Sequence record: OR062946.1 | Origin: Escherichia phage 310Ecol104PP | DNA length: 64,000 bases | Strand: one strand, 5' to 3' | Shown here: positions 1 to 64,000 of the stretch, piece by piece | Layout of the letters: every line of letters starts with the position of its first letter | Position numbering within the stretch: the stretch's first letter is position 1 | The notes under the pieces: generated by a model | The model's input: only the letters and a program-made list of their open reading frames with translations | What the model was told of the DNA's origin: nothing | The model's database searches: none | Program-made: the position numbers and the translations under genes

Positions 1-126
1 ATATCGCATTTCAGCATTGAACTCGACTGAACCATCTGCATGCATCATGAATGAATGCGTGACGACATCACAATCCCAGCTTTTCATACCCCATTTATTA
101 AGCTGGCGTTTATTTAAACGAGCCAT
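1..126 (-). CDS. hypothetical protein, 5' fragment (gene continues beyond window start)
   Basis: ATG at 126..124 overlaps stop of upstream gene (TAATG); N-term MARLNKRQLNKWGMKSWDCDVVTHSF. Confidence 0.4.
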   Translation of the reverse strand, partial: MARLNKRQLNKWGMKSWDCDVVTHSFMMHADGSVEFNAEMRY

Positions 127-644
127 TAATAACCTCGGTCTTGACGAGCGAAGTTTTCAGCATTTTTCAGATAATAAAGTTTAAAGATTTCTTCAGCTGA
201 CATTCCAAGAGCAATGAATTTATTCATGAAAAAGTGAAATTGATCAATCAGTTCAAATTTAATTTCAAGTTGATCTTCAGGAGATAAGTCTTGAATTTTC
301 TTGGATTGCATTTCAGAATAACGTTTCTTCCAAGGTTTCCATACGGCAGAAGCTTCTTTTTCACCATTACTCATACCACCAAGAGAAGTATATAGCTCGC
401 GAGTTTCATCTGCGATATAATCGTCTTGGTTTCGCAACCAAGCAAGAACTTCTCCTGCAGTTTCAAGTGAATCGGGATGACGATTTGTTTCTGGTTTATC
501 ATTAGCCAAACGAATCTGTAAATGCCGCTGCATATCAAGCATAACCTGCAATGGGTCAATACTGTGCATAATATACTCAGCATATGCACGATTTGCTTTA
601 TCAACACCTTCGATCAAATGAGCACATTCATTAAAGTGAGCCAT
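126..644 (-). CDS. 56: dCTP pyrophosphatase (dCTPase), T4 gp56-like
   Basis: ORF 126..737; probable start ATG at 644 (MAHFNECAHLIEG) after AAAGGA; about 172 aa; directly downstream of primase as in T4. Confidence 0.8.
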   Translation of the reverse strand: MAHFNECAHLIEGVDKANRAYAEYIMHSIDPLQVMLDMQRHLQIRLANDKPETNRHPDSLETAGEVLAWLRNQDDYIADETRELYTSLGGMSNGEKEASAVWKPWKKRYSEMQSKKIQDLSPEDQLEIKFELIDQFHFFMNKFIALGMSAEEIFKLYYLKNAENFARQDRGY

Positions 645-912
645 TATTTTTCCTTTCAATTCATGGGTTAGTAGATTAATTATACAATAAATATATAAAG
701 CAATAAGGAGGACATATGGTACAAAAATTAATGGCACTTGTTAATGCCATAAAAGGTAATAAGAAACGTATAGCTTTTACTATTTCTGCTATGGTAGGAA
801 TTTTACTCTGGAACTTTATTTTATCACCTGTTGCAATTGCACATGGTATTAATATTCCAGTAGTTACTCTTGATACATTCGTAGATTTAGCATTTGCTTT
901 AGTTGGGTTAAT

Positions 913-1941
913 TTAAATCTTAGCATATTTAGATAGCCGCATTTTAGCCATCAACCCCTGGGCAATATTATTTTTCATATATTCCATAATTTGTTCAGGG
1001 GTTGCACCTTCCTTTCTAATCATATCATTAACATCTTTTGATTTCCAGGGAGATTTATCCCAAAACATAACCCTTTCTCCTGCATCAACTAATTTAGTCA
1101 TTCGCTTAATAGTGTCAGGATGACGAGGTTCATTATCTAAAACCCACACTCGTCTATCTTTAAATGGAACAACTTCTAGGTCTAATTGACCACCCGTAAT
1201 AGCTATACCATTTTCAATAAAAAGTGAATCTATAGGTCCTTCTAGAACATATACATCACCATCTTTAACTCGTTCGACTCCATAGATTTTTGTTGCTTCA
1301 GGATAAGCTTTGATAGTGATATATTTTTGGGGAGCATCTTTCTTTAATGCACGTCCTTGAAAAGACTCAGCTTTTCCATTAGCATTATAAATTGGAATAA
1401 CAAGACGAGGCTCAGGTATTTCCTTTTTATATGTTCCCGGTGCTATGCTATTAACTAATTTAGGCCATTCAGTTGTAAACCAAAGATATTTCCATTTATC
1501 CTTTGGAATACAACGAGCTTTTACATATTTTATAATTGGATGGTCTTCCGCCAGTTTATCTAATCTAACACATGACGGAAGAGATTTAATTATTTTCTTC
1601 TCAGGTTGTTTAGGAAGTTCTTTAGGTTTTTCTACTGGACGACTTTTACCTTTTTCTTTTCTTATTTCAAAGATATACTCACGATATAAATCAGGTTCAA
1701 ACTCCTTTAAATATATTCCGATTGGTGCATGATAGTTACAGTTATAACAATGAATATTTCCTTCATTATTATCACCATAATACCATCCACGAGCTTTATT
1801 CTGGTCGGTTTTTGAATCTCCACAAACAGGGCATCTAAACCGCAATTTAAAAGTTGAACTATTATTTACTTGTGTGAATTTAGGTAAATGAGCCAATGCA
1901 CGATATGCAAACTCATTATCAATCCAAGGTATTGATGACAT
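913..1941 (-). CDS. 61: DNA primase gp61
   Basis: 342 aa; MSSIPWIDNEFAYRALAHL, zinc-ribbon CPVCGDSKTDQNKARGWYY...CYNCNYH; matches recalled T4 gp61. Confidence 0.95.
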   Translation of the reverse strand: MSSIPWIDNEFAYRALAHLPKFTQVNNSSTFKLRFRCPVCGDSKTDQNKARGWYYGDNNEGNIHCYNCNYHAPIGIYLKEFEPDLYREYIFEIRKEKGKSRPVEKPKELPKQPEKKIIKSLPSCVRLDKLAEDHPIIKYVKARCIPKDKWKYLWFTTEWPKLVNSIAPGTYKKEIPEPRLVIPIYNANGKAESFQGRALKKDAPQKYITIKAYPEATKIYGVERVKDGDVYVLEGPIDSLFIENGIAITGGQLDLEVVPFKDRRVWVLDNEPRHPDTIKRMTKLVDAGERVMFWDKSPWKSKDVNDMIRKEGATPEQIMEYMKNNIAQGLMAKMRLSKYAKI

Positions 1942-1943
1942 TT

Positions 1944-2108
1944 TTACTCTTCTTTTTCTTTAGATTCCTCTTTTTTCTTTTTAGGAATCTGCTCAGGACC
2001 TTTATTTACTACAGCGCCCGACGTTGTTCCAGTAGAGATATTTTCAGGATTACCACCTGAATCTCCAGCTACCATATCTTCTTTAATAAATTCTTTATAT
2101 GTTTTCAT
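1944..2108 (-). CDS. small protein (T4 61.1 position) with capsid-targeting-like N-terminus
   Basis: 54 aa own translation MKTYKEFIKEDMVAGDSGGNPENISTGTTSGAVVNKGPEQIPKKKKEESKEKEE; not in ORF track (<60 aa). Confidence 0.55.
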   Translation of the reverse strand: MKTYKEFIKEDMVAGDSGGNPENISTGTTSGAVVNKGPEQIPKKKKEESKEKEE

Positions 2109-2154
2109 ATTAACCTCTATTCATAAAAGCATTAAAAATTTGGTCATCAATAGA
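2106..2154. repeat. direct repeat copy A (about 49 nt) at gene junction
   Basis: catattaaCctctattcataaaagcattaaaaatttggtcatcaataga; repeated at 2464..2512 with 1 mismatch. Confidence 0.9.
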
Positions 2155-2466
2155 TGGAATAGCAACCTTTTCGGCATCATTTAGCAAATCATTAATTTCA
2201 TCAGATAGCATAACACATGTGCCTTTATTTCCTGTAATTGTTACTGCACAATTACGAACGTTTTCTTTATCAAATTTTAGGTTAATATTTTCGTAGTGAA
2301 AATCCTTTAATGCCGAATATATCTTTAAAATGAAATTGTCTTTTACTACAATAAACCCAACCTCACTATTAAAACGTGGTTCATGGAAACTGTAATAAAC
2401 CTTTTCATCTATGAAATCGTATGAAATTTTTTCCATTTTTAAATATGAAAATTCAGAACTATACAT
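2110..2466 (-). CDS. hypothetical protein, 118 aa, shares C-terminal module with next gene
   Basis: ORF track; C-terminus ...SIDDQIFNAFMNRG shared with 2468..3094 product. Confidence 0.55.
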   Translation of the reverse strand: MYSSEFSYLKMEKISYDFIDEKVYYSFHEPRFNSEVGFIVVKDNFILKIYSALKDFHYENINLKFDKENVRNCAVTITGNKGTCVMLSDEINDLLNDAEKVAIPSIDDQIFNAFMNRG

Positions 2467-2512
2467 ATTAATCTCTATTCATAAAAGCATTAAAAATTTG
2501 GTCATCAATAGA
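2464..2512. repeat. direct repeat copy B (about 49 nt)
   Basis: catattaaTctctattcataaaagcattaaaaatttggtcatcaataga; pairs with 2106..2154. Confidence 0.9.
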
Positions 2513-3094
2513 AACATTTACTTTAGACTGTTTTTCAGATGGCAATTCATATCCACATATTACAATTTTATGATCAATATCAAAATACACAGAAGCAATA
2601 TGATTAATGATATTTTCAGTGAAGTCTAAATCAACATCAATATCTTTTTGACCACAGCCCAAAGGATAAATAATGCGAGTAATTCGATTATCTTTAACAA
2701 ATATTCCACCGACATACTCTGTGCTGCGTTTAAAGTCTACACGCCGACGAAATGAAAAATATTCAGGCTCTTTATGAGCTCGGCTCATAGGGCACAACGA
2801 ATAACTAGAATAAGAGATGTCAAATCCTACGCCTTCAATATGAGCCAAAGTGTCATGATTAAACCAATTATAATCGTACGCCAAATCCATTAGATTATAA
2901 TATGTAAAAGGCACCGGATTAACATCATTAGTCGCAAGCATGTAATTAGCAATTGCTATAATTTCATTGTTTTTAACGAATACAAACCGTGATTGATGCG
3001 AATGACCTGGACCCGCGTTTTCACGATTAATGATATAACACTGGGCACCTTTATATTTGTATGTATCTTTGCACTTGTGCATTTGATAGAGCAT
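2468..3094 (-). CDS. hypothetical protein, 208 aa (position and size of T4 61.2)
   Basis: ORF track; between 61.1 and sp; ends ...SIDDQIFNAFMNRD. Confidence 0.6.
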   Translation of the reverse strand: MLYQMHKCKDTYKYKGAQCYIINRENAGPGHSHQSRFVFVKNNEIIAIANYMLATNDVNPVPFTYYNLMDLAYDYNWFNHDTLAHIEGVGFDISYSSYSLCPMSRAHKEPEYFSFRRRVDFKRSTEYVGGIFVKDNRITRIIYPLGCGQKDIDVDLDFTENIINHIASVYFDIDHKIVICGYELPSEKQSKVNVSIDDQIFNAFMNRD

Positions 3095-3387
3095 TATTCA
3101 CCTACCACTTCAGCGATGATATTTTTGTTATTAAAGTTTTTATCGCAATACAGAACATAATTATACTGCATTACACCGCCAGACTTAAGTTGTTTTTGTA
3201 CTTCAGCTTTCATTTCAGGACGATCGCGCTCAACGATATTCATAATATCTGCTTCAATTTGAGTTTCAACCTCAGTCTGATCTGCAGTCATAGACCATTC
3301 ACACAAATCTTTATCATAACCTGCCATAGCAGGCTGAGCAGCACAAGAAGCTAAAGCAAAAATTGTAGCAAAGATAAATTTTTTCAT
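3094..3387 (-). CDS. sp: spackle periplasmic superinfection-exclusion protein
   Basis: 97 aa; signal peptide MKKFIFATIFALASCAAQPAMA; matches recalled T4 Sp; precedes dmd. Confidence 0.85.
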   Translation of the reverse strand: MKKFIFATIFALASCAAQPAMAGYDKDLCEWSMTADQTEVETQIEADIMNIVERDRPEMKAEVQKQLKSGGVMQYNYVLYCDKNFNNKNIIAEVVGE

Positions 3388-3447
3388 GATAATCTCCTCA
3401 GTAGTTTATGTTTATATAGTATCTCAATTTCCAACAAAAGTAAACAG

Positions 3448-3705
3448 CTATTTTAAAACTTTTGCATAATCACATGTTACAAACTGTTTCTCTAGCTTGA
3501 CGATTTTACGAAAGTATCTTTTGCATTGGCGAATCTGCCGCTTCGTAGGGCGAACAGCAAACTTAATAAATTCCACTCGACCAAATGGAGGACTTTCTTC
3601 TGCTGGAATATCTAGCACCAATTCCCACGTATCTGCAATAAGTGCTTTGAATTGTGTATTTTTCCTGACGTTATACGGAGTAGGTTTAAATAAAACAATA
3701 TGCAT
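3448..3705 (-). CDS. small basic protein (T4 61.4 position)
   Basis: track ORF starts at TTG; likely ATG at 3705 (MHIVLFKP) with GAGGA SD, 1 nt after dmd stop; 85 aa. Confidence 0.55.
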   Translation of the reverse strand: MHIVLFKPTPYNVRKNTQFKALIADTWELVLDIPAEESPPFGRVEFIKFAVRPTKRQIRQCKRYFRKIVKLEKQFVTCDYAKVLK

Positions 3706-3706
3706 A

Positions 3707-3889
3707 TTATCCTCGGCAATCCACTTCGCACACTTTCTTGTCATCAATGAAAGCTTTAACTAATGCTTTATTAACTTCAGCATATTGAGTAGTAGCCCAT
3801 TGAACGTCATCTTTCATCATTGTGATTTCTTTAGTAAACATGCTTTCATTCTTAAACCACCCCATAAAAACTACCTTTACCAATTCCAT
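3707..3889 (-). CDS. dmd: Dmd, discriminator of mRNA degradation (antitoxin of RnlA/LsoA)
   Basis: 60 aa MELVKVVFMGWFKNESMFTKEITMMKDDVQW; matches recalled T4 Dmd. Confidence 0.9.
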   Translation of the reverse strand: MELVKVVFMGWFKNESMFTKEITMMKDDVQWATTQYAEVNKALVKAFIDDKKVCEVDCRG

Positions 3890-3918
3890 AACAATCTCCT
3901 CATTTAACCAACAAGACT

Positions 3919-3948
3919 ACTATACCATAGTCTTGTCAGCTTGTAAAC
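3919..3948 (-). promoter_or_regulatory. T4-type early promoter upstream of dmd
   Basis: minus strand GTTTAC, 18 nt spacer, TATAGT; -10 lies in loop of inverted repeat CAAGACT/AGTCTTG. Confidence 0.6.
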
Positions 3949-5375
3949 TAAAATTTTAATTCATTCGCCAAAGCATCTAACTGGGCTCGAGTGGATTCAT
4001 TTCTTTGATAGCGATTCTGTTCAGCCTGAATCTGTTGTGAACCTGCTACTTCACTTACTTCAGTTGGAGTAGAATCTTGTTCAATTTCTACCCATTTTTG
4101 ATTTCCTTTTTGAACGCCCATCAAAAACTTATTCCATTTATTCTTATCGCCATATCGTGATTTGATTTGCTTAATGAGTTGTTGTTCAGCAGCTGCTAGC
4201 TCCTCGGTTTCAATGACCGCAAGCATAAAATCAGCTGTTGCTGGAAGACCAGCAGATTCTGCAATATCGCTCATGTTAACATCAGAAGAATCCCAAGCTT
4301 GTTTGCCGACCTGTGCTGCAGTCCAAAGAACAGTTTCGGTTTCAACAGCCAGAGCACGCAATTCCTCTGCAATAGCTTTAACAGTTGTGTAACTATTTTC
4401 TGAATAAACTCTAATGCGGCAAGATTTACAAATACCTAGATAGTCGACAATAATGATTGTTGGAACAAAATTCTTTTTGAGCTTCAATTCATTCAAGAGA
4501 GACCTGAATGTATTAGCATCTGCTCCACCAGTAGGATACTGTTTAACGATTAAACGTCCAAGAGTAGATTTCTCACGCCATTTTTCCATTTTTCCTTTAT
4601 ACTCAGCGTAAGAAATATGCCCATCATCAATATCATCAAGAGAAACATCAAGCATATTAGCATCAATACGCTTAGCACAGACTTCTTCTGCCATTTCCAT
4701 GGAAATGTAAAGAACATTATGTCCGAGCTGCAAATAATCTGCTGCCAATGAACACAATCCTAATGACTTACCAACGTTAACACCAGCCATTAAAACGTTC
4801 AGTGTTCCAGTCTCAGCTCCGCCTTTAGTAATTTTGTTTAGAATTTTAAGTTTAAATGGAACCTTACGAGCTTTATTCATATAAGATAGCCAACGTGCTT
4901 CGTAGTCATCCATCCAATCATGACCAACGTAGCTATCAAATGAAATTGATAATGCTTGGCGCATGATGTCAGGAATAGCACCAACATCCGGCATTTTCTT
5001 ATTTCGTTTTTCCGGAGGAAGCTCAGCATTAGTTTGAATTTCGATTATTTTAGACGTAGCATTAAACATCGCCCTTTGCTGAACATATTTTTCTGTTTCT
5101 TTTACTAACCAGCTGTGGTCTTCTGGAGAATCAGCCAGTTTTGAAATAAGTGTTTTTACACCAGAATATTCTGTTTCAGTAAATGAACTATTTTCTAATG
5201 CAACATTTAACGCATTAATAGATGGAACGCTATGATACTCATTAACATGAGATTTAATTAATTTGAATGTATTTTTAGCTGGACCACTTTCAAAATATTC
5301 TGAATCCATATATGGCCAAACTTTTGAAAAATAAGCTTGATCAAATATGAGATGAGAAAGAATAATTTCTACCAC
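3948..5375 (-). CDS. 41: replicative DNA helicase gp41
   Basis: 475 aa; Walker A GVNVGKS; matches recalled T4 gp41. Confidence 0.95.
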   Translation of the reverse strand: MVEIILSHLIFDQAYFSKVWPYMDSEYFESGPAKNTFKLIKSHVNEYHSVPSINALNVALENSSFTETEYSGVKTLISKLADSPEDHSWLVKETEKYVQQRAMFNATSKIIEIQTNAELPPEKRNKKMPDVGAIPDIMRQALSISFDSYVGHDWMDDYEARWLSYMNKARKVPFKLKILNKITKGGAETGTLNVLMAGVNVGKSLGLCSLAADYLQLGHNVLYISMEMAEEVCAKRIDANMLDVSLDDIDDGHISYAEYKGKMEKWREKSTLGRLIVKQYPTGGADANTFRSLLNELKLKKNFVPTIIIVDYLGICKSCRIRVYSENSYTTVKAIAEELRALAVETETVLWTAAQVGKQAWDSSDVNMSDIAESAGLPATADFMLAVIETEELAAAEQQLIKQIKSRYGDKNKWNKFLMGVQKGNQKWVEIEQDSTPTEVSEVAGSQQIQAEQNRYQRNESTRAQLDALANELKF

Positions 5376-5384
5376 ACTTACTCC

Positions 5385-5741
5385 TTAAAAGAATTTAAAT
5401 TTTTTCTTTGACCTTTTATTAAATGCATCTTGCAGTTGCATTGTAATACATTTTTCTACATGAGGAGCTAACTCAGCTTTTCTTTCTTGGTCAAGAACAG
5501 CAAAGTCCATTACGACTTTTCCATCAACCCAATCTAATTTTGTCACATACACAATGTGTGTAGAACCATCTTCTAGTTTAATGACAATCTCCTGGATAAC
5601 ATTTTCCATAGCGGATTTAATTATCTTAAGAGACTCATTAAAAAGACGTTCTTTTCTTTCTTTTTCCCCCTCCGAAGAGGGGGATTCATCGATAATTTCT
5701 AAATCTAAATCATCTTTATTCATTAAATTCTTCCATATCAC
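5385..5741 (-). CDS. 40: gp40-like protein (head vertex assembly chaperone position)
   Basis: 118 aa, between 41 and uvsX as in T4; positional. Confidence 0.65.
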   Translation of the reverse strand: MIWKNLMNKDDLDLEIIDESPSSEGEKERKERLFNESLKIIKSAMENVIQEIVIKLEDGSTHIVYVTKLDWVDGKVVMDFAVLDQERKAELAPHVEKCITMQLQDAFNKRSKKKFKFF

Positions 5742-6897
5742 TTAACTGTTCGAGGTCAGTTTCTAAATCAGCAGCTGATTTACTTTTACTTTCTGGAGAT
5801 TTAAATTTTTCAACCTTTGAGTTAATCAATTCATCAACTTCAGCTTCAACAATTTCATTACTATCAATAGCACCTAACTGATAAGCACGTTTAATAGCAT
5901 CTCGGAATGGTTGATGCTTAAATAAAGGACCCCAGAATGTAGTGCAGTTAGTATCTTTTGCACGCCAAGATTTTTCTTCGCGAATCATCTCGCCGGTTTC
6001 TTCGTCAAGAAATTCACGAGCATACCAACCATTCTTAGGTTTTACTACAAATCCTAATTCTAGAGCCATATCTAACAATCCAGAATAAGGATCGATGCCA
6101 CCGTCAAATTTAACATCAATAAAGAATTTACTTTTTTCTTTAACGGTACGAGATTTTTCTACATTTAGAACAAATTGATACCCCTGAAGATCAGAACCAT
6201 CTTTAATCTGACGCTTACCGATAATGAATACAGTATCAGCCGAATACATTACGCCTGTACCACCTGTCATCACGGTTTTACTAAACATTTCAATTGTTTC
6301 AATTGTATGGTTAACCGCAACGCACGGAATATTTTTAATGCTAAAATAAGGAGTAACAATACGGAATAATGACTTCAGTGATTTAGCACGAGTCATATCT
6401 GCCACAGATTTTTCATTCAAGGCATCTTCCGTTTCTTTCTTGGAAGCCATATTACCGATTGAGTCGATGAATACAATAACCTTTTCACCACGCTCAATAG
6501 CTTCAAGCTGGTTCACCATATCAATTTTCAGCTGTTCAACTGACTGGATTGGTGTATGAATTACTCGTTCCGGGTCAACTCCCATGGATCGCAAATAAGC
6601 TGGAGTAATACCAAATTCGCTATCATAGAATAGACAAACCGCGTCAGGATATTTGTTCAAATACGCCGCAACCATAGTCAAAGACATATTTGATTTAAAG
6701 TGTTTAGAAGGCCCTGCGAAAATAGTTAAACCAGACTGCATACCACCATCAATCGCACCAGAAATAGCAATATTAAGCATTGGAATTTTTGTACGAATTA
6801 CATCCTTTTCATTAAAGAATTTAGATGTAGTCAGTTCAGCAGTCATTTTAGAAGTGGAAGCTTTAATCAAACGGGATTTTAAATCTGCAATAGACAT
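5716..6897 (-). CDS. uvsX: UvsX RecA-like recombinase
   Basis: 393 aa; MSIADLKSRLIKASTSK..., RecA fold; matches recalled T4 UvsX. Confidence 0.95.
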   Translation of the reverse strand: MSIADLKSRLIKASTSKMTAELTTSKFFNEKDVIRTKIPMLNIAISGAIDGGMQSGLTIFAGPSKHFKSNMSLTMVAAYLNKYPDAVCLFYDSEFGITPAYLRSMGVDPERVIHTPIQSVEQLKIDMVNQLEAIERGEKVIVFIDSIGNMASKKETEDALNEKSVADMTRAKSLKSLFRIVTPYFSIKNIPCVAVNHTIETIEMFSKTVMTGGTGVMYSADTVFIIGKRQIKDGSDLQGYQFVLNVEKSRTVKEKSKFFIDVKFDGGIDPYSGLLDMALELGFVVKPKNGWYAREFLDEETGEMIREEKSWRAKDTNCTTFWGPLFKHQPFRDAIKRAYQLGAIDSNEIVEAEVDELINSKVEKFKSPESKSKSAADLETDLEQLSDMEEFNE

Positions 6898-6974
6898 TCA
6901 TTTTTTCCATAGGCATCATTATATTTTCCTCACTGGTTAAAGATAGAGTAATTATAACACAATAAATTTAGGCA

Positions 6975-7823
6975 TTAATCAACTGCTATTGGATGAATAG
7001 CATTAAACTTATGAAATGCTTCTGATTTTTCTTTACGTGAAACGCACATGCGAAGAACCTTTAATGGTTCGTCTTCTTCACCCAACGATTTTCGTTTTTC
7101 AATATTAGAAGTTTTCCAACGAGCTTGCTCTGGAAACTCTCTATTAATCTGCTCAAGCGCTCTATTATGTTTAGAATTACTACGAATTGAACTGCACCCG
7201 CCAGGAGCTTGTGCTTTTCCAGATACAACTAGATATTTGAACAAGGCCAAATGCGGATAACCTTGATTAATTAAATTGAGAAATGCATACATATCTTCGC
7301 ATAAATCAATTTTTCCATACCCAATTTGTTCTGTCGTAAGTTTTCCGAGGTCATACCATGTATTCGTGAATCCATATGAATTTTCACGATAATTACCCCA
7401 AGATGAAGTAATTTTAAAAATAGGTAGACGAGCATGGCCATGATAATACCCGCAATCCATGGCATCCTCAACATATTGAATCAATTCATAGAACTGTTCA
7501 CGAGTCAATTGATTGACTTTATCTACGCAACGACGATCATCTCTTTTTCGCATTGAACTCATACGAATAGTAGTATCATCGTCAATCATCCAGATTCGTT
7601 GACCTGCATACATATCGGTAATTGCTTTACGAGTACCGGCAATTCCGTTTACATCATCAGGAATAGTTATAATTTTAGCTCTAGACCCATAGGCATCATA
7701 ATAAGCTTTTTCTTCATGTTCACGCACTACAATATGGGGTTCATAATCAGTCGGAAACATATCAAGGGCAGAAACTGCCCCTACACGTTGATAGCTCGGA
7801 ATTACGAATTGAATCATTTCCAC
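6975..7823 (-). CDS. glycosyltransferase at the beta-gt locus (not T4 beta-gt; possibly beta-alpha-glucosyl-HMC transferase type)
   Basis: 282 aa; FVIPSYQR and IWMIDDD (DXD-like) motifs; does not match recalled T4 beta-gt (MKIAIINMGNN...). Confidence 0.6.
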   Translation of the reverse strand: MEMIQFVIPSYQRVGAVSALDMFPTDYEPHIVVREHEEKAYYDAYGSRAKIITIPDDVNGIAGTRKAITDMYAGQRIWMIDDDTTIRMSSMRKRDDRRCVDKVNQLTREQFYELIQYVEDAMDCGYYHGHARLPIFKITSSWGNYRENSYGFTNTWYDLGKLTTEQIGYGKIDLCEDMYAFLNLINQGYPHLALFKYLVVSGKAQAPGGCSSIRSNSKHNRALEQINREFPEQARWKTSNIEKRKSLGEEDEPLKVLRMCVSRKEKSEAFHKFNAIHPIAVD

Positions 7824-8554
7824 TCACCGTTATAATCTTTTTTCACAATATGAGTTTCGCCAGTATTCCACCAATGATCAACCAAGTAAAAATGACGAGA
7901 ATATACATGAAGACTTCCAACATTCCATATAATAGAGCCTGCTTTATACTGACGAGTTGAATCGCCTGCATTCAAATCAGATACTAATTTATCTAATACG
8001 TATTTTTGCCATGCATAATCATTACGGAATCCGAAGACCACGTCATTTGAGCGCATGCTTACTACTGCATTGACTTTCTTATCACGAATCAGGTACTGTA
8101 CCGTATTAGTACACATGAAATCTGACATGCCATCTTTATTGTAGTCAAATTGCATGGATGGACGAGTATAAATCATGATACCACGTCGAGAATCAGGATT
8201 TTGACCAAGTTCAGCTAAACACATATCATACTGGGCATAGTTATCTTCTGACCAAATAGCCCAACCATAATTCGAGTTAATTTCGCCTTTAGAAGATGCT
8301 ACCTGCTGCCAAATCTTTGGTGTTTCACCTGGAATATCTTTAACAAACAAGCTCTTAGATTTATACCATTCAAGTTCACGCTGAATGTATTCATCATTAA
8401 GAGCGCCAAAAATAAACGGTTCATCTGCTACAAATGATGCGCCAATAATTTCAATAGTTTTAACACCAGTTTTATCAACTACGAAATCTTTTTCTTTTAA
8501 TGCAAGCCCCAAATGAAGACGGATTTCTTCAACTGTCATAGAGTCACTAATCAT
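7814..8554 (-). CDS. 42: dCMP hydroxymethylase gp42
   Basis: 246 aa; matches recalled T4 gp42. Confidence 0.95.
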   Translation of the reverse strand: MISDSMTVEEIRLHLGLALKEKDFVVDKTGVKTIEIIGASFVADEPFIFGALNDEYIQRELEWYKSKSLFVKDIPGETPKIWQQVASSKGEINSNYGWAIWSEDNYAQYDMCLAELGQNPDSRRGIMIYTRPSMQFDYNKDGMSDFMCTNTVQYLIRDKKVNAVVSMRSNDVVFGFRNDYAWQKYVLDKLVSDLNAGDSTRQYKAGSIIWNVGSLHVYSRHFYLVDHWWNTGETHIVKKDYNGEWK

Positions 8555-8561
8555 TTAAACC

Positions 8562-8711
8562 TCAATTGATACATTCATATTTAACTTGTAACAGTAATAA
8601 ACCCCACCCTATGATAAGAGTTGGAATCATAGCAGGAACTGTTACGCTATAGTATATACTTATTATAACCATTAAGATTAAAAGCAACACTGCTATAATT
8701 TTGCTTTTCAT
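8562..8711 (-). CDS. small hydrophobic protein, 49 aa
   Basis: own translation MKSKIIAVLLLILMVIISIYYSVTVPAMIPTLIIGWGLLLLQVKYECIN; ATGA overlap with imm stop. Confidence 0.4.
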   Translation of the reverse strand: MKSKIIAVLLLILMVIISIYYSVTVPAMIPTLIIGWGLLLLQVKYECIN

Positions 8712-8959
8712 TCCTTCTCTCTGATGATAATTACCTGATTTGGCTGTACAGACTTTTTAGTTTCACCCGCAATTGACCAAATAAATGTAATAAACCAACC
8801 AATAATTGACCAGTTAAACAGTAAAGATGTGAAAAAGATTCCTACTGTCGATTTTGACCCACGCATCAAGGCGATGAACCATGGAAGCATGTATATAATA
8901 ATAGCCAACACGCCTGAAACTAAAACCATAAAAATTGAACCTGCTACTAAAGTTTCCAT
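8708..8959 (-). CDS. imm: Imm superinfection immunity membrane protein
   Basis: 83 aa, two hydrophobic helices; position between 43 and 42. Confidence 0.75.
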   Translation of the reverse strand: METLVAGSIFMVLVSGVLAIIIYMLPWFIALMRGSKSTVGIFFTSLLFNWSIIGWFITFIWSIAGETKKSVQPNQVIIIREKE

Positions 8960-8966
8960 CTTTTCC

Positions 8967-9347
8967 TCACTTAGTCAAATTTTTTACGCATGAATTATAA
9001 GAATTCACTACATACTCCATCGGAGCATTTTTACCAGTACGCCATTGGTAATTATTAGCCCAATTAGCCCAAATTTCGGCGCAGTAGTTTTCAATTTTTT
9101 CTTCGCGTGTAATTACATCCGAATTACGATATGCTTGAGCAGATTCATCTGGACGAATAGCTTCGTCAAAATTCTCCTGCATTTGTTCTACTGTCTGTTT
9201 TGGAGCTTCTTTATAACACTTGACATTAGGATTATAAAATTTGCTTGAACAGTTTACAATTTTTCCTACATCAGACTGATTTACTACCGGTCCTTGAGCT
9301 ACACAACCAGTAAGACCTAATGCAATAACCAAAATAGCGATTTTCAT
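8967..9347 (-). CDS. predicted lipoprotein, 126 aa
   Basis: N-term MKIAILVIALGLTGC with lipobox LTGC; Cys-containing mature part. Confidence 0.6.
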   Translation of the reverse strand: MKIAILVIALGLTGCVAQGPVVNQSDVGKIVNCSSKFYNPNVKCYKEAPKQTVEQMQENFDEAIRPDESAQAYRNSDVITREEKIENYCAEIWANWANNYQWRTGKNAPMEYVVNSYNSCVKNLTK

Positions 9348-9359
9348 AATAATTTCCTC

Positions 9360-9611
9360 TTAAAACTTAACAAATAGCTTTAAAGCATCTTCAGTTTTAA
9401 TTCCTTTTCTTACACCCATAACAGAAATTGGCTGTGACTGAAATTTTCCTTTACCATTATAAATTTCTAATCCAGTCACCATTCCATTTTGTTCTATAAT
9501 ACCGTAAGTGTTACCTTCATTTTCAAATTCTTTAACTTTAAAAAGTTTATTCGCTTTTTCTACGTTAACAACTTTTAAATTTTGAATAAAATTAGTTTGA
9601 ATATTTTTCAT
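9360..9611 (-). CDS. hypothetical protein, 83 aa
   Basis: ORF track; GGAGG SD and early promoter immediately upstream. Confidence 0.55.
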   Translation of the reverse strand: MKNIQTNFIQNLKVVNVEKANKLFKVKEFENEGNTYGIIEQNGMVTGLEIYNGKGKFQSQPISVMGVRKGIKTEDALKLFVKF

Positions 9612-9639
9612 TTTGTGTTCCTCCGTAGTTGATAGTTGT

Positions 9640-9669
9640 ATAGTACCATGGAAGAACAGAGATGTAAAC
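9640..9669 (-). promoter_or_regulatory. T4-type early promoter
   Basis: GTTTAC, 18 nt, TACTAT; conserved GTGG-TACTAT-ACAACTATCAACTAC-GGAGG module. Confidence 0.6.
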
Positions 9670-9750
9670 AGTTTTGTGAAAAAATTTTTAATGAATTCAA
9701 AGGGTCCAGAATCATCTGTTTTTCATAAGTATAGATTTATATTACTTGTA

Positions 9751-9773
9751 TGAAAAGGGGACCCGGAGGTCCC
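9751..9773 (-). terminator. intrinsic terminator after gene 43
   Basis: stem GGGACC/GGTCCC with 4-nt loop, then U-run on minus strand. Confidence 0.6.
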
Positions 9774-9786
9774 TAGATTTATTCTA

Positions 9787-12483
9787 TCAGCCAAACAGGA
9801 AGTCTAACGAAGCTTTTTCTTCATAGTCCATACCAGCCGATTCACACATACCAGCAAGCGGTTTAACAAACGATTTTTGGAACAAAGTTGAGTAGTCAAT
9901 CCAAGATAGTACATCAGAACGAATTTCTTTTGGAAGTTCTGTACCCGACGGCCAAGCAATGCACTTATCACCAAATGGATTTCCTTCACGTAATGGAAGA
10001 ACCATTACTTTATTTCCATCCAAAATTGGAGCTACACCCAGACCACTAACAGCTCGACGATAAGTTAGCACACCACGAATATGGAATGGGCATTTAAATC
10101 CTGGCCAACCTTTATCATCATATTTCGCTATATCGTTCGCAGTTTTTACTTCAGCAATAACTTTATAGTCAAGTTGACGATATTCTTTCTCGAAGTTTTT
10201 GTAATATTCTTGGACAGACTCTTCACCTTCCTGAAGAATACGACGAATACTTTCTTCGAGAGCTTCTTGCACTGCTTTTGGTGTTGAACTCTGCTGAGTT
10301 TCCATACCCATGATTTTTAGATGCGGTTCAGCAAATCGTTTATCTTCCATATCATAAACGTTCAGAGCATAACGCTTTTTCGCTTTCCAAAATCCGCCAA
10401 CGCCCTTTGAACCAAGTGGAGGGCAAGAAATAGCTTCACGGTCCATATGCATCAGATGCTCGCGGTTATTCATATAATCACATAACTCACGATATGCAAC
10501 ATCAATCATAGGTTCCATCTTTTTCTTACCGAACTGATTCATGAATTCAACTAAATCGTTCTGCTCTTTGAATCGGTCAAGACCAACTTTTTCAATAACT
10601 TTATCTACACAAACATATACCGAATCAGTATCACCTGCCGCGATGAAATCTTCACCATTAGTTCCACACACTTTATTCAGATATTCATTAATTTTACGAG
10701 CAATCCACTGAATACCGACTTGGCCAAAAATTGTGATAGCAGTAGCATTTCGCAAATCATAGTAACGGAAATGAATATTACCAAGAGCACCATAAAGACT
10801 GTTAATAAGAATTTTACGGTTCAGCTGATTTGTATTAGCAAGTGTAGCTGCTTTTTCACATTCCTCAATCAGACTATTGAGAACAGATTCAGTATAATTC
10901 GATAGCTCATTTAAGAAATCATCACTGAACTTAACATATCGTTCAACTTCTGGTTTAGTTGAACAAGACCCTGCGCCTTTCATAATAATCTTTTTAATAG
11001 CTTCGGCATTCATTTCTTCAGCGAACATTTTCTTTTTCCAGTCTTTACGCTGGAAAAATACTTTAGCGATTTCCTTTGGAATGATACCTTCTTGATGCTT
11101 ATCATACATCCATCCATTCGGAGAACAAGAATATTCATCACTCGGTTTAGGAGCTGTTCCTGCAATATATTCATGAATTGGATGAACTTTAAACTGCCCA
11201 CGAATAGTCTCAGGACTAATGTTAACCTGACGAATAATGCTCGGATACAGAGACGTCAAGTCAAAACTCATAATATATCGACGAGCAATTGGTTTAGGTT
11301 CAAATACAAATGCACCCGGAAAACTTTGTTTAACGTGCGAACCTTGTTGAGGAATAACCTTGTGTTCACCTTTCAATGAGTTAAAAATGATAGCATCCCA
11401 AGTTTTAATAGGACTCATTACACCAGAAAAAGGCATTTTAGCATAATAAGACATACTTAAAACTAGATCAATAAACCCGCGAATTTTATCAATTGCTTGA
11501 ACTGATTCTACGTCAATGATGTTATAACTAATGTATCGTTGATGATTAGTCTCACGAAGTTTATTAATAGGACCGTCGTATGGTAATTTACCTTTTTTGG
11601 TTTCATGTTGAGCAACTGATTCCAAAGAGAATGACGGCAAATTAGTAAAAGCAAATTTCTTGTACAAATCTAAATAATCAAGAATAGATACGCCATCAAT
11701 AGAATAAATTTCTTTGCTACCGTACATATTTTGAATTAGTTTAGATTTTACCCGACCGATTGGAGAGAAACGTTTCATACTGCGTTCGCCCAGAATCATT
11801 TTAACACGATTCATGATATATGGAACGTCAAATCCCTCAATATTCCAACCAGTAAAAATAGCAGGTCGTTTCTGTTCCCAGAGATTAATATATTCCATGA
11901 GCATATCACGCTCATTATCGAATGGCATATAAATTACTCGGTCAAGAATTTCTTGAGGAACTTCATCACCACCTTCACAGTCAAGCTTAGCAGCTAACTT
12001 TGCATCCCATTTTGATACTGAACCGTACATTGAATTCAAAAGATCGAAAACATAAAAACGATCATCAATTGAATCGTAATGAGTGATAGCATCAATTTCA
12101 TATTCTGCTTTCATTGGGTCAGGAAATTTATCACCGGTAACCTCAATGTCACAGTTAGCTACACGAACAAATTTTCGGTCATAAACAATTTCTGAACCAT
12201 ATGTATCACTGATATAAGCGAGTTTAAAGTCGTTCATACCGAGAGCTTCGAGACCGATGTCTTCCATTCGCTTCATCCAATCTCGAGCATCTTTCATTGA
12301 TGGAAATTTTTGAGGAGCACAATTTTTACCATAGATGTCTTTGTATTTTGACTCTTCCTTACAATGTCTAAACATAGTTGGAAGATATTCTACTTCACGG
12401 GTACGTTCCTTTCCGTTTTCATCAATATAACGTTCAACAATGTTATTTCCGACTGTTTCGATAGAGATATAAAATTCTTTCAT
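9787..12483 (-). CDS. 43: DNA polymerase gp43
   Basis: 898 aa; family B polymerase; matches recalled T4 gp43 N-terminus and length. Confidence 0.97.
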   Translation of the reverse strand: MKEFYISIETVGNNIVERYIDENGKERTREVEYLPTMFRHCKEESKYKDIYGKNCAPQKFPSMKDARDWMKRMEDIGLEALGMNDFKLAYISDTYGSEIVYDRKFVRVANCDIEVTGDKFPDPMKAEYEIDAITHYDSIDDRFYVFDLLNSMYGSVSKWDAKLAAKLDCEGGDEVPQEILDRVIYMPFDNERDMLMEYINLWEQKRPAIFTGWNIEGFDVPYIMNRVKMILGERSMKRFSPIGRVKSKLIQNMYGSKEIYSIDGVSILDYLDLYKKFAFTNLPSFSLESVAQHETKKGKLPYDGPINKLRETNHQRYISYNIIDVESVQAIDKIRGFIDLVLSMSYYAKMPFSGVMSPIKTWDAIIFNSLKGEHKVIPQQGSHVKQSFPGAFVFEPKPIARRYIMSFDLTSLYPSIIRQVNISPETIRGQFKVHPIHEYIAGTAPKPSDEYSCSPNGWMYDKHQEGIIPKEIAKVFFQRKDWKKKMFAEEMNAEAIKKIIMKGAGSCSTKPEVERYVKFSDDFLNELSNYTESVLNSLIEECEKAATLANTNQLNRKILINSLYGALGNIHFRYYDLRNATAITIFGQVGIQWIARKINEYLNKVCGTNGEDFIAAGDTDSVYVCVDKVIEKVGLDRFKEQNDLVEFMNQFGKKKMEPMIDVAYRELCDYMNNREHLMHMDREAISCPPLGSKGVGGFWKAKKRYALNVYDMEDKRFAEPHLKIMGMETQQSSTPKAVQEALEESIRRILQEGEESVQEYYKNFEKEYRQLDYKVIAEVKTANDIAKYDDKGWPGFKCPFHIRGVLTYRRAVSGLGVAPILDGNKVMVLPLREGNPFGDKCIAWPSGTELPKEIRSDVLSWIDYSTLFQKSFVKPLAGMCESAGMDYEEKASLDFLFG

Positions 12484-12530
12484 AGATATTCCTTAGTTTA
12501 TAGCCCGAGTTATTAGGCTCTTGATATATT

Positions 12531-12558
12531 ATACTCCAAATAAGGGGCCGAAGCCCCT
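12531..12558 (-). terminator. intrinsic terminator
   Basis: AGGGGC-CGAA-GCCCCT hairpin (UUCG loop on transcript) plus U-rich tract. Confidence 0.6.
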
Positions 12559-12561
12559 TGC

Positions 12562-12930
12562 TTAATTACCAATCGTATATTTGGGAACGAGTTTCCATTC
12601 ATGTTTTTGTTTAAAAGAAATAACTCGGAAGTTATTAGTTAAATCTTTCATAAAAGTTCTTTGACCAGGAACGATTTCAATCAGTCCCCAATCTTCTAAT
12701 AGCCATGCAATCGAATCACGACGAACTTCATCTTCTTCTGTCATTTCAACTTGGCGACCATCCATACGAAGCATTTCTTTAAAATGAACGATATAGTATA
12801 GTCCTTTTTTCTGAAGAATATGACAGGACTGATACAGAACTTTATCTTTATTATTAGCAATTCCCATACGAGTCAAAGTTTCTTTTACTTTCAGAAAATC
12901 TTCAGGTTTTTTAAGAGTAATTTCAATCAT
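12562..12930 (-). CDS. regA: RegA translational repressor
   Basis: 122 aa MIEITLKKPEDFLKVKETLTRMGIANN; matches recalled T4 RegA. Confidence 0.95.
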   Translation of the reverse strand: MIEITLKKPEDFLKVKETLTRMGIANNKDKVLYQSCHILQKKGLYYIVHFKEMLRMDGRQVEMTEEDEVRRDSIAWLLEDWGLIEIVPGQRTFMKDLTNNFRVISFKQKHEWKLVPKYTIGN

Positions 12931-12931
12931 T

Positions 12932-13495
12932 TTACCATTCCAATGCTAGTTTTTTGAGTTGTTTCTGTTCTTTTACGTTCTTAGTCACTTCTTTCAAAAA
13001 ATCATCCGTGACTAAACCTTTTAGTTCTTTTAATACTAAAGGAAGTTTTCCATTTTTAGTAAGAATTGATTTATAGTTAATTGCATCATTTGTATTAACT
13101 TGATACCGCTTAGCAAGTAACTTAATAATCAATACTTCGGTGGAATCTTCAACCAGTTTTGCCCATTTACCATATCTTTTACCCCGAGGAACAGCAGCCA
13201 TCAGATAATTAAAATGAGCTTCATCGCTTAAACCTGATCCAATTAAATTCATAGCATATACAGCTGGCATGCACTCAGGAAATTGTGATAATGCATTCTC
13301 AACCATGTATTTTGAATAATCTTTTTGAGCAATAGAGCAATTAGTTTTATTATTAATAGCTCCAATTATTTCAAAAAATTCATTTTCAGCTTTTTCTTTA
13401 AAAGAATCAGCAGCAGATTGGACAGCTGTCCAATCTTTTGAATACCAAGCAACTTGATGCTCGTTTAATTGAATATCATCTTCAAATAAGCTCAT
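12932..13495 (-). CDS. 62: clamp loader small subunit gp62
   Basis: probable start ATG 13495 (MSLFEDDIQ), 187 aa; between regA and 44. Confidence 0.9.
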
Positions 13496-13496
13496 A

Positions 13497-14456
13497 TCAC
13501 TTCCACTGCATTTCACATGCTAATTGAATGAAAAGATAAGCTAGATGCAATTCAGTATTAGCTGCAATTCCATGATACTGATTATTTTCACCAACAATTT
13601 CGTACATACGAATAATACTTTGTGGAGTTACGCGTGAATAGATTTCTTCGGCAAGTTTACCCACGAACCACGAATAATCAGCCGCATATTTTGGTGCTAA
13701 AGCTCTGAGTTGTTTAACATCTTTATTTTTGAGAGACTCAAGAACATCATCAATAGCACCACGATCGTTAGTAACCAGTGATAAAATACCAGCATCCAAA
13801 ACACCTTTAGATGAATAACTATCGAGCTCGCCAATAGTTTTACGAAAATCAGGAAAATTCTTTTTAACCAAAGCTGCTACAACTTTCATATCAGCTATAG
13901 CAATTCCTTCATGCTTACAGATTTCAGTCAATCGACGAATCATCTGCTTCATCATTTCAATTTTATCTTCATCGGTCGGTTGACCGAATGTAATAACTCG
14001 ACAGCGTGACTGAAGCGGTTTAATAATACCATCAATATTGTTAGCAGTAATAATAATACTACAGTTTGAACTATAAGCTTCCATAAAGGAACGAAGATGT
14101 CGCTGAGACTCTGCTAACCCTGAGCGGTCAAATTCATCAATAACGATTACTTTTTGACGACCATCAAATGAAGCTGCACTGGCAAAATTAGTCAAAGGAC
14201 CACGAACGAAATCAATTTTACAATCTGACCCATTCACAAACATCATATCAGCATTTACATCATGACACAATGCTTTTGCCACAGTTGTTTTACCTGTTCC
14301 TGGAGAAGGAGAATGAAGAATAATATGTGGAATCTTACCTTTACTTGTAATAGATTTAAAGGTTTCTTTATCAAAGGCGGGAAGAATACATTCATCGATA
14401 GTAGATGGACGATATTTCTGTTCAAGAATGTGTTCTTTTTCATTTACGGTAATCAT
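13497..14456 (-). CDS. 44: clamp loader ATPase gp44
   Basis: probable start ATG 14456 ([17 protein letters not shown]), 319 aa; Walker A GTGKTT. Confidence 0.95.
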
Positions 14457-14480
14457 AATTTCCTCATTCAAGTTTTAGTG

Positions 14481-14504
14481 TAAATTATAAAGGGCCGAAG
14501 CCCT
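14481..14504 (-). terminator. intrinsic terminator between 45 and 44
   Basis: AGGGC-CGAA-GCCCT hairpin plus U-rich tract. Confidence 0.5.
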
Positions 14505-14507
14505 CTA

Positions 14508-15194
14508 TTAAAAATCGTGGGTAGAATCAGCTTCAAGAGCTACTACATAATTCGCATGTTCACCTTCAAATTTAGCAGCACCTTGTTTACCTTTTGCCCA
14601 GAGCAGAAGTTTATAATTTCCTGGTTGCATTTTCATATTTGCCATATTGATAATGAAATTAAATGTATTTTCACCATCATAATCACCAAGAGTCAAAGAA
14701 TATTTAACACGGGTCAGAGCAGAATCTTCTACTTTATTAAAACCGTTAATTACGATTTTACCTTCTTTTACCGTGATAGCAATTGTATCAATCTGCAGAC
14801 CACGAGATACACGCAACAGCTGTTGAAGGTCTTCAGCTTTAATTTCAGTAACAACAGATGCTACCGGGAATGGAATTGGTTTATTAGGAGCAACTACTGT
14901 ACTCGGATCGGCTGCTGGCCAAAAAATTGTTGAACGGGCATCAGCAATTTTAATATTTCCATCTTCTGACTGGGAAATTTCTGCATCATCATTAACTAGA
15001 GACAGAATACCGAGAAAACCGTTCAAATCGTAAATTGCTACATCAAAATCAATAGTGTCAGAAATATTTGCTTCCGCGTAAGTTGTACCATTAACTGCGC
15101 GAGTCATAATAAATTGACCGGATTTAAGCATAATACCAGAGTTAATAGTAGCGAAATTTTTGAGCAGAGCAGTAGTATCTTTAGACAGTTTCAT
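14508..15194 (-). CDS. 45: sliding clamp gp45
   Basis: 228 aa MKLSKDTTALLKNFATINSGI; matches recalled T4 gp45. Confidence 0.95.
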   Translation of the reverse strand: MKLSKDTTALLKNFATINSGIMLKSGQFIMTRAVNGTTYAEANISDTIDFDVAIYDLNGFLGILSLVNDDAEISQSEDGNIKIADARSTIFWPAADPSTVVAPNKPIPFPVASVVTEIKAEDLQQLLRVSRGLQIDTIAITVKEGKIVINGFNKVEDSALTRVKYSLTLGDYDGENTFNFIINMANMKMQPGNYKLLLWAKGKQGAAKFEGEHANYVVALEADSTHDF

Positions 15195-15249
15195 GTAATT
15201 TCCTTCAATTCAAATGAGATTTAATTTTATAACTAATTTAATAAAGCAA

Positions 15250-15639
15250 TTAACGATTAAAATCAGCCGCAATTGTTTCCGCAACAATTTGTGCAGCAAC
15301 AATTAGACGTTCATCTGCATTACCGCAATAATCATCTTCAAGACGTTCACCGCATGAAGTCATAATAAATTTAGCACCGGCATTTAGGGATTCTGTAGTA
15401 TGTTTGCGCATTAGTTCAATCCATTTATTACTTACTTCACGATCGATAGCTTCATAATACGCATGACGAGCAGGTGCAGATTTAATTTTGTTCTGAATAA
15501 CTTCCATTGCGTTATCAGAAAGAGACAAAACCCATGCTCGACGAATTTTATTTTGGTTTTGTGGATTTGATTCAGAACGCACGTGTTTTGGCTGAATATC
15601 TTTTACATCAACAGTATAATTCACAGTAATTTTAGTCAT
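15250..15639 (-). CDS. rpbA: RNA polymerase binding protein RpbA
   Basis: 129 aa; position and size as T4 rpbA. Confidence 0.8.
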
Positions 15640-15648
15640 AATACACCT

Positions 15649-15840
15649 TTAGTCATAATAATCAGTAACAGTCCAAGCTTCATTTCTATTGGACATTATT
15701 TTTGTATATTCTGCTTTAAATGCATTCCTAAGCATAGATTCAGTAACTATATGCTCTTCATTAGAAAAATTATTTCTCAGAATATATCGTTTTATTTCAG
15801 GAATAGTTAATAGATGCTGTCCAGTTGAATATTCTGCCAC
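15649..15840 (-). CDS. small protein (T4 45.2 position)
   Basis: 63 aa ORF, GTG start in track. Confidence 0.5.
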   Translation of the reverse strand: MAEYSTGQHLLTIPEIKRYILRNNFSNEEHIVTESMLRNAFKAEYTKIMSNRNEAWTVTDYYD

Positions 15841-15850
15841 AGTTCCTCCG

Positions 15851-15858
15851 TATAAATA
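15851..15858 (+). promoter_or_regulatory. T4 late promoter upstream of HNH gene
   Basis: TATAAATA on plus strand about 34 nt upstream of HNH ATG. Confidence 0.5.
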
Positions 15859-15891
15859 TGTTTATCACTCGCTGTATCAAAAGGATATGTT

Positions 15892-16608
15892 ATGAATTAT
15901 AAACTAATTTATGAAAAGCTAATCTCTAATGCTAAATCTCGAAAACTTAATTGCTATACTGAATCTCATCACATTATACCACGCTGTTTAAATGGTAGCG
16001 ATGATGCTTCAAACTTAGTAGATTTAACACCAGAAGAGCACTATGTAGCTCATCAACTTTTAGTAAAAATTTATCCTTCTGAACCAAAATTAGTCTATGC
16101 TGCTAACATGATGACAGTTTCCACAAAATACGCTAAACGCAACAATAAAACTTTCGGTTGGATTCGTCGTAAACTCTGGGAAATAGAAAAGAATAAAGAA
16201 TTCTCCCAGGAGACACGAAAGAAAATGTCTGATGCAGTAGCTAATAAAGCAAGACTAACTTGTCCTCATTGCGGTAAGTCTGGATTAAGCGGGAATATGA
16301 ATCGTTGGCATTTTGATAACTGCCCAAATCACCCTAATCCTAAAGTTAGACCACCAATGTCTAAAGAACACAGAAATAATATCTCAAACGGGCTTAAAGC
16401 AATCGTTCTTGAAGAAACATCCTGCGAATTCTGCGGAATGATAGGCAAGAAATGCGTTATCGCAGCGCATAGAAATTTCTGCAAGAAAAATCCAAATGGA
16501 CGCAAGAAAACTGAAAAGACTGGTACTTGCGTCCATTGTGGTAAAGTTACCACTTTCGGAAATTTATCAAGGTGGCATAATGATAACTGTAAATATAAAC
16601 CTAGCTAA
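15892..16608 (+). CDS. freestanding HNH homing endonuclease with three C-terminal zinc-finger-like repeats
   Basis: 238 aa; HNH motif ESHHIIPRCLNGSDDASNLVDLTPEEHYVAHQ; repeats CPHCG..WHFDNC, CEFCG..HRNFC, CVHCG..WHNDNC; opposite strand to neighbours; 8-nt convergent overlap with gene 46. Confidence 0.8.
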   Translation: MNYKLIYEKLISNAKSRKLNCYTESHHIIPRCLNGSDDASNLVDLTPEEHYVAHQLLVKIYPSEPKLVYAANMMTVSTKYAKRNNKTFGWIRRKLWEIEKNKEFSQETRKKMSDAVANKARLTCPHCGKSGLSGNMNRWHFDNCPNHPNPKVRPPMSKEHRNNISNGLKAIVLEETSCEFCGMIGKKCVIAAHRNFCKKNPNGRKKTEKTGTCVHCGKVTTFGNLSRWHNDNCKYKPS

Positions 16609-18289
16609 TCTTAGCTAAACTAAATCTACCAACTTTTTCCATTTGAATATGCTGACCATATTCTTGTGGGTCATGGTCTTTATGTGAAATTATGAAGAAG
16701 TTGGTATCCTTCAAACCATCTAAAATTTTAGCTACATTTTTAATACCTTCAGCATCAAATGCACCGTCATACACTTCATCAAGAAATAAACAACTTATTT
16801 TAACACCTGAAACTTTTTCAGCAATATCACGCCAAGTAAATAAAAGAGCAATATCAATTCGTGCTTTTTCACCTTGACTAAATGAAGCATAACTAAAATC
16901 TTCACGACCACGGGATTTAATTGTTTCATTAAATTCTTCATCTAATGTAAACACATAATCCGCTTCCATTATTTTAAGATAATGGTTAATCTGCTTATTA
17001 AATAATGGAATGTACTTTTTAATAATAGCACCTTTAATACCAGAATCTTTGAGCATGTCAGTCAAAATTCCTCTGTGGTATTTTTCCATTACTAAATTAG
17101 TTTTTGTCTTAACAATTTTATCAAGTTCTTCTTGAAGCAGTGCTATTTCATCAGCATGGTCAATAAACTCAGATGATGCTTTTTCTATAGCCGCTTTAAC
17201 TTTTTTAGCTTTATCTACCGTCGTGATTAGAGATTGCTTTTTATTGCGAATATCATTTGCCAACGACTGTTGGGTTTTAATATTATCTCGGTATTCATCA
17301 ACAAGAACTTTTAAATTATCACGATGTGTTGAAAGCTGTTCAAACGAATGCGTACATTCAGAAACTTTATCTTTAATTTTAGAAACAACTTTATCACCGG
17401 AACTCAATTGTGACAAACAGGTTGGACATAATCCACCTTCGTGATACATATTAATGACTTTATTATACGAGTCAATTTTTGATTTAATTAAAACTGCTTC
17501 TTGACCGATTTTATTAAATGCATCAGTCGGGTCTTCATCTAAAACAATATTAACTAATCTTTCATTAGCTTCTTCTATTTCCGATTTTAGCGTTCTAGCT
17601 TCTTTTGCCAAATCATCATACATATTTTGCAGACGAGTAAGGTTGTCACCAGTTAATTTTTTCTGGCGTTCAACGTTATCATTATATATTTTAATTTGTT
17701 GGATAATACTATCTTTTTTAACATCAAGCACTTGGTTTTGTGAATTTAATTCACGTATTAGTGCTTTATTAAGCTTATCCATTTCAGCTAATGTTCCTAC
17801 CTCAAGCAGGTCTTCCACAAGCTTTCTTCGCGCAGGGGTCGACAAACCCATGAAAGGGGTATACCCTGCTGTACCAAGGACAACAATCTGCTTGAAACTG
17901 GCATATGACATTCCGATAAGCTGTTCAAATTCTGCTTGGAAATCTTTACTGCTGGCAGATTCATTAAGACGTGTACCGTTAACGGTGATTTCGAAAACGT
18001 TTGGTTTTTGTCCTCTTTTGATATAGTACTTTTTCTCATCATATTCCATCCACAGTTCAACTAAAAGTTCTTTCTTATTTGTGCTGTTTATTAATTGACC
18101 TTTCTTTACATCACGAAATGGCTTGCCAAAAAGCCCAAATGTGATGGCTTCTAACATAGTAGACTTACCACCGCCATTTCGTCCAGTAATAAGAGTTTTT
18201 TGAACCTTATCTAATTGAATGTCAATAGGATTTCCACCTACTGACATTATATTTTGATACCTAACTCGGTTTAGTTTAAAATTCTTCAC
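16601..18289 (-). CDS. 46: recombination endonuclease subunit gp46 (Rad50/SbcC-like)
   Basis: 562 aa; Walker A GRNGGGKST; coiled-coil middle. Confidence 0.95.
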   Translation of the reverse strand: MKNFKLNRVRYQNIMSVGGNPIDIQLDKVQKTLITGRNGGGKSTMLEAITFGLFGKPFRDVKKGQLINSTNKKELLVELWMEYDEKKYYIKRGQKPNVFEITVNGTRLNESASSKDFQAEFEQLIGMSYASFKQIVVLGTAGYTPFMGLSTPARRKLVEDLLEVGTLAEMDKLNKALIRELNSQNQVLDVKKDSIIQQIKIYNDNVERQKKLTGDNLTRLQNMYDDLAKEARTLKSEIEEANERLVNIVLDEDPTDAFNKIGQEAVLIKSKIDSYNKVINMYHEGGLCPTCLSQLSSGDKVVSKIKDKVSECTHSFEQLSTHRDNLKVLVDEYRDNIKTQQSLANDIRNKKQSLITTVDKAKKVKAAIEKASSEFIDHADEIALLQEELDKIVKTKTNLVMEKYHRGILTDMLKDSGIKGAIIKKYIPLFNKQINHYLKIMEADYVFTLDEEFNETIKSRGREDFSYASFSQGEKARIDIALLFTWRDIAEKVSGVKISCLFLDEVYDGAFDAEGIKNVAKILDGLKDTNFFIISHKDHDPQEYGQHIQMEKVGRFSLAKIS

Positions 18290-18501
18290 AAAAGATTCCT
18301 TTTAATGTATCTTTTAGACCATTCTATCATATCATCATAATCTAAAAAGTATTCATCAAATTCAGCCATGCAAACAACACCTTGTGCTACTTTTGATGTG
18401 ATATAAATTATTCCAACATATCTAGAATCTTCTTCGGTATAATCAATGTTTGCTATGAATTCATCGTTAATGTCAAATGTCGAAAACTTCACAGTATGCA
18501 T
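18286..18501 (-). CDS. small protein (T4 46.1 position)
   Basis: track ORF 18286..18549; likely start ATG 18501 (MHTVKF). Confidence 0.45.
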   Translation of the reverse strand: MHTVKFSTFDINDEFIANIDYTEEDSRYVGIIYITSKVAQGVVCMAEFDEYFLDYDDMIEWSKRYIKRNLL

Positions 18502-18736
18502 CCTTAATACAAGATACAGCCATATCTTGTAATGATTTAGGTGTGTCATTATCTAAAATGTTGAAGTTAAAAGATATAGCCCAGTCAGTGCAGACCGTAA
18601 CCTTTTTAATACAATTATCTTCAACTTCTAGCGGTTCAAACCAATATTCAATAATTTCTTTATGCCCAATATCATCTTTTACTTCGCATTCAAAATGCTG
18701 ACTCATCATATCATTTTTAAATTCATCAAAAGTCAT
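18473..18736 (-). CDS. small protein (T4 46.2 position)
   Basis: 87 aa ORF. Confidence 0.5.
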   Translation of the reverse strand: MTFDEFKNDMMSQHFECEVKDDIGHKEIIEYWFEPLEVEDNCIKKVTVCTDWAISFNFNILDNDTPKSLQDMAVSCIKDAYCEVFDI

Positions 18737-19752
18737 TGTGTTGCCTCTACATATAGCTGATTTGCATATTGAATAAGTGCTTCGCGGTCAGAATCAGTGA
18801 TGTCTGGAATTGCATTAATGTATTCTTCCATCAACGTCTGAAGAGATTGAACTTCAACTTCTTCACTATCATCTGACTCGACAGAGTTATCAATCTTTGA
18901 CACAACTCGTAATGAATGCACAACTTTTTCTAGTTCAGATTCGAACTTCGTTAGATTTTTGTCTACTTCAGTTACTATAACACGTACTGATAGATTTGTA
19001 AAATCTTTATAGTCAATTTTTCCCTTAAATGGATATTGAATTCGACGATGCCAGGTAGTGTTGTTTGGAATAAATTCCATTCGTTCTGTTTCTGTATCAA
19101 ACATCCAGAACCCGCGAGGGTCATTCTCGTCACCTGCAGTTAGTGTCCATGGTGTCCCAATATATCTGACGTTAGCAGCCTCAGAGATAGTATGGAAGTG
19201 ACCAGACCACACCTCTTTATAAGTCTTAAGGAAATCAGGTTCAAGACCGTGAGATTTCATTCCTTTATAAAAATAAAATCCATTCAGCTCCCAGTGACCA
19301 ACACAAAAAGAAGCAGATGAAGTTTTGATGTGTTCAAGAATTTCACCAGTATTTTCTTCGCACATCCAAGGAATTAAATCAATCAAACATCCGTCAAAAT
19401 CTACTGTAGTAGGCTTATCATATACTTTAACATTAGGATATTTAGCCAAAAGTTCAGTAGAAGCATTTGGATGCATTACATTTTTGTAGTGGAGATCGTG
19501 ATTTCCTACAATAGTATGTAATGTGATTCCAGCGTCATCAAGCATTTGAACTATTTCACGGGCGAACTCCATAGTTTTATGCGTGATCGCTTTTCGTACA
19601 TCAAAAATATCACCGTATTGAATCCATACAGTAATTCCATTTTTCTTAGAATATTCTATCGCTTGCTTAATTCCGTCAAGTTGAATACCGCGAATCCATT
19701 CATCATCAGCTTTAACGCCTAAATGCCAATCACCTAAATTTAAAATTTTCAT
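18733..19752 (-). CDS. 47: recombination endonuclease subunit gp47 (Mre11/SbcD-like)
   Basis: 339 aa; phosphoesterase motifs DWH, GNHD. Confidence 0.95.
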   Translation of the reverse strand: MKILNLGDWHLGVKADDEWIRGIQLDGIKQAIEYSKKNGITVWIQYGDIFDVRKAITHKTMEFAREIVQMLDDAGITLHTIVGNHDLHYKNVMHPNASTELLAKYPNVKVYDKPTTVDFDGCLIDLIPWMCEENTGEILEHIKTSSASFCVGHWELNGFYFYKGMKSHGLEPDFLKTYKEVWSGHFHTISEAANVRYIGTPWTLTAGDENDPRGFWMFDTETERMEFIPNNTTWHRRIQYPFKGKIDYKDFTNLSVRVIVTEVDKNLTKFESELEKVVHSLRVVSKIDNSVESDDSEEVEVQSLQTLMEEYINAIPDITDSDREALIQYANQLYVEATQ

Positions 19753-19889
19753 ATATCAAGAACCGTCATTGAAATGCAAAATAAAATTATTGAAATAAAC
19801 CCATCTGGAGTGCTAAAGAACCCAATCCAGCATGCTTTGGTGAATAGATAAAATGCAAGAAAAAGTATCACATATCCAAGAAATATCAT
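19749..19889 (-). CDS. small hydrophobic protein, 46 aa (T4 47.1 position)
   Basis: own translation MIFLGYVILFLAFYLFTKACWIGFFSTPDGFISIILFCISMTVLDI; ATGA overlap with 47 start. Confidence 0.4.
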   Translation of the reverse strand: MIFLGYVILFLAFYLFTKACWIGFFSTPDGFISIILFCISMTVLDI

Positions 19890-19899
19890 TATATCAAAC

Positions 19900-19929
19900 T
19901 CCGTATAAAGCTAAAGGGCCGAAGCCCTT
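19900..19929 (-). terminator. intrinsic terminator after alpha-gt
   Basis: AAGGGC-CGAA-GCCCTT hairpin. Confidence 0.5.
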
Positions 19930-21131
19930 TATTTTGTAATAATGTCAAACTGTTCTTTAAAGCAGAAGCTTGAATCTTGATGCTGATACAAAAATTCATA
20001 CGCTTTTTCTCGCTCACGGTCATAAAGAGCTCGGTCAGATGACAGTTCTTTAATACGTTCGAGTGTCGATTCCATGTCATTTTCATCAAACCAAATGATA
20101 CCGCTATCATGCGAGGTCAAAGGAGTATTATCAACACGGAATTTCAAATTATCACCCGTTGATTTCCAGAAAACAGGAATTGTACCACAAGCACCTAATT
20201 CAAGATGAGTATATTCGAGTGAGCGTTGTAAGTATTTCTGGTTAAGTTTACTCAACTGATATCCAAAGCCAGATTTACTCATTCGTTCAAGCATTTCACT
20301 ATTAATATAACAATCTAGGATTTGTGCCGGTTGATTCGGCGCGAGATTCATTTTATCAATCTCACGATTACCGTAATATTCATACGGAATACCTTTTTCC
20401 TTAATTGCAATAAAAGCAGGGGAACGTTCAAGACCTTCCATTACAGTGGATTTACCAGCAGGTTTTAAGAATTTTTCATGAAAATCAAACATCTGATAAA
20501 AACCTTTCCATGTAGTCGTACGACCAATCCAACGGTTGATATTCATGTTAATTTCAGAAACATCTTTCCAATAAGTTGACCGAACCTTCGCAATATCCAT
20601 AGGAGGCTGAAAGTTGTATACGGTCGGTGCTTCTTCAATATCATCAAACAGAGAAACAGTTTCTGGATACCACTCTTTCATCAGAACTTTATTAAAATCG
20701 CCATTATCAGAATGGCTAAAAATAACATCAGCTCGACGAACAGTTTCTTCTAATCCCGAATTTCGACGCAAAGAAAGAACAGAATGATCATGCTGATAAA
20801 CTACAACACGAATAGAAGGTTTAATATTATCTAAAAGTTTTTTATAGTTATTAATCGTAGCTTCTTGAACGGAAGTAGCAGGAACAGAATTAATAATTAG
20901 AATATCACAATCATTAATCAGTTTAAGTGCTTTATCGTATTCTTTAGCTAAAATAACTGGAATTGAAAATGATTTGTGGTCATGAGAACTTGTACGAGTA
21001 AATGATTTATCTTTAGCATAAACCAGAGTTACTTCATGACCATTTTTAATGAACCAATCACGTTGCTCAAGAGAAAATTTAGTTACGCCGCAACCTTCAA
21101 GACCTCGAGCCATAAAAATGCATACTTTCAT
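19929..21131 (-). CDS. a-gt: DNA alpha-glucosyltransferase
   Basis: 400 aa MKVCIFMARGLEGCGVTKFSLEQRDWFIKNGHEV; matches recalled T4 alpha-gt. Confidence 0.95.
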   Translation of the reverse strand: MKVCIFMARGLEGCGVTKFSLEQRDWFIKNGHEVTLVYAKDKSFTRTSSHDHKSFSIPVILAKEYDKALKLINDCDILIINSVPATSVQEATINNYKKLLDNIKPSIRVVVYQHDHSVLSLRRNSGLEETVRRADVIFSHSDNGDFNKVLMKEWYPETVSLFDDIEEAPTVYNFQPPMDIAKVRSTYWKDVSEINMNINRWIGRTTTWKGFYQMFDFHEKFLKPAGKSTVMEGLERSPAFIAIKEKGIPYEYYGNREIDKMNLAPNQPAQILDCYINSEMLERMSKSGFGYQLSKLNQKYLQRSLEYTHLELGACGTIPVFWKSTGDNLKFRVDNTPLTSHDSGIIWFDENDMESTLERIKELSSDRALYDREREKAYEFLYQHQDSSFCFKEQFDIITK

Positions 21132-21375
21132 TTAATATCCTCATTGTTTTGGTTTATTTTACAAAAAAATTTATAAAGCAATATAGGAGCAAAAGCTCCT
21201 ATCCGCATAATACACCATACAGAGGCTCATTAGAGCTTCTAAATTTTATACGTTTATATGTTATAGTTCCTTCCGCTTTAGCTTTATCATGAGACTCTTT
21301 AAAACGTCTCATCATTTCTACTTTAGAGGAACGAATTTTATTATAATCTATTTCAGAAGTCTGGGTGTTCATCTT

Positions 21376-21582
21376 TCACAGTTGCCACCATTTTTTGACT
21401 TGATAAGAATCAACCCACACTTTCATATTAGGGTCTGCTCTTACAATAGGAGGATTAACTTCTTTAATTGAACTATCATGGTATTCCTTTTCAGAAATTT
21501 TCACGCAAAGATGACCATTCAAAGATTCGGTAAATCCTGCATTAATTTTAAGACGCTTGAATTTTACGTGTGTAAGCATCAA
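21376..21582 (-). CDS. hypothetical small protein
   Basis: 68 aa ORF, overlaps next ORF; start uncertain. Confidence 0.35.
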   Translation of the reverse strand: MMLTHVKFKRLKINAGFTESLNGHLCVKISEKEYHDSSIKEVNPPIVRADPNMKVWVDSYQVKKWWQL

Positions 21583-21865
21583 TCATATCCTCAATCTGCG
21601 ATCTAGTAGTCTTCCAAAGAATACTAATGAGTTCATCGTTATATGGCTGTTTTAGAATATCCCGACTTTTCTTGATAGCATATTCGTATTGAGCAAAATT
21701 ATTGTTTTCAGCTGCAATCTGAGCGTGTTTATAAAGACGGTTCAGTTCGCGCTTATTTTTAGACAATAACTTATTTGCTTTTCTTTCTGCTTCAAGACGG
21801 TTCTTTTCTTCAATAGAAGAAATAAGCTTTTCCACTTCATCATTAATTTCGGGTTTATCAGTCAT
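21548..21865 (-). CDS. hypothetical protein, 105 aa
   Basis: ORF track; coiled-coil-like. Confidence 0.5.
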   Translation of the reverse strand: MTDKPEINDEVEKLISSIEEKNRLEAERKANKLLSKNKRELNRLYKHAQIAAENNNFAQYEYAIKKSRDILKQPYNDELISILWKTTRSQIEDMIDAYTRKIQAS

Positions 21866-21866
21866 A

Positions 21867-22085
21867 TTATTTCTCTAATATAAAATAAAAATCATCATCT
21901 GTTAAATGATACCGATAGTTTAATTCTACGCCATTAGATTTAAAAGCGGTATCATACGGATTTTCTGGATCAATATCAATGTCAAGAGCTAAAACTTCCC
22001 TGAGATACATTTTAAGTAAATAGGGAATAGCTTCAACTTCAGGTATTTCTTCCAAGAATCCGGAGAGGTTAATCGTTAGCCTCAT
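21867..22085 (-). CDS. hypothetical protein, 72 aa
   Basis: ORF track. Confidence 0.5.
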
Positions 22086-22626
22086 ATAAAAAATCCAAAC
22101 TAGGAGAATCGTCTACAACACTTTTCTTTTCAGCCCCTGGTGTTCTATAGGTTGATTCTTCGTAATGCGTCATTTTATCGTAGATGTCTTGAATAAAAGT
22201 TTCATCTACTAACGCAACCATATCGTCGTCACAACTGTCATAGACATTGTGAACGAAGTAACTGTATTTCTTTGCAACTTCCTTACGTTCTTTTTTAATA
22301 CGTTGGACAAATGCATTAAAACAAGCTTGAGTTATATATGCATGTGGGTTTTTATATTTCGTTTCATCAAAATTATGAAGCCCCTTAATAGAAGCTTCTA
22401 TACCATCTGCAATCATTTCTTGTTTCCATGATTGGGTGTATCCTGAAAAGTTGAAACGTTTAGATAAGCCTTCTGCAATAAGCATAATGGCTAATCCGAT
22501 AGTATCATTCTGACGAACTACTTTATTTGGGTCTTTATTATTTGCTAATTCTGTTTTCCAATCAATAATAGCTTGTAAAAGCTCTTTATTGTTTACGTAA
22601 TTATATTTAGGCTTAGTTTCTGACAT
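22069..22626 (-). CDS. 55: late sigma factor gp55
   Basis: start ATG 22626 ([23 protein letters not shown]), 185 aa; matches recalled T4 gp55. Confidence 0.9.
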
Positions 22627-22708
22627 TTTCACCTCTTAGCTCAATTCATAGATCTATTATATCATAATATTTGAAGATCTATCTTAAAGCATAGAGGATG
22701 AATCAATT

Positions 22709-22924
22709 TCACGCATTCATTAAGTTAGCCGCTTCAAGAGCTGCATCTAGTGAATCAAATTGATCGACATATTCAATCAATTCGCCATAATTAGCGTATA
22801 ACCACCATTGGCTAAATTCATACTCAAGGATGAATCCATTTCCTTCAATTTGAGTTAAACCAATGCCGTTTGTATTTACTTCATATCCGGCAAGACGCAA
22901 ATCATTAATAAGAGCTTCGTTCAT
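22709..22924 (-). CDS. hypothetical protein, 71 aa
   Basis: ORF track. Confidence 0.5.
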   Translation of the reverse strand: MNEALINDLRLAGYEVNTNGIGLTQIEGNGFILEYEFSQWWLYANYGELIEYVDQFDSLDAALEAANLMNA

Positions 22925-22926
22925 AA

Positions 22927-23253
22927 TTATGCCTTAGTAATTTTCAGGTCAGCAAATTTTTTCTTGCGTTGATTTTTCATACGACGAATAGTTTTATCGG
23001 AAATTTCATGTTTTTGATAAGCTTTAGATTCTACACCAAAAGCTTTAACATCAAATTCTGACAAGATATATTGAACCAACAATTCACGGACAGTATTGCG
23101 CCCAATTTTCTGATCATTCTGTTTCATCGTCTGATGAAGCTCTTTTTCCCATTTATCCAAAATTTGAGGAGTTACAATATCGCCTTTTTCTAGCAAAGAA
23201 ACTACTTTATCATATGCGTAAGAATTGATGGCGTTTTTAATTTGAATAGTCAT
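22927..23253 (-). CDS. hypothetical protein, 108 aa
   Basis: ORF track; basic C-terminus. Confidence 0.5.
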   Translation of the reverse strand: MTIQIKNAINSYAYDKVVSLLEKGDIVTPQILDKWEKELHQTMKQNDQKIGRNTVRELLVQYILSEFDVKAFGVESKAYQKHEISDKTIRRMKNQRKKKFADLKITKA

Positions 23254-23283
23254 ACATTATCCTCAATTGCGTTAAAGTTTTAT

Positions 23284-23306
23284 TATCCAAAAGGGCCGAA
23301 GCCCTT
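23284..23306 (-). terminator. intrinsic terminator
   Basis: AAGGGC-CGAA-GCCCTT hairpin plus U-run. Confidence 0.55.
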
Positions 23307-23505
23307 AGCTAAACTGTTTGGCGCCCTTCCAGCCTTCGTACATCATTGCAGCTGATATTAATATTGCTCCTGAGCAACTTGAATATTTGTGATTCCAAAA
23401 CCAGTTCAGAAAAACTTCGTCATCAATACCTTGGGCTATCATATTTTCAAAGAACTGACGACGAGCTTCGGCAATTCGTTGTGATAATTTAGATTCAGGA
23501 TTCAT
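23305..23505 (-). CDS. hypothetical protein, 66 aa
   Basis: ORF track. Confidence 0.45.
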   Translation of the reverse strand: MNPESKLSQRIAEARRQFFENMIAQGIDDEVFLNWFWNHKYSSCSGAILISAAMMYEGWKGAKQFS

Positions 23506-23721
23506 TTAAATTTTCCAGTTACCGTTTTCATCAATAAATTTAATCCAGTCATTTACTGACCACTTAGTTGTATCACCTTTTGGAGTAACATTTAAAGTGT
23601 ATAACCCCTGCTTAAAAAGCATTCGTTTGATATTCATAATTTCCTCAGCTGTAACGATAACACTCGTTTGATTTACGTTTAGCAACTCGTTGAGAAGTAT
23701 TATAATCAAAATCATCGTCAA
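23506..23721 (-). CDS. hypothetical small protein
   Basis: 71 aa ORF overlapping upstream gene; true start probably internal. Confidence 0.35.
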   Translation of the reverse strand: MTMILIIILLNELLNVNQTSVIVTAEEIMNIKRMLFKQGLYTLNVTPKGDTTKWSVNDWIKFIDENGNWKI

Positions 23722-23938
23722 TGTAAACTGATTTTTTCAACTTTCTTACTTCACCACGTAATTGGCGATTTAGCTCATCTTTAACTTCTGAATCAATACC
23801 TTTCATTCTACGCCATTTATCTGAGCGAAAAATGTTTTCAACCATATCTTTATGACTTACACCATCAGGAGCTTTACGCTTTCCGAAATAGTCATAATCA
23901 CGTACTTTTAAATCTTTACGACGATACGTTTTACCCAT
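23645..23938 (-). CDS. hypothetical basic protein, 97 aa
   Basis: ORF track. Confidence 0.5.
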   Translation of the reverse strand: MGKTYRRKDLKVRDYDYFGKRKAPDGVSHKDMVENIFRSDKWRRMKGIDSEVKDELNRQLRGEVRKLKKSVYIDDDFDYNTSQRVAKRKSNECYRYS

Positions 23939-23943
23939 GGAGT

Positions 23944-24108
23944 TTAATTTTCCTTAGCAACTGAACTAAATACAGCACGATCACAAATCATATGTTTGTT
24001 CCATTTAAGCACAGTATAATGAACATCTAGATCATCTACTGCTGTAACAATAACAATATGTCCGTTAACTCGATAATACTGATCCCTTTTAATCTCTTTA
24101 TCAACCAT
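23944..24108 (-). CDS. hypothetical small protein, 54 aa
   Basis: own translation MVDKEIKRDQYYRVNGHIVIVTAVDDLDVHYTVLKWNKHMICDRAVFSSVAKEN; early promoter upstream. Confidence 0.45.
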   Translation of the reverse strand: MVDKEIKRDQYYRVNGHIVIVTAVDDLDVHYTVLKWNKHMICDRAVFSSVAKEN

Positions 24109-24138
24109 ATCAAATCCTCAAAGGCAATTCATATGTTA

Positions 24139-24168
24139 ATAATACCACAATTTGAACTTCTTGTAAAC
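24139..24168 (-). promoter_or_regulatory. T4-type early promoter
   Basis: GTTTAC, 18 nt, TATTAT. Confidence 0.55.
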
Positions 24169-24240
24169 AACTTTGTGAAAATTATTTTAGGGAATGATAA
24201 GAAGGGAACGATAACTTAGAATGGTAATATACAGAATGTG

Positions 24241-24262
24241 AGAAAGAAAGGCCCAGAGGGCC
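24241..24262 (-). terminator. intrinsic terminator after nrdH
   Basis: GGCCC-AGA-GGGCC hairpin plus U-run. Confidence 0.5.
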
Positions 24263-24266
24263 CGTC

Positions 24267-24575
24267 TTAGTCTTCTATGATATCTCTATCATATCCAAGT
24301 GAAATGAGAGTTTCTTTGAAGTGTTTAATGTTCTTTTGTCTAGAATCATTGATGAAAATGACTGGATAACGAATGTTAAGAGATGTGAATCCAGCTCGTT
24401 TAGCAAGAGATACAATCAGTGGACGATCATACTCAATCTTACCATTATTTGTAAGAACTTTATAGAAAGTAAAAGGAGCATTGAGCTCCTTTAGAAGTTT
24501 TGTAACTGATTGACATCCAGGACAACGACCTACTTCATCTGGAATTCCATAGACTTCAATCTTATTTTGTTTCAC
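24267..24575 (-). CDS. nrdH: NrdH glutaredoxin-like protein
   Basis: 102 aa; CPGC redox motif. Confidence 0.8.
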   Translation of the reverse strand: MKQNKIEVYGIPDEVGRCPGCQSVTKLLKELNAPFTFYKVLTNNGKIEYDRPLIVSLAKRAGFTSLNIRYPVIFINDSRQKNIKHFKETLISLGYDRDIIED

Positions 24576-24577
24576 AA

Positions 24578-24790
24578 CTATTCCTTACTAAGAGCAGCGT
24601 TCAGCTTGTTAGTAATTTTATCCAAACGCTCATTGAACTCACTAGAAGATAAGCCCTTTTCTGGAGAAATCAAACTAATCACGAAAAATATAGCAATAAA
24701 AGGAATAAGGAAAATAGCTCCAACTGCCATAAACAGAAAGAATGTTACAGTTGTAAGAAAATCAGCTAAACCTTTACGAAATTTATACAT
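24578..24790 (-). CDS. small membrane protein, 70 aa
   Basis: ORF track; hydrophobic core. Confidence 0.45.
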   Translation of the reverse strand: MYKFRKGLADFLTTVTFFLFMAVGAIFLIPFIAIFFVISLISPEKGLSSSEFNERLDKITNKLNAALSKE

Positions 24791-24905
24791 ATTTTACCCT
24801 TAATTGATTAACCAAGCATTGATAAGCACTAAACTATACTGCGAATAAAATTCTGGACCAAAATGAAAAATCATATCATTTATAGTATCCATAATGTAAT
24901 TCAAT

Positions 24906-25376
24906 TTAATCATGTTTCCACACCCCATCGGTATTTGACCAAAGCCGCTGATTATCTGATCCTCGCCACAGCTTTTTAGTCGGAAGATTTTTCTCATACT
25001 TCCCATCAATAATAACATCAACATATTTAAGCATTTCTAGTTGTTTAATATCTTCAAACTTATATCCTGTCCACAACCAAATGCTTTTATTGGGATAAAG
25101 ATTTTTTACTGTTTGAACAATGCAATGAATAACATCTCGGTTATCAGGATAGAGAGGGTCTCCTCCAGTTATAGTTAATCCTTCTATATAATCATTATTC
25201 AAACATTCAATTAATTGTTCTAGTGTTTCACCAGTGAATGGAATACCATTTCTAGCATTCCATGTTGATTTATTATAACACCCTTCACACTTATGCAAAC
25301 AACCTGTAACGAAAAGAACGACCCTGCAACCAGGGCCATTCACAAAATCGCAAGGATAAAATCTATCATAATTCAT
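24906..25376 (-). CDS. nrdG: anaerobic ribonucleotide reductase activating protein NrdG
   Basis: 156 aa; radical-SAM Cys cluster CLHKCEGCYN. Confidence 0.9.
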   Translation of the reverse strand: MNYDRFYPCDFVNGPGCRVVLFVTGCLHKCEGCYNKSTWNARNGIPFTGETLEQLIECLNNDYIEGLTITGGDPLYPDNRDVIHCIVQTVKNLYPNKSIWLWTGYKFEDIKQLEMLKYVDVIIDGKYEKNLPTKKLWRGSDNQRLWSNTDGVWKHD

Positions 25377-27190
25377 TGGTGTTTAACCCTATGCATGATT
25401 TCTTTATTTTTACCGAGATTAAATCCGCGTTCGTTCGGATTTCCCAAATAACCGCATGTTCTTCTTATGGTATTCATCTTTTTAGGATCAGTTTCTCCAC
25501 AAATAGAACAAACAAATCCGTTTTCAGTAGGAGTCATTTCATGGGTACTTCCACATGTAAAACATTTATCTACTGGCATATTAACACCAAAATAATCTAA
25601 ATGTTGTGCAGCATAATCCCATACAGCCTCAAGACCCTTTAAGTTATTTTTCATATCAGGAAGTTCAACATAAGAAATGTGACCACCTGTCGCAATGAAA
25701 TGATATGGTGCTTCACGAGAAATCTTTTCAAACGGAGTGATATTTTCTTCTACTGAAACATGGAAACTATTAGTGTACCAGCCTTTATCAGTAACATCCT
25801 TTACACTTCCATATTTCTCAGTATCAAGTTTACAGAAGCGATAGCACAGGTTTTCAGCAGGAGTAGAATACAAGCTAAAAGCAAAACCGGTTCTTTCAGT
25901 CCACTGCTTAAGACGAGTATTCATTTTAGTTAAAATTTCCTGTCCAATATCACGACCGACAAGAATATTCAATTCGTGAATACCAATGTATCCTAGGGAC
26001 ACTGAACTTCTACCGTTTTTAAATAACTCAATTATGTCGTCATCAGGTTTAAGACGAACCCCGAATGCACCTTCTTGGTAAAGAATAGGAGCAACAGTCG
26101 CTTTAACTCCTTTTAAGGAACTAATTCTACACATCAAAGCTTCAAAACATAAATCCATTCGTTCATTGAATAATTCAACAAATTTCTGTTCATTGAACTG
26201 TGTTCCAATATAAGAATCTAACGCGATGCGAGGAAGATTCAGTGTTACAACACCAAGATTATTACGTCCATCAAGAATTTCATTGCCAGTCGAATCTTTC
26301 CATACGCTCAAGAAACTACGGCAACCCATTGGAGAAACAGGAACAGATGAACCAGTGATAGCTTTATTGTTCTTAGCTGAAATAATATCAGGATACATCC
26401 TTTTGCTTGCACACTCTAGAGCAAGCTGTTTAATATCATAGTTCGGATCGTCTTTATAAAGATTAACACCTTCTTCAACGAACATAACAAGCTTAGGGAA
26501 AATAGGAGTTATCCCATCACGACCAAGACCTTTAATACGATTTTTCAGAATTGCTTTCTGAATCATTCGTTCAGTCCAGTCAGTTCCCGTACCAAATGTA
26601 ATTGTTACAAAAGGAGTCTGTCCGTTTGAACTAAAGAGAGTATTTACTTCATATTCATAAGCTTGGAATGCATCGTATACGTCTTTTTCTGTTTTAGATT
26701 GAGCATAATTTAACGCATCAGCGATTTGCCATTTTTCTGCATCCTCAATATGTTTTGCATAGGTGCGTTTAACATAAGGAGAAAGTACTTTATCTACATT
26801 CGCAAAAGTCGTTCCGCCGTATTGGTGAGAAGCAACCTGTGCAGTAATTTGTGCCATAATTGCAGTAGCAACGCCAATTGATTTAGGAGTTTCAATCTGT
26901 GCATTACCAAGCTTAAATCCGTTTTCAAGCATTCCTTTTAAATCTACTAAACAGCAATTAGTAAATGGAAGAGCAGGGGAATAATCAATATCATGGAAAT
27001 GAATAATTCCGCTTTCATGCGCTTTCATAATAAAAGACGGGACCATATTTTTGGCAATGTGTTTAGACACAATACCAGCCATAAGGTCCCGTTGAGTTGG
27101 AAAAACACGAGAATCTTTATTAGCATTCTCGTTTAAAAGGTCTTTATTAGTTTTATGAATCAATCCTTCAATTTCTTTTTCAATTGTCAT
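25373..27190 (-). CDS. nrdD: anaerobic ribonucleoside-triphosphate reductase NrdD (uninterrupted)
   Basis: 605 aa single ORF; C-terminal glycyl-radical and Zn site CFTCGSTHEM...CSICGETD. Confidence 0.95.
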   Translation of the reverse strand: MTIEKEIEGLIHKTNKDLLNENANKDSRVFPTQRDLMAGIVSKHIAKNMVPSFIMKAHESGIIHFHDIDYSPALPFTNCCLVDLKGMLENGFKLGNAQIETPKSIGVATAIMAQITAQVASHQYGGTTFANVDKVLSPYVKRTYAKHIEDAEKWQIADALNYAQSKTEKDVYDAFQAYEYEVNTLFSSNGQTPFVTITFGTGTDWTERMIQKAILKNRIKGLGRDGITPIFPKLVMFVEEGVNLYKDDPNYDIKQLALECASKRMYPDIISAKNNKAITGSSVPVSPMGCRSFLSVWKDSTGNEILDGRNNLGVVTLNLPRIALDSYIGTQFNEQKFVELFNERMDLCFEALMCRISSLKGVKATVAPILYQEGAFGVRLKPDDDIIELFKNGRSSVSLGYIGIHELNILVGRDIGQEILTKMNTRLKQWTERTGFAFSLYSTPAENLCYRFCKLDTEKYGSVKDVTDKGWYTNSFHVSVEENITPFEKISREAPYHFIATGGHISYVELPDMKNNLKGLEAVWDYAAQHLDYFGVNMPVDKCFTCGSTHEMTPTENGFVCSICGETDPKKMNTIRRTCGYLGNPNERGFNLGKNKEIMHRVKHQ

Positions 27191-27660
27191 TTTAAACTCT
27201 TTCTAAGCTGCTTCTTAAATGAAGCTATTAACTGTGTTTTGGTGTCAGATTCATTATATTCAAATCCTCTTTGAAGCATCTCGGCCATCATTTCCTCTTT
27301 TCCTAAACGAGAAAATTCCTTTGATTTATCTCCAACAAAGTTAGGGTGAATATTATTTTGGGTGTAATCGGATTTTAAATAAGTAAGTAAATTTTCTAAC
27401 CATTCAAGATAATCAACACCTTGTCCCTTTAAGCCAGAACGATTAAATTTGTGCTTCATTTGACCTTCTGCAGCATTGCAGAGATTACAAAGCAATCCAC
27501 GTACCTTTCCTGCTTTTGGTCCATTTAATTCATGGTCATGATCGAGGTGATTAGCTTGAACATCAGGATTTAGTTCTCGTTGGCAAATTAAGCATTTACC
27601 GTTTTGCGCATCATAAAATTTCTGTTTTTCTTCTTTATATAATTTGCCAGTCAATAACAT
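27187..27660 (-). CDS. 49: endonuclease VII gp49 (Holliday junction resolvase)
   Basis: 157 aa MLLTGKLYKEEKQKFYDAQNGKCLICQRELN; matches recalled T4 endo VII. Confidence 0.95.
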   Translation of the reverse strand: MLLTGKLYKEEKQKFYDAQNGKCLICQRELNPDVQANHLDHDHELNGPKAGKVRGLLCNLCNAAEGQMKHKFNRSGLKGQGVDYLEWLENLLTYLKSDYTQNNIHPNFVGDKSKEFSRLGKEEMMAEMLQRGFEYNESDTKTQLIASFKKQLRKSLK

Positions 27661-27701
27661 AATAAACCCTTACCTTAAATAGATAAGGGTATTTATTATT
27701 T

Positions 27702-28187
27702 TCAAGTATTGTAAAACATTTGATTCAATCGCTTATATTGCCGAATCTTTTGGTCAGAAAAAGAAATTTGGGTTTCAAGCCATTCAATATATTCTGCCGC
27801 AGCTTGCATCAAATTTCCTTCATAGCCATCGTTATTTTCTTGTGCAGCTAATTTAGCTAATGCGTATGAAATACGTTCACCTTGAAAACCGGCTTTAGGC
27901 TTCTGAACAACTTGATTAGTTCGCTCTACAACTTCTTCAATTTCGCCATTTTCGACTGATTCAGTATTCCACAAGCACCAATACGTAATTGGCTTATCAT
28001 AGATGTTAATAATCTTTCCATCAGAAAGTTCAATTTCAATAATTCCAGTATCAGGTTCTATATCATCTTCACGTTCTTTTGCAAGTTCACGAACTTTAAA
28101 GACAGTACCTGCACTAAGTTCCGGCCAGTAATTACACAGCCCTGTATCAGCACGATTAATTCTAAACCACTTATCTACTGTAATCAT
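27702..28187 (-). CDS. pin: Pin-like protein (protease inhibitor position)
   Basis: start ATG 28187 (MITVDKW) gives 161 aa; directly upstream of 49. Confidence 0.6.
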   Translation of the reverse strand: MITVDKWFRINRADTGLCNYWPELSAGTVFKVRELAKEREDDIEPDTGIIEIELSDGKIINIYDKPITYWCLWNTESVENGEIEEVVERTNQVVQKPKAGFQGERISYALAKLAAQENNDGYEGNLMQAAAEYIEWLETQISFSDQKIRQYKRLNQMFYNT

Positions 28188-28310
28188 GTCCCATCTCCAT
28201 ATCAATTAAGTCATTTATCGTTGGTTCATTATATACTGTTTCTTCATCAGTGTAAACCGGTTCTTCCGGATCTGGCTCTACAGTTTCCCATCTAGCCGCC
28301 CACCAAGGTT

Positions 28311-28631
28311 TTATAGCGTAATCCATTCTCGTACTATCTGAGTTACTACACGTTCCCGGGGCTCGACTAGTTCAACAGTCGGAACTGCATAATACCAGTC
28401 AGAATGGTAAGAACCCGAACGGCATTCATTTACGGAAACATGTACGTTATGTTTTGGACTAAAATAAACACACTGACGATATTGACATTTACCATCTTGC
28501 ACCCAGTCTTCTATTTCGACAGGTTTAAGATAATCGGAAAAATCGAAATCATAGTTTTCCGAAAATGCATCATGGTCTTCAATGATTTCGCTCAGAACTG
28601 CATCAACATCTAATTTATTTTCAATAGTCAT
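28311..28631 (-). CDS. hypothetical protein, 106 aa
   Basis: ORF track. Confidence 0.5.
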   Translation of the reverse strand: MTIENKLDVDAVLSEIIEDHDAFSENYDFDFSDYLKPVEIEDWVQDGKCQYRQCVYFSPKHNVHVSVNECRSGSYHSDWYYAVPTVELVEPRERVVTQIVREWITL

Positions 28632-28641
28632 TTTTCACCAA

Positions 28642-28851
28642 TTAATTTCGCAATTTATTAAGTTCTTCATAATCAATCCAGGATTCTAATCCTGATGGCA
28701 AATCAGATTCAATTTCCCAAAGAAGTTCTTCAATTTTATGAAGACGATCTAGTTCTTCAGCAGGAATAGTAACCATTGACGGAGCTCTTGCTACATTAAT
28801 ATCGTAAATCATATTTACCCCAGTTTGACCATACAATCGCCGTATTTCCAC
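28642..28851 (-). CDS. hypothetical protein, 69 aa
   Basis: ORF track. Confidence 0.45.
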   Translation of the reverse strand: MEIRRLYGQTGVNMIYDINVARAPSMVTIPAEELDRLHKIEELLWEIESDLPSGLESWIDYEELNKLRN

Positions 28852-29030
28852 TTAGAAATAGACTTTTCACCGTTAGAATAATAAACTTCAAGTTTAGCAC
28901 GATTATTTTTAATTTGAATAACCTTTGCTGTCATCAAAGTTCCATACCCATAATAAACTGCAACTTCATCACCTACATATACCGCGCTTCCGCGGTAATC
29001 GTGAATATAGTCAGTTCCTTCGAGCATCAT
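28815..29030 (-). CDS. hypothetical protein, 71 aa
   Basis: ORF track. Confidence 0.45.
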   Translation of the reverse strand: MMLEGTDYIHDYRGSAVYVGDEVAVYYGYGTLMTAKVIQIKNNRAKLEVYYSNGEKSISKWKYGDCMVKLG

Positions 29031-29290
29031 TTAAAATATTCTCGCAGTTGGTCAAATCCACCAATATGACTTCCATCAGGAGCAAATACCTGAGGCATTG
29101 TCAAGCCGATTTGAGTATCACGACCTAGTTTCGTCAGAAGCTCAGCAATTTTCTCATCATCAAAAACACCTTTTTCCGGCATAATGTTGATAAATTCAAA
29201 CGGCTGTTTCTTCACAGTCAAAAGACGTTTTGCATTATCGCAATACACACATTTATGAATGTTGCTATCATAACCATATACTTTAAACAT
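29027..29290 (-). CDS. nrdC: NrdC thioredoxin/glutaredoxin
   Basis: 87 aa MFKVYGYDSNIHKCVYCDNAKRLL; CVYC active site; matches recalled T4 NrdC. Confidence 0.9.
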   Translation of the reverse strand: MFKVYGYDSNIHKCVYCDNAKRLLTVKKQPFEFINIMPEKGVFDDEKIAELLTKLGRDTQIGLTMPQVFAPDGSHIGGFDQLREYFK

Positions 29291-29291
29291 A

Positions 29292-29534
29292 TTATTCTTT
29301 AATTCCTAGTACTTGTTTAAAAGTCTCGTCGTAATCAAGACTTTGGCCCGTTTGTTCTTTATGTTTGTATATAATATCACTTACTTCTGATAGCATATTT
29401 TTGTATGAACGAGTTACAGCAGATTTAAGCACGCTGTATCTATCAGGAAATTTACCATGTTCATTATAATAAGCTATTGCTAATTCACGGACTGCCTTTT
29501 CAGCAGTCTCCATATATTCTTTACGCTTGGTCAT
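29292..29534 (-). CDS. hypothetical protein, 80 aa
   Basis: ORF track. Confidence 0.5.
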
Positions 29535-29536
29535 TT

Positions 29537-29926
29537 TTAATCCAAAATATTATTAGGCATTGGTTGAACACTCACAAGTTCTTTAAAGAACTCAGTAGAG
29601 TCAGGCAATTTAACCATTTCCGGAGCATGCTTATTAAATTTATGTTTACAATGACGGCATTTATATTCAAGCTCTGGTTTACGCCAGTTAATCAATTGAA
29701 CTTGTTCAGTACCGCATTCAGGGCAATTAGGAACGTTTTTAGAAGCTCTTTCACGTCGTTCAACCATAGCCATAATAGCATCCCATGCTGGAGGTTTAAA
29801 ATCTAAATCGTCGCAGCCGTGAATCTTTCCACGCATTTCCATATCATCTTCCTCACCAGCCATAATAATTTTAATTAAACTGGAATTACTTGAAGCTGCA
29901 ATGTCTTCTAATAAACGCTTTTTCAT
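29537..29926 (-). CDS. zinc-ribbon protein, 129 aa
   Basis: CPECG...CRHCKHKF four-Cys ribbon. Confidence 0.5.
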
Positions 29927-30852
29927 TTCAATACCTCAATAGCATTACGTAAACCATTTGCTTTTGCATTAAGAGCTTTTAACAATTTGGTGTGTTCTGC
30001 AATTTGGGCTTCAACTTCAATCAAACGGGCATTGAGATATTCGCGTTCTTCACTCAGATTATCAACCTTTTCTACTTTAGGCTCTTTTACAACTGTCTTA
30101 TATGTATTAGGGTTCTTCAGTTTAATTAGAATGCGTGAACTGTATAACATTGAACCATTATCTTCGGTTTCGTCATACATTTCCACTACGTCCATAATTT
30201 TTAACATCATGCGGAGTTTATAAGACAACGAACGAATAGTTTTGTTGTGCTTATTAATTTCTTTAGCTGTCATGGTGCCAAGATTACGTGAGTAATAATA
30301 AGGAACCTGGATATTAATTAATACTGATGAACCACCTGGCTTGTGTGTTACTTCATCAGCAATAACCCAGTCCTTAACATGAACTGTATTTGTACGGTCA
30401 TCGCCCGCGGTAAATAGTTTGCGAGCATGCTTAAAAAGCATATTCACTTGGTCATTGAATTGACAAGCAAATTTATCAGCAAATTTAGTTTCAGGAATGG
30501 TAGATAACCAATCAGCCAAATGAGTCTTTTTAACATCGTTAACAATAGTAAATTCAACCAAATCGGTTATAGATGTCTCAGATTTAATAAAGCTCGGCTT
30601 CATAAAGTTTTTAATGTTATCGTGAGCTACAGTAGAAGATAACATACGAGAACGTTTAAACCATTCAAGCAAATTGCCTAACGAATGAGAATAAGCGTTT
30701 TGAGTATCTTTACAGATATGATTTTCCTGGCCAACATATTGAAGGAAATCACGAAGAATATTATTGATTACTGCTCTGTGTCCTATCTGATAATTACGAT
30801 GTTTAGTAATAAGACTGTCAAAATAATCAATATAATGTTTACGAGTTTTCAT
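29923..30852 (-). CDS. hypothetical protein, 309 aa, C-terminal coiled coil
   Basis: ORF track; first of four tandem genes with heptad-rich C-termini. Confidence 0.6.
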   Translation of the reverse strand: MKTRKHYIDYFDSLITKHRNYQIGHRAVINNILRDFLQYVGQENHICKDTQNAYSHSLGNLLEWFKRSRMLSSTVAHDNIKNFMKPSFIKSETSITDLVEFTIVNDVKKTHLADWLSTIPETKFADKFACQFNDQVNMLFKHARKLFTAGDDRTNTVHVKDWVIADEVTHKPGGSSVLINIQVPYYYSRNLGTMTAKEINKHNKTIRSLSYKLRMMLKIMDVVEMYDETEDNGSMLYSSRILIKLKNPNTYKTVVKEPKVEKVDNLSEEREYLNARLIEVEAQIAEHTKLLKALNAKANGLRNAIEVLK

Positions 30853-30904
30853 GTTCTTCTCACTTGGTTAATGATTTATGCTCCGAGCCATCCTTGGCTT
30901 TAAA

Positions 30905-31906
30905 TTACTTAATTAACTGTAAAGCTTGTTCAAGACGATCCAAGCGATTGACAGATTCTTCCCAAATCTTTTTAGCCTGCTCATATTCTTTCTGCGCTTT
31001 ATTAGAAATTTCTAGAACTTCTTTATAAGCTTTTTCTAATGCAATAACTTCTGGACGAATTTCTGCCGGTTCAGGCGAATCATCAAGATTATCCATTAGT
31101 TCCTCAAGGGTAGTTTCTTCTTTAGAAGTATTCACAATTTCCTCACATTTTTGTTGATAAATTTCTTTATCAGTAGGTGAATAAGCACATTTCACTTCAC
31201 GAAGACTAATTACAATTTTATATCCTTCCCATCCGCATATATTCTTAAAAGGATATGTATGAATATTTTCTACTGTTTCCATACAAAGTAATGCAGTCTC
31301 TAACTGACGAGTTATAGTGCTAGCAATTGAGAAAAATTTATTAATATTCTTTTGGTTAGCGTTTGGTGTAAAAAATCCATAATTCACAAAAATAGCTACT
31401 TTATTTTCATCAAGCTCATATTCTTTTACGATAATCATATCAGAAGCCAAAGGATGAATTTGACGATAATCGCCATAACATAATTTAGAAGCTGATTTTA
31501 GAATTTGTCCTTTGAAAAGTCTGAAATTACTAATCCAACGACGAGTAAAAATATTCTCAGGGTCTTCTTTATTATTAAGATGATAAGAATTAACATCACC
31601 GAACCAATTATATCCTACTACATCTTTGGTTCGTTTAATTTCTTTCCCAAAATTACCAAGAATATCCCGATTAACCAAATATGAAAGAAGACGAGACTCT
31701 TTAAAAGTTTTTTTGATAACATCTTTATCTACACGGCTAGAAATTTTACGAATTTCATGAATAAATTTAGTAGAAGAAACAATACTTGCATCAACACTAT
31801 TGAGCCATTGATTGATAATAGAAAGAACGATATTTTGACCAAACATCGGTATAGCTTTATCATCAATAACGCTGTTGAACGATTTAATATATTCGTTGCG
31901 AGTCAT
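30905..31906 (-). CDS. hypothetical protein, about 333 aa, C-terminal coiled coil
   Basis: track ORF to 31936; likely start ATG 31906 (MTRNEYIKSF) after GAGGAG and early promoter. Confidence 0.6.
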   Translation of the reverse strand: MTRNEYIKSFNSVIDDKAIPMFGQNIVLSIINQWLNSVDASIVSSTKFIHEIRKISSRVDKDVIKKTFKESRLLSYLVNRDILGNFGKEIKRTKDVVGYNWFGDVNSYHLNNKEDPENIFTRRWISNFRLFKGQILKSASKLCYGDYRQIHPLASDMIIVKEYELDENKVAIFVNYGFFTPNANQKNINKFFSIASTITRQLETALLCMETVENIHTYPFKNICGWEGYKIVISLREVKCAYSPTDKEIYQQKCEEIVNTSKEETTLEELMDNLDDSPEPAEIRPEVIALEKAYKEVLEISNKAQKEYEQAKKIWEESVNRLDRLEQALQLIK

Positions 31907-31924
31907 ATTAATCTCCTCAGTAGA

Positions 31925-31954
31925 AAGTAAGAACATTATACCACATCCTTGTGG
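31925..31954 (-). promoter_or_regulatory. T4-type early promoter
   Basis: GTTTAC, 18 nt, TATAAT (perfect -10). Confidence 0.6.
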
Positions 31955-31963
31955 CGAAGTAAA

Positions 31964-32983
31964 CTAGTTTAGTGCATTTAGTGCGTTGTTCAGTTTAGAA
32001 CGTTGCTTCGTGAGATTTTTGACTTTTTCTTGTGCTTTTTCTAGCATCTTTTCAGCTTCTAACACTTCATTGGTCGCTTTAACGAGTTCATCATCTACTG
32101 CCTTAAGAGACTTCTCAATCGCATCCGCGTGCCATTTTTCAACAGGTTTAAGACTCGGATTTTCAATAGGAAGAAAATTCGCTTTATTAAATTTCCATGC
32201 ATCTTTATTACCTGAGCTATACATCCAAAATTTAGGATCGTTTGATGAGCAATTAGATAAATTTAAGTTATCTTGCACTTCCTGCTTTTTCTCTTGCGTG
32301 ACTTCGTCTTTTCTCAAAAAATCATATTTAAATGAAACGATCATATCAAGTTCATATGTTGTTGTATGTTCCCAATTTCGCTCAAAACGAGGTAAAATCT
32401 TAGACTGAACAGCGGCAACAACATCCATATACTTAAATGCTTCTGTCAACTGTGATTTAAGGCATTCACAAATTGAAAGAGAATTTTTTGTATTAGGTTT
32501 AAAGCTAATTCGTGCAGTTCTATTATTTTCTTTTAACGGTCTTACTTCCATCTGAAGAGTATAACCATCAAATTTCAGATTCTTTAAGTTAATATCAGAG
32601 CCTTTTAATCGACTAGCAGTAGACAAAATTTGCTTTAATTGTTTACGAAATAGAGCAATAAATCTCCATTCAATACGATAATGATTTGGATTAAAAAATC
32701 CTGTTGATAAATCAACCTTACTCTGACCAACGCCTTGAACAAATAGAGGATTTTTATAATCAATAGTTTTACAGAAATCGGTGAGCTGCTCACGAGCAGT
32801 CATTTGTGTAATATATCCCGCTTTACTAAAATGACGTAACCATTCACTGCTATTCATATACTTAAAGTGAATATCACGATTAACTTTATCAGGGTCTAAA
32901 TTATTTTGGCACAAAAATGTCATAACATTACGGGTATAGCTGGCATTACGAACCATATCTTCGATTTGAGAACGAGTTTTCAT
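31964..32983 (-). CDS. hypothetical protein, 339 aa, C-terminal coiled coil
   Basis: ORF track. Confidence 0.6.
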   Translation of the reverse strand: MKTRSQIEDMVRNASYTRNVMTFLCQNNLDPDKVNRDIHFKYMNSSEWLRHFSKAGYITQMTAREQLTDFCKTIDYKNPLFVQGVGQSKVDLSTGFFNPNHYRIEWRFIALFRKQLKQILSTASRLKGSDINLKNLKFDGYTLQMEVRPLKENNRTARISFKPNTKNSLSICECLKSQLTEAFKYMDVVAAVQSKILPRFERNWEHTTTYELDMIVSFKYDFLRKDEVTQEKKQEVQDNLNLSNCSSNDPKFWMYSSGNKDAWKFNKANFLPIENPSLKPVEKWHADAIEKSLKAVDDELVKATNEVLEAEKMLEKAQEKVKNLTKQRSKLNNALNALN

Positions 32984-32991
32984 GGTGTTCC

Positions 32992-33900
32992 TTAAGATTT
33001 AAGTAAATCAACAATTTTAATTAATTTTTCACGCTCAGATTTAGCTTTACTACTCAATCCAGATAGTCTGAAAATTTCATCGTCATACTGTTGAATAGAA
33101 ATATTCAGCTCTTCAATTTGCTTATTAAAATAATCAATTTGCTCAGAATGTTTTTCATTACTGCGAACTGGTACAGGTTTTGTAGGCAATTTAGTTAAAC
33201 TGGATTCATCCGGGCGATAAATTAAAATACAACTTGAACCAATCGGGCATTTAGCACCAGACACATATTCTAATGTTCCGGCTTCTTTTAAAACTTCAAA
33301 AGCTAAACAGAGATGATGCCCCATATTAACATAATCTGTAGAGCGAGCTCTGACGTAATAATCATCGCCGCGAATACTAAATTTAAAGCATTTAAGGTCT
33401 TCTGTATTATTGGTCTTAAAAATCATTTGTTTATCTAGACCTTTAGCTAATCGAGCGCCTAATGCTAATAATCGTCGTTGATTTTCCCACAAATCCGCAA
33501 TCATTTGATCGAATGATAATTTCGGCATTAGTCGACCATAAAGGTCATATCCTTTATTATAATTGCGAAGGATTTCACTCGCGTTAATACGAGACAACGC
33601 TCCAATTTTATTAAGGGCTTTCATGATGCGATTAGATAAACCCATTCCAGACCCGTTTGTTCGTTGTAAATGTTTATCTAATCCAAACCCAATATCAACT
33701 TTAAATTTATCTAAAATTTCAGCATGAACATCTCTGTCAATAACATTCAAATCCAAAGTTGGGTTAAATCTATGAAAAAATTTATCTGGCTCTCCACGAC
33801 GAAGTATAGTCCATTCATTCAATTTTTTATTAACTAAAGATTTAATTACTGCATTGACATTATTAATTACTACTGACATATTTTCCTCACTCAATTTCAA
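32992..33900 (-). CDS. hypothetical protein, 302 aa, C-terminal coiled coil
   Basis: ORF track. Confidence 0.6.
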   Translation of the reverse strand: MKLSEENMSVVINNVNAVIKSLVNKKLNEWTILRRGEPDKFFHRFNPTLDLNVIDRDVHAEILDKFKVDIGFGLDKHLQRTNGSGMGLSNRIMKALNKIGALSRINASEILRNYNKGYDLYGRLMPKLSFDQMIADLWENQRRLLALGARLAKGLDKQMIFKTNNTEDLKCFKFSIRGDDYYVRARSTDYVNMGHHLCLAFEVLKEAGTLEYVSGAKCPIGSSCILIYRPDESSLTKLPTKPVPVRSNEKHSEQIDYFNKQIEELNISIQQYDDEIFRLSGLSSKAKSEREKLIKIVDLLKS

Positions 33901-34294
33901 TTTTACTAAATATACAGAATAAGATGGAACAGACTATATAAGCACCACACACAGATTGAACTAATACCATTCCAAAGAACCAAACAATATTATCAAACAA
34001 TGTCTGTTTTACGTCGAAAGGACGTAAACTTACAGTAATATTATCGCCTTTTTCTATTGATGAATACATCTCTGGTGAAATATATTCGCTAAATCTATAA
34101 CCGTCTTTGAGTTCATATACAGCAATAAACGATAAACTAGACCCCTTTCCTTGAGTTCCTGTAAAGGTATTAACTACAGTAACATCATAATCTTTATAAT
34201 GCATATAATCATTAATTGCGTAATAACTATATGCAACTACTACGCATAAACAACATATCAATAAATTCAATCTTTTAATTATCAACTGTTTCAT
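33887..34294 (-). CDS. membrane protein, 135 aa
   Basis: hydrophobic segments at both N- and C-terminus. Confidence 0.5.
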   Translation of the reverse strand: MKQLIIKRLNLLICCLCVVVAYSYYAINDYMHYKDYDVTVVNTFTGTQGKGSSLSFIAVYELKDGYRFSEYISPEMYSSIEKGDNITVSLRPFDVKQTLFDNIVWFFGMVLVQSVCGAYIVCSILFCIFSKIEIE

Positions 34295-34349
34295 AATAAT
34301 CTCAATTAAAAGGGCTTAGAACCATTATACCATCCTTGGTATAAAGCGG

Positions 34350-34877
34350 TTATGCGAGTACCGTCTTTAACCGTTCTTCAAACTTCCGAAGAGTATTTTG
34401 GCGTTCAGCTCTTTGCTTTTTGTAAGTTTCAATACGCTCTGAAATGAGAGTGTATCGTTCATTTACTGATTCTTTCATAAAATCAGGAATTTCACGAGAA
34501 GCTTTAATCTCATCAAATTTATCAATAACAGCTTGCTCTTCAGCAATTAAGTTATCATACATCAAAATATCTTTCTTGATGAACTCAATATCTTCTTGAG
34601 TTACACGAGATAATTTAGATGCTTTATCCTTTTTGTACTGTTCGTTAGTATCACGAGACCAGTGTAATGTACGATTTTTATTCGTATTCTTGTAAATTTC
34701 TACAATACCAATCTCATCGATAATAACGATCCAATTCCAACGAGATTTGTAAATTTGTCCTCCGTCAACCGTGATTTCACCTCCGATTGAGATGTCATTA
34801 AAGAACTTGCTTTGCGCTTCAGATTTAAATTTACCATCGTTGTAATTTACCAGGTTGAAAATATCTTTAGCGTTCAT
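34350..34877 (-). CDS. hypothetical protein, about 175 aa
   Basis: track ORF extends through promoter; likely start ATG 34877 (MNAKDIF). Confidence 0.5.
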   Translation of the reverse strand: MNAKDIFNLVNYNDGKFKSEAQSKFFNDISIGGEITVDGGQIYKSRWNWIVIIDEIGIVEIYKNTNKNRTLHWSRDTNEQYKKDKASKLSRVTQEDIEFIKKDILMYDNLIAEEQAVIDKFDEIKASREIPDFMKESVNERYTLISERIETYKKQRAERQNTLRKFEERLKTVLA

Positions 34878-34905
34878 TTTGTGTTCCTCCGTAGTTGATA
34901 GTTGT

Positions 34906-34935
34906 ATAGTACCACAGAGGAACGGTCTTGTAAAC
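34906..34935 (-). promoter_or_regulatory. T4-type early promoter
   Basis: GTTTAC, 18 nt, TACTAT; 40-nt block identical to 9611..9650. Confidence 0.6.
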
Positions 34936-34937
34936 AA

Positions 34938-35240
34938 CTAAAAGAAACTTCTTTCACAATTTTTTCCACTGAACCACGCACTCACTGCTTTCTTAGTCTC
35001 AGGAGCAGTGTTATCCATAAACCATTCAAAGGCAGCCTTTTTATGATTCTGGAGGGCTTCTCGGGCTTTAATCTGCTCACGGTCTATTAACACTAACATA
35101 TGAGCCTTTCTTGTCACCAGGGGCTTCTTATGATTTTTTGAATACTCCCAATCATTTGTCCATCGCATCGTTGTTGCGAATTGAAGTACAGCTTCCTTAA
35201 TCTTAGTTTCGTAAATTTCACGAGCCTTTGAGTATAACAT
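34938..35240 (-). CDS. hypothetical protein, about 100 aa
   Basis: likely start ATG 35240 (MLYSKAREIY) after GGAGG. Confidence 0.5.
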   Translation of the reverse strand: MLYSKAREIYETKIKEAVLQFATTMRWTNDWEYSKNHKKPLVTRKAHMLVLIDREQIKAREALQNHKKAAFEWFMDNTAPETKKAVSAWFSGKNCERSFF

Positions 35241-35341
35241 CACTACCTCCATTTACCAGTTTAATTCTAGTCATCTTTTTGATGGCAGTCCATATAATCT
35301 ATTTCTGAACTGCCTTTTTGTCATAGAAGTCCTCTTATGAA

Positions 35342-36310
35342 TTATTTCAGAAGAGTAACCTCAGCGATTTCTTCCCAACCGTTTTTGTCGGTCATAATAA
35401 AGTCAGCAAGATAAAGAGCAGTACGCAGTGAAACATTGCGTAAACGATTAACATTGAATTTCATCCATGATAATGCTTTATAAGTTTCTTCATCAGAAAG
35501 ACCGCGTTTTTGCATCATGTCAGTTGAAAGAATAACATCTTCAACCCTGACCATAATTTCTTCATTAGTGTGAACACCCAAATCCAAATAAACTGAGCGG
35601 GACACTAGCGCTTGTAAATGTGGAGCAAGTTTAGTACCACGGTCTAATTCGCGGTCAATGTCAACGTTTGTGATAAAAACAATCGTTCCTTTAAATTCAA
35701 ACTCACGGTCAATGCCTTTTTCTTCTAAGTAAGAAGATGCAGTGCTCCAGCAGACTTTACGGGTCTCTCCAGTGTCCAGAGCAGCTTTCAGAAGATTAAG
35801 AATGTCCATATCAGAGAAAACATCCACATCATCAATCAAAAGGACAGAATTCTCTTCACGATTATTCCAAAGCTGCTCATAAAGACCGATACCAGAGATT
35901 TTACCATTAATGCTTTTATACTCAATGTATCCAATATCATTTGCTTTATTCAAAGCTTTATCTAAAGAATACGTTTTACCAATACCTGCCGCACCAGAGA
36001 TAATTAATGAACGAATATTTCCGTTAATAATACCATTCGTCATCATTCCCATAACATTAAATCTTTTATTAATGCGGGTTTTCATATCTTCATATGATTC
36101 TTTAACTTCTTCAACTTTTACACCATCATATGAAATGTCTGATTTGTAAACCCAAACACCACGACGTTTACCATCAATTTCAACAAAAACTTTACCATCT
36201 CCTTGTGCATCTACCGGAGCATTATCTGGGAACCATTCGCCTAAGAGCTCAAAAGTTCCAGAGATTTCTTTACCGAAGTAGATACCCTTATTGATAGTTA
36301 CAGTTTTCAT
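35342..36310 (-). CDS. AAA-family ATPase
   Basis: 322 aa; Walker A GAAGIGKTY, Walker B VLLIDDVD. Confidence 0.7.
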   Translation of the reverse strand: MKTVTINKGIYFGKEISGTFELLGEWFPDNAPVDAQGDGKVFVEIDGKRRGVWVYKSDISYDGVKVEEVKESYEDMKTRINKRFNVMGMMTNGIINGNIRSLIISGAAGIGKTYSLDKALNKANDIGYIEYKSINGKISGIGLYEQLWNNREENSVLLIDDVDVFSDMDILNLLKAALDTGETRKVCWSTASSYLEEKGIDREFEFKGTIVFITNVDIDRELDRGTKLAPHLQALVSRSVYLDLGVHTNEEIMVRVEDVILSTDMMQKRGLSDEETYKALSWMKFNVNRLRNVSLRTALYLADFIMTDKNGWEEIAEVTLLK

Positions 36311-36337
36311 TTTATTCTCCTTTGATTTGATAGGACT

Positions 36338-36367
36338 ACTATAACATAGTCCTATCAGTTTGTATAC
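36338..36367 (-). promoter_or_regulatory. early-promoter-like element
   Basis: GTATAC (weaker -35), 18 nt, TATAGT; -10 in loop of inverted repeat GATAGGACT/AGTCCTATC. Confidence 0.4.
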
Positions 36368-36568
36368 TTATTTTGACATTTCTTCGATGTCACGACGATA
36401 CCCGTCACGAACTTCACGAAGAGCTTCAAGGCCACACATAGGCTCGATACCAGTAATGTGAACTTGATTAATCTGATACTCTACATCTTCTAACTGAGCG
36501 AAAACATAACGACGTTCAGCTGCACAACCAGATTTAGCTTTACCGAAACGTTTATTCAAAGTAGTCAT
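36368..36568 (-). CDS. hypothetical protein, 66 aa
   Basis: ORF track. Confidence 0.45.
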   Translation of the reverse strand: MTTLNKRFGKAKSGCAAERRYVFAQLEDVEYQINQVHITGIEPMCGLEALREVRDGYRRDIEEMSK

Positions 36569-36606
36569 TTTGTATCTCCAATTTACTCATTTGTTTTGAT
36601 AGGTCT

Positions 36607-36636
36607 ATAGTATCAACAACTACAGACCATGTAAAC
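36607..36636 (-). promoter_or_regulatory. T4-type early promoter
   Basis: GTTTAC, 18 nt, TACTAT. Confidence 0.55.
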
Positions 36637-36660
36637 CGTTTTGTGAAAAATTTTTGAAAT

Positions 36661-36684
36661 AAAAAAGGGAGCCCGAAGGCTCCC
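36661..36684 (-). terminator. intrinsic terminator
   Basis: GGGAGCC-CGAA-GGCTCCC hairpin followed by U6 on minus strand. Confidence 0.65.
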
Positions 36685-36686
36685 TA

Positions 36687-37700
36687 TCATTTATAATAAC
36701 TTCGGTGGTTTTCAAGATAGACCTTCTCAAGGAAGTCATCCCAGAAACTCATGTCTACTGTTTTAGGCATACCGTTCTTAGAAGCTTCAGTAGATGCTGC
36801 TTCTACTTGATCGACCACATCTTCCAAAAACTCTTGAACTGTTTTAAATGGATGTTTACCCAACTTCACGTCGAGAATAAATGGAGCATCTTGAAGTGGA
36901 TAGACTAAGTCACCAGTTTTGTAAATTTCCAATAGTTGGAGTCCACCACGACAAGCATGACTTAGTGCTTTCCAATCAATGCCTTCATTGGCTTCGGCCT
37001 TACGAGCACGTTCACCGTATTCAGCATCTAATTTGTTCAGTGACTGCTTAAGCTCAATAAGAGAAAGCGTTGTCTGATATTTACGACCCAACACAGTGTA
37101 GAACGTTTGTGGGCCTGTTTTCTCATGATTATGGAACACCCATTCACAGAATTCGTTTTCTGGAAGACGATGCTTAATATCTTCAACTTTAGTACGACGC
37201 TGCTTAATGGAACCGTCTTCTTGGTAATCAACCCATTGCTCAGGGATTTGATTAACTACTTTCAATACATCACGTAATGCAGCCAAACGAGAACCCTTGA
37301 CGCCGTATTTAGAAGCTTGCTTGCGGACATATCCTAAATATGATTTCATGTTAGTCGTATAAAAACGAGAACGGTTGTCTTGAATAAACTTCCACACATC
37401 AGGCAAATCGGATTTAACCACTAGTTCAGGTGGAGTGTGAAGCATATCCAACGCTACAGTTTCACCATCTGCTGCTAATTTAAAGAAATATTTAAGACTG
37501 TATAGTTCATGGTCAATATCATCTTTAGTGTTTTTAGATGATGTATTGTTAGTATTTTTACTCATATGCTCTTTAACATTTCCGATAAGAATATCACGAG
37601 CAGGAGGAACAAAGATTTCTTTAAAATCTACATCAGATTCTGGGGTAGAAGTTCCATAAAGATGACTACCAAAATAGCTTTTCATTACTGTTTTCATCAT
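36687..37700 (-). CDS. predicted nucleotidyltransferase (Pol-beta superfamily fold)
   Basis: 337 aa; GSHLYGTSTPESDVDF matches GS-x9-DxD NTase motif. Confidence 0.6.
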   Translation of the reverse strand: MMKTVMKSYFGSHLYGTSTPESDVDFKEIFVPPARDILIGNVKEHMSKNTNNTSSKNTKDDIDHELYSLKYFFKLAADGETVALDMLHTPPELVVKSDLPDVWKFIQDNRSRFYTTNMKSYLGYVRKQASKYGVKGSRLAALRDVLKVVNQIPEQWVDYQEDGSIKQRRTKVEDIKHRLPENEFCEWVFHNHEKTGPQTFYTVLGRKYQTTLSLIELKQSLNKLDAEYGERARKAEANEGIDWKALSHACRGGLQLLEIYKTGDLVYPLQDAPFILDVKLGKHPFKTVQEFLEDVVDQVEAASTEASKNGMPKTVDMSFWDDFLEKVYLENHRSYYK

Positions 37701-38158
37701 TCAGCCTTATATTCAATAACAGGACATACTTTAGCTTTACGAGCTTTTAAAAATTCAACGATAACCGATTTCTTGGGTTGAATAGGAGGTAAACCTTTAT
37801 ACGCCCTATCAATATTTTCTACGTGTAAAGCATAATCCTTTTTCCATTTATAATCTTTATATTTTTCACGCAAATGTGCAGGAATAACAAATGAACCGAT
37901 AATAAGTAAAACAACCAAAAGCGCAAGTATAAATGCTGATGGAAGCAAAGTCCATAAACTACCAAAAATAATCCAACGTTGTAGGCTTTCTGCACAAATA
38001 ATTGTTAGCCCTACGAGTATAGCACATCCAAAAATAGAAACGAAAAATGTAGGAATGGCAATAGACCAAAAATATGCGCACAGTGTCTTAGGTCGTTGCC
38101 ATTCATCGTTAAACAATTTGAATAATTTATAGTGCCAAGAGTTTTCATTAATAATCAT
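37697..38158 (-). CDS. membrane protein, 153 aa
   Basis: three to four hydrophobic helices. Confidence 0.5.
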   Translation of the reverse strand: MIINENSWHYKLFKLFNDEWQRPKTLCAYFWSIAIPTFFVSIFGCAILVGLTIICAESLQRWIIFGSLWTLLPSAFILALLVVLLIIGSFVIPAHLREKYKDYKWKKDYALHVENIDRAYKGLPPIQPKKSVIVEFLKARKAKVCPVIEYKAE

Positions 38159-38160
38159 AA

Positions 38161-38682
38161 TTATCCTTTCATTGAAGGCGTAACGGTTGTTAAATACTTA
38201 ATCATAGCTTCAGCTTCTGATTTTGATAGTGAAATTTCTTCACCGTTTTGGCGAATAGAAACAAAATCTGGATGACGATCACCACCAGCTTTTAAAACAC
38301 ACATATAAGTATCAGCTTCGCCTTCAATATTTGAAATGATTGAAGCAGTTCCACATGAATGCGGTTTTTGATAAATCAATACAGCTTTTCTTCCACCATT
38401 TGACTGTTCATAGGCTTTTAATACATCAAGCAAATCAGTTCTTTTATCAATAGCTAAGATGTTATTTTCATCTTCAATATTAAATCCTTCGGATACTTCA
38501 TAAAGAGTTACCCATAAATCACCGATGTCAATAACAGCATTTACTTTTCCACGGCTTTCAAGAGTATGACAAATTTTCTTGATTTCGTCATAACTCATTT
38601 TAATAATATCATCTCCTTGACTAAGGAAGATGTCATTTTTAAATTCAACACGAATTAAACCGCTTCCACTTGAAATAAACAT
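38161..38682 (-). CDS. hypothetical protein, 173 aa (paralog of next gene)
   Basis: shares GFNIE(D/S)E and C-terminal E-A-x-x-x-K-Y-L-x-x-V-x-P-(S/T)-M motifs with 38689..39243 product. Confidence 0.5.
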   Translation of the reverse strand: MFISSGSGLIRVEFKNDIFLSQGDDIIKMSYDEIKKICHTLESRGKVNAVIDIGDLWVTLYEVSEGFNIEDENNILAIDKRTDLLDVLKAYEQSNGGRKAVLIYQKPHSCGTASIISNIEGEADTYMCVLKAGGDRHPDFVSIRQNGEEISLSKSEAEAMIKYLTTVTPSMKG

Positions 38683-38688
38683 ATTTCC

Positions 38689-39243
38689 TCACTTTGAAAT
38701 CATAGTTGGAATAACAGAATCAAGATAAGTCTTTAGTGCAATAGCTTCGTCTTTGGTAAATGTGACAATATGTGCTCGAGAATCATCAATTTGACGAATA
38801 GTTAAGACATCTCCATCTTCATAACATTTTGATACGTTTAAAACAGTTTCATCATTCTGATTGCAAGCGTTAGTAATAATAGCATTGCAATTTTTAAACC
38901 ATTTTAAACTATGTTTTCTTTCATTAGAATAATAAAAATATTTAATCTTATCTATAAAACTATCCCAATGGATAACTGATAAGCATATTGACTCGCTTTC
39001 AATATTAAATCCTGGGCATGAAGAATAAAAATGAATTTTATGCTCATCATTAATGCTTACAATTTTATCAGTATAAGGATTTTCAATTTGGGTTAAATGA
39101 ATGATTTCACTAGGCGTAAAATATAACATATCGTCTTCTTGTGTCAAACGATACATATTATTTACTTTTTCTATAGCCAATTCACCAAAAAGTGAACTAA
39201 CTTCTAATACTAATCGTTTCATATTAATCCTTTTTATTGGCAC
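38689..39243 (-). CDS. hypothetical protein, 184 aa (paralog of previous gene)
   Basis: ORF track; see paralog note. Confidence 0.5.
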   Translation of the reverse strand: MPIKRINMKRLVLEVSSLFGELAIEKVNNMYRLTQEDDMLYFTPSEIIHLTQIENPYTDKIVSINDEHKIHFYSSCPGFNIESESICLSVIHWDSFIDKIKYFYYSNERKHSLKWFKNCNAIITNACNQNDETVLNVSKCYEDGDVLTIRQIDDSRAHIVTFTKDEAIALKTYLDSVIPTMISK

Positions 39244-39502
39244 GAATTTGTTCTAAAATTTTAGAGTATTCCTTTGTATCAGATTTACGTACAATCGATA
39301 CACTATACGGCATACTATCGGTGTCTTTTATAAAGCGTTCCAAATGACACTCTAATAAAATTTCTGGATTATAAATCGTGTACATCAAATTACCTGTTGC
39401 TCCACGATATTGACAGATTTCTACTGATTGAACACCATTCCATAATTTTGTTAAGACCAAATCACCTACTTCTAATTTAGGAAAGCCCATGTTATTCACC
39501 AA
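39224..39502 (-). CDS. hypothetical protein, 92 aa
   Basis: ORF track. Confidence 0.45.
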   Translation of the reverse strand: MVNNMGFPKLEVGDLVLTKLWNGVQSVEICQYRGATGNLMYTIYNPEILLECHLERFIKDTDSMPYSVSIVRKSDTKEYSKILEQIRANKKD

Positions 39503-39677
39503 TTAAAGTTTCAATATAAGAATCAAGATTTACTTTAGCTTCTTCCATAAGAGTTTTGTATTTAATCTTGTTAGCATGTCCGGAGAAAGCTGATTCATCA
39601 ATAACTGTTGATGTATGAACAGCTCTACTATACGTCTCAATTAATTCTCTTAATTTAAAAGCCTGCTCACTTGTCAT
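39492..39677 (-). CDS. hypothetical protein, 61 aa
   Basis: ORF track; early promoter upstream. Confidence 0.45.
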   Translation of the reverse strand: MTSEQAFKLRELIETYSRAVHTSTVIDESAFSGHANKIKYKTLMEEAKVNLDSYIETLIGE

Positions 39678-39809
39678 TACATACTCCTTTGAATCATATC
39701 AATAATATTGTTCACCAGATTATAGGTAAACATTGGGTAATTATATTGAATCATCACATATATAACAAACAAAACTTTCATTCTCTTCTCCTTGACAGTT
39801 GACAAGATT

Positions 39810-39839
39810 ACTATACCATAACCTTGCCAACTTGTAAAC
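39810..39839 (-). promoter_or_regulatory. T4-type early promoter
   Basis: GTTTAC, 18 nt, TATAGT. Confidence 0.55.
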
Positions 39840-39841
39840 CG

Positions 39842-40015
39842 TTAAATGTTGTTTTCAATAAAATTCTGAAGCTTTGTGTGAGCATCAACCATGATTTTCA
39901 TTTCTTCCTTTGCGAAAGCTGTACCTCTTTCCCGAGCAGAATACTCATAGTCAGAAACTGCATTAGCATATTCTTCAATTAGCTTCATTAAAAACATCTG
40001 CTTTTCAGTTTTCAT
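39842..40015 (-). CDS. hypothetical small protein, 57 aa
   Basis: own translation MKTEKQMFLMKLIEEYANAVSDYEYSARERGTAFAKEEMKIMVDAHTKLQNFIENNI; start uncertain. Confidence 0.35.
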   Translation of the reverse strand: MKTEKQMFLMKLIEEYANAVSDYEYSARERGTAFAKEEMKIMVDAHTKLQNFIENNI

Positions 40016-40199
40016 TATTCCACCTAATCATTTCAAGATATTGAACTAACTTAGCTTTAGATTTATCCAAATCCTTTTTAGCTGCTTCTATACCGTCGTA
40101 TGAATATCCTTCACAATGCTCAACTGCTAATTGATATGAATCTATTTCAATATCACGTGCTAATTTAATGATTTTTTCAAACTGTTCGCGTGTTAGCAT
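40005..40199 (-). CDS. hypothetical protein, 64 aa
   Basis: ORF track. Confidence 0.45.
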   Translation of the reverse strand: MLTREQFEKIIKLARDIEIDSYQLAVEHCEGYSYDGIEAAKKDLDKSKAKLVQYLEMIRWNNEN

Positions 40200-40201
40200 A
40201 A

Positions 40202-40405
40202 TTAAACTCTCGTATTATGATCGATAATTTCATCAAGAAACATATCTAACGCTTCTAAAGCATTATCAACTTTAGTTTCAAAGTCTTTAATGCCTTTATT
40301 CGAAATACCCGATGAATACCAAGCAAAGTCAATCAGCTCTTCATCTGCTTTACGAATTGAAGCCACTAATTCCTTGATTTTATCTGCTTGCTCTATACTA
40401 ATCAT
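40202..40405 (-). CDS. hypothetical protein, about 67 aa
   Basis: likely start ATG 40405 ([11 protein letters not shown]) after GGTGGA. Confidence 0.45.
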   Translation of the reverse strand: MISIEQADKIKELVASIRKADEELIDFAWYSSGISNKGIKDFETKVDNALEALDMFLDEIIDHNTRV

Positions 40406-40593
40406 TATTCCACCACATATGACAGAGAGAATATTGCACACGCCATATGCGTTGCAGCTTCATCACACATATTATAACGTTTCTTCAAAACTTCAACAAG
40501 TTCTTCACTAGTAACTTCATCCATGTCGACGAAAAAATCACCATTAATGATGACGTAGATATTTCCTTCTTGATTGAGTGCTTCAATTTTCAT
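40405..40593 (-). CDS. hypothetical protein, about 62 aa
   Basis: likely start ATG 40593 ([10 protein letters not shown]) after GAGGAG; track start extends through promoter. Confidence 0.45.
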
Positions 40594-40621
40594 GATGTTC
40601 TCCTCTTTATTCGATAGTTGT

Positions 40622-40651
40622 ATAGTACCACAACTCAAACGGAAAGTAAAC
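40622..40651 (-). promoter_or_regulatory. T4-type early promoter
   Basis: GTTTAC, 18 nt, TACTAT. Confidence 0.55.
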
Positions 40652-40660
40652 CGGTAAAAT

Positions 40661-40683
40661 GAAAAAAGTCTCCCGAAGGAGAC
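40661..40683 (-). terminator. intrinsic terminator
   Basis: GTCTCC-CGAA-GGAGAC hairpin plus U6. Confidence 0.6.
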
Positions 40684-40688
40684 TAATG

Positions 40689-41075
40689 TTATTCGAGGGA
40701 AAGAAGATACTTACTCTGGTAAAACATTCCAGTAATATCATCTATCGTGCTTTGAATGGCTGGAGGCATTTCTTTATAAATGCTGTTAGATTGGTCTAGT
40801 ATGCGATCAATCATTTTAATTGTGTCGGTAGGAAGTTTACTGGCATCTGGAATTGAAGGTGTGTATTTTCTACCAGAATACCCCAAATATTGCTCACCAA
40901 ATTTATCAATCAAATCTGGCAACTCGGAGAAAATAAAATCGTATGCTTTGTGTCTAGCATAACTTTTAGTTTCAAAATGTGCAGAATGAAAATAAGCTTG
41001 TGCAGCCATTAATAAACCTAAGTATTCATCTGCCTTTGAAGGTTTTCCACTTTGTGAAAAGTCGCTGAATTTCAT
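40689..41075 (-). CDS. hypothetical protein, 128 aa (upstream of rI)
   Basis: ORF track. Confidence 0.5.
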
Positions 41076-41365
41076 TCAGTCTCCAATTTAATGTTCATAA
41101 TTCTAGCGTATGATTGTGCCATCTCCGCGCCTCGTTCTATACATTCAAAATCAGAAGAGCACGGGTCATTTTTATAGGTCGTTCTCATAAAACTATAGAA
41201 TTGTTCAGACGATTCTACGCTTTTATTTTCAAAAAGCATATAAACATGTCTAATACCAGATTCCATAAATTTATCAAAATGAGGATCGACATTCGCTTCA
41301 ATCGATGGAGATAAAACAAATGACAATCCTAGCATGGCAAATAGTGCCGTTGCTTTTAAGGCCAT
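41072..41365 (-). CDS. rI: RI lysis inhibition regulator
   Basis: 97 aa; signal-anchor MALKATALFAMLGLSFVLSPSIEA; matches recalled T4 RI. Confidence 0.85.
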   Translation of the reverse strand: MALKATALFAMLGLSFVLSPSIEANVDPHFDKFMESGIRHVYMLFENKSVESSEQFYSFMRTTYKNDPCSSDFECIERGAEMAQSYARIMNIKLETE

Positions 41366-41377
41366 AAAGGCCTCCTA

Positions 41378-41590
41378 TCATTTTTGTCCTGTATTTACTT
41401 TATGCCGATGCACGGCCTTAACTTTATCAAGGTATTTTTCAAAATTTCGCAATCTAGTATAGTCTGCCGGAGATTGGTTGAGTGATACTTCTCGACGCAA
41501 AGCTGAAATAACATTTCCAACTTCCCTACGAATTTCATCTAATTGAAGCACAGTAAGATTGCGAAGTTGCTTTTCAGTTAATTGTAGCAT
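41378..41590 (-). CDS. hypothetical protein, 70 aa
   Basis: ORF track. Confidence 0.5.
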
Positions 41591-41632
41591 ATATACCCCT
41601 TTAGTTAGATAAACCTATTTATAACTTTTGCA

Positions 41633-42214
41633 CTAACCGAGCTTTTTAGTTAATTCATTCCAATGTTTTCTACACAAAGAAACATAAATTTCATCACCAA
41701 TACAGATTTGATTACCTTCTTTAACTGGTGTTCCATCTTCCATTAATCGAGCTGTCATAATCGCTTTTTTGCCGCAATGACAAACTGCCTTTAGTTCAAT
41801 AAGTTTATCTGCAATCGCTAAAAGTTCTTTAGAACCTTCAAACAATTTTCCAGCGAAATCAGTCCTTAATCCATAAGCCATAACAGGAACATTATATGTA
41901 TCAACAATTCGGCTCAATTGATGTACTTGTTCAGTTTTTAAAAATTGGGCTTCATCTACAAATACGCAATGAATATCTTTTTGTGCTTCAGCCCATTTAT
42001 AGAACTCGAAAATATCCATATCATCTGTAATAATATTCGCTTCCTGTTTAATTCCAATGCGAGAAACGACTTCGCAGACAGAATCGCGAGTATCAATAGC
42101 AGGCTTAAGAACTAATACACTCATTCCACGTTCTTTATAATTATGTGCAGCAGTCAAAAGAGAAGCAGATTTTCCAGCATTCATTGCTGCATAAGTAAAA
42201 ATTAAACTCGCCAT
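41633..42214 (-). CDS. tk: thymidine kinase
   Basis: 193 aa; P-loop AAMNAGKS, C-terminal Zn ribbon CHCGKKA...C. Confidence 0.95.
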   Translation of the reverse strand: MASLIFTYAAMNAGKSASLLTAAHNYKERGMSVLVLKPAIDTRDSVCEVVSRIGIKQEANIITDDMDIFEFYKWAEAQKDIHCVFVDEAQFLKTEQVHQLSRIVDTYNVPVMAYGLRTDFAGKLFEGSKELLAIADKLIELKAVCHCGKKAIMTARLMEDGTPVKEGNQICIGDEIYVSLCRKHWNELTKKLG

Positions 42215-42223
42215 ATCACCTTC

Positions 42224-42409
42224 TTAAAGCGTATTCACATAAGCTATTAATTCATTTTCTTTCTTATCAAACCGATCAGCAAATTCTTCCTGCTGTTCGG
42301 GAGATAGCGGGCCGTATTCATCATAAAAGGTGTTTGCTTCTATATGCTCATCTAGAAGTTCATGGATAAGCTCAAACAATTTATCTTTTTGTTCTTTACT
42401 CAGACTCAT
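42224..42409 (-). CDS. hypothetical protein, 61 aa
   Basis: ORF track. Confidence 0.5.
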   Translation of the reverse strand: MSLSKEQKDKLFELIHELLDEHIEANTFYDEYGPLSPEQQEEFADRFDKKENELIAYVNTL

Positions 42410-42575
42410 ATATTAATTTCCAGGAGTTTTAAAATAATTCGCTTTTGCTTAAATATTTCCATAGTTAAATGACCAGTATCTTTTTGACCGATTCCAATGG
42501 CAAAACCTTTATTAACAGCGAGTTCAATTAAATTATCAAGCTCACGTAACACTTCGTATTGTAACTCAAAACTAT

Positions 42576-42782
42576 TCATTTTGGTTTACCTTCTTTAACG
42601 AAATCAGGATAAGGATAAAATCCTGAATAAAATCCTTCACCTTTATGATTGATGCATCCTTTATTAGAACAATAGCACCAATAATCGAAATCACAAGCCA
42701 TTTCATCATTACATAAAGCAAAAACAACAGGCCATTTACACTTTTCACAATGGGCATGTTTAAGAATACTAGTTTGGCTCAT
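42576..42782 (-). CDS. Cys-rich small protein, about 68 aa
   Basis: likely start ATG 42782 (MSQTSILKHAHCEKCKW), ATGA overlap with upstream stop; about 11 Cys. Confidence 0.45.
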   Translation of the reverse strand: MSQTSILKHAHCEKCKWPVVFALCNDEMACDFDYWCYCSNKGCINHKGEGFYSGFYPYPDFVKEGKPK

Positions 42783-42991
42783 AACCATGTAACCTTTAAG
42801 CAATATTCTTCTACATGTTGTTTACGACCTTTCTTATCAATAAAGGTATATTCAACGAATGTTCCAATGTAGTCTTTATCTACATCATGTGGACTATTAA
42901 TTGGACATTTAGTACGGCAAATGCGTTCCCATTGACGAATAATTTCCACTTTGTTTTTAGGATCAAACGGATGTGGGTAATGTACTTTCAT
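42779..42991 (-). CDS. hypothetical protein, 70 aa
   Basis: ORF track. Confidence 0.5.
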   Translation of the reverse strand: MKVHYPHPFDPKNKVEIIRQWERICRTKCPINSPHDVDKDYIGTFVEYTFIDKKGRKQHVEEYCLKVTWL

Positions 42992-43442
42992 AATCCACCA
43001 CTATTAAATCAATATCAGGAGTAAACATGTCGATTAATTTAGAAACCTTATCCCAATCGCCGCCAGCAATACCACAACCTATGCGTGGAATGTAAATTAC
43101 TGGTTTAAACAAAAGGGTTTCTGCCTGTAGATTTAATTCTATCATGCAGTTTACTAAAGCACCATAATCAAGATTAGGACCTGGTTCGTATTGCGTATAC
43201 AGGTTATAGCATATACCAAAACCATTAGGTTTATGTTTAAAAACAATAGACATATCGCCTAATTTATCACGAGAACCGTACTCAGTAGTGGTTTTATCTA
43301 TTTCTAAAATTTTGGGATAGGCTCTTGCTAATTGACCAGCTACACCTGAACCCATAGTATGAAAACAATTGCACCCGTGCGCAATAATATTACCTTGAAG
43401 AAATAGGGCGACAATATCGCCCTTGATATATTTTACAATCAT
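42963..43442 (-). CDS. macro-domain protein (ADP-ribose binding/processing fold)
   Basis: 159 aa; GCNCFHTMGSGVAGQ and IGCGIAGGDW resemble macrodomain signature. Confidence 0.6.
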   Translation of the reverse strand: MIVKYIKGDIVALFLQGNIIAHGCNCFHTMGSGVAGQLARAYPKILEIDKTTTEYGSRDKLGDMSIVFKHKPNGFGICYNLYTQYEPGPNLDYGALVNCMIELNLQAETLLFKPVIYIPRIGCGIAGGDWDKVSKLIDMFTPDIDLIVVDYESTLPTSV

Positions 43443-43780
43443 CTAGTACTCAATCCTCGATTATAAGAATCTACCAAACGGTCAACCATTGAATGACAAG
43501 CGGCTTTATCTTTCTCCTCCGCAACTGAACATTCTAAGGTATTCCACTTTTTAGCATATCGTTTTAACAATGTATCATTTTTGTATCTGCTTGATTTATC
43601 TCTTTCTCCGTCTTTATATGCATATATTAATTTCTGCGCAAATTCAGCTTGGCATGCTTTATTTTTCCCGCAATAATCCGCTGCAGTACGGTTTACATAC
43701 TCTCTAATTTCAGTATATGATGTATCTGCTAACGCAGAAAATGAAATTAATCCTATACATAAAACCAAAATTTTAGTCAT
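43439..43780 (-). CDS. secreted small protein, 113 aa
   Basis: signal peptide MTKILVLCIGLISFSALA; 4 Cys. Confidence 0.5.
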   Translation of the reverse strand: MTKILVLCIGLISFSALADTSYTEIREYVNRTAADYCGKNKACQAEFAQKLIYAYKDGERDKSSRYKNDTLLKRYAKKWNTLECSVAEEKDKAACHSMVDRLVDSYNRGLSTR

Positions 43781-44318
43781 TTACTATTTCCAAAAGTTTA
43801 TTATTTTTAAGGTAATTAGCCTTTTCTAGGACTTCAGAAGCATATTTAGAACCTGCTTTAACATTCCATCCCGAATTATAAGAGGATATTGCTTTTCTTA
43901 TATCGCCCTTATGTATATTTAACCAATAAGAAAGTTCAATGTACGCCCAGGAAGCTGAATTGGACCGTTTATTCAACATTCTTTTTATTTCAGCATCGGT
44001 CATATTATAACCAAGTTCCTTAACTCTTGCTCGCATAGTAGGCAAATAATTTTGGAACATTCCGTAGGCGTGATGCTTTGGTTTAGATTTTAAATTAACT
44101 CCGCCAGAGCTTTCTTGCCATAAAATAGCAGCCATTATATGACCTAATCCGCTCTTGTGGATATTTTTGTGTGTTTTATATTTTCCATCCTTAGAAAATT
44201 GTTCCCCGAATTGATACGCGTAACGCATGTTATCGAGTTGGACATTACTGAAAGTATGCTCGGAGCTATGTGCCATCATTGAAATGGCCAATAGACCAGC
44301 GAGTAGTGCTTTTCTCAT
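43773..44318 (-). CDS. secreted lysozyme-like/lytic-transglycosylase-like protein
   Basis: 181 aa; signal peptide; AAILWQESSGG resembles SLT catalytic motif. Confidence 0.5.
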   Translation of the reverse strand: MRKALLAGLLAISMMAHSSEHTFSNVQLDNMRYAYQFGEQFSKDGKYKTHKNIHKSGLGHIMAAILWQESSGGVNLKSKPKHHAYGMFQNYLPTMRARVKELGYNMTDAEIKRMLNKRSNSASWAYIELSYWLNIHKGDIRKAISSYNSGWNVKAGSKYASEVLEKANYLKNNKLLEIVND

Positions 44319-44325
44319 GCTTACC

Positions 44326-44787
44326 TCATTGAGTTTTAATTACTGCTTTAGAAGCCTTTCCTGGTAAACGACGACTGTTGATAATTGCCATCCTACATTG
44401 AAGTGACGGGTCTTTGAATTTCGCATTAGGTTTACAAACTGTAAATCCAAGCCAAAGATTTCCATCTGTGATTTCTAAACGTCCAGGACGATATTCAACC
44501 CCATCAATAAAATCCTCGTCAATGTCAGGACGCGGAGGCATACTCAGGAATTCATTAACTTCTAAAACATGGTCTTTTATTTTATGGAATAATTCAAAAA
44601 CATATGTCTCATCAATCTCCCGTTGAATTGCGCGATCAAGAAGATGCTGAGAATATTTTAGATGAAACGATGAGACCCCTGCTGCTTTTGATGCCTCACG
44701 AATCTCATTGTTAATTTGACGAAACTCCGACTCAAAGTGACGACGAAGCTTATTTCGACGGATAAAAACTTCTGTATTGATAGTCAT
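44326..44787 (-). CDS. regB: RegB endoribonuclease
   Basis: 153 aa MTINTEVFIRRNKLRRHFESEFRQINNEIREASKAAG; matches recalled T4 RegB. Confidence 0.9.
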   Translation of the reverse strand: MTINTEVFIRRNKLRRHFESEFRQINNEIREASKAAGVSSFHLKYSQHLLDRAIQREIDETYVFELFHKIKDHVLEVNEFLSMPPRPDIDEDFIDGVEYRPGRLEITDGNLWLGFTVCKPNAKFKDPSLQCRMAIINSRRLPGKASKAVIKTQ

Positions 44788-44814
44788 GTTATTCTCCTCT
44801 TAACTGATAGAAAA

Positions 44815-44844
44815 ATTATACCACAGTCAAGAGGAAAAGTAAAC
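44815..44844 (-). promoter_or_regulatory. T4-type early promoter of regB
   Basis: GTTTAC, 18 nt, TATAAT. Confidence 0.6.
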
Positions 44845-44846
44845 AG

Positions 44847-45125
44847 TTATTCTTTAAATCTAATCAATTTATTCATAGACTTTGAAACTTCTGCATGAAC
44901 CTCATGTAAGTTTTTAAGCTGTTCAAGACGCTGTTCATAGTAAGCAATTTCATCTTCTTCGAGACAGTCCTGTGAATCTTCTTTAAGATAACGTGCATAG
45001 TCCTGAAAAGCTTTACGGACTACTTCCTGGAAGTCATCAAGACTTTGAATTTTCTTAGGAGCGGCAGATACACGACGAGGTGCAGTATAATACTCATAAC
45101 CAAACCCTGCGCTTAATTGAGCCAT
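44847..45125 (-). CDS. hypothetical protein, about 92 aa
   Basis: likely start ATG 45125 ([13 protein letters not shown]), TAATG overlap. Confidence 0.5.
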
Positions 45126-45391
45126 TAGTATTTTTCCTCTGGTTGGAACACAGCACGGCAAGCCCACATACTTGCTTCTTTGAGTTTCGTTTTAGCAATA
45201 GTTAACTGATCGAGGCTTTCGGCGTAATTCTTCGCGAGTTCATCATCTTCACAGCTATCAAATGCTTCCCAAAATTCATCGTATAAAGCGTCAAAGATAA
45301 GTCCTAAACGAACTTCAGCGTCTTTGATAGCATTCACTTTACCGATTTTCTCTTCAGTATGCGGCTTATAACCCTTAATATCTTCAATCAT
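45125..45391 (-). CDS. small acidic protein at T4 vs.4 position (candidate Acb2-type cyclic-oligonucleotide sponge)
   Basis: 88 aa; positional only (second gene upstream of regB). Confidence 0.45.
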
Positions 45392-45605
45392 ATTTTACTT
45401 CCTCACCAGTACCTAAATCATATTCAACTAAACGAATAGGTTCATGAATGCCATATCCCTGAACAGAAATTTCTGTCGTAGGATAAATTCCATCAATATC
45501 ACCCATATTCCATGCTTCATTAAATTGCTGTTCGCCTGAATTACTAAACCATTCGGCGAAAGCATTTAGCACATCTTCAGAACCTTCAATAATTATCTTT
45601 GCCAT
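45384..45605 (-). CDS. hypothetical protein, 73 aa
   Basis: ORF track. Confidence 0.5.
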   Translation of the reverse strand: MAKIIIEGSEDVLNAFAEWFSNSGEQQFNEAWNMGDIDGIYPTTEISVQGYGIHEPIRLVEYDLGTGEEVKYD

Positions 45606-45967
45606 TACAGACTCTCGGTAAAGGTACGAGCGATAACGTCGCGCTGCTGTTCCGGAGTCAGAGAGTTAAAGCGAACTGCATAACCGGATACACGGATGGT
45701 CAGCTGCGGATATTTTTCCGGATGCTTAACTGCATCTTCCAGAGTTTCACGACGCAGAACGTTTACGTTCAGGTGTTGACCACCTTCAATTTTAACTGTA
45801 GGTTGTGTTTCAATTTCAATTTCACGGGCATGTAAACCGTAGAAAATTTCTGGGTCTACAAAAGAGTCCTCTTTAAAGGTTTTAGAGACAATAATTCGTG
45901 CTTGAATACCGTCTTCAAAATAAATAGTACCTTTATGTGTGCCTTCAAGAATTTGATATGCTTTCAT
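45605..45967 (-). CDS. autonomous glycyl radical cofactor (GrcA/YfiD homolog)
   Basis: 120 aa; C-terminal [60 protein letters not shown] matches recalled E. coli GrcA. Confidence 0.85.
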
Positions 45968-45974
45968 ATAAACC

Positions 45975-46304
45975 TCAATTAGAAAATAAATTTATCCAAG
46001 ATTGTTCTTTAATTAAAAATGGCTCAGAATCATATGCCATTAAACTCTGTGTGATTAGTCCTTTAAAAGGCCCATCAATAAATTCCATGGTAAAATATGG
46101 AATTTTATTCATTAGCCGTGCATTAGGAGCAGTACATAAAACTCTGCATCCTTTGAATACACCTTTTTGTAATTTGTATTGCTTGGGATAAAATTCGCTC
46201 AAAATGTTGTTATTTGCCAAAATTTCAAAATGATTCACCAATTTATTTTTAATAGTTTTTGGCGAAAAATAAAGATATTCGAAAAGCTGTGTGTCTGTCA
46301 TCAT
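45975..46304 (-). CDS. hypothetical protein, about 109 aa
   Basis: likely start ATG 46304, ATGA overlap with upstream stop. Confidence 0.5.
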
Positions 46305-46840
46305 TGCATTCCGATTACGAAAAACTGCGGACGAGTAATACCACCAATGCAACATTTACTATTACAGCAGTAGTGTACAGTGTCAATATGGACGCTATAA
46401 ATCTTATCCATATCAGGAGATTTGACAGGCTCATCGATTATATACAAAATTCGCGAAAGCGATAAACCTCTGAACTTACTTCCTTTATTACCAATAAAAC
46501 TGCGCACAGAATCAGTAAATAAACGAAAACGTATATCATCATTAGAATAACGCGAAAATTCCTTTTTAATGTTATTTGCAGAAATTTTAGCGTAAGCTGA
46601 AGTATTAGAAAGAACAATAACTGTTCCGCCATCATACAGCCAATTAGCAGCAAAGTTAGTCACAGCAATTGATTTACCGGATTGACGTCCACCATCTATA
46701 CGAAGTGTGCAGTACTGTTTAAGTAATTCTTCAAATGGCGGGATATATTCGTTTTTACAAATTTCTTCTACTCTAGCATCAGAATGGTGTGTAAAAGCAT
46801 TCATCAGGGATAGATACGGGCCAGTTAAAAATGTTCTCAT
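46301..46840 (-). CDS. P-loop NTPase with C-terminal Cys cluster, about 179 aa
   Basis: Walker A GGRQSGKS, Walker B-like ILYIIDEP, HYCCNSKCC; start chosen at ATG 46840 (MRTFLTG). Confidence 0.55.
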   Translation of the reverse strand: MRTFLTGPYLSLMNAFTHHSDARVEEICKNEYIPPFEELLKQYCTLRIDGGRQSGKSIAVTNFAANWLYDGGTVIVLSNTSAYAKISANNIKKEFSRYSNDDIRFRLFTDSVRSFIGNKGSKFRGLSLSRILYIIDEPVKSPDMDKIYSVHIDTVHYCCNSKCCIGGITRPQFFVIGMQ

Positions 46841-46981
46841 TTTATTCTCTCTAAATTTGGGCCATTCCATGGCGCATGAATTGTCCATTTCTGTATTTAC
46901 CCATTACCGCACTCAGGCTCGACCTTATTACAGGTTGGCGGGAATCCCTTATAGAATCATAAGGTCCAGGTTGTTCCCATA

Positions 46982-47455
46982 TTATTTGAATGATTTGACG
47001 TACTGAATAGAACCTTTACTATTCACAAAGGCAATTTTACCATTTTTGTTATACATGGTAGCAGTACGTTGATAACCATAAGTTTGTTTACCAGATTGAT
47101 AACCAACTAATGCAAAATTATCTTCACCCATTTTATTCTGCTTAGCGCGAATGCGTTCATGGCCATGTGCCATAAGAACCTTAGCATCACCCGTTGCAAT
47201 GGATCTACGAGTTTTTTCATCTTCAACTGTATTAACAAAGTCGTCAAATGAATCAAATTTAGCATGAGATTTATTATACAGTTTTCCATCTACTGCATAA
47301 TTATATCCTTGTACATCCATCTCAACTTCTGTACCGTCATCCAATACAGCAGTGATTTTCTGTCCTTTTTTAAATTTCAAAAGATCAGTAAAAGATTCAG
47401 CAATAATTTGAGAATTAATAGCTGCTTCAGTAATAAATTCTTGATATGTTTTCAT
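46982..47455 (-). CDS. internal (capsid-injected) protein with capsid targeting sequence
   Basis: 157 aa; N-term MKTYQEFITEA matches T4 CTS consensus MKTYQEFIAEA. Confidence 0.65.
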   Translation of the reverse strand: MKTYQEFITEAAINSQIIAESFTDLLKFKKGQKITAVLDDGTEVEMDVQGYNYAVDGKLYNKSHAKFDSFDDFVNTVEDEKTRRSIATGDAKVLMAHGHERIRAKQNKMGEDNFALVGYQSGKQTYGYQRTATMYNKNGKIAFVNSKGSIQYVKSFK

Positions 47456-47471
47456 GTGTATCCTTTAATTT

Positions 47472-47789
47472 TTATTCTTTAGGGAAGTTTTTAGAATATG
47501 CATCATAAAGCTTATTTCCAATACGGCGGAAAACTCTAGCCGCAAAACGATTTTCTGGGTTTTTAATCATGATTTGCATCATATAAGTACCCGCGTCAGA
47601 AAGAGCTTCTTCATAGTACCCGTTAATTTCTTTAAGAGTCCTACGTTTACCACCAGGACCATCAACAGTGATTTTCCATTTACCTGTAGAAGTGCGACTT
47701 GGCGGCTCAACTTGTTCAATCCAGATATAACCACCTTCTACACGTTGTCCTGCAGCAGATTCTGCAATAAATTCTTTATACGTTTTCAT
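47472..47789 (-). CDS. internal (capsid-injected) protein with capsid targeting sequence
   Basis: 105 aa; N-term MKTYKEFIAES; basic. Confidence 0.65.
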   Translation of the reverse strand: MKTYKEFIAESAAGQRVEGGYIWIEQVEPPSRTSTGKWKITVDGPGGKRRTLKEINGYYEEALSDAGTYMMQIMIKNPENRFAARVFRRIGNKLYDAYSKNFPKE

Positions 47790-47825
47790 GTGTTTCCTTT
47801 AAATATTTTAATTAGTAACTGTGAA

Positions 47826-47855
47826 TATACTATCACAGTTCTAGGAGAAAGTAAA
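47826..47855 (-). promoter_or_regulatory. T4-type early promoter
   Basis: GTTTAC, 18 nt, TAGTAT; -10 in loop of perfect 8-nt inverted repeat AACTGTGA/TCACAGTT. Confidence 0.55.
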
Positions 47856-47860
47856 CAACT

Positions 47861-48391
<531 letters not shown>

Positions 48392-48847
48392 TTAAAAGAG
48401 GTTGTTCATTATTCGGTAAAGTGAAGGACCCATCACATATTGCCACTGAGTGCGAGGAATAAGAGCAAAAGCATCCATCTCTGGAATCATAACGCCATCT
48501 TTATTTTCAAAATAAGACTCGCAATGGCAATTTCTGAACATCTCATGCTCTACTGGAATCGTATAATAAAACAACTGTAGGTCTTTATTACTAGAATATT
48601 TAAATACACCTAGGTCTTCTAGAAGGTCTGGATTATAATTGCTAAAACCGGTCTCTTCTAAGCATTCTCTTCGTGCTGCATCTAATGCGCTTAAATCAGA
48701 ATTTTCTACACGGCCCTTTGGAATATCCCAACGATGTGCCATCATTCCAGGCTTACGAGAACCAGTAACCCGACCCATAAATAAATCTTTATCTTCTGTC
48801 ATAAAAATAATACCAGCTGATAATGTTTTCATTTTAATTTCCTGCAT
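48392..48847 (-). CDS. nudE: Nudix hydrolase NudE
   Basis: 151 aa; Nudix box GRVENSDLSALDAARRECLEETG. Confidence 0.85.
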   Translation of the reverse strand: MQEIKMKTLSAGIIFMTEDKDLFMGRVTGSRKPGMMAHRWDIPKGRVENSDLSALDAARRECLEETGFSNYNPDLLEDLGVFKYSSNKDLQLFYYTIPVEHEMFRNCHCESYFENKDGVMIPEMDAFALIPRTQWQYVMGPSLYRIMNNLF

Positions 48848-49332
48848 TCAGTGATAAAGTTATTTAAATTTTGAGTATATTTCTTTTCATCAAAAATCTT
48901 TTGCTGCCTACGTAACCGCCATGGCATTTCAATGAACACGCACCATATTCCTGATAGTACTGCTGCTGTAAAAATATTAACAAGTATAATTAAAAGAATC
49001 CAATCTTCCGTTCTGCCTACTGGACTTTCTCCAAAGAAGCAAAATACAAATGATGTCACAGGAAGACTAATGATATACCACAGAAGAACCTTCTTATCTG
49101 TGAACCAATCAGCATTCGTTAACTTAGCGCGACCATTTTGAATACACACGAATTTATCATCTGTTACAGTAAATGGCTTAGCTGCTTGATATCCCATTCT
49201 AAACTCCCTAATTAATCGCTTCTTTGTATCTTCAGAACAACCATTCCAGTCAACTCTATCAACTGGAATGCCATCATCCCCATCATCTAAATCATACCAG
49301 CGAGTTTTTAAAATCATCTGATTTTCCTGCAA
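48829..49332 (-). CDS. membrane protein, 167 aa (paralog family, C-terminal CRK motif)
   Basis: two hydrophobic helices; C-term FITECRKLK. Confidence 0.5.
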   Translation of the reverse strand: MQENQMILKTRWYDLDDGDDGIPVDRVDWNGCSEDTKKRLIREFRMGYQAAKPFTVTDDKFVCIQNGRAKLTNADWFTDKKVLLWYIISLPVTSFVFCFFGESPVGRTEDWILLIILVNIFTAAVLSGIWCVFIEMPWRLRRQQKIFDEKKYTQNLNNFITECRKLK

Positions 49333-49676
49333 TCACTCACAAACTCTTTCATTGCTTCATTTTCAATATAAGAAATGTAGCTATTATATTCCTTTAATTG
49401 TATTTTGTAATCCTTTTTTCTTTGCCAATTTATTTTAAAATTATCATAATGAAAATATAAAATGATACCAAAGAATGAAAATAATGAAATAATTTTAGTA
49501 TAACAAAGCTCATTCCAAACTTCTGTTATATTTACTGTGCCGTCGATGTTTAAAATAAGACAGTCAATTAACAATCCAAAAAGACTACCCGCAAGAGCTG
49601 CAGCCAACGCCACAGCAAAAATTAAAAATGACTCAGAAAACGAATATTTGACTTTATTTAGTTTTGGCTTTTGCAT
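49314..49676 (-). CDS. membrane protein, 120 aa (paralog family)
   Basis: hydrophobic helices; C-term EFVSDCRKIR. Confidence 0.5.
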   Translation of the reverse strand: MQKPKLNKVKYSFSESFLIFAVALAAALAGSLFGLLIDCLILNIDGTVNITEVWNELCYTKIISLFSFFGIILYFHYDNFKINWQRKKDYKIQLKEYNSYISYIENEAMKEFVSDCRKIR

Positions 49677-50071
49677 CGTGATTCCTTAACAAATTTCATA
49701 ATTTCATTAAATTCATACTCAGCAAGTTTAAGCTGGTGTTCCTTTTTAATCTTTTTACACTGAGCTTTCCAATCGTGTACACGTTTACGATAATGTCTTC
49801 CTTGATACCAGTATCCTACCCAATTTACGGGTACTAATAAAAGTGGAACTACCAATGGAAGAATTAGCATTAACACAAGTATTTCGCCAGAATCAATATC
49901 AGTCATAACATCTAAAACACCTCCAATAATCAATAGAATTACAAATGATATAAGTATAACAGGACCTATTAATACATCAGTAGAAATTATCTGGTGCTTT
50001 GATTCATACTTCAAAGGTTTACTTGGAAGGTATAGTGATGGTTTTGACATATTCTCTACATTCCTTAACAA
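49658..50071 (-). CDS. membrane protein, 137 aa (paralog family)
   Basis: hydrophobic helices; C-term KFVKESRCKSQN. Confidence 0.5.
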   Translation of the reverse strand: MLRNVENMSKPSLYLPSKPLKYESKHQIISTDVLIGPVILISFVILLIIGGVLDVMTDIDSGEILVLMLILPLVVPLLLVPVNWVGYWYQGRHYRKRVHDWKAQCKKIKKEHQLKLAEYEFNEIMKFVKESRCKSQN

Positions 50072-50624
50072 ATTTTTCTAATAATAAATCGCTTTCAAAA
50101 TTGGGATTTTCCACGAATTTATCAAAAAGATCATCAACAATAGTTAAGATATTCTTTTTACTAAGAATACGTTTATTTTCATGCTTTGTTTCAGAATCAA
50201 CTATAAGAGTAAAGAAATATTTCTTTCCCTGAAATTTTACCGTAGTATCAATATAAAATAAATTTGACTTTTGTAAATTACGTTTAAACCATGCGTCACT
50301 TAAACTATAAACGCCAAGATAATCATAATCGTCGTTTAAATAACAAACCGTCCATTCAGGAGAAATGAAATCAGTAAATTCAACATCAAAATCACATGTC
50401 AATGAATGAATTGATTCAATACTTTTAATGAGTATTCCAGGACGTATTAAAGACTTTTTACCTTTATAAAATCCAGAAAGACTTTCATCAGTTTCATATG
50501 AAGACCCCCAATAGTAATTACGTCCTTCTGCCATGCGTTTAAGAGCATTTAGTAATTGGTCTGGAACATCAACCTGTCTTTGGAACTCTTCAAACATTGA
50601 ATTGAAATCACTTTGCATTTTCAT
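50019..50624 (-). CDS. hypothetical protein, 201 aa
   Basis: ORF track. Confidence 0.55.
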   Translation of the reverse strand: MKMQSDFNSMFEEFQRQVDVPDQLLNALKRMAEGRNYYWGSSYETDESLSGFYKGKKSLIRPGILIKSIESIHSLTCDFDVEFTDFISPEWTVCYLNDDYDYLGVYSLSDAWFKRNLQKSNLFYIDTTVKFQGKKYFFTLIVDSETKHENKRILSKKNILTIVDDLFDKFVENPNFESDLLLEKFVKECREYVKTITIPSK

Positions 50625-50635
50625 TCCTATTTACT

Positions 50636-50660
50636 CCAAGTAATAGGGGCCGAAGCCCCT
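50636..50660 (-). terminator. intrinsic terminator-like hairpin
   Basis: AGGGGC-CGAA-GCCCCT hairpin; weak U-tract. Confidence 0.45.
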
Positions 50661-50665
50661 TATCA

Positions 50666-51259
50666 TTATTTCAGAGAATTAATATATTCCTGGACATCGG
50701 CAGAGGTAGTTTCAACCCCGGAAATATTACCGTTAAAGGTTTCAACTCGAGCAAGGGTATCTTCAATATCAACCTTAGTCAGTGCTGCAATTTCAACTAC
50801 ATCATCGGCAGTACTAATTCCAAGGGCATTTGCCGCACGAGTTTCACGGATATATTCCAATTTAACTGCAAGTTCTTGACGAGCATCATCTAACTCAACT
50901 ACTTTCTTGGCGATTTCAATTCGCATTTCAGCATAACCGTCAGCTTTAGTAGTCAATTGCTCAGATGTTCGACGATATAGTAAACCGAGTTTAGCATGCA
51001 TTGTTACATCTTGACCTTCGGAAAGAAGTTTACGAATTTCACGCTCTTTTGATTCGGCCTGTCGATTCTTTTCGATAACAAGTTCACGAATACGTTTTTC
51101 TTCATTAATAGATTTAACAGAAGCAGTTTTTAGATCTTTAATTTTATCAAGTAGTTTTGCTGCTGCAACAGTATACTGTTCTTCAACAGATAGATTTTTA
51201 GCCATAGCAGAACCAAGTTTAGTGCGAATAAACTCAACAATTTTCTTCAGTGTGTTCAT
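50666..51259 (-). CDS. coiled-coil protein, 197 aa
   Basis: ORF track; heptad-rich, charged. Confidence 0.55.
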
Positions 51260-51302
51260 AGTATTTCCTTAGGTTGATTAAGATTTAAAATCTGTGGAAG
51301 AA

Positions 51303-51833
51303 TTATATCCCATTATTTGAGAGATGTAAACTATTTTTAATTTTACAAATTCGTTCAGCTTCATCGATAGCAGCATTAATAATGCTTTTAGCTATAGGAG
51401 TACTAATACTAGTAGCTTTTACACTTAACACGATTTCTTTATTTTTACCAGGCCAACCCCACGATTTTTCACCGTGAGTGCCTTTAATTACAGCAGACAC
51501 CTCAAGTGAGCATCCATTATCACATGTTTTTACATTAACAACCCAAGGGTCACTTTTCTCAATCGGTTTCTCAATCGGTTTATCCCAGTAAATATTAAGA
51601 ATACGTGGAACATCAAATTTGGCAGGACAAATCTTAACCGTAAGACCTTCGCTTTCTAGCCAATTAATAAGAGGGCGTTCATACAGGCGACGATGTGGGC
51701 TTGGGATTCGACAAGCCTTATGTCCGTTGCTTGCGGCTTCACTAAGCTGTTCTAATACCTGCTTTTGCATTATTGATAAAATACCATCAAAAGATCTTTC
51801 GGAAGTTTCATTCAGTTCAGTATAAAGAGACAT
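51303..51833 (-). CDS. hypothetical protein, 176 aa
   Basis: ORF track; contains KPIEKPIEK tandem repeat. Confidence 0.55.
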   Translation of the reverse strand: MSLYTELNETSERSFDGILSIMQKQVLEQLSEAASNGHKACRIPSPHRRLYERPLINWLESEGLTVKICPAKFDVPRILNIYWDKPIEKPIEKSDPWVVNVKTCDNGCSLEVSAVIKGTHGEKSWGWPGKNKEIVLSVKATSISTPIAKSIINAAIDEAERICKIKNSLHLSNNGI

Positions 51834-51895
51834 AACAGTTTCCTCATGTCGGTATAATTAGATAATATCACGTTTCTAATAGATAGATTGTATAC

Positions 51896-52234
51896 TTATT
51901 CTTCATCTGAATTCAGCGTAATAAAGTCATCGATGGCCTCTATAATAGCATCGTTAATAGCCAGTAAAATAAAATCGTCGTCAGTACCTTTATAAGATTC
52001 TGAAGCATTGATATATGCTTGATTGACGAGTTCCCAAGCCTTTTTAAAATAAGGAGCTTCATCATCAGGACAAATATCCCGCACACCTTCAAAGATACGA
52101 TTGGCATAATCTAACACCCATTGTACAGGCATGTTTTGAGAACGTTCGTTAAACTCTTTAAATTCCTTAGATTCAAAAAGCTCTTCAGGATAATAATTTC
52201 GATTACAAAAAGCTTTACTAAAGTTACGTTTCAT
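51896..52234 (-). CDS. hypothetical acidic protein, 112 aa
   Basis: ORF track. Confidence 0.5.
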   Translation of the reverse strand: MKRNFSKAFCNRNYYPEELFESKEFKEFNERSQNMPVQWVLDYANRIFEGVRDICPDDEAPYFKKAWELVNQAYINASESYKGTDDDFILLAINDAIIEAIDDFITLNSDEE

Positions 52235-52289
52235 AATGTTCTCCTCAAGTTACAGGCTCATAATATCTCAATCATGAGCCTGTGTAAAC

Positions 52290-52553
52290 TTATTTCATAT
52301 TATTGAAATATTCTTCTGCGATTTCGTCGTTATCATGGTAAACTTTAGAAGACAGTTTAACATAACCTTCTGCTGTGAACATGTTAATCACAACCTTTAC
52401 AGTATACCACTGACCGTCTTCATTACCCATTACTGCGTAAGTTTCAAACATCGGATGATCAGGACCGATAACTTTAATATCATTCACTGTACGACCGAAA
52501 TCTTCTGAAACACATTTCATAAAGAAGTTGAACAGTTCGCCGTAATTATCCAT
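52290..52553 (-). CDS. hypothetical protein, about 87 aa
   Basis: likely start ATG 52553 (MDNYGELFNFF); track ORF extends through promoter. Confidence 0.5.
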   Translation of the reverse strand: MDNYGELFNFFMKCVSEDFGRTVNDIKVIGPDHPMFETYAVMGNEDGQWYTVKVVINMFTAEGYVKLSSKVYHDNDEIAEEYFNNMK

Positions 52554-52596
52554 TTCGTTCTCCAAGTTGTTTTCTGTATCAGTAGTTGATAGTTGT

Positions 52597-52626
52597 ATAG
52601 TACCACGGAAAGACAAGGATGTAAAC
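52597..52626 (-). promoter_or_regulatory. T4-type early promoter
   Basis: GTTTAC, 18 nt, TACTAT. Confidence 0.55.
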
Positions 52627-52757
52627 TGTTTTGTGAAAATTTTTTAAAAAGTTTTGGGGAATTCTAGGGCAGGGAGGGGAAATCAAAGGATAGGATAATA
52701 TATTATAAAGGGTAGAAACTAAATGATGTCTAGAGAGGCCTGGAAAGGCCTAGATGC

Positions 52758-52785
52758 CAAAAAGCCCCAACCTTTTGGTTAGGGC
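52758..52785 (-). terminator. intrinsic terminator
   Basis: GCCCTAACC-AAAA-GGTTGGGGC then UUUUUGG on minus strand. Confidence 0.65.
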
Positions 52786-52793
52786 TAAGAATG

Positions 52794-53267
52794 TTATTTG
52801 ATTTGTTTAGCAGACCAAATGCGGTCTTTAATAATCTTTTGGATGTCTTCAACATACTCTAGGTCATGAGCATGTGGATTATCTTTGAAACTATAGGCAC
52901 GGGCTAACTTTTGGCCTTCGGTTTTGATTACTAAAAGCTCTTTAAGGATAGCTTCATATTTAGCGATAATTCCTTTAACAATATTTTTTTCTTGTGCAGC
53001 TTTATGATCTGCTTTAGGAGCAGGTTTACCCGAAGCCTTTGCAAAAGCAGCGCCAGTAGCAACTAAACTTTTCCAGGCCATACTAACTGCATTTCCCGTA
53101 AATCCTTCTGCTTTCATGTCGCGAGCAAACTGGAATCGTGATTCGTCAGAAGCATCTTTATAGGAATATTTACCCGCTGCAATGGCTGCTTTTGCGACAG
53201 CTTGAATTTCGGTGCTAGATGCTTCATTTAACACCGCTTCATTTAAAAATTGAGCATATGATTTCAT
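52794..53267 (-). CDS. CTS-like N-terminus protein (candidate internal protein), 157 aa
   Basis: N-term MKSYAQFLNEA (CTS-like); Ala/Lys-rich; own late promoter and flanking terminators. Confidence 0.6.
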   Translation of the reverse strand: MKSYAQFLNEAVLNEASSTEIQAVAKAAIAAGKYSYKDASDESRFQFARDMKAEGFTGNAVSMAWKSLVATGAAFAKASGKPAPKADHKAAQEKNIVKGIIAKYEAILKELLVIKTEGQKLARAYSFKDNPHAHDLEYVEDIQKIIKDRIWSAKQIK

Positions 53268-53306
53268 CTTATTTCCTGTTTTAATTCGTGATTTAATATA
53301 CTACTA

Positions 53307-53314
53307 TATTTATA
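53307..53314 (-). promoter_or_regulatory. T4 late promoter
   Basis: minus-strand TATAAATA about 40 nt upstream of ATG 53267. Confidence 0.55.
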
Positions 53315-53343
53315 CCAAAAAGCCCCAACCTTTCGGTCGGGGC
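53315..53343 (-). terminator. intrinsic terminator
   Basis: GCCCCGACC-GAAA-GGTTGGGGC then UUUUUGG; near-duplicate of 52758..52785 element. Confidence 0.65.
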
Positions 53344-53347
53344 TAAG

Positions 53348-53655
53348 CCTTGCGGCAACCTTGTCGGGGTTCCACCTGCTAAGGCAAGTGTTTGTACGAA
53401 ACGCCGGGATTCGAACCCGGTTATTAAGTAGTTGACGCTACTTAATATTTTTAAAAGGCCATATCTCGACCATATCCGAACGTTCCGTCAAAAACGCTAC
53501 TCGGCTTACGGCAAAGATATTTCCTCGAATCGATAATTCGGTGCGCCGTTTCTGCTGTGATGTAAGAGGGCATCAACAAATCATAAAGATTTATTAACAC
53601 GATTCCTTACCCAGGGAACATCAGTCCGACGACTTACCGGTAGCGACCCGGTTTC
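53348..53655 (-). ncRNA. structured non-coding region; candidate small stable RNAs (T4 species 1/2 analogues) including a tRNA-like element at about 53393..53487
   Basis: no ORF; T-arm CCGGG-TTCGAAT-CCCGG, 7-bp acceptor-like pairing CGGAACG/CGTTTCG, 8-bp stem with 6-nt loop instead of anticodon arm. Confidence 0.4.
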
Positions 53656-54006
53656 TTAATATTCTTTTAAAGCATCAATCTGTTCACGGCGTAAACGCCA
53701 TAAATCAATTGCTTCATACGCAGATTCAGCATTTCGAATTAGCCGACATTTATATAAAGACTTATGATTTTGATATTGTGTAGATAACGGAATTTTATCT
53801 AAAAGGTCTTTACGTTCAAAATATTCGTAACCATCTAAACCAAATGAACGATTTTTAAGAAATTGCCAATGTCCAAATTCGTTTTCAACATAAACATAAT
53901 CTGCATGCTGATAAAGTAAATTAATTACACGTTCAGAAATAACAGTATCATTATGATTAAAATAGAATGTTAAATCATGAACTACTAAATAAACATTACC
54001 TTTCAT
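53656..54006 (-). CDS. hypothetical protein, about 116 aa
   Basis: likely start ATG 54006 (MKGNVYLVVHDL) after GAGGA; track ORF extends into tRNA-Arg. Confidence 0.5.
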   Translation of the reverse strand: MKGNVYLVVHDLTFYFNHNDTVISERVINLLYQHADYVYVENEFGHWQFLKNRSFGLDGYEYFERKDLLDKIPLSTQYQNHKSLYKCRLIRNAESAYEAIDLWRLRREQIDALKEY

Positions 54007-54024
54007 ATTTTCCTCACTTATAAT

Positions 54025-54101
<77 letters not shown>

Positions 54102-54105
54102 TATT

Positions 54106-54180
54106 TGGCGGACGTGATAGGATTCGAACCTATAACCAATCGCTTAACAGGCGATCGCTCTGCCATTGAGCTACACATCC
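54106..54180 (-). tRNA. tRNA-Asn (anticodon GUU)
   Basis: manual fold: acceptor GGATGTG/CACGTCC, D-arm GCTC-AATGGCA-GAGC, anticodon loop CTGTTAA, T-loop TTCGAAT, CCA encoded. Confidence 0.8.
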
Positions 54181-54184
54181 AAAT

Positions 54185-54271
54185 TGGTGGGGAGTGATGG
54201 AGTCGAACCACCCGAGTCGCAATGACAATGGATTTACAGTCCACACCGCTACCTCTACGGGATAACTCCCC
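54185..54271 (-). tRNA. tRNA-Tyr-like (anticodon GUA), long variable arm
   Basis: perfect acceptor GGGGAGT/ACTCCCC, anticodon loop CTGTAAA, variable stem GTC/GAC, T-loop TTCGACT, CCA; D-arm irregular. Confidence 0.6.
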
Positions 54272-54280
54272 AAATTAATT

Positions 54281-54355
54281 TGGTGGCCCTGGGTGGAATT
54301 GAACCACCATCTGGCGATTATGAGTCGCTTGCTTGAACCTTCCAGCTACAGGGCC
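54281..54355 (-). tRNA. tRNA with CAU anticodon (Ile-lysidine or Met; T4 tRNA-Ile position)
   Basis: acceptor GGCCCTG/CAGGGCC, anticodon loop CTCATAA, T-loop TTCAATT, CCA; 1 nt after tRNA-Thr. Confidence 0.85.
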
Positions 54356-54356
54356 T

Positions 54357-54432
54357 TGGTGCTGATTGACGGAATCGAACCGCCGACCTTCTCATTACAA
54401 GTGAGTTGCTCTACCTACTGAGCTAAATCAGC
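54357..54432 (-). tRNA. tRNA-Thr (anticodon UGU)
   Basis: acceptor GCTGATT/AATCAGC, anticodon loop CTTGTAA, T-loop TTCGATT, CCA encoded. Confidence 0.9.
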
Positions 54433-54437
54433 AAAAC

Positions 54438-54527
54438 TGGCGGAGGCGATAGGATTTGAACCTATGAGTCGCCGGAGCGACTGCCGGTTTTCAAGACCGG
54501 TGCATTAAACCACTCTGCCACGCCTCC
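54438..54527 (-). tRNA. tRNA-Ser (anticodon UGA), long variable arm
   Basis: acceptor GGAGGCG/CGCCTCC, anticodon stem CCGGT/ACCGG loop CTTGAAA, T-loop TTCAAAT, CCA. Confidence 0.9.
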
Positions 54528-54529
54528 AG

Positions 54530-54603
54530 TCTCCATACAAGGATTTGAACCTTGGACCTCCTGATCCCAAATCAGGCGCTCTACCAAACTGAGCTACACG
54601 GAG
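54530..54603 (-). tRNA. tRNA-Pro (anticodon UGG), CCA not encoded
   Basis: anticodon loop TTTGGGA, T-loop TTCAAAT; 3' end abuts tRNA-Ser (dimeric precursor as in T4). Confidence 0.88.
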
Positions 54604-54613
54604 TAAATTAAAT

Positions 54614-54687
<74 letters not shown>

Positions 54688-54692
54688 AAATT

Positions 54693-54779
54693 TGGTGCGA
54701 GAAGTGGGACTCGAACCCACAAGGAAATCATTCCGCAGCATTTTAAGTGCTGTGCCTTTACCAATTTGACCATTCTCGC
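54693..54779 (-). tRNA. tRNA-Leu (anticodon UAA), long variable arm
   Basis: acceptor GCGAGAA/TTCTCGC, anticodon loop CTTAAAA, T-loop TTCGAGT, CCA. Confidence 0.9.
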
Positions 54780-54780
54780 G

Positions 54781-54853
54781 CTGGGAATAAAGGACTCGAA
54801 CCTTTGCATCCTGGAATCAAAATCCAGTGCCTTACCAACTTGGCTAATTCCCA
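54781..54853 (-). tRNA. tRNA-Gln (anticodon UUG), CCA not encoded
   Basis: 5' UGGGAAU, anticodon loop TTTTGAT, T-loop TTCGAGT; 3' end abuts tRNA-Leu (dimeric precursor). Confidence 0.9.
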
Positions 54854-54950
54854 ATTATTAACAAAGGCTCTCTAACAAGAACCCTTGATGATAGAGGGTA
54901 TTAATCAGTGCGGTATGAGTTAATAATAACAAATAATTCTTAAAGCATAT

Positions 54951-55244
54951 TTACCATTTATGATGATACATACTTACGATGCATTCAAGACCCAAAGGAT
55001 TCTTGAAAATATCATATTCAAGAGGACCTTTTTCTGTTTCAATAAAGAAATCAAAATTTACTGTATTAAATTTACGGTCTTCCTTTACTAATTTAACTTG
55101 AGAAGATGAACGATCAATGTAAACCTTTTCAACTTCAAAACACGTTAAAATGCCATAATCATCGATCAAGGCTTTAGCTGCATCTTGATCATATTTATAT
55201 CCATTTTCAATGGATGATACTTTAGCATAAAGAATCATTATCAA
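54951..55244 (-). CDS. hypothetical protein, 97 aa
   Basis: ORF track. Confidence 0.5.
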   Translation of the reverse strand: MIMILYAKVSSIENGYKYDQDAAKALIDDYGILTCFEVEKVYIDRSSSQVKLVKEDRKFNTVNFDFFIETEKGPLEYDIFKNPLGLECIVSMYHHKW

Positions 55245-55651
55245 CCTCTATCAACAATAGCATGAGTATGGGCATTTACGATTTGCCACCAGTCGAAACG
55301 ATTGGAACCATAATCTGGTTTATTTTCATTTTCTTTAATGATATCACGCAGCTTATCTTCTGTTTCAGCATACGCAATTAAATCATCATACCCACCACAA
55401 GGATAATAATTATCACCTGCGAATAAAAGAAAATTTACCTTAGATGGATTTACGTAATAATGGTCTTTAGGATATTTAGTTCCTCTCCAATCAGTTACTT
55501 CAACATAACGGTAAGAAAATCCATTTTTACTTTCAATCCAACTCCACGCTTCAAAAGGAGTATTAAAAACTTTATCAGGTATTAAATTACCTTCAAAATG
55601 AGAAGGATTTGCATAATCCCCGGCATAAACATAATATTCGTTAATACTCAT
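55241..55651 (-). CDS. hypothetical protein, 136 aa
   Basis: ORF track. Confidence 0.5.
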   Translation of the reverse strand: MSINEYYVYAGDYANPSHFEGNLIPDKVFNTPFEAWSWIESKNGFSYRYVEVTDWRGTKYPKDHYYVNPSKVNFLLFAGDNYYPCGGYDDLIAYAETEDKLRDIIKENENKPDYGSNRFDWWQIVNAHTHAIVDRG

Positions 55652-55837
55652 TTATTCACCTTTAGAAATTTTATCCATAACGATAGCGATTAAACCAATT
55701 AAAAATGCTACTACAAGTGAAAACACATTTTCTGCTGTAGTTAATAATCCGCATATAAATCCAGCAAACATTGAAAAACTAAAAGCGGAAGCAGAAATTG
55801 CAATAGCAACATTTCGAATTAATTCACAGCGTTTCAT
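55652..55837 (-). CDS. small membrane protein, about 61 aa
   Basis: likely start ATG 55837 (MKRCELIRNVAIAISASAFSF); track start extends through promoter. Confidence 0.45.
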   Translation of the reverse strand: MKRCELIRNVAIAISASAFSFSMFAGFICGLLTTAENVFSLVVAFLIGLIAIVMDKISKGE

Positions 55838-55865
55838 TTTATTCTCCTCAGTAGTTGATAGTGTA

Positions 55866-55895
55866 ATAGTATCACAACTAAAACCGCATGTAAAC
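55866..55895 (-). promoter_or_regulatory. T4-type early promoter
   Basis: GTTTAC, 18 nt, TACTAT. Confidence 0.55.
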
Positions 55896-55898
55896 AAT

Positions 55899-56123
55899 TT
55901 ATTCAACACCAGCGGCTTTCAAAAGTTTCTTAAGATTGGCAACACCTTGAGCAGAAAATGTGACCTTTCCACCTTTTTCACTGATAGAACCAACCAATTT
56001 AGCAAGTTTATCATTAGGAATTTTTTTAAAATCAGCCAATGTTCCATCAAAGGTTTTTGAAACAAAAGGCAGTTCATCTTCATGTCTTTTAGCTTCTACA
56101 ATAAATTTTTGATATGTTTTCAT
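55899..56123 (-). CDS. internal protein (CTS-bearing), about 74 aa, ipI-locus member
   Basis: start ATG 56123; N-term MKTYQKFIVEA. Confidence 0.65.
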   Translation of the reverse strand: MKTYQKFIVEAKRHEDELPFVSKTFDGTLADFKKIPNDKLAKLVGSISEKGGKVTFSAQGVANLKKLLKAAGVE

Positions 56124-56150
56124 TTTAGTTTCCATTTAGATGTTTTGTTT

Positions 56151-56180
56151 TGATAGGGTAATAATATCACTACCCCATCT
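56151..56180 (-). promoter_or_regulatory. T4-type early promoter
   Basis: GTTTAC, 18 nt, TATTAT. Confidence 0.55.
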
Positions 56181-56200
56181 AAAAGTAAACAGTTTATAAA

Positions 56201-56509
56201 CTATTTTATTCCGCGTGATGCAATTGTGTTCTGCCGTTTAACGCCAGTTTGTTTAAAGTCATGATTGTCGATTTGATCGGTACGAGCAACTCCGAATGAT
56301 GATTTGATTTTAGCCTTAGATCCTTTAGTTATAGAAATAAACATCTCGGAAGCCCCTTTCTTAAAGTCCGAGGCGATTACTTCAACGCCGTTCTTAGCAA
56401 GTGACTTCAGAATTGCCTCTGCATACTCATCGTCAAGACTCGTCTGAGTATTAATAACGAATGTCTTTGGCGCAGCCGCTTCATTGATAAATTCTTTAAA
56501 TGTTTTCAT
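56201..56509 (-). CDS. internal protein (CTS-bearing), 102 aa, ipI-locus member
   Basis: N-term MKTFKEFINEA. Confidence 0.65.
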   Translation of the reverse strand: MKTFKEFINEAAAPKTFVINTQTSLDDEYAEAILKSLAKNGVEVIASDFKKGASEMFISITKGSKAKIKSSFGVARTDQIDNHDFKQTGVKRQNTIASRGIK

Positions 56510-56539
56510 TTTATTTTCCTAATTAATTTTGATGAGATA

Positions 56540-56569
56540 ATAGTACCACAACCCTATTTAAAAGTAAAC
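56540..56569 (-). promoter_or_regulatory. T4-type early promoter
   Basis: GTTTAC, 18 nt, TACTAT. Confidence 0.55.
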
Positions 56570-56842
56570 TCATTTTAAATAAATTGCGTATTTTTTATAA
56601 CCCGCTGACTCATGACGAAGACCCTTATCATTAGCAAAACGCTCAATGTTGTTAATTTGATTCTGGTCAAGTTCAGAGATGTCAAACACGAAAAAGTTAC
56701 GTTTGTTACCAACTGTTACATAGTCAGTTAAATCAATATCATATAGGTAATTGATGTCAGCAATCAAAGTCTTGACAGCTTTGCTAATTTTTACTTTTTC
56801 GTTAAAAGCAGCTTCAGCAATAAATTCTTGATACGTTTTCAT
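56570..56842 (-). CDS. internal protein (CTS-bearing), 90 aa, ipI-locus member
   Basis: N-term MKTYQEFIAEA (exact T4 CTS consensus). Confidence 0.7.
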   Translation of the reverse strand: MKTYQEFIAEAAFNEKVKISKAVKTLIADINYLYDIDLTDYVTVGNKRNFFVFDISELDQNQINNIERFANDKGLRHESAGYKKYAIYLK

Positions 56843-56865
56843 TTTATTCTCCTCAGTAGTTGATA

Positions 56866-56895
56866 GTGTAATAGTATCACTACCTCATCAGCATG
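56866..56895 (-). promoter_or_regulatory. T4-type early promoter
   Basis: GTTTAC, 18 nt, TACTAT; near-identical to 55866..55895. Confidence 0.55.
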
Positions 56896-56912
56896 TAAAC
56901 AACTTTGTGAAA

Positions 56913-57609
<697 letters not shown>

Positions 57610-57610
<1 letters not shown>

Positions 57611-58335
57611 TATAGTACCTTTAGTGTATTTTTAATTTTAGAAAAAAGTTCTTCAAGAGAACCATCGTTTGTAATTACTAAATCGCCATCACGAATTGGC
57701 AATCCAGCTTCTGTAATATGAGTATCATTGGATTTTTGACCAGGACGAACTACATGAATTACTGTAGCACCCATCGCCCTAGCCGCATCCATTTCATGAT
57801 CTTGACGAGTATCAGGAACGATATAATAATCATAACCTGAGTTAAATTTATCAAGATAATCTAAAGCAAATAATTTTACCCAGTACATGCGATCGAAGTT
57901 ATTAACAATCAAATCCGTACCTAGGGCTTGCATCAGACGACGGACTGACCATTGATCTTCAATATTATTTATAACGTCAATAATCTTGTTAAATGCTACG
58001 GAATTAACTGATTCTTGTCCTTCGTCATCAAAAACAAACACGCCTTTAATTGGGCTTTTACTATTAAGATAGCAAAATGCTTGTTCCATAATCGTGATTA
58101 CTTCTAATTTAGTCAGATTCAAATTAGTCTCACGATCATAGTCAATTCCTTCAAACTCTTTACGAGTTAAGCAAGAATAGTCAGTGTTTGCTGCGAATAC
58201 GCCCCATGCATAAGCCAATGCATCTTTAATAGGACCAGCAAGTTGATATTTAACTGCAGAATAATTATTCATGATAAAATCTGCGGTAGTATCTTTTCCA
58301 CTACGCTTTACACCACTTAAAAAGATTAGTTTCAT
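57610..58335 (-). CDS. 1: deoxynucleoside monophosphate kinase gp1
   Basis: 241 aa MKLIFLSGVKRSGKDTTADFIMNNYSAVKYQLAGPIKDALAYAWGVF; matches recalled T4 gp1. Confidence 0.95.
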
Positions 58336-58384
58336 ATGTTTCTCCTCAAATTTAGTTAAGATTATAACACATGAAACTTAAGCA

Positions 58385-58915
58385 TTAAACTTCTGCTATA
58401 ATTTTACCATCTTTTTCTACTTGAAAATACGTATAAGGAATCGTTGCTGTACATACTAAAGCTGGGTCTGAATCTTCAGTGTAGCTAAATTCTACTTCGG
58501 ACAGGTCAGAAACCCAAGGCTTATAAAAATTTATTGACATCACGATTTCAGTTTTACTATTATCTAAAATGTAAAGCGTAATGTATTCAGGACCTGTTTT
58601 TTGGGCAGTATTTTCGCCTGTAAGATAGTTACTAGTTCCTAGCATCCATTCATACATTCCTATCCATGACTTAAGCTCTTCATCAACTATAAATCTCACG
58701 ATGAGTGGGTCGTACTCAAATGTAACTCCTGGACGTTGTGCTCGGCCTAGTCCAAACGGCCCAGTCACGGTATCAGTAACAGGTATCCTAATTCCCGGAA
58801 TAGGAACTGACTGAGCATTTAAAGTAAAAGCAGATGTAGTATTACTATGCGGTATTGATACTACAAAGTTAGTTGTATTTGCTTGGTTAAAAATTTGTTG
58901 TAGCGCTTGCGACAT
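58385..58915 (-). CDS. 3: gp3 tail completion/sheath stabilizer
   Basis: likely start ATG 58915 (MSQALQQIFNQ), 176 aa; between 1 and 2. Confidence 0.85.
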   Translation of the reverse strand: MSQALQQIFNQANTTNFVVSIPHSNTTSAFTLNAQSVPIPGIRIPVTDTVTGPFGLGRAQRPGVTFEYDPLIVRFIVDEELKSWIGMYEWMLGTSNYLTGENTAQKTGPEYITLYILDNSKTEIVMSINFYKPWVSDLSEVEFSYTEDSDPALVCTATIPYTYFQVEKDGKIIAEV

Positions 58916-59021
58916 ATATTCCTCATAATGCTTTATAAGTGTTGGTGGTATAATGGGTCTAAGTCCCTTCCATTCAATTCCAATTAGAACAAACAATAGA
59001 AAAGAATGGAAGATAATAGAA

Positions 59022-59846
59022 TTAGATATTTGACCAGACTTTGTTTGCAGAGAAACGTTTTCCTTTTGAAACGAACTGCTGAAGTGGCATTAACACAACG
59101 TTCGCCCAGTCTTTCGGGGCGATTTCAACAAGGCTACCCATAATATTACCAGGTATATATGCCTTAATCATTTGGTCTGCACCCCTAAATCCTTTCACTT
59201 GACTCCAATCAATTTTTAATTTCGTTTTATTAGTAATAGTAGGTGTATTTGAATATTGCTTTAAAAGCTCTTCTAGAAATTGCTGACGAGCTTTAGGTGG
59301 AATATAGTGCAAGTTCAATCCGTACATTAAATTATGTTTACCTAAACCGAGGTAAATTATCAAAGGAAATTTATCCCAATAAGGAAGAGTTTCTTTGTGT
59401 TTAGCATCATAAGCAAAAGCATATATTCGTCCCGGCTGCGGGCGAACAACTTTATGTCCTTTTACTTGCTTAATAGTTTCAGCAAACCACTTTCTGGTTT
59501 TATTATTAATTGCTGCACCTTCATTACGAATTTTATCACGCAACGTTTGCCTGAATGAATTTATCATAAGCAGTTGTCTTTCTTGCTTATTGAGTTTATT
59601 CATTGGTTTTGATTCAAGCTTTTGAATCTTTTCAGCCGTTTTAATTCCTGAAGCATATTTTGACATTGCCGAAGTAAACGTAGAATATTTAATTCCTCTT
59701 TTTTCAGCAAATTGCTTTCCTGTCATTCCTTTTGCTTTGGCCTTTTTGTATTCAAGACCTATCTGAATCCATTTCTTTTCGTTTAATGATTGCTTAACCT
59801 TTGGAACTTGGGGAGTGCTTTCATTAATTATTTGAAAAATAGCCAT
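59022..59846 (-). CDS. 2: gp2 DNA end protector
   Basis: 274 aa; position and size as T4 gp2. Confidence 0.85.
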
Positions 59847-60298
59847 TATGCCCCCTTAAAGCCAAGAGCTCGTAATCCATCTTCTGTTAGAATTCTAAAT
59901 TTTATTCCACGCTTTTCAGCTAAAGCTTGAGCTGCTTTCCATTTATCAGTATTAACGGAATATGTATAAATTTCATTCATAAATCTTTTCTTCGCTGCAG
60001 TTGTTAGATGTGCCGGTTTAACTGGTGGTTGTGTTTCTTTTTTAGGTTTTATTTCAATAAAAAATTCTTGCCCAGAAGAATCTTTCATCCAAATATCCAT
60101 GAAGTATCTACGTTTTTTCCCTTCTGCATTACAAAAATAAGGAATTACTGCTGTTTCACTACCCCATGCAATAATTTCTGGATTTTTATCTAACCATTCA
60201 AAAAAGAATTTTTCCCAATTTGATCTATACGTAATTTTTTTAGGGTCACCTCTATATTTTGATATATTTTTAGGAACCCATTTTCCAGAATATGCCAT
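59846..60298 (-). CDS. 4: gp4 head completion protein
   Basis: 150 aa; late promoter upstream. Confidence 0.85.
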
Positions 60299-60309
60299 TG
60301 GATTCTCCT

Positions 60310-60317
60310 TATAAATA
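60310..60317 (+). promoter_or_regulatory. T4 late promoter for gene 53
   Basis: TATAAATA 28 nt upstream of ATG 60346. Confidence 0.65.
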
Positions 60318-60324
60318 TATTATC

Positions 60325-60332
60325 TATTTATA
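60325..60332 (-). promoter_or_regulatory. T4 late promoter for genes 4-2-3 (divergent)
   Basis: minus-strand TATAAATA about 27 nt upstream of gene 4 ATG. Confidence 0.65.
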
Positions 60333-60345
60333 AACAGGAGGGCCC

Positions 60346-60936
60346 ATGCTCTTTACATTTTTTGATCCGATTGAATATGCGGCCAAAACGGTGAATAAAA
60401 ACGCGCCGACTATTCCTATGACAGATATTTTTAGAAACTATAAAGACTATTTTAAACGCGCTCTTGCGGGATACCGCTTACGTACTTATTATATTAAAGG
60501 TTCACCACGCCCAGAAGAATTAGCAAATGCTATATATGGAAATCCGCAGTTGTATTGGGTTTTATTGATGTGTAATGATAATTATGATCCGTATTATGGA
60601 TGGATTACTTCGCAAGAAGCTGCTTATCAAGCATCTATACAAAAATACAAAAACGTAGGTGGAGACCAAATAGTATATCATGTGAATGAGAACGGTGAAA
60701 AATTTTATAATTTAATATCATACGATGATAATCCATATGTTTGGTATGACAAAGGCGATAAAGCTAGAAAATATCCTCAATATGAAGGAGCACTTGCTGC
60801 GGTCGATACGTATGAAGCTGCTGTTCTTGAAAATGAAAAACTTCGTCAAATAAAAATAATAGCAAAATCAGACATCAATTCATTTATGAACGACCTTATA
60901 CGTATAATGGAGAAATCTTATGGAAATGATAAGTAA
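60346..60936 (+). CDS. 53: gp53 baseplate wedge protein
   Basis: 196 aa; immediately upstream of gene 5. Confidence 0.9.
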   Translation: MLFTFFDPIEYAAKTVNKNAPTIPMTDIFRNYKDYFKRALAGYRLRTYYIKGSPRPEELANAIYGNPQLYWVLLMCNDNYDPYYGWITSQEAAYQASIQKYKNVGGDQIVYHVNENGEKFYNLISYDDNPYVWYDKGDKARKYPQYEGALAAVDTYEAAVLENEKLRQIKIIAKSDINSFMNDLIRIMEKSYGNDK

Positions 60937-62647
60937 TAACCTTAATTGGTTTGTTGGTGTTGTTGAAGATAGAATGGACCCATTAAAATTAGGTCGTGTT
61001 CGTGTTCGTGTGGTTGGTCTGCATCCACCTCAAAGAGCGCAAGGCGACGTAATGGGTATTCCAACAGATAAATTACCATGGATGTCAGTTATTCAACCTA
61101 TAACTTCTGCAGCAATGTCTGGAATTGGAGGCTCCGTTACTGGTCCGGTAGAAGGAACTAGAGTTTATGGTCATTTTTTAGACAAATGGAAAACTAATGG
61201 AATTGTCCTTGGCACGTATGGTGGAATAGTTCGCGAAAAGCCTAATAGACTTGAAGGATTTTCTGACCCGACTGGACAGTATCCTAGACGTCTAGGAAAT
61301 GATACTAACGTATTAAACCAAGGCGGAGAAGTAGGATATGATTCGTCTTCTAATATTATCCAAGATAGTAATTTAGATACTGCGATAAATCCTGATGATA
61401 GACCACTATCAGAGATTCCAACTGATGATAATCCAAATATGTCAATGACTGAAATGCTTCGCCGTGACGAAGGATTAAGACTAAAAGTTTATTGGGATAC
61501 TGGAGGATATCCGACAATTGGTATTGGTCATCTTATCATGAAGCAGCCAGTTCGTGATATGACCCAAATTAATAAAGTTTTATCAAAACAAGTTGGTCGT
61601 GAAATTACCGGAAATCCAGGTTCTATTACAATGGAAGAAGCGGTAACTTTATTTGAACGTGATTTAGCTGATATGCAACGTGACATTAAATCACATTCTA
61701 AAGTTGGCCCAGTTTGGAAAGCAGTTAATCGTTCTCGTCAAATGGCATTAGAAAATATGGCATTTCAGATGGGCGTTGGCGGTGTAGCTAAATTTAACAC
61801 AATGTTAACAGCTATGTTAGCCGGAGATTGGGAAAAAGCATATAAAGCTGGTCGTGATTCATTGTGGTATCAACAAACAAAAGGCCGTGCATCCCGTGTT
61901 ACCATGATTATTCTTACAGGTAATTTGGAATCATACGGTATTGAAGTTAAAACACCAGCTAGGTCTTTGTCAGCAATGGCTGCTACTGTAGCAAAGTCTT
62001 CTGATCCAGCTGACCCTCCTATTCCGAATGATTCGAGAATTTTATTCAAAGAACCTGTTTCTTCATATAAAGGTGAATATCCGTATGTTCACACAATGGA
62101 AACTGAAAGCGGTCATATTCAGGAATTTGACGATACCCCGGGACAAGAACGATACAGATTAGTTCATCCGACTGGAACATATGAGGAAGTATCACCGTCA
62201 GGAAGAAGAACAAGAAAAACTGTTGACAATTTGTATGATATAACAAATGCTGATGGTAATTTTTTGGTAGCTGGCGATAAAAAGACTAACGTCGGTGGAT
62301 CAGAAATTTATTACAACATGGATAATCGTCTCCACCAAATAGATGGAAGCAATACAATATTTGTGCGTGGCGATGAAACTAAGACGGTTGAAGGTAATGG
62401 AACTATCCTAGTCAAAGGTAATGTTACTATTGTAGTTGAAGGTAATGCTGACATTACAGTTAAAGGGGATGCTACCACTTTAGTTGAAGGAAATCAGACT
62501 AATACAGTAAATGGAAATCTTTCTTGGAAAGTTGCTGGGACAGTTGATTGGGACGTTGGTGGTGATTGGACAGAAAAAATGGCATCTATGAGTTCTATTT
62601 CATCTGGTCAATACACAATTGATGGATCGAGGATTGACATTGGCTAA
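60920..62647 (+). CDS. 5: gp5 baseplate hub with lysozyme domain (cell-puncturing device)
   Basis: 575 aa; MEMISNNLNWFVGVVED, OB-fold N-term, lysozyme domain similar to e, C-terminal VxGxxxxxx beta-helix repeats. Confidence 0.95.
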   Translation: MEMISNNLNWFVGVVEDRMDPLKLGRVRVRVVGLHPPQRAQGDVMGIPTDKLPWMSVIQPITSAAMSGIGGSVTGPVEGTRVYGHFLDKWKTNGIVLGTYGGIVREKPNRLEGFSDPTGQYPRRLGNDTNVLNQGGEVGYDSSSNIIQDSNLDTAINPDDRPLSEIPTDDNPNMSMTEMLRRDEGLRLKVYWDTGGYPTIGIGHLIMKQPVRDMTQINKVLSKQVGREITGNPGSITMEEAVTLFERDLADMQRDIKSHSKVGPVWKAVNRSRQMALENMAFQMGVGGVAKFNTMLTAMLAGDWEKAYKAGRDSLWYQQTKGRASRVTMIILTGNLESYGIEVKTPARSLSAMAATVAKSSDPADPPIPNDSRILFKEPVSSYKGEYPYVHTMETESGHIQEFDDTPGQERYRLVHPTGTYEEVSPSGRRTRKTVDNLYDITNADGNFLVAGDKKTNVGGSEIYYNMDNRLHQIDGSNTIFVRGDETKTVEGNGTILVKGNVTIVVEGNADITVKGDATTLVEGNQTNTVNGNLSWKVAGTVDWDVGGDWTEKMASMSSISSGQYTIDGSRIDIG

Positions 62648-62657
62648 TATACTTCCA

Positions 62658-63176
62658 ATGAGCGCTGATTTAGGAGAATCCATGGAAGGTTCTTCTATCG
62701 ACGTCACCTTTACCGCTCAATTAGAAACAGGTGAAACGTTAGTATCTATAAATATAACTAGTTACGAAGAAACTCCTGGGGTTTTAGTAGAAGAAAATCG
62801 TTTATATGGAACGTATGAATCTGTATTTGGATTTGGAAATGATGCGTTGAAATATCGTTTAGATAATGAATTTAAAACCGCTGCTTCATGGGAAGACCTT
62901 CCAACTGATTCTAATACTCAGTTATATCTATGGAAAGCTCCTCAAAACCTCCAGAAGACATTCACTTACGAAGTAACATTAATATATGACTACCAAGAAC
63001 AAAGTGAATCTGGAGGTTCTGGCAGTAATTCTAGGTCATCTTCTGATACTACTGAACCAACGAATCCTCCAGCTCCAATAAGAAAAACTCTTGTTAAAAA
63101 TTACACAAAAACTATAGTTGGAAATTGGAGTCGTTGGGCTAATAAATTGAGAAGCTACGTGTATGAGAGGCCATAA
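62658..63176 (+). CDS. hypothetical protein (T4 5.1 position)
   Basis: track ORF 62619..63176; likely start ATG 62658 (MSADLGES). Confidence 0.55.
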
Positions 63177-63470
63177 ATGTCAGGATTAAGTTATGATAAA
63201 TGTGTTACTGCCGGCCATGAAGCATGGCCTCCAACAGTTGTGAATGCTACACAAAGTAAAGTATTCACTGGAGGAATTGCTGTTCTCGTAGCAGGTGATC
63301 CAATTACAGAACATACAGAAATTAAAAAGCCATATGAAACACATGGCGGAGTGACACAACCTAGAACTTCTAAGGTATATGTCACTGGAAAGAAAGCTGT
63401 TCAAATGGCTGATCCAATATCATGCGGTGATACAGTGGCTCAGGCATCATCTAAAGTATTCATTAAATAG
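63177..63470 (+). CDS. 5.4: gp5.4 PAAR-repeat spike tip protein
   Basis: 97 aa; PAAR-like motifs; follows gene 5. Confidence 0.85.
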
Positions 63471-63478
63471 GATTTAAA

Positions 63479-64000
63479 ATGGCAAATACCCCTGTAAATT
63501 ATCAATTAACAAGAACAGCAAATGCTATTCCCGAGATATTCGTCGGGGGTACATTTGCTGAAATAAAACAAAACCTCATTGAATGGCTTAATGGTCAAAA
63601 TGAATTTTTGGATTATGATTTTGAAGGCTCAAGATTAAACGTTTTGTGTGACCTTTTGGCTTATAATACATTGTACATTCAGCAGTTTGGTAATGCTGCC
63701 TTGTATGAAAGCTTTATGCGTACTGCTAATTTGCGTAGTTCAGTAGTTCAAGCTGCACAAGATAATGGATATTTACCTACTTCAAAATCAGCTGCTCAAA
63801 CTGAAATTATGCTAACTTGTACAGATGCATTGAATAGAAATTACATTACTATTCCTCGTGGTACTCGCTTTTTAGCATATGCAAAGGATACTTCCGTTAA
63901 TCCTTACAACTTTGTATCTACCGAAGATGTTATTGCTATTCGCGATAAAAATAACCAATATTTTCCGCGTTTAAAATTAGCCCAGGGGCGTATAGTAAGA
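63479..64000 (+). CDS. 6: gp6 baseplate wedge protein, 5' fragment (continues beyond window)
   Basis: ATG 63479 MANTPVNYQLTRTANAIPEIFVGG; open to window end. Confidence 0.85.
   Translation, partial: MANTPVNYQLTRTANAIPEIFVGGTFAEIKQNLIEWLNGQNEFLDYDFEGSRLNVLCDLLAYNTLYIQQFGNAALYESFMRTANLRSSVVQAAQDNGYLPTSKSAAQTEIMLTCTDALNRNYITIPRGTRFLAYAKDTSVNPYNFVSTEDVIAIRDKNNQYFPRLKLAQGRIVR

What the first reader, a model, noticed from the sequence alone, without database searches (positions are those of the whole stretch)
1944..2108. Seven genes in the window share capsid-targeting N-termini, including the gene at the 61.1 position
Besides the ipI-locus trio and the 52794 gene, the two genes upstream of e (46982..47455, 47472..47789) and the 54-aa gene next to primase (MKTYKEFIKE...) all start with the MKTYxEFI CTS-like motif. 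That is at least seven CTS-bearing genes dispersed over 55 kb, against the three classical T4 internal proteins.
Basis: seen in the sequence. Interest (0 to 1): 0.5.

Follow-up and report, generated by a model that had tools for sequence, protein, structure and literature searches.

The report
T4 61.1: capsid-arm mimic with targeting tag
Seven genes in this T4-like phage do start with the ten-residue tag that T4 uses to load proteins into its head; six are ordinary variable internal proteins, but the tiny conserved gene 61.1 is a free-standing copy of the major capsid protein's cleavage site and N-terminal arm, which makes it an unrecognised candidate head component.

Summary
The pattern MK[TS][YF]x(1-2)F[ILV]xE occurs exactly seven times in six frames, always at a minus-strand ORF start, and never in 200 shuffles. 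The window is a Tequatrovirus.

Five genes lie in the two classical ip loci:
- IpIV, 100% identical to T2 IpIV.
- Ip7 and Ip9.
- Two unnamed genes.

One gene (52794-53267) is a late-promoter cassette at a third locus. It is present in 511 phage records and always annotated as hypothetical. Many Ips per phage has been known since 1994, so "seven versus three" is not new.

The new part is gene 61.1 (1944-2108):
- The tag is present in T4 itself (MKTFKEFIKE).
- All four mutationally defined CTS positions fit: Y/F4, F7, I8, E10.
- The rest of the protein is homologous to gp23 residues about 57-101. The family HMM hits only gp23 in the PDB (E 1.3e-12), and hhalign gives 97%.
- E10 of gp61.1 aligns with gp23 E65, the maturation cleavage site.
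- The family sits between helicase 41 and primase 61 in Ac42, an Aeromonas phage and a Krischvirus, and next to the primase in the KVP40-type φpp2.
- The identical protein was detected at low counts in purified fD1 virions.

Packaging and cleavage remain unproven. I rate interest as moderate.

The parts
1944..2108 (-). Gene 61.1 (54 aa), between an extra 118-aa ORF and primase gene 61.
   Evidence: ORF list. Mature part 97.6% identical to T4 gp61.1. 100% identical to fD1 g034. phrog_1823.
2079..2108 (-). Codons 1-10 of 61.1 (MKTYKEFIKE): Ip-type capsid-targeting/propeptide module ending in an I-x-E gp21-type site.
   Evidence: Regex hit. Codon alignment. Critical positions 4, 7, 8 and 10 per PMC9026906. 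E10 aligns with gp23 E65.
1983..2078 (-). Codons 11-42 of 61.1 (DMVAGDSGGNPENISTGTTSGAVVNKGPEQIP): paralog of the N-terminus of mature gp23*.
   Evidence: BLASTP against T4 gp23 residues 57-93: 43% identity, ungapped, pairwise E 1e-8. hhalign 97%, E 1.2e-10. Family HMM against the PDB hits only gp23, E 1.3e-12.
1947..1982 (-). Codons 43-54 of 61.1: lysine-rich tail (KKKKEESKEKEE), encoded by A-runs and variable by frameshift between strains.
   Evidence: Alignment A1. K/R-rich tail in nearly all family members.
46982..47455 (-). IpIV (157 aa) at the e-proximal ip locus.
   Evidence: 100% identical to the T2 gene annotated ipIV. PF24183 and phrog_3155 'internal virion protein'.
47472..47789 (-). 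Unnamed Ip-type gene (105 aa, MKTYKEFIAE) at the e-proximal ip locus.
   Evidence: Regex hit. phrog_3966. Mature part has pI 9.6 and no similarity to the other proteins.
48369..48389 (-). Two TATAAATA late-promoter cores upstream of gene e (47861-48355). Transcripts from them would read through into the two ip genes.
   Evidence: Motif scan. ORF list. Read-through is inferred.
52794..53267 (-). Unannotated Ip-type gene (157 aa, MKSYAQFLNE) at a third locus, between e.8 and the stable-RNA/tRNA cluster. Absent there in T4, T2 and T6.
   Evidence: Regex hit. phrog_2280. 96% identical to RB32ORF133c. 511 phage records, all 'hypothetical protein'. Mature part has pI 9.4.
53307..53314 (-). TATAAATA late-promoter core 40 nt upstream of the 52794 gene.
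52754..52789 (.). 36-nt direct repeat, copy 1. On the minus strand it reads as a GC-rich hairpin plus a T-run. It flanks the 52794 cassette.
   Evidence: The RB32 record notes 'flanked by 34 bp imperfect direct repeat'. The terminator function is my own reading of the sequence.
53312..53347 (.). 36-nt direct repeat, copy 2 (89% identical), immediately upstream of the late promoter.
55899..56123 (-). Ip-type gene (74 aa, MKTYQKFIVE) at the ipI locus.
   Evidence: Regex hit. phrog_8765 'internal virion protein'. Start chosen by its register in the repeated cassette.
56201..56509 (-). Ip7 (102 aa).
   Evidence: 99% identical to T2 ip7 and 98% to RB32 Ip7.
56570..56842 (-). Ip9 (90 aa).
   Evidence: 98.7% identical to RB32 Ip9.
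56088..56200 (-). Repeated cassette in front of the 74-aa ip gene: early-type promoter, Shine-Dalgarno sequence and first codons. Further copies lie at 56474-56579, 56807-56910 and 55802-55905.
   Evidence: Direct-repeat families D1 and D2. Upstream sequences.

Best explanation
The seven ORFs share the T4-type capsid targeting sequence (CTS). This is a 10-residue N-terminal propeptide that docks a protein onto the prohead scaffolding core. The prohead protease gp21 removes it after the (I/L)-x-E site.

**The six variable genes.** Six of the seven are members of the known, hypervariable internal-protein (Ip) class.
- IpIV and an unnamed gene sit at the e-proximal locus.
- Ip9, Ip7 and an unnamed gene sit at the ipI locus.
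- One further cassette, driven by its own late promoter, sits at a third locus between e.8 and the tRNA cluster.

By analogy with Ip1-3 and Bas37_0260, they are probably injected inhibitors of type IV restriction enzymes. That function is inferred.

**Gene 61.1.** This gene is different in kind. It is a small protein conserved across Straboviridae. Its first 10 residues fit the Ip CTS, and residues 10-45 are a paralog of the gp23 segment that spans the maturation cleavage site and the first ~35 residues of mature gp23*. In the prohead that gp23 segment faces the scaffolding core, and after expansion it forms the N-arm and N-fist.

Most likely mechanism for gp61.1 (inferred):
1. gp61.1 is made from early transcripts.
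2. It binds the scaffolding core through the same surface that recognises the gp23 pro-piece junction and the Ip CTS.
3. It is enclosed in the prohead.
4. gp21 cuts it after E10.
5. The 44-residue product either stays as a minor internal or lattice-associated peptide or leaves with the scaffold fragments.

**Shown here:** the motif, the homology to gp23, the conservation and the synteny. **Inferred:** docking, cleavage and the fate of the product.
For: **The motif**
- Exactly seven hits in the window and 0 in 200 shuffles.
- Identity is confined to codons 1-10.
- A generalised pattern, M-x-x-hydrophobic-x-[EDQKN]-hydrophobic-hydrophobic-x-E at an ORF start, finds only 61.1, ipII, ipIII, gp24 and Alt in the whole T4 genome. 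gp24 and Alt are documented gp21 substrates. [quoted passage not shown]
- gp61.1 has Y4, F7, I8 and E10. These are the positions that control targeting (4, 7) and processing (8, 10) in IPIII (PMC9026906).
- D at P1' also occurs in Alt (MELITELFDE|D).

**Homology to gp23**
- BLASTP of gp61.1 against T4 gp23 is ungapped: residues 2-38 align with 57-93 at 43% identity, pairwise E 1e-8, with E10 on E65.
- hhalign of the family profile against the gp23 N-terminal profile gives probability 97%, E 1.2e-10.
- The family HMM against all PDB sequences has only gp23 as a significant hit (E 1.3e-12). The next best is E 0.037.
- gp23 aa 66-105 point inward and probably contact the scaffolding core in the unexpanded head. 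Capsid-length mutations A66D, A94V and G97S map there (PMC9546572).

**Family conservation**
- 1396 phage records carry a match.
- [LIVMF]-x-E immediately precedes the conserved AGD core in 32-34 of 36 short forms and 20-22 of 27 long forms.
- Many divergent short forms keep an MK[TS]F-x-[ED]-F-type N-terminus.
- Homologs sit between helicase 41 and primase 61 in Ac42, Aeromonas phage 60AhydR15PP and a Krischvirus. In the KVP40-type vibriophage φpp2 the 159-aa homolog sits directly upstream of the primase.

**Direct evidence**
- fD1 g034 is 100% identical to the window protein.
- It was detected in purified virions by 2 or more peptides at low spectral count (PMC8309999 Table S3).

**The other six genes**
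- Their identities were established against T2 and RB32.
- Their mature parts are basic and mutually unrelated.
- PHROG labels most of them as internal virion or head proteins.
- Late promoters lie upstream.
- Ip1-3 and Bas37_0260 inhibit GmrSD or McrBC (PMC12373910; bioRxiv 10.1101/2025.11.20.689424).
Against: - No experiment shows packaging or cleavage of gp61.1.
- The fD1 data set flags 113 of 277 gene products as particle-associated, including denV, lysozyme e, NudE and topoisomerase. A low-count hit there is weak evidence.
- In the T4 time-course proteome gp61.1 was not detected. Its protein class is NA and its RNA class is early (PMC9697503 supplement).
- No TATAAATA late promoter lies near 61.1. 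The nearest upstream one on that strand is about 39.5 kb away. The ip genes are also classed as early RNA in the same T4 data set.
- Mature gp61.1 is acidic (pI 5.0) and only 44 aa, unlike the basic Ips.
- Long-form homologs (120-165 aa) carry an unrelated ~100-residue N-terminal domain instead of a terminal CTS. A 10-residue terminal tag is therefore not universal in the family.
- The shared [LIVM]-x-E could be conserved simply as part of the gp23-like segment.
Confidence: 0.55

Rival explanations
1. gp61.1 is a cytoplasmic mimic of the gp23 N-terminal segment and is not a head component. It is made early and binds a factor that recognises the gp23 pro-piece junction: a chaperone or assembly factor such as gp31/GroEL or gp40, the protease gp21, or a host sensor of capsid protein. 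It acts as a regulator or decoy. On this view its resemblance to the Ip CTS only reflects common descent with the gp23 cleavage region.
For: - Early RNA class and no nearby late promoter.
- Not detected in the T4 proteome time course.
- Strong homology to gp23 residues 57-101.
- Conserved rather than hypervariable.
- Long forms lack a terminal CTS.
- Gene 40, a head-vertex assembly factor, lies in the same early cluster.
Against: - The N-terminus matches the Ip CTS at all four functionally mapped positions, more closely than it matches gp23 itself.
- Peptides of the identical protein were found in purified fD1 virions.
- The generalised N-terminal pattern otherwise picks out only known head-packaged proteins in T4.
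Confidence: 0.25
2. gp61.1 is a replication accessory peptide of the primase-helicase module, and the similarities to the CTS and to gp23 have no functional meaning.
For: - Homologs lie between helicase 41 and primase 61 in Ac42, an Aeromonas phage and a Krischvirus, and next to the primase in the KVP40-type φpp2.
- Early transcription class.
- The lysine-rich tail could bind nucleic acid (inference).
Against: - The similarity to gp23 is statistically strong and specific: the family HMM's only significant PDB hits are gp23.
- The conserved [LIVM]-x-E plus the CTS-like N-terminus is unexplained by a replication role.
- The 41-61 interval also holds non-replication genes: sp, dmd and, next to it, 40.
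Confidence: 0.12
3. The shared N-termini are only a by-product of a shared leader, ribosome-binding context or recombination cassette, with no role in packaging.
For: At the ipI locus the promoter, the Shine-Dalgarno sequence and the first codons form a repeated ~100-nt cassette. It is also found in front of trna.4, which has no CTS.
Against: - For 61.1, IpIV, the 105-aa gene and the 52794 gene the upstream 60 nt are at background identity (23-50%), while codons 1-10 are 63-93% identical.
- The motif is kept at the amino-acid level with synonymous changes.
- It is also kept in very divergent 61.1 homologs.
- The CTS function of this decapeptide was shown experimentally for IPIII (PMC9026906).
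Confidence: 0.05

Closest known systems
T4 internal proteins IPII and IPIII and their capsid targeting sequence (Mullaney and Black 1996, as summarised in PMC9026906)
   Same: - N-terminal decapeptide MKT[YF]x[EK]FIxE, with aromatic residues at 4 and 7 and I8/E10 forming a gp21 site.
- Minus-strand orientation, like the early genes.
- For six of the seven genes: small basic mature proteins, mutually unrelated, in cassette-like hypervariable loci.
   Different: - gp61.1 is conserved and syntenic, not hypervariable.
- Its mature part is 44 aa and acidic, and is homologous to gp23.
- It has no late promoter nearby.
- Its packaging is unproven.
[quoted passage not shown]
   Same: - Ungapped alignment at 43% identity.
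- [FY]-x-x-F-[IL]-x-E immediately before the cut.
- G-D-x-G, N-I-[AS]-x-G-x-T-S-G-A-V and G-P motifs.
- A basic patch at the equivalent of MVRR.
   Different: - gp61.1 has none of the HK97-fold domains (A, P, I) and lacks residues 1-56 of the gp23 pro-piece.
- The database labels 'major capsid protein' on 61.1 homologs are misnomers.
10-residue propeptides of gp24 (MAKINELLRE|S) and Alt (MELITELFDE|D)
   Same: Same length and the same hydrophobic/E/hydrophobic-hydrophobic/x/E spacing. Both are caught by one generalised pattern together with 61.1. Alt shares D at P1'.
   Different: Both are large proteins with known roles, a vertex protein and an ADP-ribosyltransferase. Their propeptides lack the MKT[YF] start.
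Polymorphic Ip genes of T-even phages (IpIV, Ip5-Ip9 and others; Repoila et al. 1994 as cited in PMC12373910) and their anti-restriction roles
   Same: Window genes 46982 (IpIV), 56201 (Ip7) and 56570 (Ip9) are near-identical to annotated members. 47472 and 55899 occupy the same loci.
   Different: The 52794 gene lies at a third locus (e.8 to rnaC) that is not counted among 'the two Ip loci'. It is nowhere annotated as an Ip.

Membership tests
T4-type internal (Ip) proteins carrying a CTS | N-terminal CTS with aromatic or hydrophobic residues at positions 4 and 7 (the targeting determinants). | tested here: met
   All seven ORFs have Y/F at position 4 and F at position 7. The criterion comes from PMC9026906.
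T4-type internal (Ip) proteins carrying a CTS | A gp21 cleavage site (I/L)-x-E at residues 8-10 (the processing determinants). | tested here: met
   I or L at position 8 and E at position 10 in all seven. This is a sequence-level test only.
T4-type internal (Ip) proteins carrying a CTS | Physically packaged in the head, cleaved by gp21 and injected with the DNA. | not testable with these tools
   The only indirect evidence is from fD1 virion mass spectrometry. It flags the identical gp61.1 as low-count 'ppap', and the IpIV homolog g129 and the ipI-locus protein g146 as PPAP. That data set has low specificity.
T4-type internal (Ip) proteins carrying a CTS | Small basic mature protein, unrelated in sequence to other Ips. 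| tested here: not met
   This row is scored for gp61.1, the gene of the finding: not met, because its mature part is 44 aa with pI 5.0 and is homologous to gp23. The six other genes meet the feature (pI 8.2-9.6, no cross-hits).
T4-type internal (Ip) proteins carrying a CTS | Encoded in a hypervariable ip locus and polymorphic between close relatives. | tested here: not met
   This row is scored for gp61.1, the gene of the finding: not met, because the family is found in 1396 phage records, between 41 and 61 in Ac42, an Aeromonas phage and a Krischvirus, and next to the primase in the KVP40-type φpp2. Five genes meet the feature, at the e-proximal and ipI loci. The 52794 gene is a repeat-flanked cassette at a third locus.
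Major capsid protein gp23 family (Pfam PF07068, HK97 fold) | HK97-fold A and P domains (about 450 residues). | tested here: not met
   gp61.1 is 54 aa. Its similarity covers only gp23 residues 54-101. It has no Pfam hit. AF2 gives mean pLDDT 61 and pTM 0.19, so it is mostly unstructured.
Major capsid protein gp23 family (Pfam PF07068, HK97 fold) | N-terminal pro-piece junction L-T-E|A followed by the N-arm sequence of gp23*. | tested here: met
   E10 aligns with E65. hhalign gives 97%, and the PDB profile search gives E 1.3e-12. This shows paralogy of a segment, not membership as a capsid protein.

The most novel reading that the evidence does not exclude
The Ip capsid-targeting sequence and the pro-piece junction of the major capsid protein are the same recognition module, [FY]-x-x-F-[IL]-x-E|[AS]. 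In real T4 genes this pattern occurs only in ipII, ipIII, 61.1, gp23 and, probably by chance, uvsW.

gp61.1 would be the conserved free-standing form of that module.
1. It docks on the scaffolding core at the site used by the gp23 N-terminus.
2. gp21 cuts it.
3. Its gp23*-like arm then occupies N-arm binding sites that have no gp23 neighbour to fill them, for example around gp24 vertices or the portal.

That would make it an unrecognised, conserved structural or length-modulating component of the T4 head. It would also point to the molecular receptor of the CTS.
Probability: 0.2. Interest if true: 0.75.

Novelty: new variant of a known kind. Interest (0 to 1): 0.5.

Why it matters
T4 is the reference system for head assembly and for CTS-based protein packaging, which is used in T4 vaccine and delivery platforms. 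None of the reviews I read names what the CTS binds in the scaffolding core.

A conserved 54-aa gene that joins an Ip-type CTS to a copy of the gp23 cleavage junction and N-arm suggests two things. The CTS and the gp23 pro-piece end may use one docking site. T4 heads may also contain, or be shaped by, a small product that has been overlooked. Both ideas can be tested directly with existing mutants, fusion assays and deposited mass-spectrometry data.

Separately, the 52794 cassette defines a third Ip locus. It is present in hundreds of Tequatroviruses and is a candidate injected anti-restriction protein.

The multiplicity of CTS genes is ordinary and already known.

Tried and rejected
- **Profile libraries.** Pfam and NCBIfam scans of gp61.1 gave no hit. 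PHROGs gave only families of unknown function, phrog_1823 and phrog_2086.
- **Literature on 61.1.** Searches for gp61.1, gene 61.1 and P39228 found only annotation tables. Miller 2003, Repoila 1994 and Bair 2007 are not in the held library. I therefore cannot exclude that the CTS-like start of 61.1 was noted in those papers.
- **Late promoter or terminator near 61.1.** None was found.
- **Co-variation between 61.1 and the gp23 of the same phage.** The test is not informative. The gp23 segment is almost invariant between T4, phage 133 and Ac42, while 61.1 diverges.
- **Long-form N-terminal domain.** It has no similarity to gp23, gp24, gp22, gp67, gp68 or gp21 of Ac42, and no Pfam family.
- **Structure prediction.** AF2 of gp61.1 was low confidence (pLDDT 61), with only a short helix over residues 4-11. 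No fold search was attempted.
- **Lit/Gol.** I considered and rejected a link to the Lit/Gol system. From memory, the Gol peptide of gp23 lies roughly at residues 93-122. The 61.1 homology ends near residue 101 and the tail is unrelated.
- **Word-indexed protein search.** It returned few relatives. The exhaustive HMM search was needed to see the family.
- **Pseudogene remnant.** I rejected the idea that 61.1 is a decaying copy of gene 23, because of its wide conservation and its own sequence signature (MVAGDSGG against EIGGDHGY).

Full report
**What the window is.** The first 6 kb are 98% identical to Tequatroviruses such as CrRp10 and RB18. The gene order is that of T4 from gene 56 onwards: primase 61, helicase 41, uvsX, e, the tRNA cluster, the ipI locus, and 57B/57A. 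Early genes are on the minus strand. The window carries 10 tRNAs.

**The observation.** The ORF at 1944-2108 (-) encodes MKTYKEFIKEDMVAGDSGGNPENISTGTTSGAVVNKGPEQIPKKKKEESKEKEE. It lies directly before the primase ORF 913-1941.
All are on the minus strand and all hits are at ORF starts.
- Two hundred shuffles of the window gave no hit.
- Nucleotide identity among the seven genes is 63-93% over codons 1-10. It falls to 23-50% in the 60 nt on either side, and there are synonymous differences.
- The shared element is therefore a bounded 10-codon module, not a shared leader.
- At the ipI locus there is also a repeated ~100-nt cassette made of an early-type promoter, a Shine-Dalgarno sequence and the first codons. 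The neighbouring trna.4 gene has the same cassette without the motif, so cassette and motif can be separated.

**What the six variable genes are.**

| Window gene | Size | Identity | Evidence |
|---|---|---|---|
| 46982-47455 | 157 aa | IpIV, 100% identical to the T2 gene annotated ipIV | |
| 47472-47789 | 105 aa | Unnamed, same locus (holds ipIII/ipII in T4), phrog_3966 | |
| 56201-56509 | 102 aa | Ip7, 98-99% identical | |
| 56570-56842 | 90 aa | Ip9, 98.7% identical | |
| 55899-56123 | 74 aa | Unnamed, ipI locus, PHROG family 'internal virion protein' | |
| 52794-53267 | 157 aa | Unnamed, third locus between e.8 and the stable-RNA/tRNA cluster | |

- Beyond residue 12 these proteins are mutually unrelated, and their mature parts are basic, pI 8.2-9.6. 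This is the classical Ip pattern.
- TATAAATA late-promoter cores lie upstream of e, and would feed the e-proximal locus.
- The 52794 gene has no counterpart at that position in T4, T2 or T6.
- It has a TATAAATA core 40 nt upstream of its start.
- It is flanked by a 36-nt direct repeat that reads as a hairpin plus a T-run on the minus strand.
- It is 96% identical to RB32ORF133c, and occurs in 511 phage records, always as 'hypothetical protein'.

**Published context.**
- T4 carries Ip1-3 in two loci, and related phages encode 'at least 10' Ips, recognised by the signal sequence. Ip1-3 each inhibit a distinct GmrSD type IV restriction enzyme (PMC12373910).
- A further ipI-locus protein, Bas37_0260, inhibits McrBC (bioRxiv 10.1101/2025.11.20.689424).
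- Many CTS genes in one T-even phage is therefore established knowledge.
- The only additions here are the third locus and two unnamed alleles.

**Gene 61.1: the CTS-like start.** The motif is present in T4 itself, where 61.1 reads MKTFKEFIKE.
- In IPIII the first 10 residues suffice for packaging. Residues 4 and 7 govern targeting and residues 8 and 10 govern processing (PMC9026906). gp61.1 has Y/F4, F7, I8 and E10.
- A generalised pattern, M-x-x-hydrophobic-x-[EDQKN]-hydrophobic-hydrophobic-x-E at an ORF start, finds only 61.1, ipII, ipIII, gp24 and Alt in all six frames of the 168.9-kb T4 genome.
- The other four are known head proteins. gp24 and Alt are documented gp21 substrates. [quoted passage not shown]
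- D at P1' is also found in Alt.

**Gene 61.1: a paralog of the gp23 N-terminus.** A tblastn of gp61.1 found 1396 phage records. Several annotate the gene as 'major capsid protein', and in Acinetobacter phage 133 the listed best hit is gene 23 itself.
- BLASTP against T4 gp23 gives an ungapped alignment of gp61.1 residues 2-38 with gp23 residues 57-93. Identity is 43% and the pairwise E-value is 1e-8. E10 falls on E65, the P1 residue of the maturation cleavage. PMC9546572 states that the 65 N-terminal residues of gp23 are removed.
- An exhaustive HMM search gave 51 cluster representatives at 50% identity.
- The family profile against a gp23 N-terminal profile scores 97% probability, E 1.2e-10.
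- Against all PDB sequences the only significant hits are gp23 chains: E 1.3e-12 for residues 54-101. The next hit is at E 0.037.
- The pattern [FY]..F[ILV].E[ASD] occurs in real T4 genes only in 61.1, ipII, ipIII, gp23 and uvsW.
[quoted passage not shown] Capsid-length mutations A66D, A94V and G97S map there. After expansion the region forms the N-arm and the N-fist that binds Soc.

**Gene 61.1: family anatomy.**
- All members share a core [LIVM]-x-E-x-[MV]-[VI]-[AS]-G-D-[SA]-G-G...I-A-x-G-x-[TS]-[ST]-G...G-P, followed by a K/R-rich tail.
- Short forms (50-90 aa) often begin with MK[TS][FY]-x-[ED]-[FL]-[IVLM], even when otherwise very divergent.
- Long forms (120-165 aa; Ac42, and the 159-aa φpp2/KVP40-type protein) have an unrelated ~100-residue N-terminal domain with no Pfam family.
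- The gene lies between helicase 41 and primase 61 in Ac42, Aeromonas phage 60AhydR15PP and a Krischvirus. In the KVP40-type φpp2 it lies directly upstream of the primase.
- The gp23 segment itself is almost invariant between T4, phage 133 and Ac42, while 61.1 keeps its own signature. The paralogy is therefore old, and a co-variation test is not informative.
- AF2 gives a low-confidence, mostly unstructured model with a short helix over residues 4-11.

**Expression and direct evidence.**
- In T4, 61.1 RNA is classed as early and the protein was not detected. The ip genes are also classed 'early RNA', with late protein (PMC9697503 supplement).
- No late promoter lies near 61.1.
- Yersinia phage fD1 gene g034 is 100% identical to the window protein.
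- Table S3 of PMC8309999 flags g034 'ppap'. That means it was detected in purified virions by two or more peptides, with a mean spectral count below 2.
- The same table flags the IpIV homolog g129 and an ipI-locus protein g146 as PPAP. It also flags denV, lysozyme e, NudE and other enzymes, 113 products in all. This evidence is therefore weak.
- That search was fully tryptic. A D11 N-terminus created by gp21 would have been invisible to it.

**Interpretation.**
- The six variable genes are ordinary members of the Ip class. That they are injected anti-restriction proteins is an inference from Ip1-3.
- gp61.1 most likely uses its decapeptide, and perhaps the adjacent gp23-like segment, to dock on the scaffolding core. 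gp21 would then cut it after E10, leaving a 44-residue peptide that resembles the gp23* N-terminus.
- I put this at about 0.55.
- The main rival, at about 0.25, is a cytoplasmic mimic of the gp23 N-terminus that regulates or decoys a gp23-binding factor.
- A replication accessory role is at about 0.12. A pure leader artefact is at about 0.05.

**Novelty and verdict.**
- The multiplicity of CTS genes is already known.
- The 52794 cassette is a new member of a known kind.
- gp61.1 is a new variant of a known kind: a conserved protein with a CTS-type propeptide whose mature part is a capsid-arm paralog.
- I found no paper that discusses it.
- Interest is moderate, 0.5.

Noticed in passing
window 2110-2466 (-): An extra 118-aa ORF lies between 61.1 and 61.2. 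Its C-terminus (..PSIDDQIFNAFMNRG) repeats the C-terminus of gp61.2 at 2468-3094 (..VSIDDQIFNAFMNRD). T4 has no gene here. fD1 (g035) and RB27 have the same arrangement.
   Followed up: partly
window 45975-46888 (-): denV appears to be absent between the e-proximal ip locus and the vs-type genes. A 195-aa ORF with a GGRQSGKS P-loop (46301-46888) abuts IpIV instead. Relatives that carry denV gave two-piece matches.
   Followed up: no
window 54025-54853 (-): The tRNA cluster has 10 genes (Arg, Asn, Tyr, Met, Thr, Ser, Pro, Gly, Leu, Gln). No ORF the size of segB (666 nt in T4) fits inside the contiguous cluster. T4 has 8 tRNAs with segB inserted.
   Followed up: no
window 55802-55905 (-): The trna.4-like gene (MKRCELIRNVAI..) is preceded by the same promoter and Shine-Dalgarno cassette as the three ip genes, but lacks the CTS codons. 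The cassette and the CTS are therefore separable.
   Followed up: partly
L003-L006 (T4 genome), gp23 codons 59-66: The pattern [FY]..F[ILV].E[ASD] in all six frames of T4 hits real genes only in 61.1, ipII, ipIII, gp23 (FGSFLTE|A) and uvsW. Shuffled genomes give about 2 hits. This suggests the Ip CTS and the gp23 pro-piece junction are one motif.
   Followed up: partly
L008 2183-2635 (Ac42 61.1); P0022-P0068: Long-form 61.1 homologs (120-165 aa, some about 250 aa) carry a conserved N-terminal domain (F..W.A.K.GIID..G...P.T..EK..YT.FH..VR) with no Pfam family and unknown function.
   Followed up: partly
window 1947-1982 (-): The lysine-rich tail of gp61.1 is encoded by A-runs. It differs between strains by what looks like a frameshift: the T6-type protein ends ...KKKKRNLKKKKSKNVINTLD (62 aa).
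   Followed up: no
public records listed: Several GenBank/RefSeq records name 61.1 homologs 'major capsid protein' or 'major capsid domain-containing protein'. These are 50-60-aa proteins that match only the N-terminal arm of gp23, so the label is misleading.
   Followed up: yes

What the first reader, a model, noticed from the sequence alone, without database searches (positions are those of the whole stretch)
2106..3094. Duplicated 3' gene module at the 61.2 (anti-DarT factor) locus
Two adjacent genes (118 aa and 208 aa) end with the same 14 residues, SIDDQIFNAFMNR(G/D). The junctions downstream of each share a 49-nt direct repeat with one mismatch (2106..2154 and 2464..2512) that spans the stop codon and the next gene's start. 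The 208-aa gene sits where T4 gene 61.2 lies, which to my recollection was reported as the anti-DarT factor AdfA. The repeat suggests module shuffling or partial duplication at a counter-defence locus under selection.
Basis: partly seen in the sequence, partly recalled or inferred. Interest (0 to 1): 0.5.

Follow-up and report, generated by a model that had tools for sequence, protein, structure and literature searches.

The report
Shared tail of tandem AdfA-family genes
Two neighbouring genes of a T4-like phage, the known anti-DarT factor adfA and a half-size relative of it, end in the same conserved 13-residue peptide and gene junction, and this 49-base direct repeat marks exactly where related phages have gained or lost the small gene; it is a tidy but fairly ordinary case of cassette variation in a known counter-defence island.

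Summary
A 49-nt direct repeat (2106-2154 / 2464-2512, 48/49 identical, period 358 nt) covers the last 14 codons, the stop codon and the next gene's ATG of two tandem minus-strand genes.

The 208-aa gene is adfA (T4 61.2; Pfam AdfA E=3e-135) and carries the His allele linked to DarT1 neutralisation. The 118-aa gene is a diverged one-module relative of AdfA's C-terminal half, by Pfam hit, tail-less similarity, matching predicted secondary structure and Foldseek hits.

The repeat is not a fresh duplication. It is the most conserved element of a small AdfA superfamily, the C-terminal helix DDQIFNAFM(N/K)R. This helix ends three architectures (about 120, 145 and 210 aa), all encoded just downstream of sp in T-even-like phages. 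The last two codons also hold the Shine-Dalgarno for the next gene.

Closely related phages show all four states: both genes, adfA only (T4, exactly 358 bp shorter), the 118-aa gene only (T2) and neither. The repeat therefore fits a recombination hinge.

The functions of the 118-aa protein and of the tail are untested. Modest interest: a new member of a known kind.

The parts
2106..2154 (-). Repeat copy 1: last 14 codons of the 118-aa gene (SIDDQIFNAFMNRG), TAA stop, one base, and the ATG of gene 61.1. The Shine-Dalgarno GAGG lies in the last two codons.
2464..2512 (-). Repeat copy 2: last 14 codons of adfA (SIDDQIFNAFMNRD), TAA stop, one base, and the ATG of the 118-aa gene. The single mismatch turns GGT (G) into GAT (D) and GAGG into GAGA.
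2110..2466 (-). 118-aa gene (RB32ORF033c-like, phrog_4122): a one-module AdfA-superfamily protein. Predicted five-strand sheet plus helices, then a disordered linker (102-105) and the tail helix (106-115).
2468..3094 (-). adfA (T4 gene 61.2), 208 aa, predicted as two similar beta-sheet plus helix modules followed by the tail helix (196-205). His165 aligns with RB69 AdfA residue 164.
1944..2108 (-). Gene 61.1 (54 aa), downstream neighbour. Its start codon lies inside repeat copy 1.
3094..3387 (-). sp (spackle), the upstream neighbour. Its stop overlaps the adfA start (TAATG). Every tail-bearing gene found lies just downstream of sp.
3448..3705 (-). tifA (61.4), anti-ToxN factor, part of the same anti-toxin island. 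The 85-aa form starts at MHIVLF.
   Evidence: PMC9391042
3707..3889 (-). dmd, anti-RnlA/LsoA factor, first gene of the island's early transcription unit.
   Evidence: PMC9391042
3919..3947 (-). Best sigma-70-type promoter match upstream of dmd (TTTACA-17-TATAGT with TG). No promoter-like or terminator-like site above background lies between it and gene 61, so the genes are probably co-transcribed.

Best explanation
The 49-nt repeat is the common 3' end of two tandem paralogues of the AdfA superfamily: adfA itself (two modules, 208 aa) and a one-module relative (118 aa).

It encodes the superfamily's nearly invariant C-terminal amphipathic helix, DDQIFNAFM(N/K)R. It also contains the stop codon and, within the last two codons, the Shine-Dalgarno and ATG of the next gene (TAA-T-ATG).

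The helix is kept by purifying selection on the peptide. It is predicted as a separate helix behind a flexible linker, so it is inferred to be a docking or oligomerisation element shared by all family members. In Tequatroviruses the two copies are additionally almost identical at synonymous sites, which suggests recombinational homogenisation or exchange.

The two copies lie in direct orientation exactly one gene apart. Homologous recombination between them removes or adds precisely the 358-bp cassette while leaving every reading frame and junction intact. This fits the natural polymorphism: both genes, adfA only (T4), 118-aa gene only (T2), neither.

Shown: the repeat, the homologies, the synteny, the four states and the exact 358-bp indel. 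Inferred: that the repeat itself mediates the indel; that the tail docks onto a partner; and that the 118-aa protein is a toxin-binding counter-defence factor like AdfA.
For: Repeat and coding content.

adfA identity: Pfam AdfA E=3.4e-135; 96% identical to T4 gp61.2 and 67% to RB69 gp61.2; H165 aligns with RB69 R164.

118-aa protein homologous to the AdfA C-terminal half:
- Pfam AdfA positions 113-211, 34.1 bits against a cut-off of 27.
- With the 14-aa tail removed, BLASTP E=1.6e-4 against Sf21 AdfA, colinear; hhalign P=0.003; Smith-Waterman z=3.4.
- The order of predicted secondary-structure elements in the 118-aa protein matches AdfA residues 98-205.
- The Foldseek/BFVD search with the 118 model hits a 212-aa protein whose length fits AdfA (6e-5) and a 145-aa protein (8e-5).

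The tail is the most conserved part. 10 of 14 invariant columns in an alignment of 8 divergent members lie in the tail. It ends the ~145-aa proteins of Dhakavirus-type phages and the 120-125-aa proteins P0026 and P0029. All of these are encoded directly after sp.

Synonymous variation in the tail exists between genera, and in contig L030 there are 4 synonymous differences between the two tandem tails, so selection acts on the peptide.

Four occupancy states occur among near-identical phages. T4 differs from the window by one 358-bp gap lying within the repeat, and the in-silico repeat deletion aligns ungapped to T4 at 96.2%. In the sample, adfA-only genomes carry the tail ending AGAGGT that 'both' genomes have on the 118-aa gene.

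dS between the window and Sf21 jumps at the 61.1/118 junction. T4 is documented to delete and amplify between short homologies in this same island (PMC9391042).

The 118-aa gene is under purifying selection, dN/dS 0.19-0.32, and is present in 298 phage records.
Against: Nothing here shows recombination at the repeat directly. The T4 state could be ancestral, with the 118-aa cassette inserted later.

The adfA-less states (T2, W143) do not use the 49-nt repeat. They use a shorter junction, TTAGAGGYTARTATG.

In some 'both' genomes the two tails differ at 2-3 positions, so homogenisation is not strict.

The tail's low pLDDT (52-63) could simply reflect shallow alignments.

No function is known for the 118-aa protein. 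At the position of the DarT1-specificity residue it has Cys, not His. T4 AdfA itself has no DarTG1 phenotype when deleted (PMC11257639, the preprint of PMC11825919).
Confidence: 0.72

Rival explanations
1. Recent partial duplication: the 3' end of adfA was recently copied, or the 118-aa gene arose recently from adfA's 3' half, and the 49 nt are what is still recognisable.
For: 48/49 nt identity with no synonymous differences in the window. The 118-aa protein aligns colinearly with the AdfA C-terminal half.
Against: Identity drops abruptly to background outside the 49 nt, and the protein bodies are only 27-33% identical. The 118-aa family has a 47%-identical member in a different lineage, where sp is 66% identical, and further 120-125-aa relatives. 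The same tail ends the ~145-aa family and RB69 AdfA. The split is therefore old.
Confidence: 0.08
2. Gene conversion or chimera: the bodies are old paralogues or even unrelated, and the tail was recently transplanted or homogenised between the two genes within Tequatroviruses. The nucleotide identity would then reflect exchange, not selection.
For: The tandem tails show 0 synonymous differences in the window and RB33 but 4 in contig L030. Both L030 tails share the N-to-K change. T-even phages recombine at short homologies (PMC9391042).
Against: Tails of orthologues in different Tequatroviruses are just as identical as tails of paralogues within one genome. Some genomes (Sf23, wV7, BCH953P2) keep 3 differences between their two tails. 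The peptide is invariant even in very divergent proteins with different codons, so selection on the peptide alone explains most of the identity. This is best seen as a contributing process within the main explanation.
Confidence: 0.15
3. Cis-acting nucleic-acid element: the repeat is conserved as an RNA or DNA signal, for example a translational-coupling hairpin that masks the next gene's Shine-Dalgarno, or a mobile regulatory cassette of the promoter-early stem-loop type.
For: The predicted minimum-energy fold pairs the start of the tail with its AGAG(G/A) end in both copies. The Shine-Dalgarno and ATG of the next gene lie inside the repeat.
Against: Folding energies are ordinary, z = -0.09 and -0.69. 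Substitutions in RB69- and Bp7-type tails (TCT to TCA or TCTG, AGA to CGA) break these pairs rather than compensate for them. No promoter or terminator signal above background was found. Conservation follows codon positions, and the peptide is invariant where the DNA varies.
Confidence: 0.05

Closest known systems
AdfA (anti-DarT factor A; gp61.2 of RB69/T4; Pfam PF23813)
   Same: The 208-aa gene is an orthologue: full-length Pfam match, same position between sp and 61.1, and His at the position whose R-to-H change lets RB69 AdfA bind and neutralise DarT1 (PMC11825919). The 118-aa protein matches the C-terminal half of the same Pfam model above its cut-off and shares the tail and the locus.
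   Different: The 118-aa protein has one module instead of two. Outside the tail it is only about 30% identical to AdfA. It has Cys where AdfA has the specificity-determining His/Arg, and it has never been tested. PMC11825919 treats T2 as lacking an adfA homologue although T2 carries this gene.
T4 anti-toxin-antitoxin island (dmd, tifA/61.4, adfA/61.2), with amplification and deletion by recombination at short homologies (Srikant, Guegler and Laub 2022, PMC9391042)
   Same: Same genomic region and the same kind of process: short direct homologies flanking small counter-defence genes, giving gain and loss of whole genes. That paper names the other genes of the region as candidate anti-toxins.
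   Different: There the homologies were 2-10 bp and the events arose in the laboratory. Here the homology is 49 nt, lies within coding sequence and is conserved, and the events are inferred from natural genomes.
Promoter-early stem-loop (PeSL) cassettes and other modular shuffling in hyperplastic regions of T4-type genomes (Arbiol et al. 2010; recalled from memory, not read here)
   Same: Small non-essential genes bounded by repeated sequences that allow gene-sized units to be swapped between related phages.
   Different: The repeat here is coding sequence plus a ribosome-binding junction. It is not a promoter plus stem-loop, and no promoter or hairpin signal was found.

Membership tests
AdfA (Pfam PF23813), 208-aa gene | Full-length sequence match above the Pfam gathering score | tested here: met
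   448.5 bits against a cut-off of 27, residues 1-207 on profile positions 1-210
AdfA (Pfam PF23813), 208-aa gene | Orthologous position: between sp and 61.1/61, as for T4 and RB69 gene 61.2 | tested here: met
AdfA (Pfam PF23813), 208-aa gene | His at RB69 position 164 (the DarT1-neutralising allele) | tested here: met
   Window H165 aligns with RB69 R164; allele meaning taken from PMC11825919
AdfA (Pfam PF23813), 208-aa gene | Binds DarT1 and relieves DarTG1 defence | not testable with these tools
   Needs a two-hybrid, toxicity-rescue or plaque assay
AdfA (Pfam PF23813), 118-aa gene | Sequence match above the Pfam gathering score | tested here: met
   34.1 bits against a cut-off of 27, but only to profile positions 113-211. 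Precomputed PF23813 hits on all five cluster representatives.
AdfA (Pfam PF23813), 118-aa gene | Similarity beyond the shared 14-residue tail | tested here: met
   With tails removed: BLASTP E=1.6e-4 to 0.01, hhalign P=0.003, 7 of 500 shuffles reach the score. Matching order of predicted secondary structure. Foldseek hits to a 212-aa and a 145-aa protein at 6e-5 and 8e-5. The evidence is moderate, not strong.
AdfA (Pfam PF23813), 118-aa gene | Two-module architecture of about 210 aa | tested here: not met
   118 aa, a single module
AdfA (Pfam PF23813), 118-aa gene | His or Arg at the DarT1-specificity position | tested here: not met
   Cys73 aligns there, and it is conserved as Cys or Ala across the one-module family
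AdfA (Pfam PF23813), 118-aa gene | Neutralises a DarT toxin | not testable with these tools
   No experimental data found in the searched literature
PeSL-type mobile regulatory cassette | Repeat consists of an early promoter plus a stem-loop flanking the ORF | tested here: not met
   No promoter or terminator above background in 1800-3400; folding z-scores -0.09 and -0.69

The most novel reading that the evidence does not exclude
The invariant C-terminal helix DDQIFNAFM(N/K)R is a portable docking peptide. It would tether a set of interchangeable, fast-evolving 'head' modules (AdfA, the 118-aa protein, the 145-aa protein) to one common partner, either a phage or host protein or each other. The 118-aa protein would then be a second, unrecognised toxin inhibitor, for example against a different DarT variant. 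T2, described as lacking adfA, would in fact carry a mini-AdfA. A loose resemblance of IFNAF to the clamp-binding C-terminus of RB69 DNA polymerase (LFDMF) raises the untested possibility of tethering at the replisome, where DarT's single-stranded DNA substrate is exposed.
Probability: 0.15. Interest if true: 0.6.

Novelty: new member of a known kind. Interest (0 to 1): 0.3.

Why it matters
AdfA is one of the few known phage inhibitors of the DarTG toxin-antitoxin defence, and its mechanism and specificity are poorly understood. Three points follow from this analysis:

- AdfA appears to be built from two copies of a module that also exists alone, in about 300 sequenced T-even-like phages including T2.
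- All versions share one invariant C-terminal helix.
- The locus switches between four gene contents at a defined hinge.

Together these give concrete, cheap experiments: tail deletion, mini-AdfA assays against DarT panels, and measurement of deletion frequency. They may also explain why the presence of adfA does not correlate with DarTG1 resistance in published phage panels. This refines existing knowledge; it does not open a new class of system.

Tried and rejected
- **RNA structure in the repeat.** Folding energies are not different from shuffles, and substitutions in other genera break the predicted pairs.
- **Promoter or terminator inside the locus.** Nothing above background.
- **Homology of the ~145-aa family body to AdfA by sequence.** Not significant without the tail, E 0.14-0.27, and Pfam hits the tail only. 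Only Foldseek supports a shared fold.
- **Internal duplication in AdfA (N half against C half).** Weak by sequence, E about 0.01 and z 3.5 in the window allele, not significant in RB69. It rests mainly on the repeated predicted secondary-structure pattern in a model with mean pLDDT of only 69.5.
- **MAFFT placement of 118-aa residues 6-19 on AdfA residues 63-76.** Judged spurious because hhalign places them elsewhere.
- **Strict concerted evolution of the two tails.** Rejected, since several genomes keep 2-3 differences.
- **Clean microhomology deletion to explain the adfA-less junctions.** The observed junction GAATAATTAGAGG has an extra T relative to the predicted product.
- **The original AdfA paper (LeRoux et al. 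2022).** It could not be read. Its content is cited only through PMC11257639, PMC11825919 and PMC9391042.
- **Clamp-binding idea.** The window's gp43 ends in SLDFLFG and RB69's in SLFDMFDF. The resemblance to the tail is loose and was not testable.

Full report
**1. The observation**

The window is a T4-like (Tequatrovirus) genome segment whose replication genes run on the minus strand. The gene order in this region is:

- primase gene 61 (913-1941)
- 61.1 (1944-2108)
- a 118-aa ORF (2110-2466)
- a 208-aa ORF (2468-3094)
- sp (3094-3387)
- 61.4/tifA
- dmd
- gene 41

The repeat finder reports one long direct repeat in 1800-3500: 49 nt at 2106-2154 and 2464-2512, 48/49 identical, 358 nt apart. 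The only other direct repeats are chance-level 12-mers. The 49-mer occurs nowhere else in the 64 kb even with three mismatches, and never in shuffled sequence.

On the coding strand the repeat reads TCT ATT GAT GAC CAA ATT TTT AAT GCT TTT ATG AAT AGA G(G/A)T TAA T ATG. That is the last 14 codons (SIDDQIFNAFMNR followed by G or D), the stop, one base and the start codon of the next gene.

**2. What the two genes are**

The 208-aa protein is AdfA:
- It matches Pfam PF23813 (Anti-DarT factor A) end to end, E=3.4e-135.
- It is 96% identical to T4 gp61.2 and 67% identical to RB69 gp61.2.
- It sits where T4 61.2 sits.
- The literature equates 61.2 with adfA and places it in an 'anti-TA island' with dmd and tifA (PMC9391042; PMC11825919).
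- RB69 AdfA has Arg at position 164. R164H makes it bind and neutralise DarT1 (PMC11825919). The window protein has His at the aligned position, H165.

The 118-aa protein (RB32ORF033c-like, phrog_4122) hits the C-terminal half of the same Pfam model (profile positions 113-211) at 34.1 bits, above the 27-bit cut-off. Because the shared tail contributes much of that score, I removed the last 14 residues and retested:
- BLASTP still gives a colinear match to the AdfA C-terminal half, E=1.6e-4 against the Sf21 allele and 0.01 against the window allele.
- hhalign gives P=0.003 at 27% identity over 85 columns.
- Only 7 of 500 shuffles reach the Smith-Waterman score.

AlphaFold models agree with this. 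The 118-aa protein (pLDDT 80.7) is predicted as E7-17, E22-29, E34-42, E45-51, E57-64, H67-78, E83-87, H89-101, a disordered stretch at 102-105, then H106-115. AdfA residues 98-205 show the same order of elements except for the H89-101 equivalent, with offsets of 88-93 residues. AdfA residues 2-88 show the pattern a second time (pLDDT 69.5).

A Foldseek search of viral predicted structures with the 118 model returns:
- a 118-aa relative (44% identity, 7e-11)
- a 157-aa protein of Yersinia phage fPS-65 (1e-5)
- a 212-aa protein whose length fits AdfA (6e-5)
- a 145-aa protein of phage VR25 (8e-5)

Searches against solved structures found nothing convincing. This is consistent with the published statement that AdfA resembles no known family.

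**3. The tail is the family's most conserved element, not a fresh copy**

Scans of viral and metagenomic contigs for the back-translated peptide and a profile search of 1.84 billion representatives show a very small family confined to T-even-like phages. The family has three architectures:
- about 208-216 aa (AdfA)
- about 118-125 aa (one module)
- about 145 aa (phrog_8539)

All end in (S/D/T)(I/V/T)DDQIFNAFM(N/K)(R/K)(G/D). In an alignment of eight divergent one-module sequences and AdfA C-terminal halves, 10 of the 14 invariant columns lie in the tail.

Every member whose context I could read is encoded directly downstream of sp:
- Bp7 gp135
- contig L030, where a 145-type gene is followed by a 122-aa gene that is 47% identical to the window's 118-aa protein
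- P0029 and P0026

Between genera the tail's codons vary at synonymous sites. The two tandem tails of L030 differ at four synonymous positions yet encode the same peptide, and both carry an N-to-K change. Selection therefore acts on the peptide.

The RNA-element alternative fails. The predicted hairpin is no more stable than in shuffled sequence, and substitutions in other genera break its pairs. There is no promoter or terminator signal in the locus.

In both models the tail is a separate helix with low confidence, following a low-confidence stretch that is disordered in the 118-aa model. The linker is the most variable part of the 118-aa family. I infer that the tail is a docking or oligomerisation helix. 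This was not tested.

**4. The repeat as a hinge**

A spread sample of the 873 phage records that match the sp-61.1 interval shows four discrete states in otherwise 95-98% identical sequence:
- full length (157 records with at least 80% coverage)
- 358 bp shorter (adfA only, T4-type)
- 615 bp shorter (118-aa gene only, T2-type)
- 973 bp shorter (neither; W143, KNP5)

These agree with independent counts of 298 records holding the 118-aa gene and 486 holding adfA.

T4 aligns to the window with a single 358-bp gap that falls inside the repeat. Deleting one repeat period in silico gives a product that aligns ungapped to T4 at 96.2%.

In the genomes I sampled, adfA-only phages carry the tail ending AGA GGT, the version that 'both' genomes have on the 118-aa gene. 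In 'both' genomes adfA ends AAA GGT or AGA GAT. This is what a crossover within the repeat would produce, although an insertion history is not excluded.

The adfA-less states use a shorter junction, sp-stop followed by TTAGAGGYTARTATG, which resembles the end of the tail.

Synonymous divergence between the window and Sf21 jumps from 0.12-0.17 in genes 61 and 61.1 to 0.45-0.66 in the 118-aa gene, adfA and sp. This places a recombination breakpoint near the 118/61.1 junction. AdfA alleles are also mosaic: residues 1-57 switch between a T4-like and an RB69-like version (38% identity), while residues 58-108 stay about 96% identical. Laboratory evolution has shown deletions and amplifications between short homologies in this same island (PMC9391042).

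**5. How it most likely works**

Shown here:
- two tandem AdfA-family genes share a conserved C-terminal helix and a TAA-T-ATG junction
- the Shine-Dalgarno (GAGG or GAGA) lies in the last two codons
- the cassette is present or absent in exact register with the repeat

Inferred:
- the genes are co-transcribed from the early promoter upstream of dmd and are translationally coupled
- recombination between the repeats adds or removes the 118-aa gene without damaging its neighbours
- the 118-aa protein is a real gene under purifying but relaxed selection: dN/dS 0.19-0.32, against 0.03-0.05 for genes 61 and 61.1 and 0.11-0.13 for sp
- it binds a toxin or other defence protein through the helix equivalent to the one carrying AdfA His165, where it has a conserved Cys

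The last point is a hypothesis. I give it about 0.3-0.4.

**6. Comparison with what is known, and novelty**

AdfA and the anti-TA island are published. The 118-aa gene is annotated as hypothetical in about 300 genomes and is swept into Pfam's AdfA family by its hits. I found no paper that discusses it. PMC11825919 describes T2 as naturally lacking an adfA homologue, yet T2 carries the 118-aa gene between sp and 61.1.

The following appear to be undescribed but are incremental: the one-module/two-module relationship, the invariant tail shared by three architectures, and the four-state polymorphism at a defined hinge. I rate this a new member of a known kind, with modest interest (0.3).

The most novel reading not excluded is that the tail is a portable docking peptide for a family of interchangeable toxin-binding heads, and that the 118-aa protein is an unrecognised anti-toxin factor (probability about 0.15).

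Noticed in passing
window 640-916: T4 has dam between gene 56 and gene 61. The window has no dam there. It has only a 66-aa plus-strand ORF (716-916) with no Pfam hit, as in Sf21, W143 and T2. I did not check whether dam lies elsewhere in the window.
   Followed up: partly
window 2468-3094 (AdfA residues 1-57 versus 58-108): AdfA alleles in public data are mosaics. The first 57 residues switch between a T4-like and an RB69-like version (38% identity) while residues 58-108 stay about 96% identical. This implies a recombination breakpoint inside the gene.
   Followed up: partly
window 1944-3387 versus L003 (Shigella phage Sf21): Synonymous divergence jumps from 0.12-0.17 (genes 61 and 61.1) to 0.45-0.66 (118-aa gene, adfA, sp). 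The sp-adfA-118 block of Sf21 therefore comes from a more distant lineage than its flank, with the breakpoint near the 118/61.1 junction.
   Followed up: partly
L030 1141-1549 (metagenome contig OBRI01000039.1): A different T-even-like lineage has a 145-type gene followed by a 122-aa one-module gene, both with the tail. The upstream gene again ends in D and the downstream one in G, as in the window, and both tails carry N-to-K. This may be co-variation of the two tails, or a recurrent weakening of the Shine-Dalgarno of the one-module gene.
   Followed up: partly
window 15892-16608 (+): A 238-aa plus-strand ORF inside a run of minus-strand replication genes, with a weak sub-threshold HNH hit (16.7 bits against a cut-off of 21.4). 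It is probably a free-standing homing endonuclease.
   Followed up: no
L024 (phage JoYop) 2117-3030 and L018 (RB69) 3115-3918: The interval between sp and dmd/61.4 is also variable. JoYop has a goF-like gene and two small ORFs there, and RB69 has imm and imm.1. The whole dmd-to-61 stretch behaves as a cassette region.
   Followed up: no
window 9787-12483 (gp43) and L037 8640-8759 (RB69 gp43): The polymerase C-termini are ...KASLDFLFG in the window and ...KKASLFDMFDF in RB69. The AdfA tail core IFNAF loosely resembles the RB69 pattern LFDMF. That these are the clamp-binding peptides is from memory. This is a lead only.
   Followed up: partly
P0028 (102 aa): One database protein begins with AdfA residues 103-130 (MSRAHKEPEYFSFRRRVDFKRSTEYVGG) and continues with unrelated sequence. 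It is probably a chimeric assembly or a frameshifted call.
   Followed up: no

What the first reader, a model, noticed from the sequence alone, without database searches (positions are those of the whole stretch)
6975..7823. Different glycosyltransferase at the beta-glucosyltransferase locus
The gene between uvsX and 42 encodes a 282-aa protein with a DXD-like motif. It does not match T4 beta-gt as I recall it (351 aa), while alpha-gt elsewhere in the window is T4-like. This is the pattern expected for T2/T6-type phages, which add a second glucose to alpha-glucosyl-HMC instead of beta-glucosylating. The DNA modification pattern sets sensitivity to type IV restriction and CRISPR.
Basis: partly seen in the sequence, partly recalled or inferred. 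Interest (0 to 1): 0.45.

Follow-up and report, generated by a model that had tools for sequence, protein, structure and literature searches.

The report
Known T2/T6-type second DNA glucosyltransferase

Summary
The finding is confirmed and is ordinary. An ORF lies at 6975..7823 (- strand) between uvsX and gene 42. The 282 aa is the longest GTG-started reading. The start annotated in relatives is the ATG at 7817, giving 280 aa, with an ATGA overlap on the gene 42 stop codon.

- **Identity.** The protein is 280/280 identical to the glucosyltransferase of phage vB_Eco_Solly. It is 278/280 identical to the T2 protein and 276/280 to the T6 protein.
- **Family.** It passes the Pfam PF20691 (TAGT) threshold and matches PHROG 842 at 2e-89.
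- **Not T4 beta-gt.** It shows no similarity to T4 beta-gt (E = 2.2), and no T4 beta-gt or segA is found anywhere in the window.
- **Partner enzyme.** The alpha-gt at 19929..21131 is 98% identical to T4's.
- **Distribution.** 474 phage records carry this gene, against 29 that carry T4-type beta-gt, so T4 is the exception.
- **Published function.** Deleting the T6 gene removes gentiobiosyl-HMC. Solly DNA was measured as about two thirds alpha-gentiobiosyl-hmC and one third hmC.
- **Mechanism.** The DDD motif is invariant in homologues, and the predicted structure matches only GT-A-type enzymes. This fits an inverting, UDP-glucose-dependent beta-1,6 transfer.

Already known; low interest. One side observation: the T2 records carry a private R11H change at an invariant residue, and the two T6 sequences each carry a different lesion. 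The window copy has none of these.

The parts
6975..7817 (-). beta-alpha-glucosyltransferase gene (ba-gt / ggt / TAGT), 280 aa from the ATG at 7817.
   Evidence: ORF. 280/280 identical to Solly CAJ1578263, 278/280 to T2, 276/280 to T6. Pfam PF20691 scores 38.9 bits against a cut-off of 27.5. PHROG 842 at 2.2e-89.
7575..7583 (-). Codons for D79-D80-D81, the DXD metal and nucleotide-sugar binding motif of a GT-A glycosyltransferase.
   Evidence: The sequence gacgatgat is read directly. The motif is invariant in alignment A1. In the AF2 model it directly follows strand E74-77.
7814..7817 (-). ATGA overlap of the gene 42 stop (TGA) and the ba-gt start (ATG). This arrangement suggests co-transcription and translational coupling with gene 42.
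   Evidence: Sequence and alignment. The same 4-base overlap is annotated in T2, T6, teqhad, Solly and Aplg8.
7814..8554 (-). Gene 42, dCMP hydroxymethylase. It makes the hydroxymethyl-dCMP precursor.
   Evidence: Pfam Thymidylat_synt at 1.1e-15. 95.5% nucleotide identity to the T4 gene 42 region. Annotation in relatives.
19929..21131 (-). alpha-glucosyltransferase (a-gt). It makes the alpha-glucosyl-HMC that serves as the acceptor for ba-gt.
   Evidence: Pfam PF11440 AGT at 4.9e-257. 393/400 identical to T4 alpha-gt.
126..644 (-). Gene 56, dCTPase/dUTPase. It belongs to the same HMC pathway and excludes dCTP from phage DNA.
   Evidence: ORF. It corresponds to the 519-bp gene 56 of Aplg8 at the start of the aligned region. 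The function rests on annotation and established T4 knowledge.
6886..7831 (.). The segment with no nucleotide homology to T4. It is 946 bp here. The corresponding T4 segment is 1941 bp (T4 23556-25496) and carries segA plus beta-gt.
   Evidence: blastn of window 5000-9800 against T4 20000-32000. Homology ends at 6885 and resumes at 7832. T4 annotation.

Best explanation
The gene encodes the T2/T6-type beta-alpha-glucosyltransferase, also called beta-glucosyl-HMC-alpha-glucosyltransferase, ba-gt, ggt or TAGT (Pfam PF20691).

The pathway runs as follows. gp56 and gp42 make all cytosines in phage DNA 5-hydroxymethylcytosine (HMC). After replication, alpha-gt puts an alpha-linked glucose on most HMC residues. 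This enzyme then transfers a second glucose from UDP-glucose, in beta-1,6 linkage, onto that alpha-glucose. The product is alpha-gentiobiosyl-HMC.

The enzyme is a GT-A-fold glycosyltransferase with a DXD motif (DDD 79-81). It is most like inverting GT2 enzymes, which fits an alpha-linked donor giving a beta-linked product.

There is no T4-type beta-gt in the window, so the DNA should carry no beta-glucosyl-HMC. The protein is identical to that of phage Solly and lacks the changes seen in T2. The expected pattern is therefore T6/Solly-like: about two thirds gentiobiosyl-HMC, about one third bare HMC, and little mono-alpha-glucosyl-HMC.

What is shown here: sequence identity, synteny, family membership, a conserved DXD motif, a GT-A-like fold, and the presence of alpha-gt, gene 42 and gene 56.

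What is taken from published work on identical or 99%-identical proteins: the product chemistry.

What is inferred: the inverting metal-dependent mechanism, and the quantitative pattern in this particular phage.
For: - **Identity to characterised genes.** 280/280 to Solly, 278/280 to T2, 276/280 to T6. 474 phage records hold the gene at 90% nucleotide identity or more, and many of them annotate it as beta-glucosyl-HMC-alpha-glucosyltransferase.
- **Family.** Pfam PF20691 is above its gathering score. PHROG 842 matches at 2e-89.
- **Position.** Same site between uvsX and gene 42 as in T2, T6, teqhad, Solly and Aplg8.
- **Partner enzymes.** alpha-gt, gene 42 and gene 56 are present.
- **Motifs.** DDD, the N-terminal IPSY motif and R11 are invariant in homologues.
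- **Fold.** The AF2 model has pTM 0.72, with the N-terminal 80 residues at pLDDT 84-95. All Foldseek PDB matches are GT-A-type glycosyltransferases (WrtF, K4CP, TarP, TarS, DPMS, ABO GTA/GTB) or related nucleotidyltransferases.
Against: - No chemistry was measured for this phage.
- The structural support is moderate: mean pLDDT is 69.9, the best Foldseek E-values are about 4e-4, and TM-scores are 0.2-0.4.
- The fraction of gentiobiosyl-HMC differs widely among phages with near-identical enzymes. It is 5% in T2, 72% in T6, and 1:2:2 in Durham phages EL, BGP and Geo. The quantitative prediction is therefore less secure than the identity of the enzyme.
- No solved structure exists for the family, and there is no NCBIfam model.
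Confidence: 0.94

Rival explanations
1. The gene is present but gives a T2-like outcome. It would be weakly active or poorly expressed, so the DNA is mostly mono-alpha-glucosyl-HMC with only a few percent gentiobiosyl-HMC.
For: T2 carries a protein 99% identical yet has only about 5% gentiobiosyl-HMC. Durham phages EL, BGP and Geo show an intermediate 1:2:2 ratio. The product level is therefore not fixed by presence of the gene alone.
Against: The window protein is identical to Solly's, and Solly DNA is about two thirds gentiobiosyl. The window lacks both T2-specific changes, R11H and P251S, which sit at invariant or nearly invariant positions. Like the Solly group, the window also lacks dam between genes 56 and 61.
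Confidence: 0.08
2. It is a highly diverged orthologue of T4 beta-gt that puts a single beta-glucose directly on HMC.
For: Only the shared genomic position between uvsX and gene 42.
Against: There is no sequence similarity (E = 2.2). The Pfam family differs: PF20691 was the only hit at E up to 1. The model matches the GT-A fold, whereas T4 beta-gt is GT-B (PMC13216743). The nucleotide homology break shows replacement of a cassette, not divergence. Phages with this gene have no beta-glucosyl-HMC.
Confidence: 0.01
3. It is a TAGT with a different donor or acceptor. For example, it might use another sugar, or act on bare HMC or on beta-glucosyl-HMC.
For: TAGT homologues occur with alpha-GT, with beta-GT, or alone. 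Their specificities are largely uncharacterised (PMC13216743).
Against: The protein sequence is identical to that of a phage whose only di-sugar product is alpha-gentiobiosyl-hmC. It is 99% identical to the genetically tested T6 gene.
Confidence: 0.02

Closest known systems
T6 / T2 beta-alpha-glucosyltransferase (ba-gt, ggt; 'beta-glucosyl-HMC-alpha-glucosyltransferase'; YP_010067197, YP_010073690) and the identical protein of phage vB_Eco_Solly (CAJ1578263)
   Same: 99-100% amino-acid identity, the same length from the ATG, the same position between uvsX and gene 42, the same ATGA overlap with gene 42, and the same partner alpha-gt.
   Different: Nothing of substance. Compared with T2 it has R11 and P251, where T2 has H and S. 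Compared with the two T6 sequences it lacks the DDD-to-DD deletion (AP018814/NC_054907) and the codon-10 TAG (MH550421).
Pfam PF20691, TET-associated glycosyltransferase (TAGT) family; GT-A fold, near GT2
   Same: It scores above the gathering threshold over the whole 205-position profile. It has an invariant DXD motif and GT-A-type fold matches.
   Different: Here the enzyme works downstream of a dCMP hydroxymethylase and alpha-gt pathway, not downstream of a TET/JBP dioxygenase. The match to the family profile is modest at 38.9 bits.
T4 beta-glucosyltransferase (b-gt, NP_049658, GT-B fold)
   Same: It occupies the same genomic slot, uses UDP-glucose and forms a beta linkage. It serves the same general purpose of glucosylating HMC DNA.
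   Different: There is no sequence similarity. The fold differs (GT-A against GT-B). The acceptor differs (alpha-glucosyl-HMC against bare HMC). T4 also carries segA next to it.

Membership tests
T2/T6 beta-alpha-glucosyltransferase (PHROG 842) | High full-length sequence identity to the T2 and T6 proteins | tested here: met
   278/280 to T2, 276/280 to T6, PHROG 842 at 2.2e-89.
T2/T6 beta-alpha-glucosyltransferase (PHROG 842) | Located between uvsX and gene 42, in place of T4 segA plus beta-gt | tested here: met
T2/T6 beta-alpha-glucosyltransferase (PHROG 842) | Genome also encodes alpha-gt (which makes the acceptor) and the HMC pathway (genes 42 and 56), and lacks T4-type beta-gt | tested here: met
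   alpha-gt is 98% identical to T4's. Gene 42 and gene 56 are present. tblastn of T4 beta-gt against the window gave E = 8.7. Only the 64-kb window could be searched, not the whole genome.
T2/T6 beta-alpha-glucosyltransferase (PHROG 842) | Product is beta-1,6-glucosyl-alpha-glucosyl-HMC (gentiobiosyl-HMC) in virion DNA | not testable with these tools
   Measured by others for Solly, which has the identical protein (PMC13390438). Shown genetically for T6 by delta-ba-gt (PMC11078745).
Pfam PF20691 TAGT / GT-A glycosyltransferases | Score above the Pfam gathering threshold | tested here: met
   38.9 bits against a cut-off of 27.5, covering profile positions 2-205 of 205.
Pfam PF20691 TAGT / GT-A glycosyltransferases | Conserved DXD motif after a central beta-strand | tested here: met
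   D79, D80 and D81 are invariant in 10 sequences down to 32% identity. The motif follows strand E74-77 in the model.
Pfam PF20691 TAGT / GT-A glycosyltransferases | GT-A (single Rossmann-like domain) fold | tested here: met
T4 beta-glucosyltransferase (GT-B) | Sequence similarity to T4 b-gt or its Pfam family | tested here: not met
   BLASTP E = 2.2. The only Pfam hit at E up to 1 is PF20691.
T4 beta-glucosyltransferase (GT-B) | Two-domain GT-B fold | tested here: not met
   The model matches GT-A enzymes only.

The most novel reading that the evidence does not exclude
The gene itself leaves no room for novelty. The most novel reading that the evidence allows concerns its alleles.

The classical and unexplained difference between T2 (about 5% gentiobiosyl-HMC) and T6 or wild isolates (about 70%) may be caused by the T2-private R11H change, possibly together with P251S. 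R11 is invariant in the family and sits next to the N-terminal IPSY nucleotide-binding motif. On this reading the window carries the fully active wild-type allele, and T2 carries a laboratory or lineage-specific hypomorph.

The two sequenced T6 stocks each carry a different lesion in the same gene. This hints that the gene may be dispensable, or selected against, during laboratory passage.
Probability: 0.3. Interest if true: 0.3.

Novelty: already known. Interest (0 to 1): 0.08.

Why it matters
The sugar pattern on HMC decides which host defences can attack a T-even phage. Published work shows that McrBC and McrA are blocked by glucosylation. GmrSD and BrxU-type enzymes cut glucosylated and gentiobiosylated DNA. 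The glycosylase Brig1 removes alpha-glucosyl-hmC but does not degrade gentiobiosyl-rich T6 DNA in vitro. BapA does not release glucose from gentiobiosyl-hmC (PMC11078745, PMC13216743, PMC13390438, bioRxiv 10.64898/2026.02.25.707755).

For this phage the result gives a useful annotation and a prediction of T6-like DNA. It does not open a new question.

Tried and rejected
- **Diverged T4 beta-gt.** Rejected. BLASTP gave E = 2.2, and tblastn of T4 beta-gt and segA against the whole window found nothing below E = 4.9.
- **Sequence search of solved structures.** No meaningful hit; best E = 1.6, to an unrelated protein.
- **NCBIfam.** No model matches.
- **DD form of the motif as the cause of T6's high activity.** I asked whether the one-residue deletion in the DDD motif of the T6 RefSeq protein might explain the high gentiobiosyl level in T6. 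Rejected. The other T6 record has DDD, and Solly, with DDD, also has a high gentiobiosyl level.
- **Promoter and terminator scan of 6600-8900.** It gave no more sites than shuffled sequence: 14 promoter-like sites against 10.7 expected, and 2 terminator-like sites against 1.2 expected. It was not used as evidence.
- **Homologue search.** The search for homologous proteins returned only 11 proteins. The alignment behind the structure model is therefore shallow, and the model is only moderately confident.
- **Technical failures.** Two literature queries failed on term syntax, as did one in-paper term search. Two scripts failed because a locus file was missing.

Full report
**The observation**

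The window holds an ORF at 6975..7823 on the - strand. It reads 282 aa from a GTG. It lies between uvsX (5716..6897; Pfam T4_UVSX_C and RecA) and gene 42 dCMP hydroxymethylase (7814..8554).

The longest-ORF start is probably not the real one. Two codons downstream, an ATG at 7817 overlaps the gene 42 stop as ATGA. This is the start annotated in T2, T6 (NC_054907), teqhad, Solly and Aplg8, and it gives 280 aa, or 279 aa in the T6 record, which lacks one aspartate.

**What it is**

The DNA matches 474 records in the phage collection at 90% identity or more over its full length. Nearly all of them are Tequatrovirus-type phages of Escherichia, Shigella, Yersinia and Salmonella. Many annotate the gene as beta-glucosyl-HMC-alpha-glucosyltransferase.

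The 280-aa protein compares as follows:
- 280/280 identical to the glucosyltransferase of phage vB_Eco_Solly
- 278/280 identical to the T2 protein
- 276/280 identical to the T6 protein

It passes the Pfam gathering threshold for PF20691, the TET-associated glycosyltransferase family (38.9 bits against 27.5). It matches PHROG 842 at 2.2e-89.

It has no similarity to the 351-aa T4 beta-gt (best E = 2.2). A tblastn of T4 beta-gt and of the neighbouring T4 homing endonuclease SegA against the whole window finds nothing (E of 4.9 or more).

Nucleotide homology to T4 stops at 6885 and resumes at 7832. A 946-bp segment here therefore replaces a 1941-bp T4 segment that carries segA and beta-gt.

The alpha-gt at 19929..21131 is 393/400 identical to T4 alpha-gt. 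Gene 56, the dCTPase, lies at 126..644.

**How common it is**

T4-type beta-gt DNA is found in only 29 records, all T4 or very close relatives. This gene is found in 474. A 2026 survey agrees: only 6 of 753 glucosyltransferase-encoding phage genomes combine alpha-GT with beta-GT, and the usual partner of alpha-GT is a TAGT (PMC13216743). The 'different' gene is therefore the normal one, and T4 is the exception.

**How it works**

*Shown here.* The DDD motif, the N-terminal IPSY motif and R11 are invariant in an alignment of ten homologues down to 32% identity. An AlphaFold2 model built on that shallow alignment has pTM 0.72 and mean pLDDT 69.9. Its N-terminal 80 residues score 84-95, and the DDD motif directly follows strand 74-77.

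*From the literature.*
- Deleting the T6 gene leaves a genome with only alpha-glucosyl-hmC (PMC11078745; bioRxiv 10.64898/2026.02.25.707755).
- HPLC/MS of Solly DNA shows about one third 5-hmdC, about two thirds alpha-5-gentiobiosyl-mdC, a low background of alpha-glucosyl-mdC and no beta-glucosyl form (PMC13390438). Solly's enzyme is identical to the one in this window.

*Inferred.* The enzyme is a metal-dependent, DXD-bearing, inverting transferase. It takes glucose from UDP-alpha-glucose and attaches it in beta-1,6 linkage to the glucose that alpha-gt has already placed on HMC. The ATGA overlap suggests it is translated together with gene 42.

**Quantitative expectation**

The gentiobiosyl fraction varies among phages that carry this gene. 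It is 5% in T2 and 72% in T6. Durham phages EL, BGP and Geo show hmC, glucosyl and gentiobiosyl in a 1:2:2 ratio, and the Solly group shows about two thirds gentiobiosyl.

The window protein equals Solly's. Like the Solly group, the window also has no dam gene between genes 56 and 61. I therefore expect the T6/Solly pattern, with less confidence than for the identity of the enzyme.

**Side observation**

The window copy looks like the intact wild type, while the classical laboratory phages do not.
- All T2 and SV76 records carry R11H (CGT to CAT) and P251S. R11 is invariant and P251 is at least 90% conserved in the alignment.
- A 42-nt probe centred on the T2 allele finds only the eight T2 and SV76 records.
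- A degenerate pattern for the His allele finds nothing in IMG/VR. The Arg pattern finds five contigs.
- The two T6 sequences each have a different lesion. AP018814/NC_054907 (one sequence, held as a GenBank and a RefSeq record) has a 3-nt deletion that turns DDD into DD. MH550421 has a TAG at codon 10, and its CDS is annotated from Met20.

Whether R11H explains the low gentiobiosyl content of T2 is untested. I did not check whether this has been published.

**Verdict**

The gene is an already known, experimentally characterised gene in its usual place. Interest is low.

Noticed in passing
L003:3007-3849 and L010:107-949 (T2), compared with window 6975..7817: All T2 and SV76 records carry R11H (CGT to CAT) and P251S in this enzyme. 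R11 is invariant and P251 is at least 90% conserved among homologues. The T2 allele was found in only 8 records of the phage collection, all T2 or SV76, and in no IMG/VR contig. It might explain why T2 has about 5% gentiobiosyl-HMC while T6 has about 72%. This is untested.
   Followed up: partly
L005:4135-4974 (T6 NC_054907/AP018814) and L009:627-1469 (T6 MH550421): The two T6 genome sequences each carry a different lesion in this gene. One has a 3-nt deletion that turns the DDD motif into DD. The other has a TAG stop at codon 10, and its CDS is annotated from Met20 (261 aa). These could be stock-specific mutations or sequencing errors.
   Followed up: partly
window 645..916: There is no dam methyltransferase gene between gene 56 and gene 61. 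A 66-aa + strand ORF (716..916) sits there instead, as in RB14, RB32 and Aplg8 ('dam.1'). The Durham study links absence of dam with the phage group that has a high gentiobiosyl level.
   Followed up: partly
window 9348..9621: An 83-aa ORF (9360..9611, - strand) lies between imm.1 and DNA polymerase gene 43, in a segment with no counterpart in T4. Relatives such as teqhad, T2 and Aplg8 annotate a hypothetical protein there.
   Followed up: no
window 7763..7783 (- strand): A 9-bp GC-rich hairpin (TAGGGGCAG-TTT-CTGCCCTTG) lies inside codons 12-18 of the glucosyltransferase gene. It is identical in T2 and T6. It was flagged as terminator-like, but the number of such sites does not exceed the shuffled expectation.
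   Followed up: no
window 8562..8711 (- strand): A 49-aa hydrophobic ORF lies between gene 42 and imm. It is annotated as a hypothetical protein in teqhad, Solly and Aplg8. The homologous DNA exists in T4 but is not annotated there.
   Followed up: no
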